64,000 nucleotides of DNA from Eledone cirrhosa (Eukaryota), in the NCBI GenBank assembly GCA_964016885.1, contig OZ024741.1:60016001-60080000 (forward strand), read 5' to 3'. Shown piece by piece: positions 1-64,000 of this stretch. Each line of letters opens with the position of its first letter. Positions within the stretch are counted from its first letter, which is position 1. Below the pieces are notes generated by a model. That model did not search any database, was not told the DNA's origin, and was given only the letters and a program-made list of their open reading frames with translations. A program made the translations under genes and the position numbers.

Positions 1-1709
1 TGTAACAAGTCTGGCCCATTGAATAGCAAGTACAATTCACTTTTGCCAACGTTCGTGAGCCGAACACATGAAAATGATATCCACGACTTCTTAACTGCTA
101 GATTTTATTTTTTATTCCATTTGCACATCACTGCTTTTCTATTGTTCAGTTGTAGATCAAGAATGGGAAGCATGTACAAACCGTATTCAAAATATCGTTT
201 TGCTAATCAAGTTGACTAGAAGACAATAAACTTTTGACTTACGCCTCAAAACTAAGTATATGCTTTATTAATCAACATTAGAGATCCATTTTAGTGCAGC
301 TATTTGCTTTTGATGCCAATCCACCAGAAACCGCCACTAATCCTATGATTCAAAACGGCTTGTTATAAAGTTTATATATTTATCTAAAGATTTTCTATCA
401 TAATTTTATTTAAAATTATTTCTGTTATGTTATGTTATGTTCCAAATATAAGATTAATGGGAAAATTATATTACTGACTGCATCAAAATTCTTGATTATT
501 TTCAAAATTATTTGAAAATCATACGCAATGTCTTTTATTAGAAATATGGTAAATAAAGGTTAATCCGGCAGCTTGAACATGACGGGACCAGAATAGAATT
601 TTTTAGTAATTTAAAATTCTTTAGTACCAGTTTTGATATGAATCATAAATGAAAACTTATTGATCGAACCTACAGTTTGATACCACCTCTCAGTACTATT
701 AGCATTTATCTCACACCAAATATTTACAAACAAATGCTTTGAGATTAGTTTTAATTATTAAACACAACTTTAGATAACATGATACTATGTATAGCAGTAC
801 TGGAAATTCGACGTTTTCAGAAATATATACTCATTTACAATATTTTTCAGAATGGTGTTCATCCGAAATTTCGGTCAATTCTATGGTTATCATCAACGAA
901 TCAAAAAGTCTCTTATTCACTTTTTTGTGGAATTGTGCTATCTAAGACGGCACTACTGGTAGTCGTTTTTTCTCTCATTCAATGAATTTAAAATCATGTT
1001 ATAGTTGGTCCTTCTTTGACCGCTTAACGCCATGTCTCTCTCATTTCCTAGGCATTGTGGTATCCATTCTTGAAACAAGAATTTCTAGCAAGATTGGTCC
1101 TGATTTGGCAGCTCACCTTCCACCACTTTATCATAACCGAGATATTGTAATGATTGCTCCAGTTTTGGCATTATCTCATTACTGGGATATTATTTCCTTA
1201 TTTCCTTATTCTTGTTCCATAAATACTTCCATGGTCGTTGATCAGCGAAACGTTCGATACTTGTTCCCACTTTAAGGTTTTTGATCGGTTTTACACTTTT
1301 CAATGTGGTTCTCTGATCTATCAGATCCTTTCCTCGAATATCTGTGGAACTCTCTCTTTTCTTCTTTCTTAATTAATGGGAAGTAATTCTGAGTGAGTAA
1401 TGGTGGAAGTATTGGCGGTGGTGGTGACACTGAATTTTCGCCACGACCAGGAATACCAAAGGTGTTTTTTTCTAAATTCAAGAAAGCGTTTAAATATAAG
1501 TGTAAATACAGAGGCAACGGAGAGAAGGTCCAGCTTAATCTTGCCAACAAAAGCTCCTTACGATTTAAATACTCAAAAGGTTCAGCAAAAACACACCCAG
1601 AAACCATGTCCTGAATGCAATATGATCCCCTTAAGGTTAAGGTTCGAAATACATGCATGCGGGTGTTTCTTCTCTGAAGACCCGATATCTAGATCGCCCA
1701 AGAGTGTCT

Positions 1710-1712
<3 letters not shown>

Positions 1713-1770
<58 letters not shown>
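1713..1770. repeat. (TA)n microsatellite
   Basis: Pure TA run visible in the sequence. Confidence 0.95.
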
Positions 1771-1778
<8 letters not shown>

Positions 1779-2072
1779 GTTCAAGAGTGAACCGATCTTA
1801 AAGGGAGAGAGGGATATAGGCGAGGAGAAGAGAGATTGGTGAATTTATTAGAAGCCAAAAGCGTAAAGGCATGTGCTCAATGTGCAAAAAGCAGTGGAAG
1901 GCAGCTAGATGGCTGGGTCTCATGCAGAGATTAGATGCACAGAGCTAGAAATATTCATTAGCTAAGCAAAGATAAGACCACAAATTTCACAAGGAAGACA
2001 TTATTTTAAAAAAGTCAACATAGTTTCAGTATATGTGAGGAATAAGGAGTGTAGTAATAATTTAATGTAAGG

Positions 2073-2074
<2 letters not shown>

Positions 2075-2141
<67 letters not shown>
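2075..2141 (+). repeat. (TAA)n microsatellite, retrotransposon target; similar tracts at 6489-6521, 11878-11896, 12140-12280, 17164-17190, 33582-33609, 39207-39227, 39298-39318, 40449-40511, 50633-50664, 57433-57480, 59948-59996, 63603-63668
   Basis: All these tracts read TAA on the + strand and abut element ends. Confidence 0.95.
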
Positions 2142-2142
<1 letters not shown>

Positions 2143-2386
2143 TTTTCTTTATTAACCACAAGGGTTTACATAAAGTAGACATTAAGGACAGTACAGGACA
2201 ATACAGGACGGTACAAATGGGCATTTCTGCGTGTAAAAAAAAACAGAGGTTGAAATAAAATAACAAAGAAAAATTCCCCAATAGGGGGGAGACTTCCGAG
2301 GGACATCTGTGGAGAAAGCCCATTAAAAGACCACAGTGGCCCTGACCACCAGGGCAAGTGCCCTCTCCCAGTTTTCCACCTTTAAT

Positions 2387-4156
2387 TTACAGACACATAC
2401 TCATTCGGGCCATAATTGCTTGTCTCACCCATCTTTCAACAAAATGCTGGGAAGAGAGCACTTCCCTCTCTACCCTGATTTTCCTTTTCAAATGAAATTT
2501 GAAAAAGTTAATCAGAGCATCACCGAAGAGGTAAGTGCTCGTCTTCAGCCCTTTCAAACGTGTCCACCATACTATCTCTTTCGCCATGGCCACCAGACAG
2601 ATAAAAACTGCCTGCCCTTCCCGGCTAAAGGAGGAGGGCGGGGCAATCCTCACGACGGACTCAGATGATAGCCGGATCTGTCCTAAACGCGACAGCAGGT
2701 GTTCGACATAAACCCACAAGTCAGCAATTTTCGGACACTGGACGAGTGCGTGCAGGACGGTTTCGTCGCCCTGTGCGCATCTCGGACATGCCCGGCTGAC
2801 GGCACCTCCATGCCTGTAGAGCTTATCCCGAACTGGCAAGGCTCCTCGGTAGCACTGCCAGGCCAGAGATTTCTGGAAGTTGTCCATAGGCCCTGGCCCG
2901 AAAGTTCTTCCGAAGAGATTGGCTAGTTGATTTTCGTCGACGCCTAGAGTTTCCCCAAGTACGTCGTCGCTCTTCCCCTCCACTAATCCTCTATAGAACG
3001 CCGAGGTGGAGTTTCCAGTGATCACATTGCCCGATTGGTCGAGGGCTGTGAGCGCCTGAAGACATTCCAGTCTCCAGGCGCTCCCTCTCGGTCTTCGCTT
3101 GACCCAGGACTGCAGCTCCGTCAAGGAAACGAGCTGGGGAAATACGTGTCTAGCAAACGGCGACCACACCTGATCACCATCGAGGAAGAGGTGGAGATGT
3201 CGTAGCCTGAGCGCGTGCCTGCGCATCATCAGCCACGGCATGCCCAGCCCTCCACGTAGCGGATGTTGACAACAGATGGACCGCCTGACCATCGGAGCGC
3301 GTCCCTTCCACAAAAAGCGAAAGAGCAAACGCTCCAGCGCAGTCAGGCGAGGCTTAGGACAAGGTACGACGGTCAGGCGGTAGCAGATGGCAGACGCGAT
3401 GTACGCGTTAGCCACCTCCGCTCGACCTTTCAGGTATAGCTTCCTCTCCGCCCATTTCTGGGTGAGAGAAGCCACTCTGCTCGTCACCTCGTCCCAGTTT
3501 CTGTCCGTCTGGAGGTCCGGACCGAACCAGACCCCTAGCAATTTAACCGGTCCGTCCGTCCAGCGTCCAACGACGCTGTTGGACGGCATGGACCTGCCTC
3601 TCGAGGTGCCGAGCTCCAATCGGTACCTGTCAGACAGTTCAAAACGCCTGAGCAGGTTGGTGAGGCACTTGCAGCCTCCACCCCTATCCGCTAATCCCAC
3701 ACAATCGCAGCATGCATCTAAGATCCCGTTCCAGTCGCCCAATAAGTCTAAAGAGCGGGACGTTCCAAGAAAGGTCTCCAGACGCCGGAAGAAATCAGGC
3801 CGCCCTGCTCCTGTCGGGGCATAGACGGCCACTAGCCTGAAAGCTTGCCCATCTCCGCTGGTCACGTCCAGCACCACCAGCTTACCCTCTGGGTCCAGGA
3901 AGATGGCCCGTATGGCGAGATCCAAACCTCACCGAAAAAGCACAGCAACTCCTCCCCCCGACCCAGGACGGCTGGGAGATGCGTACACATCGTAGCCGCC
4001 GAAGATCGGTGCGAAGGTCCGTGCTTCGGAGATTCTGGTCTCGCTGATGGCCACTACATCTATGTTTAGTGACCTGAGGTCGTTGAGCAGGTGACCCTGC
4101 TTCCATGACGAGCCCAAGCCACGCGCATTTATGCTGCCTATTCTGAGTGAGGTCAT
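2387..4156 (-). pseudogene. Tx1 ORF2 remnant: APE N-terminal part fused in frame to C-terminal region, RT core deleted at about 3615; frameshift near 3930
   Basis: ORF pieces 3929-4156 and 2387-3925; the junction DRYRL|ELGT skips sequence present in copies 2, 3 and family C. Confidence 0.88.
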
Positions 4157-4191
4157 GTTTAAAATAGAGTGGAAAAGATGGGAAAGACCAC

Positions 4192-6268
4192 TTACCGTAC
4201 TTTTGGTAGAGGAGGGATGGTTTTTACATCCCTTTTCACTTGATCGTCTGGTGAAGGGACCGTTGAATCGTCCCTTCGGCTGTTCGTCGGCTCTTCTAAG
4301 AGAATGTCTGAATATACTCTTCGATTGATAGTTCCTCCTAGGTCCCTGAAATCACCAACTGCGTTGGGGAATTTCGTTTTAATGTTTGTGTATTGTTTCT
4401 GTGCTATTTTTAGCAGTCTTATGTTAGTTGGCGTTTTGATTGGTGCTGGTATTATGTAGTCGTGTTGTGAAATGTCTGTGTGTTCAATTATGTAAGTCAT
4501 TAGTTTCTTGTTGTGTGTATTTATTGCCGTGCATTTGTTTTTCTGGGGGTGGGGTGTGGTTCTGCTATTTTCTTGTCGTTCTTGCTGGGTGTGTGTGTTT
4601 TGTTGTTGTGTTTGCGATGTTGGTGCTTGTGGTGGTGGGATTGTCGCCGGTGGTGATGGTGGTGCTAGTGTGGGTGGTGATGGTGTTGGTGGTGTTGTTG
4701 CTGTGGGTCTCTTTGCAGTAGACTTTACCCTTTTCTCATTTCTGTCCTCCCTTTTCAAAGGCGACGATGCGCTGCTTCTGCGTTTGTGCCTTCTTACGAT
4801 CTTTTGCCATCTCTCTCCCACCTCACACTCCATGTCTGATTCCGTGAGGTCGGGGAGGGGTACCAGCTCCACTCTTTCACTTGTTGTTGTTGGTGATGTT
4901 TGCACTGGAGTCTCTGTTGCAGCTGCATTTGGTATTGCTGTTGTTGTTGTTAATATTTCCACTGCTGCTGCTGTTTTTGATTTCCGTGGCGTGGGTATGG
5001 GTGCCACGGACCTATCGTTCCTGGTTGCCGCTTGTCCTGTTGCTGGTAACCGTGGAGCCGGTTTCGGAAGGAGGAGGGGTTCTCCTTTCTCAGGGTCTTC
5101 TCGTTGCAGAAGGCCCTGAGATGAGTCTTCGATCCACAGCGAAAGCATTTCGGGCGTTTTCCCTCAACACTTATGGGCAGTTGAGTGCCGTTATCGAAGT
5201 CTATCACATCCGGGATAGCTTCGATGCACTCCTGGTTGGTTTGGATTACCATCTCAATGGAGGTGCCGACCCAATCTTCTCTTACTTTTTTCTGTACTTG
5301 CAGTACAGTTGTTTTGTCCTCGATTCCGACGAGGACAGACGCGGCCTGCCAAGAATGGGCCATCCCGAGGGGACGTGGGTCAGTTTGACCCTCACAATTG
5401 TTTGCCCGCAATAGGAGGGCACCAACACCATTTCCTCGCTCCTTAGGGTCACTACGTATTGGGCCTTTGCCTCCTGGGGTATGGCAAAAAGTACGTCTAC
5501 GGTGGCATATTTTTTTACTCGGGTGATGTGCGTTTTCCGCTGCCACACAGACCCCAAGGCTTTTTGTATTTGAGCCTCTGTGGCTCTTTCCACCCTACGG
5601 GATTTTGTACTTACTGTACGGTACGTGACCGTACAGTGCTGTTGGGTTTCGAAAAATGTTTCCGCTGCCTTGCAGATTGGTCGGTGTCCAGTCTTTGTCA
5701 CCATCTTCTTCGCTTCCTCTAATTCCTCATTTGTTATGAGGATTGTTTCCAAGTTTTTCGCAATACCTGCAAATGAGATTGGTTTTTCTTTGCTGCTGTT
5801 GTTGCTGTTGTCGTCAGAGCTGCTGGTACTTTTGTTGTTGCTGCAGGTAATACGACTACTGCCTCCACCGCTGTTGCTGTGGTTGTTGTTGGTGTTGCTG
5901 CTGCTAATGCTGTTGTTGTTTATGCTGCTGGTGATGATGTTGCGGCTGCTACTGTTGTTTTCATTGTCACTGTTGCTGTTGTTATTACGGCTGCTACTGC
6001 TATTATTCCTGACGTCAGACGAATGAACTGGGTTTTCGTATTTCCTGCACACCTGTTTCGTCGCTGTCGTCGTCGTCGTGTAGAAATCTTGCACGCTTTG
6101 CACGAGACTTTTCTTTTCTTTCGTCGCTTGCGAAAGAGAAGGGAGGGAGAGAGACAGATTTAAAGAAGGGAGGGAGAGAGACAATCTTCTCTCTGATGTA
6201 GTGACGATTGAGGAAAAAGAAGACGGAATGAGTGGGAGTGACCTATGCAAATTCTTTTTCGTAGCCAT
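4192..6268 (-). pseudogene. Tx1 ORF1 (gag-like, zinc knuckle RPKCFRCGSKTHLRAFC), frameshifted into 3 pieces
   Basis: ORFs 5282-6316, 4950-5546 and 4192-5148; Asn/Ser/Thr-rich N-terminus and Pro/Thr-rich C-terminus. Confidence 0.85.
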
Positions 6269-6488
6269 GTTGTTTTTTTTTTTTGTTAAAAATAAATATT
6301 GGGTACAAAACCCCAATAAACAGTTATTTAACCCCGAAGGGCCAAATAACGGGCAGAAAGACCCCTCTCACGAGGAGGAGGGTGTTTTTGTCTACAAGTT
6401 GGTCTAAGTTTTAAACAATTTACAATTGTTATAGCGTTCAAAATTTACAGTACCTTACAGAGCCGAGCCTCCGTCAACCATAGCATTC

Positions 6489-6521
<33 letters not shown>

Positions 6522-6522
<1 letters not shown>

Positions 6523-9205
6523 TTTTCTTTATTAACCACAAGGGTTTACATAAAGTAGACATTAAGGACAGTACAGGACAATACAGGACGGTACAAATGG
6601 GCATTCTGCGTGTAAAAAACAGAGGATGTAACAAAATAACAAAGAAAAAATTCCCCAATAAGGGGGGAGACTTCCGAGGGATATTTGTGGAGAAAGCCCA
6701 TTAAAAGACCACAGTGACCCTGACCACCAGGGCAAGTGCCCTCTCCCAATTTTCCACCTTTAATTTACAGACACATACTCAGAGAAGGCCCATTCATTCG
6801 GGCCATACTTGCTTCTCTCACCCATCTTTCAACAAAATGCTGGGAAGAGAGCACTTCCCTCTCTACCCTGATTTTCCTTTTCAAATGAAATTTGAAAAAG
6901 TTAATCAGGTCATCACCGAAGAGGTAATGCTCGTCTTCAGCCCTTTCAAACGTGTCCACCATACTACCTCTTTCGCCATGGCCACCAGACAGATAAAAAC
7001 CGACTGCCCTTCCAGGCTAAAGGAAGAAGGCGGGGCAATCCTCACGATGGACTCAGTTGATAGCTGGATCCGTCCCACACGCGACAGCAGGTGTTCGACA
7101 TAAACCCACAAGTCAGCAATGCTCGGACACTGGAAGAGTGCGTGCAGGACGGTTTCGTCGCTCTGCGCGCATCTCGGACATGCCCGGCTGACGGCACGTC
7201 CTTGCCTGTAGAGTTTATCCCGAACTGGCAAAGCACCTCGGTAGTACTGCCAGGTCAGGGATTTCTGGAAGTTGTCCATAGGCCCCGGCCCGAGAGTTCT
7301 TCCGAAGAGATTGGCTAGTTGATTTCCGTCAACGCCTAGAGTTTCCCCGAGTACGTCGTCGCTCTTCCGCTCCACTAATCCTCTATAGAACGCCAAGGTG
7401 GAGTTTCCACCGATCACATTGCCCGATTGGTGAGGGCTGTGAGCGCCTGATGACATTCCAGTCTCCAGGCGCTCCCTCTCGGTCTTCACTTGACCCAGGA
7501 CTGCAGCTCCGTCAAGGAAACGAGCTGGGGAAATACGTGTCTAGCAAACGGCGACCACACCTGATCACCATCGAGGAAGAGGTGGAGATGTCGTAGCCTG
7601 AGCGCGTGCCTGCGCATCATCAGCCACGGCATGCCCAGCCTCCACGTAGCGGATGTTGACAACAGATGGACCGCCTGACCATCGGAGCGCGTCCCTTCCA
7701 CAAAAAGCGAAAGAGCAAACACTCCAGCGCAGTCAGGCGAGGCTTAGGACAAGGTACGACGGTCAGGCGGTAGTAGATGACGGACGCGATATACGCGTTA
7801 GCCACCTCCGCTCGACCTTTCAGGGATAGCTACCTCTCCGCCCATTTCTGGGTGTGAGAAGCCAACTTGCTCGTCACCTCGTCCCAGTTTTTGTCCGTCT
7901 GGAGATCCGGACCGAATCAGATCCTGAGCAATTTAACCGGTCCGTCCGTCTAGCGCCCGACGACGCTGTTGGACGGCAGGGACCTGCCTCTCCAGGTGCC
8001 GAGCTGCAGGCCCACCGACTTTCTCTGGTTGATCATTGCTCTTGTCACCGCTTCGTATTCTCTTAGTGTAGTGCCGATCGCCTCGATGTGTTTTGCGTTC
8101 GACACCACTACAGTGACATCGTCCGCAAATGCTGACACGGATCTTCCGCATCCTAGTTCGCGCGGGACCCCCCTCAACGTCTCCAGTTTGTGCAGTAATG
8201 GCTCGAGAGTCAATACGTACAAGAGGGACGAGAGGGGACATCCTTGGCGGACCGAGCGCATGATGTTGAAAGATGACCGTTCACTCTCACCACAGAGCAG
8301 ATGTCGCTGTGCATGGCAGCGATCCAGCCTCTGAAGACCGGCCCAAAACCAGCCGCCCTCAGGACTGCCGCTAGTTAACGATGGTCGACCCTATCGAAAG
8401 CTTTCGACTGATCTAAATTGATCAAGGACCCACCCGTGCCAGGTTCCCTAGCTACCCTCCCTACGATGTATCGCATGAGGTGGAGGTTGTCGAGTATGGA
8501 TCTGTCGGGAATGGCGCATGTCTGCGCCTCTACCACCAGACCACCAACGACATGCGCCAACCTCTTTGCTAGCACCTTGGCCAACATCTTGAACTCTGTG
8601 TTTAACAGAGTTATGGGCCTAAAATTATCTATGTTATCCCCCTTGTTCGGATCCTTTTCCCAGCAGCGGCACAGCTCCTCGGCTCACAGAGCTCGGAATT
8701 CTCCCGTTCTGTTGCCAGTTGCAGTAGACGTCCGCCAAGAGGCCTCCGAACAAGTCTGGCATCTGTACGTAAAGTTCATAGGGCAGACCATCCAAACCAG
8801 GCGATTTACCCCTTGTGCAGCTAGTCATTGCCTCCCGTAATTCAGCGGCTGTTATCGGCTTTACTCAACACTCCGCCTCAGTGGCCGAGAGCCGCGGCAG
8901 TGCGTCGAGGTAGACACTAAAATCCATCCCTCGATCCGGCCCGCTGCTGCCCCCGAACATTGAGCGAAGTGTCGCTGAAAAGCTTCACACATTTGCCCGG
9001 GATCGAGTAGCATGCGCCCGTCGTAGTCCACCAAGGACCGGATCGTGGCTTTGTTGCCACGATGCGCCTCCGCCACTCGGGCCCATTGAACGGCTTTCGT
9101 CCCCTCGAGTCTGAGAGCACGCACCCTAGCTCTGACAACGCAGCCTTCGTGCTTTGCATTGAAGAATTGATCAAGGGCCAATTTCGCCGCAAGTACGTCG
9201 GTCGC
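6522..9205 (-). mobile_element. Tx1 family A, copy 2 (3' half, degraded RT, 5' part deleted)
   Basis: Near-identical 3'UTR to copy 1; RT motifs KSPGLDG, LDQSKAFDRV, RQGCPLS, AFADD. Confidence 0.92.
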
Positions 9206-11873
9206 TTTGAAAAACGATCTAGATTCTATAAGGACAATAATATGTTCAAAAACAACCAAAGAAACTTCTACAGAAAAATTGGTAAGTCAACAATAACTGC
9301 TAAATCAATACCACCCAAGGAGGAAGTGCAAGAATTCTGGGAAAAGATCTGGGCCGAAGAAAAAGTTCATAACATACATGCCCCATGGATAGACAGACAA
9401 ATGAAAGATACAGCTCACCTTGAGGAACAAATATGGGAAAACATAACAGTTGAACAGTGGCGCTTGGCTCTAAGAAAAACCAGCAAATGGAAATCCCCAG
9501 GAAAAGACAAAATACAAAATGTTTGGATAAATGCCTTCACAGAGTCTCATGAGCTGTTAGCCCAACTTTACAATGAAATAGTTAAGGAGCCAGAAAAGAT
9601 ACCATCATGGCTAGTTAACAGCATTACATTCCTGCTTTCGAAGAATGATGAGACAAACAATCCCAAAAATTACAGACCGATAACTTGCTTGACCACAATG
9701 TATAAAATTTTAACATCAGTCCTAATTGAATATACATATGACCACCTGATAACAAATGACCTATTTCACATTGAGCAGAAAGGGTGTAAACGACGCTCAT
9801 ATGGCTGTAAGGATCAGCTTTTGGTTAACAAAATGATACTGGAAGATTGTCATAATAGACACAAAAATCTATCAATTGCTTGGATAGATTATAAAAAAGC
9901 ATTCGATAGTTTGCCACACAGTTGGATTGAAAAATGTTTAGAGATTTTCAAAATATCTCCCGTTGTCAGGAGGGTTTTGTCATTCAGTATGAAGACATGG
10001 AAAACGACACTCCTTTTGAATAGTGAAACAAAATCACTGGAAGCTGGAGAAGTTAATATTAATTGTGGAATTTTCAGCGTGTCACCGCTTTATTGTGTAT
10101 CGCACTTATACCATTAAGTAAAATGCTCAATAAAACAAAACATGGATATAAAGTCTATGGCAAAACCATTAATCACTTGTTCTACATGGATGGCCTGAAA
10201 CTATTTGCAAAAAATGATGAACGGTTGCAAGGGCTATTATCCAGTGTGGAGCAGTTCAGTGATGACATTAAAATGGAGTTTGGACTAGATAAATGCGCCA
10301 AAGCAACGTTCACCAGAGGAAAGCTGCTGAAAAGTTCAGACATTAATCTTGATCGGGGGAATGTGATAAGAGAACTTGATCAAGAGGAAACTTACAAATA
10401 TCTAGGTGTTTGTGAAGGAGATGGAATCAAGCACTCGACAATGAGGGAAAGGATAAGGAAGGAATGTTACCGCAGAGTAAGAGCAATCTTAAGAACGGAA
10501 TTGAATGCAAGGAATAGGATCGATGCCATAAACACGCTTGCCATACCAGTAGTAACCTACAGTTACATTGTCATCAACTGGTCAAGCACAGAGATCCGTA
10601 GGCTCGATACAAAAATTCGAAAATGCTTAACCATGCACTGAATGCATCACCCTAAGGCAGATATAGATAGAATATATCTCCCTAGGAAAGAAGGAGGACG
10701 TGGGTTAGTTCAGTTAGACATTGCGTTGAAAACTGCAACAATTGGATTATCTACATATCTAAGGGAATCACATGATTGGATGATCAAACTCGTTTTGAAA
10801 CACGAAAGCATCAAAAGATCATACTCCATTACAAAAGATGCACAAAGATACAGTAATGGACTACAAATTTCAGAAGTCCCATTTACTGCTGAAATGGAAA
10901 ATACAGAAAAAGCAAAGCAGGTAAAAGTAACTGCAAACAAAGAACTGCTACAGAAACTGGCTAAGAAATGGCAAGAAAAGCCTCTGTATGGAAAATACCC
11001 AGAACGAGCTAGCAATCCTGATGTTGACAAAACTTTAACCCATCAGTGGTTGGCATCTTCTGGACTGAAATCGGAGACTGAAGGACTGATTATATCAGCA
11101 CAAGATCAGTGTCTGCCAACAAAAAATTACCAAGCCAACATAATAAAAAATGGATGCAGCCCATTATGCCGTGTATGTAAAAAACAACCAGATACCATTG
11201 ACCATATAATTTCAATGTGCAGTCCTATGGCTCCAACCGAATACCTAAACAGGCATGACAGAGCTGCACAATACATACATTGGATACTGTGTAAGCATTT
11301 TGACCTGCCCCATCAAAAGAATTTGTGGGAGCATCAACCACCTCCCATACTTGCAAAAGATCACATCTCAATCATGTGGAACTTTAGCATCGAAACAGAC
11401 CGAAACATAGATGCAAATAGACCTGATATAATATTGAAGGACTTTAAAAAGAGGGTATGCCTGCTAATTTATATGTTCGTTCCAATAGACAAGAATGTAT
11501 CTATAAAAACATTTGAAAAATTGAGCAAGTATAAGGACCTGGAGATAGAAATTGGAAAAATGTGGAAATTGAGAACTAAAACAATACCAGTGGTTGTAGG
11601 CGCTCTAGGAATGATACCTAAGAGGTCTAATGATTACTTATCGCAAATCCCAGGAAACCCGCGTATAGGAGAAACACAAAAATAGTACTAATGGGAACTG
11701 CCCATATACTAAGGAAGATTCTGTCAATATAAGTACATCACAAGTCTAAACACCTAAAGATGCATGTGTGAGTAAGTATGTTCTTTCTTGAACATGGCGG
11801 ACCTTGTTGTTTCTTCAGGTCACTGGTCGTGACTTGGTGATAACTTGTATGAACATAAAGCAAGATAAATGCA
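9203..11873 (+). mobile_element. R4/Dong-clade non-LTR retrotransposon, family A, copy D1 (5'-deleted, defective)
   Basis: Closely matches 14482-17163; frameshift near 10075, YMDG in place of YMDD, TGA at 10639. Confidence 0.93.
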
Positions 11874-11896
11874 GCTGTAATAATAATAATAATAAT

Positions 11897-12135
11897 TGTA
11901 CTGGGTACGTTTTGTTGTGTTACCAACAGTAGAAACGTTGTCGTGCAAAACACAACAGAAGAGTCACCTCATTCTTTTTTTGGCATAGTTTCTATAGCTG
12001 GATGCCCTTTCTACCACCAACTACCTTACATAGTGCACTTGGTGTGTTTTACCGTGTCACCAACTCTAAAGAGATTGTCGCACCCTTGACACAACTGAAG
12101 AGTTTTCTCAACCCTTTTTAGACATGATTTCTAAC
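11897..12135 (-). mobile_element. SINE-like fragment with internal sub-repeat
   Basis: Contains TTTCTATAGCTGGATGCCCTTTCTA, the reverse of an AGGAAGGGCATCCAGC-type SINE domain recalled from invertebrate repeats; degraded. Confidence 0.35.
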
Positions 12136-12191
<56 letters not shown>

Positions 12192-12222
12192 GAAATTTTA
12201 GACATTAGACATGATTTCTAAC

Positions 12223-12280
<58 letters not shown>

Positions 12281-12281
<1 letters not shown>

Positions 12282-13210
12282 GAAATTGCTCCCGTAAGTT
12301 TTTTGATTTTTAACATATTTAAATCAATTGTGAAAGAACAATTCTTAGCACAAATGTTGCATAAAGGCACCGAATGAGGTCCCATAAAGTTTCGGATCCA
12401 TATTATATTGTTGTATCCATATTATATTGTTGTATCGCTCAAATATTCAATTTTGTATGATATATTTTGTATTCAAAAAAAGAAAATGGTTATAAATGGA
12501 ACAAAACACCCTCTGTCTACACTATATAGAACAGCGGCAATTTCAATTTCACCAACACCAGAAACTTGATACACTACCTATCCCATCACACTAAATATAA
12601 CGGCAACTTCACCGGCATCATAATAATAATTACTATTATTATTGTCTCAAATTTAAAAAAATGTTTAATTCAAATTTTACGGGAATATGTCAACACAAAA
12701 TATAATGAAAATATATATTAAACATACGAACACAAACTCATAGATACTATATCAGTAACCACAACACCACCGCTGCCACCATTCCACCACATCCATCATC
12801 GCCGCCACCACTCATTCAATGCTACTGACACTATTCCCCTGTTAACTTGAGAGAGAAAAGGGAAGGTGGTGGTAGCACTAGACAAGAGAGAGGCTAGCAA
12901 AAGATATAAATAGATTGACTTGGTGACCTTGCCACGGACAAACGTCTACATCAACAATTATGGGACTGCTGGCTCACCCCTTCCTCACCAACAATATAAA
13001 AAGCCCCGGCACCACCACCGACATAGCCAGCAGCAATAACAGCCAACTACAACAAAAAGTATATTATATTATTGTAATGCACTGGGTGATTGCTGGCCTT
13101 GTCCCTGGAGTGGAGACAATTATTAATAATTTCATTCTTAAGCCACGCAATGCTCACATTAAGGAACCACTCATGATAATAACAATTTAAAAAAAAACAA
13201 CAAAAATAAA
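12281..13210 (+). other. Shared 5' leader upstream of Dong-A (Tx1-5'UTR-like start, (CAC)n-rich decayed ORF1-like part, SINE tail fragment, A-run)
   Basis: 12281-12720 aligns with 50700-51150; 12590-13210 aligns with 45998-46740; begins directly after (TAA)n. Confidence 0.75.
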
Positions 13211-16200
13211 ACCCCGTGACCAAGAAATACCGGGATGGCGGCCGGCGGGGAATAGCCATGTCTCTAGGGGAGAACGACCCCTCTAGTCTTGGTTGACACT
13301 CGTTCTAGAAGTGGTAACACGAAAAGATTACCCCTTGGCGGATAAGGATAAAACGCGACAAAATAAAGTAGATGTCTAATGATGAAATCTCATACCGGAT
13401 CGGCCGTCACCCGGGTAAAAAAGGGCCGCGTCCCTCAGAGAGGAACCAGACTGGGGTCGAAAAATCAGCTAATGGTTCAAACCTTCCCATCACTTCGGAG
13501 CTGGAGACCTCCCATAACCGGAATACTCCTACTGTTGGCCCTCCATGCTCACCACCAAGAAATCCAAAGAAAAAGAGAGAAAAATGGTCAAGGGAAGATA
13601 ATAAAGAAGTCCTTGAGGCTTTCTATACTGCCATGTACTACCCATCAAATACATCGAATACAGAGCAAACATATATCAACTGGAAAAAGAAACATCCCGA
13701 AAACAGAGGCTATATTGACAGTAACAAACTAGCCAATATACGAAGAAATATTGTAAGAAAAAAGTTACTAACTGATATAGAAATTGATCAGATCAAGCTA
13801 GTAGCACAAAGTCAGCGAAGGGAAAATGAAGCACGTGTCAGTGAAAACGAGGTAAACTGTAACACTTCGAATCCCAGAGTTGGGGCGGAATCACTGGCAA
13901 CAGAACAAATTAAAGAAAGGAGCGAAAAAGTGGAGGGAGTGCATGCTCAGGATGAAACTCCAAATGAAAATAATGAGATCGTAAATGATAAAGAAATGAA
14001 TGAGAATGAACTTGCCAACTTGAAGGATGAAATTATGATCGAATGGATGAAAATGAAAGAAACTGACATGGGGGAACGAGACACCCTCCCTAAGATCCAG
14101 AACTCCAAACAGAACCAAAAGATAATACACAAGACTAACATAATTCTCAAAAACATTATCATCACAAACAAAATAAACATTACTGACTTAAATCATCTCT
14201 ATTATGCATCGGCTAAAGTCACCACTCACTTATGTGGAGTGAAGATGAAAAAACAAAGGAATTCCCACAAGAAATCTACTTGGCAAGATAACATCAATCG
14301 CCAAATAAACCTTCTCCGATCTGACATAGAAATTTTAACAAACTATAAAGTAGGTGAACATGTTAAACAAACTAAACTTAGAAAATTGAAAAAAAAGTAC
14401 AGTATAAGATCAACATGTGACATAGACATGCTGATAGAAACAATCAAGCAAAAAGTGTCGGCCAAAGCTGCTCGTATAAGGCGCTTTGAAAAACGATCTA
14501 GATTCTATAAGGACAATAATATGTTCAAAAACAACCAAAGAAACTTCTACAGAAAAATTGGTAAGTCAACAATAACTGCTAAATCAATACCACCCAAGGA
14601 GGAAGTGCAAGAATTCTGGGAAAAGATCTGGGCCGAAGAAAAAGTTCATAACATACATGCCCCATGGATAGACAGACAAATGAAAGAAACAGCTCACCTT
14701 GAAGAACAAACATGGGAAAATATAACAGTTGAACAGCTGCGCTTGGCTCTAAGAAAAACCAGCAAATGGAAATCCCCAGGAAAAGACAAAATACAAAACT
14801 TTTGGATAAATGCCTTCACAGAGTCTCATGAGCTGTTGGCCCAACTTTACAATGAAATAGTTAAGGAGCCAGAAAAGATACCATCATGGCTAGTTAACGG
14901 CATTACATTCCTGCTACCGAAGAATGATGAGACAAACAATCCCAAAAATTACAGACCGATAACCTGCTTGACCACAATGTATAAAATTTTAACATCAGTC
15001 CTAACTGAATACACATATGACCACCTGATAACAAATGACCTATTTCCCATTGAGCAGAAAGGGTGTAAACGAGGCTCATATGGCTGTAAGGATCAGCTTC
15101 TGGTTAACAAAATGATACTGGAAGATTGTCATAATAGACACAAAAATCTATCGATTGCTTGGATAGATTATAAAAAAGCATTTGATAGTTTGCCACACAG
15201 TTGGATTGAAAAATGTTTAGAGATTTTCAAAATATCCCCCGTTGTCAGGAGGTTTTTGTCATTCAGTATGAGGACATGGAGAACGACACTCCTTTTGAAT
15301 AGTGAAACAAAATCACTGGAAGCTGGAGAAGTTAACATTAATTGTGGAATTTTTCAGGGTGACTCTTTATCACCGCTTTTATTCTGCATCGCACTTATAC
15401 CATTAAGTAAAATGCTCAATGAAACAAAACATGGATATAGAGTCTATGACAAAACCATTAATCACCTGTTCTACATGGATGACCTGAAACTATTCGCAAA
15501 AAATGATGAACAATTGCAAGGGCTATTATCCACTGTGAAGCAGTTCAGTGATGACATTAAAATGGAGTTTGGACTGGATAAATGCGCCAAAGCAACGTTC
15601 ACCAGAGGAAAGCTGCTGAAGAGTTCAGACATTAATCTTGATCGGGGGAACGTGATAAGAGAGCTTGATCAAGAACAAACTTACAAATATCTAGGTGTTT
15701 GTGAAGGAGACGGAATCAAGCACTCGACAATGAGGGAAAGGATAAGGAAGGAATGTTACCGCAGAGTCAGAGCAATCTTAAGAACGGAATTGAATGCAAG
15801 GAATAGGATCGATGCCATAAACACGCTTGCCATACCAGTAGTAACCTACAGTTACAATGTCATCAACTGGTCAAGCACAGAGATCCGTAGGCTCGATACA
15901 AAAATCCGAAAATTCTTAACCATGCACAGAATGCATCACCCTAAGGCAGACATAGATAGAATATATCTCCCTAGGAAAGAAGGAGGACGTGGGTTAATCC
16001 AGTTAGACATTGCGTTGAAAACTGCAACAATTGGATTATCCACATATCTAAGGGAATCACATGATTGGATGATCAAACTCGTTTTGAAACACGAAAGCAC
16101 CAAAAGATCATATTCCATTACAAAAGATGCACAAAGATACAGTAATGGACTACAAATTTCAGAAGTCCCATTTACTGCTGAAATGGAAAACACAGAAAAA

Positions 16201-17163
16201 GCAAAGCAGGTAAAAGTAACTGCAAAGAAAGAACTGCTACAGAAACTGGCTAAGAAATGGCAAGAAAAGCCTCTGTATGGAAAATACCCAGAGCGAGCTA
16301 ACAATCCTGATGTTGACAAAACTTTAACCCATCAGTGGTTGGCATCCTCTGGACTGAAATCGGAGACTGAAGGACTGATTATCTCCGCACAAGATCAGTG
16401 TCTGCCAACAAAAAATTACCAAGCCAACATAATAAAAAATGGGTGCAGCCCATTATGCCGTGTATGCAAAAAACAACCAGAGACCATTGACCATATAATT
16501 TCAATGTGCAGTCCTATAGCTCCAACCGAATACCTAAACAGGCATGACAGAGCTGCACAATACATACATTGGATAATGTGTAAGCATTTTGACCTGCCCC
16601 ATCAAAAGAATTGGTGGGAGCATCAACCACTTCCCATACTTGAAAAAGATCACATCTCAATCTTGTGGAACTTTAGCATCCAAACAGACCGAAAAATAGA
16701 TGCAAATAGACCTGATATAATATTGAAGGACTTTCAAAGGAGGGTATGCCTGCTAATTGATATGTCTGTTCCAATAGACAAGAATGTATCTATAAAAACA
16801 TTTGAAAAATTGAGCAAGTATAAGGACCTGGAGATAGAAATTGGAAAAATGTGGAAATTGAGAACTAAAACAATACCAGTGGTTGTAGGCGCTCTGGGAA
16901 TGATACCTAAGGGGTCTAACGACTACTTATCGCAAATCCCAGGAAACCCGCGTATAGGAGAAATACAAAAGATAGTACTAATGGGAACTGCCCATATACT
17001 AAGGAAGATCCTGTCAATATAAGTACATCACAAGTCTAAACACTAAGGATGCATGTGTGAATATGTGTGTTCTTTCTTGAACATGGCGGACCTTGTTGTC
17101 TCTTGAGGTCACTGGTTGTGACTTGGTGATAACTCGTATAAACATAAAGCAAGATAAATGCAA
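13211..17163 (+). mobile_element. R4/Dong family A, copy D2, apparently intact
   Basis: Structured 5'UTR, uninterrupted ORF, about 140-nt 3'UTR ending in (TAA)n. Confidence 0.95.
13372..17022 (+). CDS. R4/Dong polyprotein, 1216 aa: reverse transcriptase + CCHC zinc knuckle + restriction-like (PD-D/ExK) endonuclease
   Basis: KSPGKD, NYRPITCL, WIDYKKAFDS, GIFQGDSLSPLLF, YMDDLK, YKYLG; CRVC..ETIDHIISMC; RHD, NRPDII, IDMSVP, EKLSKY. Confidence 0.95.
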   Translation: MSNDEISYRIGRHPGKKGPRPSERNQTGVEKSANGSNLPITSELETSHNRNTPTVGPPCSPPRNPKKKREKWSREDNKEVLEAFYTAMYYPSNTSNTEQTYINWKKKHPENRGYIDSNKLANIRRNIVRKKLLTDIEIDQIKLVAQSQRRENEARVSENEVNCNTSNPRVGAESLATEQIKERSEKVEGVHAQDETPNENNEIVNDKEMNENELANLKDEIMIEWMKMKETDMGERDTLPKIQNSKQNQKIIHKTNIILKNIIITNKINITDLNHLYYASAKVTTHLCGVKMKKQRNSHKKSTWQDNINRQINLLRSDIEILTNYKVGEHVKQTKLRKLKKKYSIRSTCDIDMLIETIKQKVSAKAARIRRFEKRSRFYKDNNMFKNNQRNFYRKIGKSTITAKSIPPKEEVQEFWEKIWAEEKVHNIHAPWIDRQMKETAHLEEQTWENITVEQLRLALRKTSKWKSPGKDKIQNFWINAFTESHELLAQLYNEIVKEPEKIPSWLVNGITFLLPKNDETNNPKNYRPITCLTTMYKILTSVLTEYTYDHLITNDLFPIEQKGCKRGSYGCKDQLLVNKMILEDCHNRHKNLSIAWIDYKKAFDSLPHSWIEKCLEIFKISPVVRRFLSFSMRTWRTTLLLNSETKSLEAGEVNINCGIFQGDSLSPLLFCIALIPLSKMLNETKHGYRVYDKTINHLFYMDDLKLFAKNDEQLQGLLSTVKQFSDDIKMEFGLDKCAKATFTRGKLLKSSDINLDRGNVIRELDQEQTYKYLGVCEGDGIKHSTMRERIRKECYRRVRAILRTELNARNRIDAINTLAIPVVTYSYNVINWSSTEIRRLDTKIRKFLTMHRMHHPKADIDRIYLPRKEGGRGLIQLDIALKTATIGLSTYLRESHDWMIKLVLKHESTKRSYSITKDAQRYSNGLQISEVPFTAEMENTEKAKQVKVTAKKELLQKLAKKWQEKPLYGKYPERANNPDVDKTLTHQWLASSGLKSETEGLIISAQDQCLPTKNYQANIIKNGCSPLCRVCKKQPETIDHIISMCSPIAPTEYLNRHDRAAQYIHWIMCKHFDLPHQKNWWEHQPLPILEKDHISILWNFSIQTDRKIDANRPDIILKDFQRRVCLLIDMSVPIDKNVSIKTFEKLSKYKDLEIEIGKMWKLRTKTIPVVVGALGMIPKGSNDYLSQIPGNPRIGEIQKIVLMGTAHILRKILSI

Positions 17164-17188
17164 ATAATAATAATAATAATAATAATAA

Positions 17189-17847
17189 TATATGTATGCA
17201 ATTTGGTATTAGTAAGTGTGGAGTCATTGTGATGAAGAGGGGTAAGTTGAGCAGAAGTAACGGAATCCAGGTACCAACAGGTGAGATGGTAAAGGAAATT
17301 GACTCTGAAGAAGGATACAAGTATTTGGGCGTTCTGGAGGCTGATGACATCAAGAACAAAAAAATGAAGGAATTGATAAGAACTGAATATATTCGGAGAG
17401 TAAGGAGCGTATTAAAGTCACATCTGAACAGTAGGAATGCCATAAGTGCAGTAAATTCCCGAGCTGTGTCTATTATTAGGTACAGTGCGGGAATTCTGAG
17501 ATGGAATGTTGCTGAACAGAAATAAATGGATAGGAAGACTAGGAAGCTATTGACTATCTACAACATGTTCCACAAGAGGAGTGATGTCAATAGACTCTAC
17601 TTAAGGAGATCTGAGAGTGGAAGTGGTCTTATCAGCATGGAGGACTGTGTTCAGATGGAGAAAAACAACCTACACAAATACGTGACTGATAGTAAGGAGC
17701 CAATGCTCAGAACTGTACTGAAGGAGGGGACAATAGGCCAGGGGATGTCCATGGAGGAAATAACATCAAGGAGAAAGAGCAGCCTTCAGGAAAAATCCCT
17801 TCATAGTACCTTCTTTGAGAAAACTGAATTTAGAGATCCACAGACAT
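17189..17847 (+). mobile_element. R4/Dong family B internal fragment inserted in the TAA tail of D2, cut at its 3' side by a Penelope-like element
   Basis: Matches 58515-59175 (FGISKC, YKYLG, RLYLRR). Confidence 0.9.
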
Positions 17848-18945
17848 ATATAGTGGTAGAACACTGGAAGGTAATATCCGTAGTGGTAGAGCACGCAGTC
17901 CATGGGACGAGTTAGTTAGGTAGAAGTGGTTACACAACAGTTAGTTCACCATACCGAGAACAATTGTTTCACCTTAGCGGATGCTGAGCTCGTAATGGAC
18001 ATGGTTATAGGGAACAGGAAGGACAACCGTACGAACGCGCATGCGCAGAAATGATCACATCACACAGGCAATACTAAATTGCGTGCGAGAGATGTAAGTG
18101 AGATAACTGCTTATGTCCGAAAGTTTCTAGTTGATAAGAAAATTAGGATGTTGTTGTAATTCAAACCGGAGCTTTGTAGTTATGTAAGAGGTGTTTCCAT
18201 GATACTCCTCTGCTAAGAACATGAAGGCCCACATCACCAACAGCCCTAAGAGCAACACCCCTCATGGGTGCTCTTGCCGTTAGTCCGAAGGTGTCCCATT
18301 CAACAGCAATGCAAAACATCCCCTGTAGTTTATGAAGCTGTGGTCACTTCCAACCGACCAAATCAACCACAGGATGTCAAATCCTATGTGAGTATGGCGG
18401 AGAGACGATTTAAAGAACGCTTCTTGAACGACCAGTCGACCTTTAGATACCCGGACAGACGTTCATCCACGAAACTCGCGAGCCACGTATAGGACTCAAG
18501 TATAGACTACTCCATTCAATGGAAAGCCATCACTAAGTCCCAGCCATACTCAAGGGGCAATCCGTCGTGTGGACTATGTATTGATTAACGAAAAAATATT
18601 CTAAAGAGATTACGCAATAGTGATTGCCTAAACACGACAACTGAATTCTTCATACGTTTTCCCGACGTCTGGAAACACCTCTTACCTAACTACAAAGCTC
18701 CGGATTAAATTACAACAACATCCTAATTTTCTTATCAACTAGAAACTTTCGGACTTTCGCAGTTATCTCCCTTACACCTCTCGCACGCAATTTAGTATTG
18801 CCTGTGTGAAGTGATCGTATCTGCACATGCGCGTTCGTAGGGTTGTCCTTCCTGTTCCCTATAACTATGTCCATTACGAGCTGAGGATCCGCTAAGGTGA
18901 AACAATTGTTCTTGGTATGGTGAACTAACTGTTGTGTAACCACTT
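17848..18945 (+). mobile_element. Penelope-like element: GIY-YIG fragment between about 275-bp inverted pseudo-LTRs (17924-18199 / 18670-18945), ending in (TA)n
   Basis: Arms are reverse complements by eye; internal peptide CPIQQQC..VVYEAVV..SYVSMAERRFKER..STKLASH..IQW..CGLC is a typical PLE GIY-YIG pattern. Confidence 0.85.
18877..18914 (+). ncRNA. Minimal type-I hammerhead ribozyme motif in PLE pseudo-LTR
   Basis: CGAG-CTGAGGA-tccgctaaggt-GAAAC-AATT-GTT-CTTG; palindromic stem III as described for PLE hammerheads. Confidence 0.7.
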
Positions 18946-18956
18946 ATATATATATA

Positions 18957-19005
<49 letters not shown>

Positions 19006-19014
<9 letters not shown>

Positions 19015-19300
19015 TAAACGGAAAAGAAAATGCTAAGTTTTACCGGTTGCGCATTTCTAATGCTTTTCAAAAATAATTTTGAGATAGAGCGTCCGTGATG
19101 TTTGCTCAGATCAGAGCAAACATCACGGACGCTCTATCTCAAAATTATTTTTGAAAAGCATTAGAAATGCGCAATCGGTAAGACGTAAAACCAAAACTGA
19201 ATACTAACCAATAGTATTACTAATTCTCACTTATTCCTAATTAAACTATTTTTCACTGTGAAAAATTTGTCAGCATTTTCTTTTCCGTTTACCAATATAT
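19006..19300. repeat. Nested inverted repeats: 68-bp-arm palindrome (19040-19107 / 19114-19181) inside a 29-bp inverted repeat (19006-19034 / 19272-19300), between (TA)n tracts
   Basis: Direct reverse-complement comparison. Confidence 0.9.
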
Positions 19301-19325
19301 CATAACTTGTGTGTTACACCTCTAT

Positions 19326-19404
<79 letters not shown>

Positions 19405-19407
<3 letters not shown>

Positions 19408-20177
19408 GGGAAAAATGAAACAAAATTTCATTTCCCACATTTAGTACGGCTGTTACTTAAATATAAGTATGTACACGTACATACAGATATGTATACAGAC
19501 GTACCGTAGTATGTATATATATATACATGCATGCACACACATATATATATATATATGTATGGATTCACCGAACATTTATTATAATGCTCGGTGTGTTTGT
19601 AAACAAACATCCCGTATTAAGCCGTAGTGTCTAGCAACCATCGTTGCTCGTTTATTCAACACTGACAAAGGAACGCTGTACTAGTTTCAAGCTTATTAGC
19701 TATCGTCAGCATCATATACCTTCCTGCCAGATTGTTGAATGTATATACTTACCTTATGCATATTAACGGCTGAGTAGCCCAATTTACATATCGAGTGGGT
19801 TAATTGGCCGGGTGCACCGAAAACGAAAAACGGAAAAAAATGAAACGAAATTTCATTTCCCACTCTTAGTACGGCTGTTACTTATATATAAGTATGTACA
19901 CGTACATACATATATGCATACAGACGTACAGTAGTATGTATATATATATATACATACATGCACACATATATGTATATGTACGTATGGATTCACCGAACAT
20001 TTATTATAATGCTCGGTGTGTTTGTAAACAAACATCCCGTATTAAGCCGTAGTGTCTAGCAACCATCGTTGCTCGTTTGTTCAACAATGACAAAGGAACG
20101 CTGTGCATGTATGTATATATATATATACATACTATTGTACGTCTGTATACATATATGAATGTACGTGTACATACTTA

Positions 20178-20180
<3 letters not shown>
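19405..20180 (-). mobile_element. PLE-type pseudo-LTR: tandem copy (19405-19678 / 19827-20104) plus short inverted copy (about 20105-20180)
   Basis: Direct repeat visible; contains a hammerhead motif; bounded by (TA)n. Confidence 0.65.
19675..19713 (-). ncRNA. Minimal hammerhead ribozyme motif
   Basis: Minus strand reads gatg-CTGACGA-tagctaataagctt-GAAAC-TA-GTA-cagc. Confidence 0.72.
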
Positions 20181-20236
<56 letters not shown>

Positions 20237-20238
<2 letters not shown>

Positions 20239-20414
20239 CGAAGGAAAAGTGGTAAGGAACCAAGTGGACCATAACGTACCAAAGTACTCAATACTTAGGG
20301 TAGTAGAGTGGGTAATAGGAGTAAGTAAGACCCCGACGGCTGAGCTCAAGCCGTTTCATGTACAGAATTAGCCGTCGAAACGGCTTGAGCTCAGCCGTCG
20401 GGGTCTTACTTACT

Positions 20415-20419
<5 letters not shown>
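20237..20419. repeat. PLE-like terminal fragment with 43-bp perfect inverted repeat (20315-20357 / 20377-20419)
   Basis: Arms are exact reverse complements; sequence resembles 27500-27615 downstream of a GIY-YIG remnant. Confidence 0.75.
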
Positions 20420-20482
<63 letters not shown>

Positions 20483-21244
20483 AATACATATATATATACA
20501 TGTGTGTATATATATATATATATATATATTATAGTAAAAAGAATATTCCGGCGAAACTTCTATTCTATTTTAGACTTCACTTACCTCGTTCAAAACATAC
20601 ATACTTTATACATATATACATATAAATTACACAATAATCAAAGCTATGTTCAAATCATTTTATTGCTGATAATCGTGTTTTCCAAACTATTGTTTGGAAT
20701 CATCGGAGCAGTAGCAATGTTCGTACATATAATTAACCTCCTATTCAACTGAACAATCATATATATACATTGATATTAATGTTGTCAACAACAGTTTCGT
20801 ATTTGCAGAGTGGAAATGATGCGACATAGGCTTCAAGAGAATTGTACAATAATTAAAATTAAAAATTAAAAATTAAAAAGGCACAGAATGGAATGCATGC
20901 GACAGAGATTACAAGGGAATAGTATAACAATTAATGAGGCATGAGGCATTAAGGTAAAAAGTTACTCGTAAAACGAGGACACTAGCATTCTTTCACTCTG
21001 GTCGTCTATTCTTGTAACACTAGTTTTAATTTTCATGTTTTTTTTCTACAAAATTCTATCTCTATGACCTACATTAATCCCTCTTGTTTCCTCACTGGAT
21101 ATAATATTCATTTATTGAAATCATGTTCTGGTTGTTTCCAGATTTCAAGGAGATTATCGTGTCAGATTTTTTTCTCTTTACTTTTCTTTTTTGTCTAACT
21201 GCCAACAAATTAAGTCATATTTTTGATCTACTGCATTACTGATT

Positions 21245-21890
21245 GTGGAAATGTGTGGATTACTGGTTTAAGGTATTCGATTCATGATCTTAAGGTCGTG
21301 AGTTTGATTTCCAATGACCTGTTGTCATTGCACAAGACACTTTATATCACATTGCTCCAGTCCACTCAGATGAAAAGCAAAACGTTGCACATTCTCACAC
21401 ATTCTCACACTCTAAGTCTCCCTGAGAACTACGTTAAGGGTATACGTGTCGGTGGAATGCTCAGTCATTTACACTTGCCTTTGGAGATTTTTCCGCGGCG
21501 CGCAGTCCTACCCTAGGCCTAGAACCCATCACACTTCTCCCTTCTCCTGTGGACCAAAAGTCCTTGTTGTCCCTCCTTTTCCTCTCATTTATGGCATTTA
21601 TAGTCTCCTTTCTTCTTCTTTTCCATACAGCCGGACCCGTCCAAATTTACTCTTTCCCCTTTTTCTCATTACTTGATTTTTTTTTTCTTACATTTTCATA
21701 GATATGTGATTATCAATGGTTTTATACCAACTCTATGATTGTAACATATGTTATTAAGAATAAACATTTCTGCTTTCAGTTTAGAGCCATTAAAACAAAT
21801 CAACTTTACACGTTAATTCCATGAAGAGTCTGGTTTGTTGAACAAATCAGTGGAACACCCATCATCGGAACGGACAGGTGTCCATTCCTT
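21245..21890 (+). mobile_element. tRNA-derived SINE interrupted by a 330-bp insert (21475-21804)
   Basis: Degenerate A/B boxes (TGGATTACTGGTT, GAGTTTGATT), then a GTCATTGCACAAGACACTTTA core-type motif also seen at 25904; TTTACAC duplicated around the insert. Confidence 0.55.
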
Positions 21891-22099
21891 CTATGTAACG
21901 ATTCTTCGAAAACTTAGAAAATACAGAACTGCATAATCATCTAAATATAGAAACCCATGCCAGCTAGGTTCAGAGGATTTCCTAAATTCTCTCTCATAAA
22001 TCCCATCTTATCACCTTAAAAATATAGTCCTTGGAAAATTAAGACTGAAAGAAATATGTATGCGATAAGAATGTCTCAGGAAAGTATCATTGGATAGAT

Positions 22100-22293
22100 T
22101 TTAAGGGCAAAACCAACCGGCGGGAGACGCAGAGGGAAGATGGTTGGCTAACATCCACGAGTATGGCTGGTTTCGCCTGAAGATCCAGCTGGATCAGTTG
22201 AAGATGGTGGCTTCTGACAGGACCCACTGGAAGGAGTGTTTCGGAACTCTGCCCCCACGACCGTCACGGGAATAAGTGGGCGAAGAAGAAGAA
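22100..22293 (+). mobile_element. RTE-clade LINE 3' fragment with (GAA)n tail
   Basis: Translates RWLANI...MVASDRTHWKE...RE*, the RTE-type C-terminal RW..A.DR..W pattern. Confidence 0.6.
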
Positions 22294-22514
22294 AAGTAAT
22301 GAACAGATTCTAGGTTGATAGTCATGGTATAAAATACGGTGGTCTTGGTTGTAACGTGTGACCATGGGTTAAACACTTTCAATCCCACTCAAACGTACGC
22401 ATGATTACGTGCATCCACATTTTAACAGATAACTACAAACAAGACTACAGAGTTATTAAATATTGGCAATATAGTCAGTATGCATGCTTAACTGCGTTGT
22501 AAGACTAAAACACT

Positions 22515-23085
22515 CAGTGTGTGGAAATGTGTATGTGTGTCCGTAATTGCGTGTGCTTCTGTGAATGTTTCAGTTTATGCGTATGAATGTGCGTGTGTCT
22601 AATTTATTCGGTAGGCTTGCCTAACTGTGCTGTAAGACATAAAAACTAAAACACACAGCTTGTATAAGGAAGTGTGTATGTGTATCAGTGTGTGTGTGTG
22701 TGTGTGTGTGTTTGTGTGTCTGTGGAAAATGTCTGCATTTGTATGTTTGCCTGATTCGTTTGTGCATGGAAGTATGTGTGTGTGTGTGTGTGTGTTTGTG
22801 TCTGTGCGTGTGTCTGTGAGAGAGTGTTTATGTGTGGGAGAGTCTATATATGCCTGAGTCCGTGTGTGTCTGTGAATGATCGAGTGGGTGCGATTTATTC
22901 TGTATACAAGCTTAACTGTGCTCTAAGACATAACGAAGACGAAAACACGTTATGTTCGGGTCTGTGAGTGTATACACAGAGGGTATATCTGTGTATGTGT
23001 GAACTTCTGTAAGTGTATGTGTAATGTAACTGATAGCGCCCGAGAGAGTCTGCTTATATGTGACTGAGTATATATGTGTGCGTGT
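22515..23085. repeat. Degenerate (TG)n-rich region with recurring GCTTAACTGTGCTGTAAGAC-like sub-repeat
   Basis: Motif recurs near 22487, 22620 and 22910. Confidence 0.6.
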
Positions 23086-24003
23086 AAGTTATTTTTATAT
23101 CGATTGTAGATATTGAAGCTTTCCAAATGCCATGTGACCTAATGCAATCAGCAATAAACGCAGTCTCGTTTCTGTTTGCTTTACATGTTTGTTATATTCT
23201 TTTTTATATTTTATTTTTATGTATTTCTTTCAGTCGATGATCTGCAATTTCAGCTTCTCTCACTTTTAAATAAGTAATCAATAAGGCTTACAGCCATTCA
23301 ACTTTTCTTTGACAGTAATTTGTCATTTACTGTGTAAGCTTCCAACCTAATAGCTAGCTCCATAAACAACAAACACCACCGCCAAACAACATTCATCATA
23401 ATAATAATAACAATAACATCATTTTGATAGAGGTTGCAGATACTTCCCAGGCACCGTTGACACTGGATGTATCCTTGATTATACCGATCACATTAATATC
23501 ATTTTCTCCTTCACAGAAAATGTCTGCAAAGCAACATCATTTTCAACAACGAAAGTCAACAAAAATGAAAAAAGGACAATTGTAATACGAGCAACAAGAA
23601 CACCAACAACTCTAAATATATAAAATTATATATTCCATTCATTTAATTCAACACGTTTCCCAATAACGAAGCACTTTAGGCGGTCTTGGGTGTCTGAAAA
23701 ATTAAACTTACCTCATTAACTTAAAAGGGTTTCATTGAATTATTGAATTACTATAAGCTTAATGTTATTGACAAAACTGTGAAATGCGATATTAGCGGAT
23801 GTATTCGGTAAATAATATGTTTGTATAAGTGGCCGCAAGGATAAAGCACCAAACTGTTGCCAATCTTGCATATACATTACAAATTACTCTGTTCATCTTC
23901 AAGTTACTTTAGCAGGAAGTTAAATATGAGTGTCTTATATAAGCGTTAGACGACCGCCATATATATATATATATACATTATATATATATATGTATGTATG
24001 TAC

Positions 24004-24045
<42 letters not shown>

Positions 24046-24191
24046 CAGTGGTCACAGCATTGGATATTTGAGTTCTGCAAATACTTGTAAATTTGCACAT
24101 AGCATAACTAGGCTGTAGTACCACCCTGGAAACATTTGTAAGCATACGGAATAAATTACCTTTTTATGATGTCTACCTGTTATTATTCATT

Positions 24192-24234
<43 letters not shown>

Positions 24235-24249
24235 CATACATACTTCAAT

Positions 24250-24845
24250 ACATAAACAGAGAAAGCCTTAAGCGATACTCCGACCAACTCCATCTCACTC
24301 AACAAACATTAGGATATACTTAAGTATTATCCCAATTTAGTGTTTGAGACCTTATTAAATAAATATCTCATTTCTTCCAGACGGCCGTTTCGTTATAAGA
24401 TTTCTACAATTTGGGATACATAATTACTAGGTTATGTAGAAACTTGTATATAATCCATAGTTTTATACACAAGCGGGCTCTAATAAACTCATTAGTGGAT
24501 GCCCAGTCAATAACGATATAAAAATTATATCGACATTAACAGAATGGTGATGGTCTCCCTCAGCGCTAAGAAGAGACTGGTAGATTAGAATCCAGCAGTT
24601 CTTTCAAAGAAAAAATACACGCTGACCCCAAAAGGGTAAAGGGAGGTCATCTTAAAATAAAACAATATACACGCTGGTCAATAAAATCAGTTAGGTATTA
24701 ACCACGTGTATAAGAACTCAATTGGAAACTAATCAGTGGATGCCCAGTCAATAACGATATAAGAATTATATCGACATTAACAGAATGGTGATGGTCTCCC
24801 TCAGCGCTAACAAGAGACTGGCAGTTCTTTCAAAGAAAAAGAAAA
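24250..24845 (-). mobile_element. PLE-type pseudo-LTR with partial tandem duplication (24487-24615 / 24727-24840)
   Basis: Direct repeat; hammerhead motif; adjacent to (TA)n. Confidence 0.6.
24376..24499 (-). ncRNA. Hammerhead ribozyme motif with large branched stem II
   Basis: Minus strand: TCCA-CTAATGA-[about 95 nt with two hairpins]-GAAAC-GGCC-GTC-TGGA; one core substitution (CTAATGA). Confidence 0.6.
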
Positions 24846-25017
24846 TGCACACATATACACATACACACACACACACAGATATATATATAATGTGTGTGTG
24901 AGTGTGTGTGCCTCTGTATGTGTATGAGTGCGTGAGAGAGTGTGTGTGTGTGCACGCACGCATGCATGTATGTATGTATGTATGTATGTATGTATGTATG
25001 TATGTATGTATGTATGT

Positions 25018-25621
25018 CAGGTCACCAGTTGGTGCTACTGGTAATATGTATCCCAGTACAACCTGTCTCATGGTCGGGTCGTTGGCGACTAAACTGGCAA
25101 CCCCACCAAGGTTTCTTGGTGAGGAGGGTGACTTTGGACATCCTGCAGGACTAAAAACAAAACCTGTCAAAGGGCAAAGGAGCTCTTAAGAGTCAATGGC
25201 CATCCAAAATCACCGGGAGAGATGGCCCTTTAGCCTTTGTCAAGGCAGAATTCTAGGAGAAGGAAAACTCTGATATAACACCTGCAACTCTGATGGTATC
25301 CAATGATGTTAACTTGTTCTTCTTTTAGGTAAATATCATCTTGGTTAAGAGAGTGGGACTGGCTTTGTGCAGTTCCTTTGCTCACTATAAAAGCTTCACG
25401 GCACAGGCATTGCTTTATATCTGGAGATCACACTGCACTTGTCGTCACATGGTACCATGGGCCCAGCACTATATGTCAATAATTGTCACATGTGTAGTGT
25501 TTGTACCAGAGTTTTCAAGTCGCTGGCTGAACTAAAAAGTCACTCGTTCAGCGCATCGGTAGGGGTTCTCCTACATGGATATAAAGTAGTGGCCGTACTC
25601 GAAAACGAGTTGGCAGCCAAC
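25018..25621 (+). mobile_element. Bipartite non-autonomous RTE derivative (5'UTR + extreme 3' end) in a (TATG)n tract
   Basis: RTE 5'UTR motif CTAGGAGAAGGAAAACTCTGA at about 25253; C-terminal C2H2 finger [17 protein letters not shown]; no RT in between. Confidence 0.7.
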
Positions 25622-25899
25622 ATGTATGTATGTATGTATAATGCAGCAAATATCAGAGATAAAGTGTAATCATGTTTTCTTGACACGTGTGTTTCTGCAG
25701 AACCGAACAAAAGAAAGTATGAAATACGGAAAACAATAACAGAACCAAACAACAAAAAACTTGTCAAGCTCCATTAATAATATATATAATTAATATTTTT
25801 ATATTATTTTCTGATCTTTGACTCTTTTTTGCCGTCATTGGAGAAAATTGAAAACAATCTTCATTCTAAGAAGTGATGCCATTATATTATATTTTAAAC

Positions 25900-26150
25900 C
25901 GATGTGTCCTTGAGCAAGACGCGTTATTTCAAGTTAATTCTGTCTACATAGCTGTATAAAAGACGCTGCAACATCACTAGTGCCAAGCACTATCGACTGT
26001 GCCCTTGCCTTTTGTTGGGTGAATAGGCATTCGCATACGTGGAGGACTGCTGCTCATTTACACACTACCCTTCCTATGCCTGTGCCTCTGTGTGGGAACC
26101 CATAGTCGGTCGTGACAAAAGAGGGGTTGGGAATGCTTTACTTTTACCAA
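25900..26150 (+). mobile_element. SINE fragment (head missing)
   Basis: GTGTCCTTGAGCAAGAC core-type motif; CTTTACTTTTAC tail. Confidence 0.45.
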
Positions 26151-26541
26151 GATCAAACTGCCACTAATCGGGCCTGTTTGAGATGCACACAGAGCGAGAA
26201 AAGAATTATGCACGTATATGGTTTGTCCATTGCTCACATCTACAGTGTTGTTGAATAGGTGTTATCTAACGTAGGACACACCTGGCTCTCTACTGAGGCC
26301 ATTGCGTAGATAGCCTGGTCGCTTTCAATTGGCCAGGAAAGTATAGTGTCTGATGTTTATGGTAAAAGAAGTTGATGACATGGAGGTGAGTGAAAATATT
26401 AAAAGCTGATATCCTCTTATTCGGCCAAGCTCTAATTGTCCATTTCAAGTTCTAACTCAAGAGGTTGAGATAATAGAGGGTATATTTTGCAAAGGTGCGT
26501 GCGTACACTCATGTAGATATTCAGAATCCTCATCCCCCATC

Positions 26542-26672
<131 letters not shown>

Positions 26673-26718
26673 GAAAGGTATAGAAAACATTGTAGCGAAA
26701 AGCCAACAGTATTCCATA

Positions 26719-26751
<33 letters not shown>

Positions 26752-26949
26752 TCCTTCACTACATAAAACTAGCGCAAAAAAATAACCATGATTGATAATA
26801 GCAAGCTGGAACGGAACAATAAACAAAACAGGAGTGCACTATGGCATGCACCGGCAAATAACATTACAGTCCTCGGGAAAAATAATAATAATACGGGATA
26901 TAGTAATAGACAGGATTTAATTCATTCGGACCCGGAGTTGAACCACCCC

Positions 26950-27615
26950 CAATAATAACTGTTACTGCAGAGATCCAGCAAACTGCCCTATGCAGAAGAG
27001 AGGACTTCAAATTAACATAGTGTAAGGATGTAGGGTTACTACTAGTAATAGAAATTATAATCAGGTTCAACAGTGACCAATTTTAAGGAGGGGTGGTACA
27101 ATCATTGCTACAGGCTTAATAGCATTGATAAGCGGAATAGCACGGCAGTATGCGAGCTTATATGGATGCCTAAGCAGGACTGAATATAACATTTATTGTC
27201 GTGGTCCTGGCTTACAATCACATAGCCGTATTAGGGACGATCTTTTGCGAATGTTTGTTATCTTTACACCAAGTGGTAATTCTAGAAATTGGGGCCATAT
27301 ATCAATAAATTCTCCGATTTCTTTATTACAAGTAGACACACAATAAACGTTCCCAAAACTCATTAAGTTATAGATTATAGCCTATACATTTTGAAGCCAC
27401 CTCCTCCATCAACGTAAGCATGACCCACATATTACATCATTTCAGTATCACCTAGAACAATGGTGTGTAGGTACATTGGTTTATCTGGACCTATCCTTTA
27501 AAACGGCAAGAGCTCAACAATCGGCATCCTGACCCTTTATTAAATTATCATACTCCAAGTATCGAGTACTCTGTAGAGTAAATGTCTAACCAGTTTCTAA
27601 CCGAATCCATCCTGA
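26950..27615 (+). mobile_element. Degraded Penelope-like 3' fragment (GIY-YIG endonuclease + terminal region)
   Basis: With one stop and one frameshift reads CYCRDPANCPMQ..NIV*GCRV...GSTVTNFKEGWYNH...RNSTAVCELIW; ends in (TA)n. Confidence 0.72.
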
Positions 27616-27639
27616 TATATATATATATATATATATATA

Positions 27640-28710
27640 TAATAAAATGAGTCCCTCATCAGTGATTTGCCGACGATCATAGATATTTCATTGCATTAAA
27701 AATCATATACCTCACGTCGGTGCAATAATAACCAAAATAAGTTATTAGGACAATTAAAACGCGTAAAGCGAGTGAGACAGGAGAACAACAAAGAGTATGG
27801 CTAACCAGGGGAAAGAAACAAGCTTCAAAAATTATTCTGTTTAGCATAAGCTAGGTGAATATATGAGCGCTTTTAGAACAGACCCGACACGAGCGAAGGT
27901 TATGTGCGGAGAGAGAAAAATAGCCTTCGTGGCGTACAGGATGAAATGAAGAGAAGAGAGAGAAACAGTGAGTGAGTGAAAGTGTGAGGAAGAGTTAACT
28001 GACATGACAGAGGGGGAGAAACAGAGAGAATGGGGAGAGAAAAAAACACAGAATCGCAGTGGTAAATATATGTAATAAAATATAGAGAAAAATACTGCAG
28101 GTAGCACCTGTCATGTCAGTTAACTCTTCCTCACACTTTCACTCACTCACTGTTTCTCTCTCTTCTCTTCATTTCATCCTGTACACCACGAAGGCTATTT
28201 TTCTCTCTCCGCACATAACCTTCGCTCGTGTCGGGTCTGTTCTAAAAGCGCTCATATATTCACCTAGCTTATGCTAAACAGAATAATTTTTGAAGCTTGT
28301 TTCTTTCCCCTGGTTAGCCATACTCTTTGTTGTTCTCCTGTCTCACTCGCTTTACGCGTTTTAATTGTCCTAATAACTTATTTTGGTTATTATTGCACCG
28401 ACGCGAGGTATATGATTTTTAATGCAATGAAATATCTATGATCGTCGGCAAATCACTGATGAGGGACTCATTTTATTACATGTTATCCATGTGCTACCTG
28501 CAGTATTTTTCTCTATATTTTATTACATATATTTACCACTGCGATTCTGTGTTTTTTCTCTCTCTCTTACTGTTCCCCCTTCTCTCTGTTTCTCCCCCTC
28601 TGTCATGTCAGTTAACTCTTCCTCACACTTTCACTCACTCACTGTTTCTCTCTCTTCTCTTCATTTCATCCTGTACACCACGAAGGCTATTTTTCTCTCT
28701 CCGCACATAA
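27640..28710. repeat. About 370-bp inverted repeat (27640-28010 / 28108-28478) plus partial tandem copy (28491-28710); PLE pseudo-LTR-like arrangement
   Basis: Near-perfect reverse-complement arms; CTGATGA at 28456 without a following GAAA. Confidence 0.85.
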
Positions 28711-28877
28711 TAATCTATCATACAGTTACACACTCACACATATAAACGAACACATATACATATGTGTGTGTGTATATCAAATAATATCTAAATATCTATC
28801 AAAAAACTTTTTTTCTATTAATATCTCTCTCCCAATATCTATTCATTTACTCATAGAATATTGTTATAGCCTCCTCC

Positions 28878-28934
<57 letters not shown>

Positions 28935-29027
28935 TATTGGTGTGTGTATGTGTGTGTATACATATATATATATACACATATATATACACATATATATACA
29001 CATATATATACACACATATATATATAT

Positions 29028-29559
<532 letters not shown>

Positions 29560-29588
29560 CGCATATATATATATATATATATATATAA

Positions 29589-29662
<74 letters not shown>

Positions 29663-29670
<8 letters not shown>

Positions 29671-30225
29671 TAAATAAATTAAAAAATATAATTTAAATAT
29701 TTACCTATTCCTTTTGCTTTTACCGACGGTTCCACCTCACAAAAGATTGGAAATCCGAGTGACTTCCAATGGAAATGTTCGGTTTTTCAGAAAGCATTTT
29801 CCCTACAGAGGACGTTAAGTCCCACGAGCGGCAAAATATATTGCCCTCTGCCAGCTAGTGTAGAATCAAATGAGGCCGTAAACTTGACCCACACGTGAAC
29901 TAGCCCGTAGTAGAAGTAAACATAGACGTGTTGTCTATCACGCCACTAAAAATAGCAGCTAGGTAAAACAACGGACCTTTTCTCTACACATAAGAGAATA
30001 TATAAAAAGGAGATCAATATTACCAGAGGTACTAAGTACCTCTCGAAATATATTGGGTGTCTGTGATACAGTTGTTGTTCTATGGTATTAATTTGACATA
30101 CCAGAACTATAAAATTGAGGTAAGGGGAGCAAGTAAGATTCAAACAATTTTTTTAAATAAATTAAAAAATATAATTTAAATATTGCCTATTTCTTTTGCT
30201 TTTACCGACGGATTCACCTCACAAA
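29663..30225 (-). mobile_element. PLE-type pseudo-LTR with about 80-bp direct repeats (29663-29743 / 30147-30224) and degenerate hammerhead at 29715-29796
   Basis: Direct repeat visible; minus strand TGCTTT-CTGAAAA-ACC...GGT-GGAAC-CGTCG-GTA-AAAGCA. Confidence 0.55.
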
Positions 30226-30260
30226 TATAGATATATAGATATATTGTGAGTGAGATAGAG

Positions 30261-30295
<35 letters not shown>

Positions 30296-30974
30296 ACGGT
30301 TGAAGAGAGAAAAATACTATCAACATTAAGTCAATGTCTGTTCAAATACGTTTATATGATTTTCTGAATTAGGTTTGTATTTCGGCAAAACACCACTCAT
30401 TTAAAGTAGGAATCATGAAATGAACTGATAATATTTATGTATTGACTAGGTAATGTCTATCGAATCCATAACACACTGCGCTTTTTCCTCTCTGAGATAC
30501 AATCTCTGATGTAATAACTTTCCACAACTTCATTATTTTAAATTTAACTTATATTATATATTATGTCTAGGCCCCACTTCAAACATATTCTAGACACTAT
30601 TGGATTATATCCTTTTACTGTTAAGCTTATAGTTTTCTGTTTTTGTATTATTTTGTACTCTAAACTGACTTTTATATAAATGACTAGATTTCCATGTCTG
30701 TTGCTCCACCTCCAGGTACTCTTCATTATATTGCATCAGTGCTATATAATCATTGAAGGCGGCAACTATGCTGAGTCGATAGAACGATAGATAGACGCTT
30801 TTCAGTGCAGTAGATATGTGTTTAAGTCTTGAATGTGACAACAAGCAAGACACAATGTTTACAAATTCAATCTCCTTTTGTTTATATTACATAAGGTCAA
30901 TTGAACATTAATTCGTAACAATCGTAATAGACGCAATAACTCACACTATTACTTTCAGTGAAATTAATTATTTC

Positions 30975-31128
30975 TGCTTTAGATACAAGGTACCAATTTG
31001 AAGTGGGAGGGGAAAGTCGATTAAATCGACCCCGATGCTTACTGGTATTTTATTTTATCGATCCTGTAAGGATGAATGGCACAGCTAACCTCGGCAGGAT
31101 TTGAAATCGGAACGTAAAGGGCCTTAAC
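30975..31128 (-). mobile_element. tRNA-derived SINE (same family as 55320-55500)
   Basis: ACTGGTATTTTATTTTATCGATCCTGTAAGGATGAA...CCTCGGCAGGATTTGAA matches the 55364-55428 segment. Confidence 0.7.
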
Positions 31129-31724
31129 TCTCAATATTACAATAGAAATGATGTAATATTGACTGTACATTTGTGTTGTGTAAGTATTAATGAACCCTAG
31201 GATAAATGTGAACACACAATTCTCTTGTGTTCAAAGAACAACCAATACCTCATGTCATAAACAGAAAACTTAGCGATATTTGTTGGCACACATATCTAAT
31301 GTAGCATACGAATCTGACTGACATGCACTCGGGAAAAATTCAGGAGATTCTTCAAAAATTGAAATTTCCGTCGAGTTTCATAACATACTGTAATTTAAGC
31401 GAACATTTCTAGAACATCCTCTATAAATAAAACAGGCGTTGGGAATAATATTTTGATGTGAGAGTTGGAAGGTCATTGTATGAACAAAATCTTCAATCGG
31501 AAATGAAAATATATCACTCACAGAAAGATGATGTTCAATGAACAAGTCAAATATTCTTCCTTAGCAAGAATAAATGTATGGTGACCACAGTAGTATTCGT
31601 TCAGGCCTGTTGTGCTCTCACTTCGTGAAGGTCAACTTGAAGTTAAATTCGTCAGATCGGATAAAGGAAACAGTTTTTTCCGTCGGTCTTTACATTGCTG
31701 ATTTTATCTACCATTCGCAAAGCC

Positions 31725-32130
31725 TCTCAGAAAGAGCAGCGGGAAATAAAATGTCTTCCTCAAGAACACAATGCTTGCTCTGTCTGGGAATCAAACTCAC
31801 AATCACACAGATGGGAATCCAGCTATCTCACTAGTAGGCCCTCTTGTGAAATTAACGTGTACGAGACTCCACATTTCAGAGTAACCTTTGCCCGTAATGA
31901 AATAGGGCGATACAGCTTGACATAGTGTGTGTGGCAAGGCATGCCTTTTGAATTACGGGTGCAGTTCACCCGACAGGTTTCCTGATAAATTCCGTCTATC
32001 TCATTTCACTCAATAGGCATAGGCCTACCCGTGGCTATGGTAATTAATACATGCCCAAGATGCCAGGCAATTGAATCGAACCCGGGCTCTACTGATTTCA
32101 AAGCAAACTTCTTAACCGTTCACCCATGCT
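31725..32130 (-). mobile_element. Two degraded tRNA-SINE heads (about 31725-31845 and 31990-32130)
   Basis: Reverse B boxes GGAATCAAACTC and GAATCGAACCC, each next to a CAAGAACACA/GCCCAAGA core-like motif. Confidence 0.45.
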
Positions 32131-32429
32131 ACATCTACAATGTATTAACTATGTGTTGTTTTCACCAACTCTAATTAATCCCAATTGAAAATCACAGTAT
32201 AATAGATATTTAATTTCGAGGAAGGTCACAATTCAATATGAGTTGATTAATATTGTATTTCATATTTTAGAAAGAAACACTCATAATAGGAACGGCTGCA
32301 TACTTGACTACTTGCTTATTCATATTTCAACGGCACTATTGTTTACAAATGTATCAACTCTGTTTGGCTAGTAGGCAGCAATGCGTCCCGCTAGTCTCTC
32401 TGCTTGTAAAAACTGTATCACCATCAAAA

Positions 32430-32620
32430 TCCCAATTAATGCTGTTACAAGAGTGACGAAGTGATTTGTGATATTTTTTCCGGCTCTTTGCGTAATATGT
32501 TCAAATCCCACAGAATTCAGTTTTGACGTTCCTCCTTCTGGGGTGGTTAAAATGAAGTACTAGTTAAGTACTGGGGTCGATATAACCAGCATTCCCCTCC
32601 CACAAAATTGCTAGCTTTTT
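32430..32620 (+). mobile_element. Degraded SINE (family of 55320-55500)
   Basis: GTTCAAATCCC...CCTTCTGGGGTGGTTAAAATGAAGTACTAG...CTGGGGTCGAT. Confidence 0.5.
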
Positions 32621-33543
32621 GATTATGTTTTATACCTAATACTGTCACAATAAAGCTTCACAACGCCCCTCTAACAGCTCATAATATTTTCTAGATGTAC
32701 ATGTAGAAGTTTACTCTATACATTCTGAAGTATTAAATGCTATCATAATAATCCTTGCAAATCGCTGTTTTATTGACGGTTTTCAATCAGTTGAAGTTTA
32801 GAAGCGGAGATGTTTTCTCTATAGTAAAATCAAATGTTTCACGATCAATATTATTCTTCAAACGATTTTAAGAAACATGAATTTAGTTGGATATTTTAAT
32901 GGAATAAACCTGCATTCTTTTAAGAGTTTTTCTTATCGAATTTAATAGATATAAGTGCGAGTAAATATATTAGTTTATGCATCAGAATCAGCAATGATAT
33001 GCAATAAAACTAACAGAGCTATATTCCTACAGAATAGTTTCCACGCCTGATTGATTTCAGAGGAAGCTACTAGCAGTAGGATTTACAGGATACCACCATT
33101 TAATGTAACAGGTTTTTATTGTAGCACAACAGTTTTCCTGTAAAATGTCAGAGCGTGTCATATCAACTCTTGTATGACATTTATAGATGACCACCTTGCA
33201 AAAAGATATTTAAATAGGTTCATGCATACTCACATTGATGAATGCACACACATTTACACACATACACACAGTGTAGAGTAACGAAAATATTCACTGGAAC
33301 AAACTTCGATCACAAGCTAACATGAAACGTAAAAACAAGAAAATAAATTGCCATATAACAGCATTCCTACGTCATGCTTAACAAAAATGAAACGCTACTG
33401 TCACATTATTCGATTTTCTTTTGCAGTAAAAGCTTTAATTCTTCTGCCTTTACTGATTTGCTTTGATGACAAAAGACGTCATGAAAGGTCAAGGCAGAAG
33501 GCTGAAAGAAATCTAATGAAACAAGTGTGAAGGAATAAATTAA

Positions 33544-33579
<36 letters not shown>

Positions 33580-33609
33580 ATTAATAATAATAATAATAAT
33601 AATAATAAT

Positions 33610-36600
33610 GATTTCTTTATTAACCACAAGGGTTTACATAAAGTAGACATTAAGGACAGTGCAGGACAATACAGTACGGTACAAATGGGCATTTCTGCGT
33701 GTAAAAAACAAAAACAGAGGATGTAACAAAAAAATAACAATGAAAAATTCCCCAATAGGGGGGAGACTTCGGAGGGACATTTGTGGAGAAAGCCCAGTAA
33801 AAAACCACAGTGACCCTGACCACCAAGGCAAGTGCCCTTTCCCAGTTTTCCACCTTTAATTTACAGATATATACTCAGAGTAGGCCCATTCACTCGGGCC
33901 ATTCTTGCTTCTCTCACCCATCTTTCAACAAAATGCTGGGAAGGGAGCACTTCTCTCTTTACTCTGATTTTCCTTTTCAAATGAAATTTGAAAAAGTCAA
34001 TTAGGGCATCATCGAAGAGGTAAGTGCTCGTCCTCAGCCCTTTCAAACGTGTCCACCATACTATCTCTTTCGCCATGGCCACCAGGCAGATAAAAACTGC
34101 CTCCCCTTCCTGGCTAAAGGAGGAGGGCGGAGCAATCCTCACGATGGACTCAGATGATAGCCGGATCCGTCCTACACGCGACAGCAGGTGTTCGACATAA
34201 ACCCACAAGTCAGCAATTTTCGGACACTGGACGAGTGCGTGCAGGACGACATCGTCGCCCTGCGCGCATCTCGGACATGCCCGACTGACGGCACCTCCAT
34301 TCCTGTAGAGTTTATCCTGAACTGGTAAGGCTCCTCGGTAGCACTGCTAGGCCAGAGATTTCTGGAAGTTGTCCATAGGCCCTGGCCCGAAAGTTCTTCC
34401 GAAGAGATTGGCTTGTTGATTTTCGTCGACGCCATGAGTTTCCCCAAGTACGTCGTCGCTCTTCCCCTCCACTAATCCTCTATGGAACGCCGAGGTGGAG
34501 TTTCCACCGATCACATTGCCCGATTGGTCGAGGTCTGTGAGCGCCTGAAGAGATTCCAGTCTAGGAGCTCCCTCTCGGTCTTCGCTTGACCCAGGACTGC
34601 AGCTCCGTCAAGGAAACAAGCTGGGGAAATACGTGTCTAGCAAACGGCGACCACACCTGATCACCGTCGATGAAGAGGTGGAGATGTCGTAGCCTGAGCG
34701 CGTTCCTGCGCATCATCAGCCACGGTATGCCCAGCCCTCCACGTAGCGGGGTTGACAACAGATGGACCGCCTGACCATCGGAGCGCGTCCCTTCCACAAA
34801 AAGCGAAAGAGCAAACGCTCCAGCGCAGTCAGGCGAGGCTTAGGACAAGGTACGACGGTCAGGTGGTAGTAGATGACAGACGCGATGTACGCGTTAGCCA
34901 CCTCCGCTCGACCTTTCAGGGATAGCTTCCTCTCCGCCCATTTCTGGGTGAGAGAAGCCACCCTGCTCGTCACCTCGTCCCAGTTTTTGTCCGTCTGGAG
35001 GTCCAGACCCCTAGCAATTTAACCGGTCCGTCCATCCAGCGTCCGACGACGCTGTTGGACGGCATGGACTGCCTCTCCAGGTGCCGAGCTGCAGGCCCAC
35101 TGACTTTTCCTGGTTGATCATTGCTCCTGTCACCGCTTCGTATTCTCTTAGTGTAGTGCCGATCGCCTCGATGTGTTTGGCGTTCGACACCACTACGCTG
35201 ACATCGTCCGCGTATACTGACACGGATCTTCCGCATCCTAGTTCGCGCGGGACGCCCCTCAACGTCTCCAGTTTGTGCAGTAATGGCTCGAGAGTCAATA
35301 CGTACAAGAGGGACGAGAGGGGACATCCTTGGCGGACCGAGCGCATGATGTTGAACGGTTCCGAAAGGTGACCGTTCACTCTCACCACAGAGCAGATGTC
35401 GCTGTGCATGTCAGCGATCCAGCCTCTGAAGACGGGCTCAGAGCCAGCCGCCCTCAGGACTGCCGCTAGATAATGATGGTCGACCCTATCGAAAGCTTTC
35501 GACTGATCTAAATTGATCAAGGCCCCACCCGTGCCAGGTTCCCTAGCTACCCTCTCTACGATGTAAGCATGAGGTGGGGGTTGTCGTGGATGGATCTGTC
35601 GGGAATGGCGCATGTCTGCGCCTCTACCACCAGACCACCAACGACAAGCGCCAACCTCTTTGCTAGCACCTTGGCCAAAATCTTGAACTCTGTGTTTAGC
35701 AGAGTTATGGGCCTGAAATTATCTATGTAATCCCCCTTGTTCGCATCCTTTCTCAGCAGAGCGACCGCTCCTCGGCTCACACAACTGGGAATTCTCCCGT
35801 TCTGTTGCCAGTTGCAGTAGACGTCCGCAAGAGGCCTCCGAACAAGTCTGGCATCTGTACGTAAAGTTCATAGAGCAGACTCTCCAAACGAGGCGATTTA
35901 CCCTTGTGCAGCCAGTCATCGCCCCCGTACTTCAGCGGCTGTTATCGGCTTTTCGCAACACTCCGCCTCAGTGGCCGAGAGCCGCAGCAGTCCGTCGAGG
36001 TAGACACTAAAGTCCATCCCTCGACCCGGCCCACCGCTGCCCCCGAACAGCTGAGTGAAGTGTCGCTGAAAAGCTTCACACAATCTCCCGGGATCGAGTA
36101 GCATGCGCCCGTCGTGGTCCGCCAAAGACCGGATCGTGGCTTTGTTGCCACGACGCGTCTCCGCCACTCGGGCCCATTGAACGGCTTTCGTCCCCTCGTG
36201 TCTGAGAGCACGCACCTAGCTCTGACAACGCAGCCTTCGTGCTTTGCATTGAAGAATTGGTCAAGGGCCAATTTCGACGCAAGCACGTCGGTCGCAATGC
36301 CTTTGGTAAGCGCCTCGTCTAATTTTCTAACTAGTTCTCGCTCTGCTCTATTTTTCTCTATTGCTAAAGCCTTACTGAACCTAATTGATTCTATTCTAAT
36401 CGCTATTTTCAGAGCAAACCACCACTTGTTGTTGACGATGGCCCCCGTCAACGCCCGCTTAACTAGTTCGCAACTCCGGTCTCTGTAGGCCTTGCCCGCT
36501 GGTAAGGACGCGTTTAGCTTCCAGTAGCCGGGTCCAGTAGACGGCCACTAGCCCGAAAGCTTGCCCGTCTCCGCTGGTCATGTCCAGCACCACCAACTTA

Positions 36601-39206
36601 CCCTCTGGGTCCAGGAAGATGGCCCGTATGGCGAGATCCAAACCTCTCCGAAAAAGCACAGCAACTCCTCCCCCCGATCCAGGACGGCTGGGAGATGCGT
36701 ACACATCGTATCCACCGAAGATCGGTGCGAAGGCCCGTGCTTCGGAGATTCTGGTCTCGCTGATGGCCACTAAATCTATGTTTAGTGACCTGAGGTCGTT
36801 GAGCAGGTGACCCTGCTTCCATGGCGACCCCAAGCCACGCGCGATTATGCAGCCTATTCTGAGTGAGGTCATGTTTAAAATAGAGTGGAAAAGATGGGAA
36901 AGACCACTTACCGTACTTTTCTTAGAGGAGGGATGGTCTTTCCATCCCTTTTCACTTGATCGTCTGGTGAAGGGACCGTTGAATCGTCCCTTCGGCTGTT
37001 CGTCGGCTCTTCTATGAGTATGTCCGAATATACTCTTCGGTTGAGTGTCCCTCCTAGGTCTCTGAAATCACCAACTGCGTTGGGGAATTTCGTTTTAATG
37101 TTAGTGGATTGTTTCTGTGCTATTTTTAGCAGTCTTATGTTAGTTGGCGTCTTGATTGGTGCTGGTATTATGTAGTTGTGTTGTGAAATATCTGTGTGTT
37201 CAATTATGTAAGTCATTAGTTTCTTGTTGTGTGTATTTATTGTCGTGCATTTGTTTTTCCGGGGGTGGGGGGTGGTTCTGCTATTTTCTTGTCGTTGTTG
37301 CTGGGTGTGTGTGTTTTGTTGTTGTGTTTGCGATGTTGGTGGTGGTGTTGATGGGTTGTTGGTGGTGGGGTTGTCGCCGGTGGTGATGGTGGTGTTAGTG
37401 TGGGTGGTGATGGTGTTGGTGGTGTTGTTGCTGTGAGTCTCTTTGCAGTAGCCTTTACCCTTTTTTCATTTCTTTCCTCCCTTTTCAAAGGCGACGATGC
37501 GCTGCTTCTGCGTTTGTGCCTTCTTACGACCTTTTGCCATCCCTCTCCCACCTCACACCACATGTCTGATTCTGTGAGGTTGGGGAGGGGTACCAGCTCC
37601 ACTCTTTCACTTGTTTTTGTTGGTGATGTTTGCACTGGAGTCTCTGTTGCAGCTGCATTTGGTATTGCTGTTGTTGTTGTTAATACTTCCACTGCTGCTG
37701 CTGTTTTTGATTTCCGTGGCGTGGGTATGGGTGCCACGGACCTATCGTTCCTGGTTGCCGCTTGTCCTGTTGCTGGTAGCCGTGGAGCCGGTTTCGGAAG
37801 GAGGGGGGTTTTCTCCTTTCTCAGGGTCTTCTTCTCCTTTCTCAGGGTCTTCTCGTTGCAGAAGGCCCTGTGGTGAGTCTTCGATCCACAGCGAAAGCAT
37901 TTCGGGCGTTTGCCCTCAACAGTTATGGGCAGTTGAGTGCCGTTATCGAAGTCTATCACATCCGGGATAGCTTCGATGTACTCCTGGTTGGTTTGGATTA
38001 ACATCTCAATGGAGGTGCCGACCTAATCTTCTCTTACTTTTTTCTGTACTTGCAGTACAGTTGTTTTGTCCTCGATTCCGACGAGGACAGACGCGACCAG
38101 CCAAGAAGGGGCCATCCCGGGGGGACGTGTGTCAGTTTGACCCTCACAATTTTTTGCCCGCAGTAGGAGGGCACCAACACCATTTCCTCGCTCCTTAGTG
38201 TCACTAAGGATTGAGCCTTTGCCTACTGGGGTGTGGCAAAAAGTACGTCTACGGTGGCATATTTCTTGCCTCGGGTGATGTGCGTTTTCCGCTGCCACAC
38301 AGACCCTAAGCCTTTTTGTATTTGAGCCTCTGTGGCTCTTTCAACCCTACGGGATTTTGTACTTACTGTACGGTACGTGATCGTACAGTGCTGTTGGGTT
38401 TTGAAAAATCTTTCCGCTACCTTGCAGATTGCTCGGTGTCCAGTTTTTGTCACCATCTTCTTCGCTTCCTCTAATTCCTCATTTGTTATGCGTATGGTTT
38501 CCAGGTTCTTTGCGATACCTGCAAACGAGATTGGTTTTTCTTTGCTGCTGTTGTTGTTGTTGTTGTCGTCAGAGCTGCTGTTACTTTTGTTGTTGCTGCA
38601 GTTACTACGACTACTGCCGCCGCCGCTGTTGCTGTGGTTGTTGTTGTTGCTGCTGCTGTTGCTGTTGTTGTTGCTGGTAATGCTGTTGTGTTTATGCTGC
38701 TGCTGATGCTGTTGCGGCTGCTACTGTTGTTTTCCTTGTCACTGTTGCTGCTGTTATTACGGGTGCTACTGCTATTATTCCTGACGCCAGACGAATGAAA
38801 TGGGTTTTCGTATTTCCCGCACACCTTTTTCGTCGTTGTCGTCGTCGTCGTGGAGAAATCTTGCTCGCTTTGCACGTGATTTTTCTTTTCTGGCGTCGCT
38901 TGCGAAAGAGAAGGGAGGGAGAGAGACAATCTTCTCTCTGCTGTAGTGACGATTGAGGAAGAAGAAGACGGAATGAGTGGGAGTGACCTATGAAAATTCG
39001 TAGCCATGTTATTTTTTTATTTAAAATAAATATTGGGCACAAAACCCCAATAGGCGGTTATTTAACCCCGAAGGGCCAAATAACGGGCAGAAAGACCCCT
39101 TTCACGAGGAGGAGGGTGTTTTTGTCTACAAGTTGGTTAAAGTTTTAAACAATTTACAATTGTTATAGCAGTCAAAATTTACAATACCTTACAGAGACGA
39201 GCATTC
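33610..39206 (-). mobile_element. Tx1 family A, copy 3 (both ends present, frameshifted, about 0.4-kb deletion in APE at about 36535)
   Basis: Colinear with copies 1 and 2; VYADD; sense start GAATGCT; TAA tracts at both ends. Confidence 0.93.
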
Positions 39207-39226
39207 AATAATAATAATAATAATAA

Positions 39227-39299
39227 TTGTTTCTACTTTTGGCAAAGGCGAGCAAATTACCCAGTACATTACTGGTACTTTATTTTATGTACTGGGTAA
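39227..39299 (-). mobile_element. SINE 3' tail fragment with 14-bp inverted duplication
   Basis: Matches 55319-55382; ATTACCCAGTACAT / ATGTACTGGGTAAT. Confidence 0.7.
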
Positions 39300-39316
39300 T
39301 AATAATAATAATAATA

Positions 39317-40447
39317 ATATTCTGAGATGGAATGTTGCTGAACAAAAAGAAATGGATAGGAAGACTAGGAAGCTATTGACTATCTACAACATGTTCCACA
39401 AGAGGAGTGATGTCGATAGACTCTACTTAAGGAGATCTGAAGGTGGAAGAGGTCTTATCAGAATAGAGGACTGTGTTCAGATGGAGAAAAACAACCTACA
39501 CAAATACGTGACTGATAGTAAGGAGCCATTGCTCAGAACTATACTGAAGGAGAGGAAAATAGACCAGGGGTTGTCCAAGGAGGAAATAATATCAAGGAGA
39601 AAGAGCAGCCTTCAGGAAAAATCCCTTCATAGTACCTTCTTTGAGAAAACTGAATTCAGAGATCCACAGACATGGAATTGGTTGAGTTGAAAAGAGGAGA
39701 CCTTAAAAAGGCTACAGAAGGAATGTTAATGGCTGCGCAGGAGCAGGCCCTCAAAACGAAGTGGTTCAAACACCATATTTACAAGGAAGAGGCTAGCCCA
39801 CTGTGCAGGATATGTGGAGAGAGAGGAGATTGTGGCTCACTTTGTAACCGAGTGTAAACACCTAGCCCAGACTCACTTTAAGGGCTGGAGACATGATGTG
39901 ATGGGCAGGGTGATCCACTGGCACCTATCCAAAGTAAACAATTTACCACATTCTGAGAAATGGTATGAGCATAAGCCAGAGTCGGTGATAGAAAACGATC
40001 AGATGAAGGTGCTGTGGGATTTTAGGATTCAGACGGACAAGAAACTGGAACACAATAGACCTGACCTGGTGGTTGTGGACAAAGAAAAAAGATTGTGCCC
40101 GATTGCGGATGTGGCCTGCCCATTCGACACGAGAGTGCAAGAGAAGGAGAGGGAGAAAATTAACCGATACCAGGACTTAAAGTGGGAGGTAAAAAGGATT
40201 TGGAACTGCCATGAAGTCAAAGTGGTCCCGATTGTCATAGGCGCACTAGGTACTATCTCAAAAAGTTTCCAGGGATGGTTAAAGAAAATTGGCCCCTTCA
40301 CGCTTTTTGGAACGCTTCAAAAGGCATGCTTGCTGGGAACAGCAAGAACCCTCCGATACGTCCTGAATATCTGAGGTTGCAGGTAGTGGCTTGATATTCA
40401 TTTCAACAAACTTTCCAGTTAACTAACATCAATGACTGAGACTCAAA

Positions 40448-40449
<2 letters not shown>
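39317..40449 (+). mobile_element. R4/Dong family B, 5'-truncated copy
   Basis: CRICG, WRHD, NRPDLVV, DVACP, EKINRY; (TAA)n on both sides. Confidence 0.92.
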
Positions 40450-40511
<62 letters not shown>

Positions 40512-40513
<2 letters not shown>

Positions 40514-43500
40514 TTTTATTTATTAGCCACAAGGGCCGACATGTAGGGGACAATACAAAGACAGGGACAGTGGGGGTTTACAATAAGGTCGAGTAAAAGT
40601 GCACAATGACAAGACTAATTTAACAATGAAAATATAAAAATATAAAATAAACTATGCATAAATATAACAAAATAAATTCCCCGATAGGGCGTGGACGACC
40701 CTGGGGTGATTCGGGTACCCCACCAATCCTGAACCACCCTGCGCTTCTAGGGCACCCAGGAGAGCACCCCTCTCCTCAAGTTAGCCAGCCTATAGGCGCA
40801 TGGTCAGAGTAGGCCCATTCACACGAGCCATTCTCGCCACATTCACCCACCTTTTAGCAAATGTACTGGGGGCAGCTCTTCTCTCTCCACCCTCACCCTC
40901 CTTTCCAGGTGAAACTTGAAGAAGTTGATGAGGGATTGGCCGAAGAGAAAAGTGTCTGTCTTAATCCTTTCAACCTGGTCCACCATATAATCTCTTTCGC
41001 AACTGCCACCAGACAGAGGAAAATGTCCTTCTCTTCCTGACCTAAGGAAGGTGGCGGCTCGATCTTCACTATGGACTCGGCCGATAGCCGGATTCGTTCC
41101 ACACGCGACAGTAGCTGTTCGACATAACTCCACAAGTTAGTAATGCACGGACTTTGGACAATGCGTGCAGAACGGTTTTGTCGTTCTGTGCGCAACTTGG
41201 GCAGGTCCGTCTGACAGCACTTCCGTGCCTGTAGAGTTTATCCCGAACCGGCAGTGCCCCCCGGTAGCACTGCCAAGCGAGGGAATTCTGGAAATTGTCC
41301 ATCGTCCCCGACTCAAAAGTCCTCCGGTACAGACTGGTCATTTCGACTTCGTCGAGGCCCAAAGCTTCTCCGAGTGCGTCATCGCACTTGTCCACCACTA
41401 ATCCTCTATAGAACTCGAGAGTGGAAGTTCCACTGATCGCATTGCCCGCTTGATAGAGGGCAGTGAGTGCCTGGCAATATTCCAGGTAACAGTCACCCAG
41501 TCTCGGTCTCTTCTTGACCCAGGACTGCAGCTCAGTCAAAGAAATGAGCTGCGGAAAAGTCCGTCTGATAAACGGCGACCACACCTGTTCACCATTGAGG
41601 CAGAATATCTGGAGATGTCGCAGCCTCAACGCATGTCTGCGCATCATTAGTCACGGCATGCCCAGCCCTCAGCGTAGAGAGTGCTGGCAGCAGATGGACC
41701 GCCTCACCAACGGAACTTGTCCCCTCCACAAGAATTTGAAGAGGAGCCGTTCCAACTTGACGAGGCGCGGACGGGGTCAAGGCACGACGGTTAGGCGGTA
41801 GTAGATGACGGACGCGATGTATGCATTCGCCATCTCCGCGCGACCTTTCAGTGATAGCTTCCTCCCAGCCCATTTTTGGGTGAGACTGGCTACTCTGCTC
41901 GTTACCTCGTCCCAATTCTTTTCCACCTGGAGGTCTGGTCCGAACCAAACCCCGAGCAACTTTACTGGTCCGTCCGTCCAGCGCCCCACGACGCTGTTGG
42001 ACGGCATGGGCTTGCCTCTCCAGATTCCGAGCTGCAAGCCCACCGACTTTTCCGGGTTAAGTTTGGCTCCTGTCAACCTTTCATATTCCTTCAATAAGGT
42101 GCCAACCACCTCGATTTCTGAGGTGTTCGACACCATCACGGTGATGTCGTCCGCATAAGCCGACACCGCTTTTCTACGTCCTGGTTCGAGCGGGATGCCC
42201 TGCAACAGCTCCAGCTTCCGCAGTAAAGGCTCGAGAGTCAATACGTACAGAAGGGAAGAGAGAGGGCACCCTTGATGGACCGATCGGGAGAGCCGAAATG
42301 GTTCCGAGAGGTGGCCATTAACCTTGACCACCGAGCGTGTGCCGCTGTGCGTTGTAACGATCCAGCTTCTAAAGACAAGGCCGAAGCCAGCTGCTTTGAG
42401 GACAAACTCCAGATACCGATGGTCGACCCTACCGAATGCTTTCGATTGATCTAAATGGATCAGTGCCCCACCGAAGCCAGGTTTACACCCTACCCTCTCT
42501 ATGATGTATCGCATGAGGTGGAGATTGTCGTGTATGGACCTGGCTGGGATTGCGCAAGTTTGCGCCTCCCCAACCAAATCCTCGAGGACAAGCGTCAATC
42601 TCTTTGCTAACACCTTGGCCAAAATCTTAAACTCTGTGTTGAGCAGAGTTATGGGCCTGAAGTTGTCTAATGTATCCCTCTTGTTCTCGTCTTTCCTTAT
42701 CAGCGTCACCACTCCCCTGCTCACAGAACTGGGAATACTCCCATTCTACTGCCAGTTACAGTAGAGTGCTTCGAGGAGTTCGGAGAACAAGTCTGGCATA
42801 TTTACGTAAAGTCGTAGGGCAGGCCATCCAAACCGGGTGACTTGCGCCTCATGCAGCCGACAAGGGCGTCCTGAATTTCGGCTGAAGTAATCGGCCTTTC
42901 GCAGCGCTCAGCATCGACCGTCGAGATGCGCGGCAAGCCGTCAAGGTAGGGACTGAAATCCGCTACTCTCTCTGACTCGCCACTCTCCCTGAACAACCGA
43001 GCAAAGTGCTGGCGAAAGGCCTCACACATCCGCTTGGAATCGCTTATCTCGTGTCCGTCTCGGTCCGCCAAAGACCGAATTGTGGTTTTATTACCACGCT
43101 GCGCCTCCGCCACGCGGGCCCATCGAACAGCTTTAGTTCCCTCGTTTCTCAGCGCACGCGCTTTAGCTCTGACAATGCAACCTTCGTGTTTGGCATTGAA
43201 GAAATGGTCTAATGCCATTCCCGCCGCTAGCACGTCAGTTGCGATGCCACTACAAATAGCCTCGTCTAACTTATCTACCAGCTCCCCCTCCTTTCTATTT
43301 TTCTCTAACGCTAGTTCTTTGCTGAACTCTATCGAAGTTACTCTAATCTCTCTTTTGAGAGCCCCCCACCATCTGTTGTTGATGATCCCCCCCTGTCAAC
43401 TTTTTCTTAACTAACTTGTTGACTCGGTCCCTGTAAGCCTTACGTGCCGGAAATGACATGTTCAGCTTCCAGTAACCCGGTCCTAACCTACGCGTTTTAT

Positions 43501-45997
43501 TTAGGTCGACCGTACAGGTCACAGATTTGTAATCTGAATAGGCGACCGTTTTAAAAAGTGGACAGCCCATACTATTTCTATCTATTTTCCTAATGAAGAT
43601 TCTGTCTATATACGATCTAGATGACCCCATTCGGTTGGTCCATGTCCATACTGGTACATTGGGGAAATCTAGTCGATACCTGTCAGACAGTTGGAACTGG
43701 CTGAGTAGGTGCTTGAGTCTTTTGCACCCCTCGCTCCTATCGGCTACTCCCAAATAATCTCAGCGTGCGTCTAAGATGCCATTCCAGTCCCCCGCTAACA
43801 GAAAAGGGCGAGACGTACCCAGAAAGGTCTCCAGGCGCCTAAAGAAGTCAGGTCGTCCGGCCCCTGTAGGGGCGTAGGCGGCCAGCAGTCTAAAGGCACC
43901 ACCTTCGCTACTGCTCACATCCAAGACCACCAACTTACCGTCCGGGTCCCGGAAGATCGACCTTACCTCGAGATCCAGTCCTTTCCTAAACAGCACTGCC
44001 ACCCCAACCCCCATTCCCGGCCTGCTAACAGATGCGAAGATCTGATAGTCGTCGAAAATGGGGGCTAGTGCGCGCGTGTCGGAAATTCTGGTCTCGTTTA
44101 CGGCAATCACATCCATTTCCAGCGACCGGAGGTCGTTGAGCAGGCGACCCTGCTTCCAGGGTGACCCCAGGCCGCGAACATTTAAACTTCCTACTCTTAA
44201 TATGGCCATATTGGTAAGCTAAGAGAAAGAGGGGGAAGGTTTACTCACCTCCCGGGTCTTGTGAAGGTCGGGTGGTTCGACTTCCATAGTTGGTGGGGTT
44301 TCTTTTGGGAACCCCTTTAAAATTCTTGATGTGGGTTTCACATTCGTGTTTCCCACGTCTTGAGGAAAGCTCTCTCGAATTTCTTTGAAGGAATTGAGTG
44401 ACATTCGGACCAGAAGCAAATCTTCTGGCACGCAAAATGTGCTCATTTCAAAAATCTCCCCCTCTGTTTGAATGTCCTCGCTTCGCGCTAAGAGGGCCAT
44501 CAGTTTATCGTTGGCCCTTCTGACAAGCACGAAGTTTTTAACATTTTGTTGGTGTGGTTTTATTTGTTTTCGTTTTGGTGAAGGTGGTGGCGATGGTTTT
44601 GGTGGTGTTGTTTCGGGTATGTCTATGTTTGTTGTAGGTGTGGTGTCTGCAATTTCAGGTATTTGTGTGTTTATTTTTACTTGTGTTTGTTTAGGTTGTT
44701 TGCGTTTCGGGGATTGCGGAGGTGGTGTCGATGTTGTTGATGGTGCTGATGTTATTGGGGAAGTGTTTGCGTTAGTGGTTAGTGGTGTCTGTATTTTTTG
44801 GTGTGTGTGTTTTTGTGTTTTGTTGGGGCTTTTTTTTGTGAGTTTTCTCTGTTTTTTTGCACTTTTGGGTTTTCCTTTATCTTCGCTGCTGGAAGACAAA
44901 GGGTCTGTGTCTGTGAGTGTCTCTGTGTCTGTGTGTGCGTTTATTTGTTTTTGTCTATGTGTATAATTGGGGAGGTAGGGGGAGTGGGAGAGCTTTCCTC
45001 GTTTTCTCCTTGGATTGGTTTTGGTGTTGGTGGTGATCCGGCTGCTTTTGATGTTGGTGTCCGTGTTTTTGTTGTTGTTGTTTTTGGTGGTGGTGGTGGT
45101 GGTGCGGCTTTCCGTGCTGACACTGGCGTTGGCAACAAAGGAGGTTTGCGACCCCCTGCATTTTTGCGCTGAGGGAAGAAGGCTTGAAGATGCGTTGCTT
45201 CCCCGCAAACGAAGCAGCGTGGCCTTCTTCCGTCAATCATTAGTTGGATTGTTGTCCCGTCCTGCAAGCGGGCAAAATCTGGGATGTTATTCATATCCTC
45301 CGGTTTCATTTGGAGAAGAATCTCCAAATCCATACCGGACCAGTCCTCTCTCTCTGTCCTTTTGATGTCCAGGAGGGTGGTGTCTGTCCCCTCCTCGATT
45401 ACGCATCCCAGCAGCCACCATATGTTCATTCCTGGTGGGATGCTGGGAATGCGTACCTTCACTGTCGTTTTACCCATATTGGACGGATGCATGATAATGC
45501 GTTCCGTTCTGCAACGGGTCACCGAGTGCTTAATAGCGAGGGCCTCGGTTTTGAACAGTACCGAGATGCTACCGAACTGTTTGCCTCCTGCTTTGTGCTC
45601 TATGTTATTTCCGATGTACCCCAAAGCAGACTCTACCTCTGCTTGGCTCGCAAGTTCCACTTTTCGTGTCTGCACCGAAATACATCGAAAGAGCACCGTC
45701 CTCCTTTGCATGGCCGCTATTGCCTCGTCCGGGATGGTCAGGTTTGCCCAGGACTTCTCCCGTTTAATTAGCCTCCACGCTTTGGCCAACTGTTCGTCTT
45801 TATCGCTAATATCAATATCAATATTCAATAAGCGCTTTGTTTTTGCTGCTGCTGCAGCAAATGTGGTGTTTCTGATGCTCTTATTGTTGTTGTTGTCATT
45901 CTTGCTGTTGCCACCGCCTTCCTTGTTTACATTGAAGCTGTCGGTGTTATTGTCGTTATTGCTCTGAATTGTTGTTGTGGTAGTGGTGATGATGTAC
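40512..45997 (-). mobile_element. Tx1 family B (diverged), frameshifted, 5' end missing; ORF2 about 40790-44209, ORF1 about 44219-45990
   Basis: MAILRVGSLNVRGL, GDWNG, SYIDRIF, HQGCPLS, AYADD; ORF1 knuckle RPRCFVCGEATHLQAF. Confidence 0.92.
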
Positions 45998-46740
45998 ACT
46001 GTGTACACTAAATATAACAGCCAGATAATGACAATTTCACCACCACCACCACCAATCCCAGCATCATAATAATAATTACTATTATTATTGTCTCAAGTTT
46101 TAACAAAATGTTTAATTCCAATTTTACGGGAATATCTGAACGCATATATTAAACATACGCGGCACAAACGCATAGATACTACAGATCAAACAAAACTAGT
46201 CTATTCAACACAGATATTAAACATACGCGACACAAACGCATAGATACTACATATCAAAAAAAAAAAAAACTCAGTAACGAACACGCCACCGCCGCCACCA
46301 CTCCATCCATCATTACTACCACTACCCCATAACCGCCGCCACCACTCCTTCATTGCTACCACCACTATTCCCCTGTTAACTTAAGAAAGGGAAAGGTGGC
46401 GGTATCACTAGACAAGGGAGAGGCTAGCAAAAGATATAAATAGATTGACTTAGTGACCTGGCCACCGGCCAAACGTCAACAACTATGTCACTCCTGGCTC
46501 CCTCTTCCTCACCAACAACATAAAAATCCCCAGCACCACCACCGACATAGCCAACAACAATAACAGGCAACTTCAGCAAAAAGTATATTATATTATTGTA
46601 ATGCACTGGGTGATTGCTGGCCTTGTGCCTGGAGTGGAGACAATTATTATTATTAATCATTTCATTCTTAAGCCACGCAATGCTCACATTAAGGAACCAC
46701 TCATGATAATAACAATTTAAAAAAAAAAAAAAAAAGAAAA
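45998..46740 (+). other. Second copy of the Dong-A 5' leader (5' part lost)
   Basis: Aligns with 12590-13210, including the SINE-tail fragment and A-run. Confidence 0.8.
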
Positions 46741-49700
46741 CCCCGTGACCAAGAAATACCGGGATGGCGGCCGGCGGGGAATAGCCGTGTCTCTAGAGGA
46801 GAACAACCCCTCTAGTCTTGGTTTACACTCGTTCTAGAAGTGGTAACACGAAATGATTACCCCTTGGCGGATAAGGATAAAACGTGACAAAATAAAGTAA
46901 ATGTCTAATGATAAAATCTCATACCGGCTCGGCCGTTACCCGGTAAAAAAGGGCCGCGTCCCTCAGAGAGGAACCAGACTGGGGTCGAAAAATCAGCTAA
47001 TGGTTCAAACCTTCCCATCACTTCGGAGCTGGAGACCTCCCATAACCGGAATACTCCTACTGTTGGCCCTCCATGCTCACCACCAAGAAATCCAAAGAAA
47101 AAGAGAGAAAAATAGTCAAGGGAAGATAATAAAGAAGTCCTTGAGGCTTCCTACACTGCCATGTACCCATCAAATACATCGAATACAGAACAGACATATA
47201 TCAACTGGAAAAAGAAACATCCCGAAAACAGAGGCTATATTGACAGTAACAAACTAGCCAATATACGAAGAAATATTGTAAAAAAAAGTTACTAACTGAT
47301 ATAGAAATTGATCAGATACAGCTATTAGCACAAAGTCAGCGTAGGGAAAATGAAACATGTGTCAGTGAAAACGAGGTAAATTGTAACACTTCGAATCCCA
47401 GGGTTGGCGCGGAATCACTGGCAACAGAACAAATTAAAGAAAGGAGCGAAAAAGTGGAGGGAGTGCATGCTCAAGATGAAACTCCAAATGAAAATAATGA
47501 GATCGTAAATGATAAAGAAATGAATGAGAATGAACTTGCCAACTTGAAGGATGAAATTATGATCGAATGGATGAAAATGAAAGAATCTGACATGGGGAAA
47601 CGAGACACCCTCCCTAAGATCCAGAACTCCAAACAGAACCAAAAGATAATACACAAGACTAACATAATTCTCAAAAACATTATCATCACAAACAAACTAA
47701 ACATTACTGATTTAAATCATCTCTATTATGCATCGGCTAAAGTCACCACACACTTATGTGGAGTGAAGATGAAAAGACAAAGGAATTCCCACAAGAAATC
47801 TACTTGGCAAGAGAACATCAATAGCCAAATAAACCTTCTCCGATCTGACATAGAAATTTTAACAAACTATAAAGTAGGTGAACATGTTAAACAAACTAAA
47901 CTTAGAAAATTGAAAAGAATGTATAGTATAAAATCAACAAGTGACATAGACATGCTGATAAAAATAATCAAGCAAAAAGTGTCGGCCAAAGCTGCTCTTA
48001 TAAGGCGCTTTGAAAAACGATCTAGATTCTATAAGGACAATAATATGTTCAGAAACAACCAAAGAAACTTCTACAGAAAAATTGGTAAGTCAACAATAAC
48101 TGCTAAATCAATACCACCCAAGGAGGAAGTGCAAGAATTCTGGGAAAAGATCTGGGCCGAAGAAAAAGTTCAAAACATACATGCCCCATGGATAGACAGA
48201 CAAATGAAAGATACAGCTCACCTTGAGGAACAAGTATGGGAAAACATAACAGTTGAACAGTTGCGCTTGGCTCTAAGAAAAACCAGCAAATGGAAATCCC
48301 CAGGAAAAGACAAAATACAAAATTTTTGGATAAATGTCTTCACAGAGTCTCATGAGCTGTTAGCCCAACTTTACAATGAAATAGTTAAGGAGCCAGAAAA
48401 GATACCATCATGGCTAGTTAACGGCATTATATTCCTGCTTCCGAAGAATGATGAGACAAACAATCCCAAAAATTACAGACCGGTAAGTTGCTTGACCACA
48501 ATGTATAAAATTTTAACATCAGTCCTAACTGAATATACATATGACCCCCGGATAACAAATGACCTATTTCCCATTGAGCAGAAAGGGTGTAAACGAGGCT
48601 GATATGGCTGTAAGGATCAGCTTTTGGTTAACAAAATGATACTGGAAGATTGTCATAAAAGACACAAAAATCTATCAATTGCTTGGATAGATTATAAAAA
48701 AGCATTCGATAGTTTGCCACACAGTTGGATTGAAAAATGTTTAGAGATTTTCAAAATATCTCCCGTTGTCAGGAGGTTTTTGTCATTCAGTATGAAGACA
48801 TGGAAAACGACACTCCTTTTGAATAGTGAAACAATATCACTGGAAGCTGGAGAAGTAAATATTAATTGTGGAATTTTTCAGGGTGACTCTTTATCACCGC
48901 TTTTATTCTGCATCACACTTATACCATTAAGTAAAATGCTCAATGAAACAAAACATGGATATAGAGTCTATGATAAAACCATTAATCACTTGTTCTACAT
49001 GGATGGCCTGAAACTATTTGCAAAAAATGATGAACAATTGCAAGGGCTATTATCCACTGTGGAGCAGTTCAGTGATGACATTAAAATGGAGTTTGGACTA
49101 GATAAATGCGCCAAAGCAACGTTCACCAGAGGAAAGCTGCTGAAGAGTTCAGACATTAATCTTGATCGGGGGAACGTGATAAGAGAACTTGATCAAGAAA
49201 AACTTACAAATATCTAGGTGTTTGTGAAGGAGACGGAATCAAGCACTCGACAATGAGGGAAAGGATAAGGAAGGAATGTTACCGCAGAGTAAGAGCAATC
49301 TTAAGAACGGAATTGAATGCAAGTAATAGGATCGATGCCATAAACACGCTTGCCATACCAGTCGTAACCTACAGTTACAATGTCATCAACTGGTGAAGCA
49401 CAGAGATCCGTAGGCTCGATACAAAAATTCGAAAATTCTTAACCATGCACTGAATGCATCACCCTAAGGCAGATATAGATAGAATATATCTCCCTAGGAA
49501 AGAAGGAGGACGTGGGTTAGTCCAGTTAGACATGGCGTTGAAAACTGCAACAATTGGATTATCTACATATCTAAGGGAATCGCAGGATTGGATGATCAAA
49601 CTCGTTTTGAAACACGAAAGCATAAAAAGATCATATTCCATTACAAAAGATGCACAAAGATACAGTAATGGACTACAAATTTCAGAAGTCGTATTTATTG

Positions 49701-50632
49701 CTGAAATGGAAAACACAGAAAAAGCAAAGCAGGTAAAAGTAACTGCAATGGAAAATACCCAGAACGAGCTAACAATCCTGATGTTGACAAAACTTTAACC
49801 CATCAGTGGTTGGCATCCTCTGAACTGAAATCAGAGACTGAAGGACTGATTATATCAGCACAAGATCAGTGTCTGCCAACAAAAAATTACCAAGCCAACA
49901 TAATAAAAAATGGATGCAGCCCATTATGCCGTGTATGCAAAAAACAACCAGAGACCATTGACCATATAATTTCAATGTGCAGTCCTATAGCTCCAACCGA
50001 ATACCTAAGCAGGCATGACAGAGCTGCACAATACATACATTGGATAATGTGTAAGCATTTTGACCTACCCCATCAAAAGAATTAGTGGGAGCATCAACCA
50101 CTTCCCATACTTGAAAAAGATGACATCTCAATCTTGTGGAACTTTAGCATCCAAACAGACCGAAAAATAGATGCAAATAGACCTGATATAATATTGAAGG
50201 ACTTTAAAAAGAGGGTATGCCTGCTAATTGATATGTCCGTTCCAATAGACAAGAATGTATCTATAAAAACATTTGAAAAATTGAGCAAGTATAAGGACCT
50301 GGAGATAGAAATTGGAAAAATGTGGAAATTGAGAACTAAAACAATACCAGTGGTTGTAGGCGCTCTGTGAATGATACCTAAGGGGTCTAACGACTACTTA
50401 TCGCAAATCCCAGGAAACCCGCGTATAGGAGAAATACAAAAGATAGTACTAATGGGAACTGCCCATATACTAAGGAAGATCCTGTCAATATAAGTACATC
50501 ACAAGTCTAAACACTAAGGATGCATGTGTGAATATGTGTGTTCTTTCTTGAACATGGCGGACCTTGTTGTCTCTTGAGGTCACTGGTTGTGACTTGGTGA
50601 TAACTCGTATAAACATAAAGTAAGATAAATGC
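46741..50632 (+). mobile_element. R4/Dong family A, copy D3, full-length but defective
   Basis: Colinear with D2; several stops and frameshifts; YMDG; ends in (TAA)n. Confidence 0.94.
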
Positions 50633-50633
50633 A

Positions 50634-50665
<32 letters not shown>

Positions 50666-50667
<2 letters not shown>

Positions 50668-52120
50668 GAAGACACACACATGGTGGATAGAAGGTCGAGA
50701 AATCGCTCCCGTAAGTTTTGATTTTTTAACATATTTAAATCAATTGTGAAATAACAATTCTTAGTACAAATGTTGCATAAAACATCCGGCTTGAGTCCCA
50801 AAAAATTCGGATCCATAATATATTGTTATATCGCTCAAATATTTAATTTTGTATTATACATTTTATATTCAAAAAAGAAAATGGTTATAAATGGAAGAAA
50901 ACCCCCTCTGTCTCCACTATATAGAACAGCCAAATAACAGCAATTTCACCAACATCAGAAACTAGATACACCACCTACCCCATCACCCCTCTGTGTACAC
51001 TAAACACAACAGCCAGTTAACGGCAATTTCACCATCAGCACCACCAATCTCAGCATAATAATAATAATTACTATTATTATTGCCTCAAATTTTAGTTTGA
51101 ACAAAATGTTTAACACCAATATTAAAGTAATATGTCAACACATATACGCGACTAACGATAATTTCACCACCTATACCACCACGACTACCACAATGAAAAC
51201 TCTGGTAAAGTCGACTCAAATTTCTACTCCAACTTCAACACCATCACTACAATAATACGACCACATCACCATCACCACTGCCTCATTATCGCTACCGCCG
51301 CTATTCTCTCCCACTACCTCTTCTAGTTATTGCTAGCACAGCACTATCACCACCACCACCACCACCACCACCACCACCACTGCCTCATTATCACTACCAC
51401 TGCTATTCTCCCCCGCTACATTGTAGAATTCCCACTAAAAGAGGAAAACATATAAATAGACTGAATTGATGACCCGGTCAAAACCAAAAAAAAAAAATCA
51501 AAGTCAAGTTTTAGTTTTAACAAAATCTTTAATTCCAATATTAAGGGAATATGTCAACACATATACGCGACTAATGATAATTTCACTAAAGATAATTTCA
51601 CCACCAATACCACCACCACTGCCACGATGAAAACTCTGTTCAAGCCGACTCAAATTTCTACTCCGTCTTCAACACCATCACTACAGTAATACGACCACAT
51701 CACCAGCACCACTGCCTCATTATCGCTACCGCCGCTATTCTCTCCCACTACCTCCTGCTAGTTGCTGCTAGCACAGCACCGTCACCACCATCACCACCAC
51801 CACTGCCTCATTATCACTACCGCCGCTATGCTCTCCCGCTAGCCCCTGCTACATTGTAGAATTCTCACTAAAAGAGGAAGGCATCAAAATATATAAATAG
51901 ACTGAATTGATAACCCGGTCAAAATAAAATAAAAAATCAAAGTCAAAGCAGCACAGCAACAACGAAAAACGTAAAGGAAATAAAAATGAAGAGAAAAACA
52001 AACGGACGGACAGAGAAGGGAAGGGAAAAACTAAGTCAGACATTCAAACACTACGTTACAATGAAACTTATGCTTATTCATTTTGGGGGTTTTTTCTGCC
52101 TGTTTGTTTGTTTGTTTAAT
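50666..52120 (+). other. Tx1-5'UTR-like leader upstream of Dong-B, with about 420-bp internal tandem duplication (51089-51507 / 51509-51946)
   Basis: 50700-51150 aligns with 12281-12720; starts immediately after (TAA)n. Confidence 0.72.
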
Positions 52121-53570
52121 ATGGGTTCGTCTACAGCTTGATAATACCACACAAAAGTCACGTGGAGTGACGAAACCACAGGAGACGAGTAATTCACCGG
52201 TGGTTATTTAACCATACATTCGCCAATCCTCGATAAGAGTGTTTAAATGTCGAAACTAAACAGTTCGAATAACGGTGAAATGGAGACTAGAATGTCATGT
52301 GACAGACTCTCACCCAACAGGTGCTCCTTGGCTCAGCAGCAGGGACCTGGCTGTCAACCAAATACTGCTGGTGTCGGAGGAAGAAGAAGAAGGAAAGGGA
52401 CCAGAACCAACTGGACGAAAGAATTGAATAGAACTGTTATGCAATGTTACCTGAAGAGTAACCCCAAGGAGAAAGGCTATAGGAAAAGGATGCATAACAC
52501 ATGGAACGAGATTGGTCCATTTAAATTAGATGAACAAAAACTGGCCAGGCAGGCTCGGGTAATAAGAACTAATGGGTGGATAAGAGAGCTGGAACTAGAG
52601 GAACTGAGCAGAGAGATTAGCTTGGAGATGGAGAGTGGCGTATGCCAGGCAAACGAGCCAGTGGTAAATGAAGGTGAAGAGGTCGAGAGAACGGAGGAAC
52701 CACCCGAAGCAGACAATGATCTGAATGCTGAGATAAATAATACCTGGAACAGAGATACGGCCAGTGAGGAGATGAATTCTGACTGGCTAGGACAAGAATT
52801 GGTTCATATCCTAAACTTAGTGGTAGATGAATTGAACAATGATAATGGGAGACCTATAAACCTAAGATTTGTAGACAGGAAAAAGTTAAAAGAAACAACA
52901 GCTAAGGTAAACAAAGTCATCCCATACCTTGAGGCGAGGAGCCTTCACCAGTGCAACAATATCTTCAAAGCAACAGCAAATACGGTGAGGAAACTACTTG
53001 GTCTAAAAGCGAGAGGAAACAACAGACAGGAAAGAGCAGAGCCTTGGTGGAAGAAACGACTGAGTGGTCAAATCAGGAAAATGAGAAATGACATTGGAAA
53101 GCTTGAGTCCCTACTGAATGGGACACTAAAAACATAGACACTAAAAATAGACTGGAAATAAAGTACAAAACTAGTAGGAAAAAGCTAAATATTATCATAG
53201 AGGAACTGAAGCAACGCATTGTAGTAAAGAGTGCAAAAATCAGACGATACGAGAACAGAGTCAGTCAGTATAGACAGAACCGCATGTTTGACAACAACCA
53301 GAAGATGCTGTTTGGACAGCTTGAAGGGAAAGAAAGAGGCAACAACTTGATCCCTGAGGCGGAACAAACTAAAACATTCTGGAGAGGAATATGGGAGCGG
53401 GATGTTAAACATAATTACCAGGCAGTGTGGATTGAGACATTACAGAAGGAGATCAGTGAACAGGCACACCAACAAACTGATTTGAGTACCACAGTTGAAA
53501 CTCTTAATTGGCAGGCCCAAAAACTAGCCAACTGGAAATCACCTGGCCCAGATGGTGTGCAGGAGTATTG
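52121..53570 (+). mobile_element. R4/Dong family B, 5' portion (ORF from 52247), 3' part deleted
   Basis: TNWTKELNRTVMQCY, PWWKKRL, KSAKIRRY, WKSPGPDG; overlaps in sequence with 57481-57770. Confidence 0.88.
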
Positions 53571-55003
53571 AGGCCTCCGAACAAGTTTGGCATTTGTACG
53601 TAAAGTTCATAGGGCAGACCATCTAAACCAGGCGATTTACCCCTTGTGCAACTAGTCATTGCATCCCGTACTTCAGCGGTTGTTATCGGCTTTTCGCAAC
53701 ACTCCGCCTCAGTGGCCGAAAGCCGCGGCAGTCCGTCGAGGTAGACACTAAAGTCCATCCCTCGCTCCGGCCCGCCACTGCCCCCGAACAGTTGAGCGAA
53801 GTGTCGCTGAAAAGCTTCACACATTTGCCCGGGATCGAGTAGCATGCGCCCGTCGTGGTCCACCAAAGACCGGATCGTGGCTTTGTTGCCACGACGCGCC
53901 TGCGCCACTCGGGCCCATTGAACGGCTTTCGTCCCCTCGTGTCTGAGAGCACGCACCCTAGCTCTGACAACGCAGTCTTCGTGCTTTGCATTGAAGAATT
54001 GGTCAAGGGCCAATTTCGACGCAAGTACGTCGGTCGCGATGCCTTTGCTAAGCGCCTCATCTAATTTTCTAACTAATTCTCCCTCTGCTCTATTTTTCTC
54101 TATTGCTAAAGTCTTACTAAACCTAATGGACTCTATTCTAATTGCTCTTTTCAGAGCAAACCACCACATGTTGTTGACGATGGCCCCCGTCAACGCCCGC
54201 TTAACTAGTTCGCTAATCCGGTCTCTGTAGGCCTTGCGCGCTGGTAAGGACGCGTTTAGCTTCCAGTAGCCGGGTCCTCGTCTATGAAGCCTATCTAAGT
54301 CAAGCACACAGATCACGAATTTGTGGTCCGTGTAGCTGACTATCTTGAATTGTGGACAGCCTATGCTAGACCTATCTATTTCCCTACAAAATACTCTATC
54401 TAGATATGATCTGGATGACCCTATGCGATTTGTCCAAGTCCACATTGGTACATTCGGGAAATCCATTCGGTACCTGTCAGACAGTTCAAAACATCTGAGC
54501 AGGTTGGTGAGACTCTTGCACCCTCCTTCCCTATCCACTAATCCCACACAATCCCAGCGTGCATCTAAGATCCCGTTCCAGTCGCCCACTAACACTAAAG
54601 AGCCGGACGTTCCAAGAAAGGTCTCCAGACGCCGGAAGAAATCAGGCCGCCCTGCTCCTGTCGCGGCATAGATGGCCACTAACCTGAAAGCTTGGCCGTC
54701 TCCGCTGGTCACGTCCAGCACCACCAACTTACCTTCTGGGTCCAGGAAGATGGCCCGTATGGCAAGATCCAAACCTCTCCGAAAAAGCACAGCAACTCCT
54801 CCCCCCGATCCCGGACGGCTGGGAGATGCGCACACATCGTAGCCGCCGAAGATCGGCGCGAAAGCCTGTGCTTCGGAGATTCTTGTCTCGCTGATGGCCA
54901 CTACATCTATGTTTAGTGACCTGAGGTCGTTGAGCAGGTGGCCCTGCTTCCATGACGACCCCAAGCCACGCGCATTTATGCTGCCTATTCTGAGTGAGGT
55001 CAT
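53571..55003 (-). pseudogene. Open APE endonuclease + linker of Tx1 ORF2, truncated at the start of RT
   Basis: SINARGL, ISETR, GDWNG, SYLDRVF, YTDHK, GYWKLN, KSPGLDG. Confidence 0.88.
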
Positions 55004-55319
55004 GTTGAAAAGGAGCGGAAAAGATGGGAAATACCACTTACCTTACTTCTCGTAGGGGAAGGACGGTTTTTCCATCCTTTTCACTGCTTGTGGCCTCCTC
55101 AGGAAGGATGTCCTTATAAATCCTCCTGGAGAGTGCTTGTCGGAAGTCTCCGATGTCTTTGGGGAATTTTTTTTTAGTGTCATGTACGTTTTCTGTGTGA
55201 TACGAATGATTTGTATGTGTGGAGGTGGTGTGAATTTTGGGGTTGTTGTGTAGTCTTTTTCTGTGATGCTGGTGTTGTGTTGGATGTAGTGTAATAATTG
55301 CTTGTTGTTCAAATTTAAT

Positions 55320-55500
55320 TGTTTCTACGTTAGGCACAAGGCCAGCAAATTACCCAGTGCATTACTGGTACTTTATTTTATCGACCCCGTAAGGATGAAA
55401 GGCAAAGTCAACCTCGGCGGGATTTGAACTCAGATCGTAAAGGGACGTAACTATGCTGGAAAGCATGGCGTCCGACCCTCTACCGATACTGCCAATCCAC
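55320..55500 (-). mobile_element. Complete tRNA-derived SINE inserted in Tx1-C ORF1, 14-bp TSD
   Basis: TSD TGTTCAAATTTAAT at 55306-55319 and 55501-55514; A box TGGCAGTATCGG and B box GAGTTCAAATCC on the minus strand. Confidence 0.88.
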
Positions 55501-57432
55501 TGTTCAAATTTAATGCTGTGTAGTGTGTATCGTTTTGGTTGTTTTGTTTTGTTTGCGTTTGTTGTGGGTTTGTTTCTGTTTCGCATTTTGGTGACTTTTG
55601 TGGTGTAGGTGATGGTGGTGTTGGAGTTAATGATGGTGATGGTGTTGATGGGGTTGGTGATGCTGGTGTGGATGGTGGCATATCTGTCCTAACTTTTTTG
55701 TTTCTTAGTTTATTTGTTTCCCTCTGTATTTTGTTTTTGGAGAAGGAAGGAAGAGAATTTTTTCTTTTTTGGTTTCTTTTTTTTTTCCGGATATCGTTTC
55801 CCACTCCTCGTCGTCACAATCTGTCTCCAGTTGTGATAGGCCGGGGAGTGGAAAATCCTCCATAGGCGTTAGTTTTGTTTGTGGCGTGGTGGATGGTGTA
55901 GGCGCTGGTGCTAGTTCTGAAGCGTCGGGTGGTGGTGGTGTTGGTTTTGCTGGTGGTGGTGGTGGTGTTGGTTTTGCTACTGTTGCTGGGGTTGTTGCTG
56001 TTATAGTTGCTTCTGTTGTTGCTGCTACAGTTGTTGCTGCCATCTCTGCTACTGGTGGTGTTGATGGTTGTGTCACTGGGGTGGGTAGGAGAGGTGGCCT
56101 CAACCTTTTAGCCTGAGGGCAGAAAGCCCTTAGGTGGGTTCCTTCACCACAAACGACACACCTAGGTCTTCTGCCCTCTAAAATTACCGTGAGGTGGCTG
56201 CCGTCAGTGAGGTCTATTACCTCTGGGATCTCCTCAATGCTTTTTTGGTCCGCTTGGATCAGGAGCTCCATCCCAGATCCGGACCAGTTCTCCTGCTTTT
56301 CTTTTGCTATTGCTATTATTTTTGTGTTGGCTTCGATGCCGGCGAGGACGGGCGCTATTAGCCAGGGAATTTCGATGGCGGGTGGAACGTGGGTCACCCT
56401 GATCTTTACGAGTCTCTGGCCACAATAGTTTGGGACGAGTGTGAAGTCGTCACATCTTAATGGGGCCATGGAGTGTTCTCTAGCCTCCTCTGGTGTTTCA
56501 AAGAACACGTCCACGGTTCCATACTTCTGCCCACGTCTGAGGTGGGTTTTTCTTGCCCACACATGTCCCAAAGCTTTTTGGATTTGGGACTCGGATGCCC
56601 GTTCCACTCGGCGCGATTTTACATTTATCGTTCGATACGACACGGTGCATAGGCGCCGATGCTCCATTTTATTAGGTGTGTGTGGGGGGGTGAGGCTGAC
56701 CCTGCACCCATCTTTCTTTACCATTTGTTTGGCATTTTCTAAATCCTCCTGAGTTACCGTAAATGCTTCGAACTGTTTTGCTACTATTGCAAAACTGAGG
56801 GTGGTTTTTATAATGTCATTGTTGTTGTTGTTGCTATCGTTATTTGTGTTAATATTAATTTTAGTTTCAGTTGTGGTGGTGGTGACGTCAGTCGTCTTTG
56901 GTGGGGAAGAGTCCATTTTGCTTGATTTGATTTCGACATCACGAGTTAATTTATTTTCTACTTCTTTTGTTTCTGTTGTCGCGGTGGTGGTTGGGTGGGT
57001 GGTTGTCGCGGTGGTGGTGGTGGTGGTGGTGGAGGCTTTAACACCTGCAGTCATTGGTAATGGCGGGAAATGAATGTCTGCCTGAAACAAATTTAAAATA
57101 TTGCTACTGCTTATATTTTTTTTGTGTTGGCAAACGTAGTAACATTTACAATGGTGGTGTCGGTGTGAGGTGTTAATTTGTGAGGAAGGCTTTCAGCTGC
57201 TTGGTGCAGAGGTGAATTAGCCATTTTTTTTCAAAGAAATTTTTTGATAATAATAAAAGTTTAAATTTTGGGCACAAGGCCCCAATCTTTTTGGGTGTCC
57301 TTTTTGGAAAACAATGTATGTGCGCTTATACACAGTTAACAATAAAATTTTCCATAAATGACAATTTTTAACAAACGTAAATAACAAATCTTTGCGGAGC
57401 TCACGATGATACGATTTACTACGTAGGTCGCC

Positions 57433-57480
<48 letters not shown>

Positions 57481-59946
57481 CCGCATGTTTGACAACAACC
57501 AGAAGATGCTGTTTGGACAGCTTGAAGGGAAAGAAAGAAGCAACGACTTGATCCTGAGGCGGAACAAACTAAGACATTCTGGAGAGGAATATGGGAGCAG
57601 GATGTTAAACATAATGACCAGGCAGTGTGGATTGAGACAGTACAAAAGGAGATTAGTGAACAGGCACACCAACAAACTGATTTGAGTATCACAGTTGAAA
57701 CTCTTAATGGGCAGGCCAAAAAATTAACCAACTGGAAATCACCAGGCCCAGATGGTGTGCAGGAGTATTGGATTAAAAATATAACATCCCCCACCCGAAA
57801 CTGACAACCATGTTCAATGGCTGCTTGATGTCAGGTGAGGTACCAGAGTGTTTGACAAAAGGTACCACAGTTCTGGTAATGAAAGACCGAATCAAGGGTA
57901 ATGATGTTACCAACTATAGACCAATCACATGTCTGTCCGTAATATGGAAATGGTTGACAAGCATTATGTCTGAGGAAATCTACCATCACCTCCACACAAA
58001 CAACTTGTTACGGGACGAACAGAAAGGATGCCGAAAGAAGTCCCGTGGTACAAAGGACCAGTTACTTATTGATAAGATGGTAATGAGGAATTGCAAGAGC
58101 AGACACACTGGTCTTGCCATGGGATGGATAGACTACAAAAAGGCATTTGAGATGGTGCCTCATTCTTGGATCACCAAAAGCCTAGAGATATTCAAGGTGG
58201 CAGATAACATCAGACAGTTGTTAGGCAAAAGTATGAAGTCCTGGAAAAAAGAGTTAACATCAGCTGGAGAATCCTTGGGAAGCGTGAAGATCAAGAGAGG
58301 TATTTTCCAGGGAGATAGACTGTCCCCTCTGTTGTTTGTCCTTGCCCTGATGCCCCTGACCATTTTACTGCGAAAAGTGAGAGCAGGATACAAGTTGGGA
58401 AAGGGACAGCTTACCATCAATCACCCCCTCTTCATGGACGATCTTAATCTCTTCGGCAAGAGTGAGAAGGAGTTGGATGTGCTTGTTGACACTGTCCGTA
58501 TTTTTAGCAATGATATATGTATGCAATTTGGTATTAGTAAGTGTGGAGTCATTGTGATGAAGAGGTGTAAATTGAGCAGAAGCAACGGAATCCAGGTACC
58601 AACAGGTGAGATGATAAAGGAAATTGACACTGAAGAAGGATACAAGTATTTGGGTGTTCTGGAGGCTGATGACATCAAGAACCACAAAATGAAGGAATTG
58701 ATAAGAACTGAATACATTCGGAGAGTAAGGAGCGTATTAAAGTCACATCTGAACAGTAGGAATGCCATAAGTGCAGTAAATTCCCGAGCTCTGTCTATTA
58801 TTAGGTAGGTACAGTGCGGGAATTCTGAGATGTAATGTTGCTGAACAAAAAGAAATGGATAGGAAGACTAGGAAGCTATTGACTAACTACAACATGTTCC
58901 ACAAGAGGAGTGATGTCGATAGACTCTACTTAAGGAGATCTGAAGGTGGAAGAGGTCTTATCAGCATAGAGGACTGTGTTCAGATGGAGAAAAACAACCT
59001 ACACAAATACGTGACTGATAGTAAGGAGCCAATGCTCAGAAGTATACTGAAGGAGAGGACAATAGACCAGGGGATGTCCAAGGAGGAAATAACATCAAGG
59101 AGAAAGAGCAGCCTTCAGGAAAAATCCCTTCATAGTACCTTCTTTGAGAAAACTGAATTCAGAGACCCACAGACATGGAACTGTTTGAAAAGAGACCTTA
59201 AAAAGGCTACAGAAGGAATGTTAATGGCTGCGCAAGAGCAGGCCCTCAAATCGAAGTGGTTCAAAGACCATATTTACAAGGAGGAGGCTAGCCCACTGTG
59301 CAGGATCTGTGGAGAGAGAGAGGAGATTGTGGCTCACATTGTATCCGAGTGTAAACACCCAGCCCAGACTCACTATAAGGGCTGGAGACATGATGTGATG
59401 GGCAGGGTGATCCACTGGCACCTATGCAAAGTAAACAATTTACCACATTCTGAGAAGTGGTATGAGCATAATGCAGAGTCGGTGATAGAAAACGATCAGG
59501 TGAAGTTGCTGTGGGATTTTAGCATACAGACGGACAAGAAACTGGAACACAATAGACCTGACCTGGTAGTTGTGGGCAAAGAAAAAAGATCGTGCCTGAT
59601 TGTGGATGTGGCCTGCCCATTCGACACGAGAGTGCAAGAGAAGGAGAGGAAGAAAATTAACCGATACCAGGACTTAAAGTGGGAGATAAAAAGGATTTGG
59701 AACTGCCATGAAGTCAAAGTGGTCAAGATTGTCATAGGCGCACTAGGTACTATCTCAAAATGTTTCAGGGATGGTTAAAGAAAATTGGCCCCACCACACT
59801 TTTTGGACCGCTTCAAAAGGCATGCTTGCTGGGAACAGCAAGAACCCTCCGATACGTCCTGAATATCTGAGGCTGCAGGTAATGGCTTGATATTCATTTC
59901 AACAAACTTTCCAGTTAACTAACATCAATTACTGAGACTCAAAGAA
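57481..59946 (+). mobile_element. R4/Dong family B, 5'-truncated, degraded
   Basis: NYRPITCL, WIDYKKAF, GIFQGD, FMDD, CCHC, RHD, NRPD; TAA on both sides. Confidence 0.93.
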
Positions 59947-59947
59947 C

Positions 59948-59994
<47 letters not shown>

Positions 59995-59996
<2 letters not shown>

Positions 59997-62900
59997 GTCT
60001 TGGTTGACACTCGTTCTAGAAGTGGTAACACGAAATGATTACCCCTTGGCGGATAAGGATAAAACGCGACAAAATAAAGTAGATGTCTAATGATGAAATC
60101 TCATACCGGATCGGCCGTCACCCGGGTAAAAAAGGGCCGCGTCCCTCAGAGAGGAACCAGACTGGGGTCGAAAAATCAGCTAATGGTTCAAACCTTCCCA
60201 TCACTTCGGAGCTGGAGACCTCCCATAACCGGAATACTCCTACTGTTGGCCCTCCGTGCTCACCACCAAGAAATCCAAAGAAAAAGAGAGAAAAATGGTC
60301 AAGGGAAGATAATAAAGAAGTCCTTGAGGCTTTCTACACTGCCATGTACTACCCATCAAATACATCGAATACAGAACAAACATATATCAACTGGAAAAAG
60401 AAACATCCCGAAAACAGAGGCTATATTGATAGTAACAAACTAGCCAATATACGAAGAAATATTGTAAGAAAAAAGTTACTAACTGATATAGAAATTGATC
60501 AGATCAAGCTAGTAGCACAAAGTCAGCGAAAGGAAAATGAAGCATGTGTCAGTGAAAACGAGGTAAACTGTAACACTTCGAATCCCAGGGTTGGCAACAG
60601 AACAAATTAAAGAAAGGAGCGAAAAAGTGGAGGGAGTGCATGCTCAGGATGAAACTCCAAATGAAAATAATGAGATCGTAAATGATAAAGAAATGAATGA
60701 GAATGAACTTGCCAACTTGAAGGATGAAATTATGATCGAATGGATGAAAATGAAAGAATCTGACATGGGGGAACGAGACACCCTCCCTAAGATCCAGAAC
60801 TCCAAACAGAACCAAAAGATAATACACAAGACTAACATAATTCTCAAAAACATTATCATCACAAACAAACTAAACATTACTGACTTAAATCATCTCTATT
60901 ATGCATCGGCTAAAGTCACCACTCACTTATGTGGAGTGAAGATGAAAAAACAAAGGAATTCCCACAAGAAATCTACTTGGCAAGATAACATCAATCGCCA
61001 AATAAACCTTCTCCGATCTGACATAGAAATTTTAACAAACTATAAAGTAGGTGAACATGTTAAACAAACTAAACTTAGAAAATTGAAAAAAAAGTACAGT
61101 ATAAGATCAACATGTGACATAGACATGCTGATAGAAACAATCAAGCAAAAAGTGTCGGCCAAAGCTGCTCGTATAAGGCGCTTTGAAAAACGATCTAGAT
61201 TCTATAAGGACAATAATATGTTCAGAAACAACCAAAGAAACTTCTACAGAAAAATTGGTAAGTCAACAATAACTGCTAAATCAATACCACCCAAGGAGGA
61301 AGTGCAAGAATTCTTGGAAAAGATCTGGGCCGAAGAAAAAGTTCATAACATACATGCCCCATGGATAGACAGACAAATGAAAGAAACAGCTCACCTTGAA
61401 GAACAAACATGGGAAAATATAACAGTTGAACAGCTGCGCTTGGCTCTAAGAAAAACCAACAAATGGAAATCCCCAGGAAAAGACAAAATACAAAACTTTT
61501 GGATAAATGCCTTCACAGAGTCTCATGAGCTGTTAGCCCAACTTTACAATGAAATAGTTAAGGAGCCAGAAAAGATACCATCACGGCTAGTTAACGGCAT
61601 TACATTCCTGCTACCGAAGAATGATGAGACAAACAATCCCAAAAATTACAGACTGATAACCTGCTTGACCACAATGTATAAAATTTTAACATCAGTCCTA
61701 ACTGAATACACATATGACCACCTGATAACAAATGACCTATTTCCCATTGAGCAGAAAGGGTGTAAACGAGGCTCATATGGCTGTAAGGATCAGCTTCTGG
61801 TTAACAAAATGATACTGGAAGATTGTCATAATAGACACAAAAATCTATCGATTGCTTGGATAGACTATAAAAAAGCATTTGATAGTTTGCCACACAGTTG
61901 GATCGAAAAATGTTTAGAGATTTTCAAAATATCCCCCGTTGTCAGGAGGTTTTTGTCATTCAGTATGAGGACATGGAGAACGACACTCCTTTTGAATAGT
62001 GAAACAAAATCACTGGAAGCTGGAGAAGTTAACATTAATTGTGGAATTTTTCAGGGTGACTCTTTATCACCGCTTTTATTCTGCATCGCACTTATACCAT
62101 TAAGTAAAATGCTCAATGAAACAAAACATGGATATAGAGTCTATGACAAAACCATTAATCACCTGTTCTACATGGATGACCTGAAACTATTTGCAAAAAA
62201 TGATGAACAATTGCAAGGGCTATTATCCACTGTGAAGCAGTTCAGTGATGACATTAAAATGGAGTTTGGACTGGATAAATGCGCCAAAGCAACGTTCACC
62301 AGAGGAAAGCTGCTGAAGAGTTCAGACATTAATCTTGATCGGGGGAACGTGATAAGAGAGCTTGATCAAGAACAAACTTACAAATATCTAGGTGTTTGTG
62401 AAGGAGACGGAATCAAGCACTCGACAATGAGGGAAAGGATAAGGAAGTAATGTTACCGCAGAGTCAGAGCAATCTTAAGAACGGAATTGAATGCAAGGAA
62501 TAGGATCGATGCCATAAACACGCTTGCCATACCAGTAGTAACCTACAGTTACAATGTCATCAACTGGTCAAGCACAGAGATCCGTAGGCTCGATACAAAA
62601 ATTCGAAAATTCTTAACCATGCACAGAATGCATCACCCTAAGGCAGACATAGATAGAATATATCTCCCTAGGAAAGAAGGAGGACGTGGGTTAATCCAGT
62701 TAGACATTGCGTTGAAAACTGCAACAATTGGATTATCCACATATCTAAGGGAATCACATGATTGGATGATCAAACTCGTTTTGAAACACGAAAGCACCAA
62801 AAGATCATATTCCATTACAAAAGATGCACAAAGATACAGTAATGGACTACAAATTTCAGAAGTCCCATTTACTGCTGAAATGGAAAACACAGATAAAGCA

Positions 62901-63602
62901 AAGCAGGTAAAAGTAACTGCAAAGAAAGAACTGCTACAGAAACTGGCTAAGAAATGGCAAGAAAAGCCTCTGTATGGAAAATACCCAGAGCGAGCTAACA
63001 ATCATACATTGGATAATGTGTAAGCATTTTGACCTGCCCCATCAAAAGAATTGGTGGGAACATCAACCACTTCCCATACTTGAAAAAGATCACATCTCAA
63101 TCTTGTGGAACTTTAGCATCCAAACAGACCGAAAAATAGATGCAAATAGACCTGATATAATATTGAAGGACTTTCAAAGGAGGGTATGCCTGCTAATTGA
63201 TATGTCTGTTCCAATAGACAAGAATGTATCTATAAAAACATTTGAAAAATTGAGCAAGTATAAGGACCTGGAGATAGAAATTGGAAAAATGTGGAAATTG
63301 AGAACTAAAACAATACCAGTGGTTTTAGGCGCTCTGGGAATGATACCTAAGGGGTCTAACGACTACTTATCGCAAATCCCAGGAAACCCGCGTATAGGAG
63401 AAATACAAAAGATAGTACTAATGGGAACTGCCCATATACTAAGGAAGATCCTGTCAATATAAGTACATCACAAGTCTAAACACTAAGGATGCATGTGTGA
63501 ATATGTATGTTCTTTCTTGAACATGGCGGACCTTGTTGTCTCTTGAGGTCACTGGTTGTGACTTGGTGATAACTCGTATAAACATAAAGCAAGATAAATG
63601 CA
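59995..63602 (+). mobile_element. R4/Dong family A, copy D4, truncated within the 5'UTR, young but defective
   Basis: Very close to D2; small deletion at about 60590, TAA stop at 62448, deletion of about 0.25 kb at about 63002. Confidence 0.94.
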
Positions 63603-63668
<66 letters not shown>

Positions 63669-64000
63669 TGTTTCTTTATTGGCCTCAAGTACATTACAGA
63701 CGGCACAGAACGGTACGGGACGATACAGTGTGAGTTTAGTTCGTGTAAAAAAGGGTTATAACAAAAAACAACATAAACAAATTAAGTAATTTAAACAACA
63801 AACATTCCACAGTAGGGGGAAACTTCCGAGGGTCACTCGTGGCGAAAACCACACAAAAGACCACGGCCACCCTGACCACCAGGGCAAGTGACCTCTCTCA
63901 CTTTTCTGACTCCTCAGTCTACAGGCTCATACTCAAAGCGGGCGCGGTCACACTTTTCATGGTTTATCCTTGCTCCTATCACCGCTTCGTATTACATGAG
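63669..64000 (-). mobile_element. Tx1 family D, 3' end
   Basis: 63813-63897 is homologous to the family A 3'UTR (2283-2367); sense end AATAAAGAAACA-(ATT)n. Confidence 0.75.

Follow-up and report, generated by a model that had tools for sequence, protein, structure and literature searches.

Two distantly related Dong families of retrotransposons in Eledone cirrhosa begin with a shared head of ~215 nt, ending in an ATG, that is collinear with the 5′ untranslated regions (UTRs) of Tx1 elements on the sense strand and above controls, and the Dong unit is retrotransposed with this head as its fixed 5′ end. We think it probable that the head was captured once from a Tx1 element, and we predict that it serves both families as an internal Pol II promoter.

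Dong and Tx1 elements nested in microsatellite tracts

The window (the whole 64,000-nt stretch analyzed here) is a nest of elements sitting in (TAA)n/(TTA)n tracts. In plus-strand elements, one ORF encodes both RT and the motifs of a restriction-like endonuclease; as in R4/Dong elements, the endonuclease is C-terminal, there is no APE, and the insertions lie in (TAA)n. Among solved structures in the PDB, only R2 proteins matched. Minus-strand elements, the type considered as donor, have the Tx1/L1-group layout: a zinc knuckle in ORF1, and APE, RT, and zf-RVT in ORF2. Both names follow the labels of the preliminary description, together with the (TAA)n target and architecture for Dong and microsatellite targeting for Tx1, and not a tree with named references. 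The annotated features, in window coordinates, are the following.

About 2142-6488, 6522-9205, 33609-39227, 40512-45998, and 53571-57432, minus strand: annotated Tx1 copies
6265..6488, minus strand: Tx1-A 5′UTR, used as comparison
12139..12280, plus strand: (TAA)n target tract ahead of Dong-A copy D2
12281..12489, plus strand: Tx1-UTR-like head, Dong-A type, 5′ end short by ~30 nt
12490..13211, plus strand: leader A body, with a 27-codon upstream ORF and CAC-rich DNA
13212..13371, plus strand: Dong-A core 5′UTR, GC-rich
13372..17022, plus strand: Dong-A single ORF, 1216 aa
17023..17190, plus strand: Dong-A 3′UTR and (TAA)n
45998..46740, plus strand: leader A of copy D3, headless, head-to-head with a truncated Tx1-B ORF1
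50666..50884, plus strand: Tx1-UTR-like head, Dong-B type, near-complete, after (TAA)n; upstream ATG at 50881
51085..51946, plus strand: leader B, two tandem ~420-bp monomers, each ended by a TATA-like motif (51450, 51891)
52125..53570, plus strand: Dong-B core 5′UTR and ORF start (ATG at 52247), interrupted at 53570
57218..57432, minus strand: Tx1-C 5′UTR, best match in the window to head B

The Dong-A head carries the motif GCTCCCGTAAG at 12288, and its 3′ end is an A-run with an upstream ATG at 12486. The leader A body that follows holds a TATA-like motif at 12904 and a 5′-truncated SINE end at 13074-13122, and the ORF contains RT (YMDD), a CCHC finger, RHD, and the PD..D and K..KY motifs of the restriction-like endonuclease, with no APE domain. 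The preliminary description had placed plus-strand leaders ahead of the Dong cores, and these are present at 12281-13211, 45998-46740, and 50666-52124. Its statement that leaders with their 5′ end present start right after (TAA)n agrees with the copies at 12281 and 50666; at 45998 there is neither head nor TAA, and the leader abuts Tx1 ORF1. The head motifs that it quoted are present, with ATGGTGGATAGAAGGTCG confined to the 50666 copy because the 12281 copy begins ~30 nt short of the family 5′ end; every annotated Tx1 copy in the window is on the minus strand, as it had reported.

At window positions 9203, 45998, and 53570, Tx1 and Dong are joined head-to-head, each without its 5′ part and with no intervening microsatellite, which suggests deletion at insertion or afterwards. 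A SINE ending in (TTA)n (55316-55500, minus strand; 13074-13122, plus strand) occupies the same tracts as Tx1, also lies inside Dong leaders in either orientation, and was possibly mobilized by Tx1. Long inverted repeats at 19034-19187 (154-bp palindrome), 27641-28710 (370 bp at 99%), and 25213-29439 (410 bp at 93%) are likely DNA transposon ends or fold-backs.

The head and leader are part of the Dong unit

A best-hit search with the head (12282-12560) gave 41 matches from the 40 scored of 946 candidates, and all 30 of the loci fetched, one of them the window itself, continue through the leader into a Dong-A ORF with differing flanks. The junction between leader B and its core has a near full-length match at 40/40 scored places; leader B is carried by 30/30 loci fetched with this junction, in one to three or more monomers of ~420 bp. 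Since best hits are biased, heads were also sampled by an exact pattern in genome order (513 genome matches; reversed control, 0). Among the first 30, a Dong core is reached by 27, while two end in a monomer array at the locus edge and one is cut by an opposite Tx1; among 40 later heads, 39 (22 A, 17 B) run into a Dong N-terminus and one has nothing downstream. Overall, 66/70 position-ordered heads lead into a same-strand Dong core, and none of the 70 has a same-strand Tx1 ORF1 downstream.

Sampling from the core gave the same linkage. The Dong-A core pattern has 946 genome matches, and all of the first 30 have leader sequence upstream, none starting at the core; the leader exceeds 400 nt in 28 and is cut within its last 40 nt in two, and for 16 of the 30 the start falls no more than 10 nt from a single fixed 5′ end. 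That fixed start is kept by 48/70 heads in unrelated flanks. The leader-B/core junction is spanned by contigs in two of three runs of one other sample, and the composite element has an intact 1216-aa ORF, with copies 99-100% identical on several contigs. Two outcomes that the preliminary description had named as fatal to its proposal, a leader-Dong unit found only at this locus and a leader found mostly alone, are thus both refuted: the unit is present at many unrelated loci, and the head is almost never without its Dong core. Head pattern matches also occur ~5.0-5.3 kb apart (L158 and G000:C1:131.97-132.01 Mb), a spacing that suggests head-to-tail tandem arrays of full-length Dong-A.

The head resembles 5′UTRs across Tx1 families

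The preliminary description had aligned the head by eye with the Tx1-A UTR, a pairing that proved marginal: for two heads against two copies, 11, 13, 2, and 34 of 500 shuffles reach the observed score. The one clear pairwise local alignment is that of head B with the Tx1-C UTR (0/500 shuffles, z 7.5); head A with the Tx1-C UTR is not clear (33/500). The likeness draws its significance instead from an older variant of the head and from profiles that span several Tx1 families. Against seven UTR families identified via ORF1 or window position, not via the head, the heads score z 3.7-7.0 (0/150 with both 10- and 20-nt block shuffles), inside the range obtained when each Tx1 family is left out in turn (z 3.5-9.3); antisense head scores against Tx1 UTRs are null. 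A hidden Markov model (HMM) built from Tx1 only picked out a third, older head variant (E 0.001), which belongs to an older Dong-B subfamily (Dong-B N-terminus at 25/30 loci, Dong-A at none). In a reciprocal search of 1.16 Mb of fetched DNA, this model recovered the older variant at E 3.5e-6, the only head type below 1e-4, the modern A and B heads being weak (median E 0.72), and each of the 13 best non-head matches of a heads-only HMM is a Tx1 UTR in sense (best E 7e-4; some of these loci overlap, and the next best other match has 5.4 bits).

Composition-matched and real-genome controls agree, and the objection raised in advance, that the alignment might be no better than AT-rich shuffles, is refuted by the multifamily profiles. 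Heads score 94-113 on the Tx1 profile and Tx1 UTRs 82-115 (eight UTRs, one located by a head-derived pattern); upstream regions of protocadherins, a single host gene family, stay at background (n = 30; 69.8 ± 7.7, maximum 84), and genomic 220-mers ending in ATGG reach at most 80 (n = 244). Once stripped of the 5′ motif and the A-run/ATG, the head still gives z 2.5-7.8 over its middle 130 nt; the same segment of the head of Dong-C, a third family described below, gives z −1.1, and the Dong-C leader scores as background. When the head motif was required after (TTA)n, it retrieved mostly true Tx1 5′ ends with ORF1 downstream (reversed control, 0), including one subfamily with 16 identical bases in common with the head. 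The genome as a whole has 121 Cadherin_2 matches, with a dense protocadherin cluster at G000:C2:239.2-240.6 Mb.

The head is short (~215 nt) and about 29% GC, and even the nearest Tx1 UTRs are identical to it in only 64-70% of aligned columns, with many gaps. Tx1-A is therefore unsupported as the donor, and neither the TTA-anchored pattern search nor a tree, which has long branches, yielded a close donor family. The preliminary description had further likened the codons after the head (SPLYRTA) to the Tx1-C ORF1 start (SPLHQAA). This gained no support: an ORF1-core HMM run on 118 leaders gave a best match of iE 3.6, in antisense, and thus no ORF1 domain remnant, and blastn and tblastx comparisons of leader bodies with Tx1 ORF1 and the ORF2 start returned only SINE and low-complexity DNA. 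Two candidate remnants, ASKRYK*IDL and MVINGRKP, were rejected as not significant.

A likeness that is collinear over ~200 nt, persists without the 5′ motif and A-run/ATG (where Dong-C gives its negative z), takes in one arm of a hairpin as well as a start codon unused by Dong, and is missing from the protocadherin host controls argues against convergence, in which Dong and Tx1 would have evolved similar internal promoters separately under the same host factors in AT-rich DNA. Convergence would accommodate the low identity and AT richness, and coexisting L1s have been suggested to share host-imposed 5′ motifs (PMC5381506, in part). The short motif GCTCC..AAG may by itself be convergent, since the unrelated Dong-C leader bears a similar one at the same distance from its start (+39). 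On balance, we judge separate origins rather unlikely.

One head, probably exchanged between two Dong families

Dong-A and Dong-B proteins are 47% identical in the RT and 33-40% elsewhere, with 55-60% identity in RT DNA; between their heads, median identity is 88.7% (782 pairs). Head identity is 90.9% within A, 91.9% within B, about 74-75% for the older variant, and at least 68% over all heads. In a tree of 68 heads and four Tx1 UTRs, which left out heads without the motif or a detectable core and is rooted on long branches, all heads group on one side (98/98) with the older B variant at their base, and A and B labels (rechecked for 15 rows) interleave with at least five label changes. The preliminary description had envisaged separate acquisitions by two Dong families; the heads instead form one group, probably exchanged between families, and one capture followed by swaps fits better than two captures.

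Two other candidates for a further Dong family were rejected, L142 (58%) being a frameshifted Dong-A and L268 a Dong-B. Dong-C (L339:2927-4000, L343-L367) is a third family, nearer to Dong-A (50-57% protein identity) than Dong-B is (about 40%). We rejected the view of Dong-C as leaderless upon finding that it has its own leader of ~1.3-1.5 kb with its own fixed start, core-linked within the locus at 18/25 loci and unlike Tx1 UTRs save for the short motif at +39. Because it has a leader of its own, Dong-C does not serve as an outgroup for the ancestral state.

Every examined Tx1 family has the same UTR type ahead of a true ORF1 start, and in most of them a palindrome or hairpin with a GC core lies ~40-90 nt before the ORF1 ATG (57218-57432, minus strand; L019, L247, L098). 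Folding energies of this hairpin are −9 to −24 kcal/mol in Tx1 UTRs and weaker in heads (−4 to −7), and the terminal ATG of the head opens no long frame in Dong (27 codons in the window Dong-A). Transfer from Tx1 to Dong is the likelier direction, given this UTR type in all Tx1 families, the stronger Tx1 hairpin, the ATG unused by Dong, and the unrelated leader of Dong-C. That Tx1 took the head from a Dong ancestor, or that both took it from a third element or host gene, would agree with the lack of an identified donor and with the position of all heads outside the four Tx1 UTRs in the tree; we find it unlikely, as Tx1 families are more deeply diverged in their UTRs (with ORF1 about 30-55% identical) than the heads are from one another, the hairpin and ORF1 start codon are intact in Tx1, and the family closer to Dong-A has the different leader.

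Upstream Tx1 neighbors of the 70 position-ordered heads are on the opposite strand in 17 cases and on the same strand in none. Simple read-through capture is accordingly not the usual geometry, and these counts favor either template switching or an infrequent insertion, in sense, within a TTA tract; sense insertions do occur, since a SINE end is fixed in the TTA tract of leader A.

The head as a predicted internal promoter

Early-branching RLE retrotransposons are believed to depend mostly on co-transcription and ribozyme cleavage, and a 5′ end that stays fixed in unrelated flanks implies either an internal promoter or self-cleavage. An Rfam search for a ribozyme was negative, and our own descriptor, run without a positive control, found no HDV-like fold in the Dong-A core 5′UTR. 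The head would likely act as a borrowed promoter for Dong. L1-group 5′UTRs are internal promoters, and those of frog L1s have GACGC and GAGCTCCG motifs in common near the start (PMC5381506, in part); short motifs in the head resemble these, a resemblance that we treat as a lead only. The Dong-B core 5′UTR (52125-52246; L187) has repeated short stems followed by GAAA, with no Rfam match.

A Tx1-derived head might also be a passive passenger or an RNA-processing signal, with transcription supplied by the flanks or by the TATA-like motif (ATATAAATAGA.TGA) of the leader monomers. This motif, found in the window at 12904, 46434, 51450, and 51891, is kept in all three leader types and amplified in the tandem monomers of leader B, each of which it ends, and 16 upstream ATGs precede each window Dong ORF, both of which favor this reading. 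But transcription starting at the TATA-like motif would lose the head from new copies, 48/70 heads hold the same 5′ start in unrelated flanks, and the ribozyme searches (Rfam, and the descriptor without a positive control) detected none, so a passenger head seems improbable. Although both element types crowd into the same microsatellite clusters and one of the 40 later heads has no Dong downstream, the linkage of head, leader, and core across many contigs (66/70 heads and 30/30 cores), with the leader-B junction bridged in two runs of one other sample, leaves almost no room for the leader being an independent nonautonomous element or a local duplication.

A model for capture and its relation to known systems

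In the model that we propose, a ~215-nt head was captured once from a Tx1 element and later shared by two distant Dong families. A Tx1 5′UTR with the low-complexity start of ORF1 would have become fused to Dong RNA, through a switch of template by the RT or through a Tx1 insertion, in sense, within a TTA tract of a Dong leader, the Tx1 body then being lost. Serving Dong as an internal Pol II promoter, the captured head would have freed it from read-through transcription and ribozyme cleavage and would afterwards have been swapped repeatedly between Dong-A and Dong-B by recombination. We give about even chances to the broader reading, in which Dong dropped the ribozyme/read-through lifestyle through capture of a Tx1 promoter and trades the module between families, and Dong-C did likewise with an unrelated leader.

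Template-switch chimeras such as U6-L1 and LINE-SINE composites join a foreign RNA 5′ end to a retroelement body. The Dong units resemble them in having a foreign 5′ end fused in sense and differ from them in being autonomous: the family has an intact 1216-aa ORF, and its copies are 99-100% identical. Replacement of 5′UTRs and recombination between families are known within L1: vertebrate L1 lineages gain new 5′UTRs, and their families recombine 5′ regions (PMC5381506 and PMC3600994, each in part), and mouse L1 has tandem monomers in its leader (PMC9022269, in part), as does leader B. In vertebrates, the recipient is itself an L1, whereas here a single-ORF element with a restriction-like endonuclease is the recipient and an APE-type Tx1 the likely donor, on the other side of the RLE/APE split among non-LTR elements (PMC4640811, in part). 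The elements share the (TAA)n target with silkmoth Dong, and the single ORF with RT and restriction-like endonuclease with silkmoth Dong and Ascaris R4 of the R4 clade. Those elements start with a self-cleaving HDV-like ribozyme (PMC3774820, in part), in contrast to the 1-2 kb leader with a Tx1-like head, and no detected ribozyme, found here.

The process of 5′UTR recruitment is known; what would be new here is its crossing of the APE/RLE divide. No report of cross-group 5′UTR capture was found in the literature searched, which had Repbase and most subscription papers outside its scope. Three cephalopod repeat papers (PMC13282606, PMC9115989, and PMC8967140) all list Dong-R4, and two of them L1-Tx1, with the leader unmentioned in their accessible parts; the leader may already sit, without comment, inside a curated repeat consensus.

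A captured L1-type promoter, if confirmed, would explain how an RLE element scattered among microsatellites is expressed at will. As a defined ~215-nt construct with natural variants, the head is well suited to reporter work. Our results suggest that control modules are transferable among retrotransposon groups that lie very far apart and, if the capture is real, regulatory modules cross one of the deepest splits among non-LTR elements.
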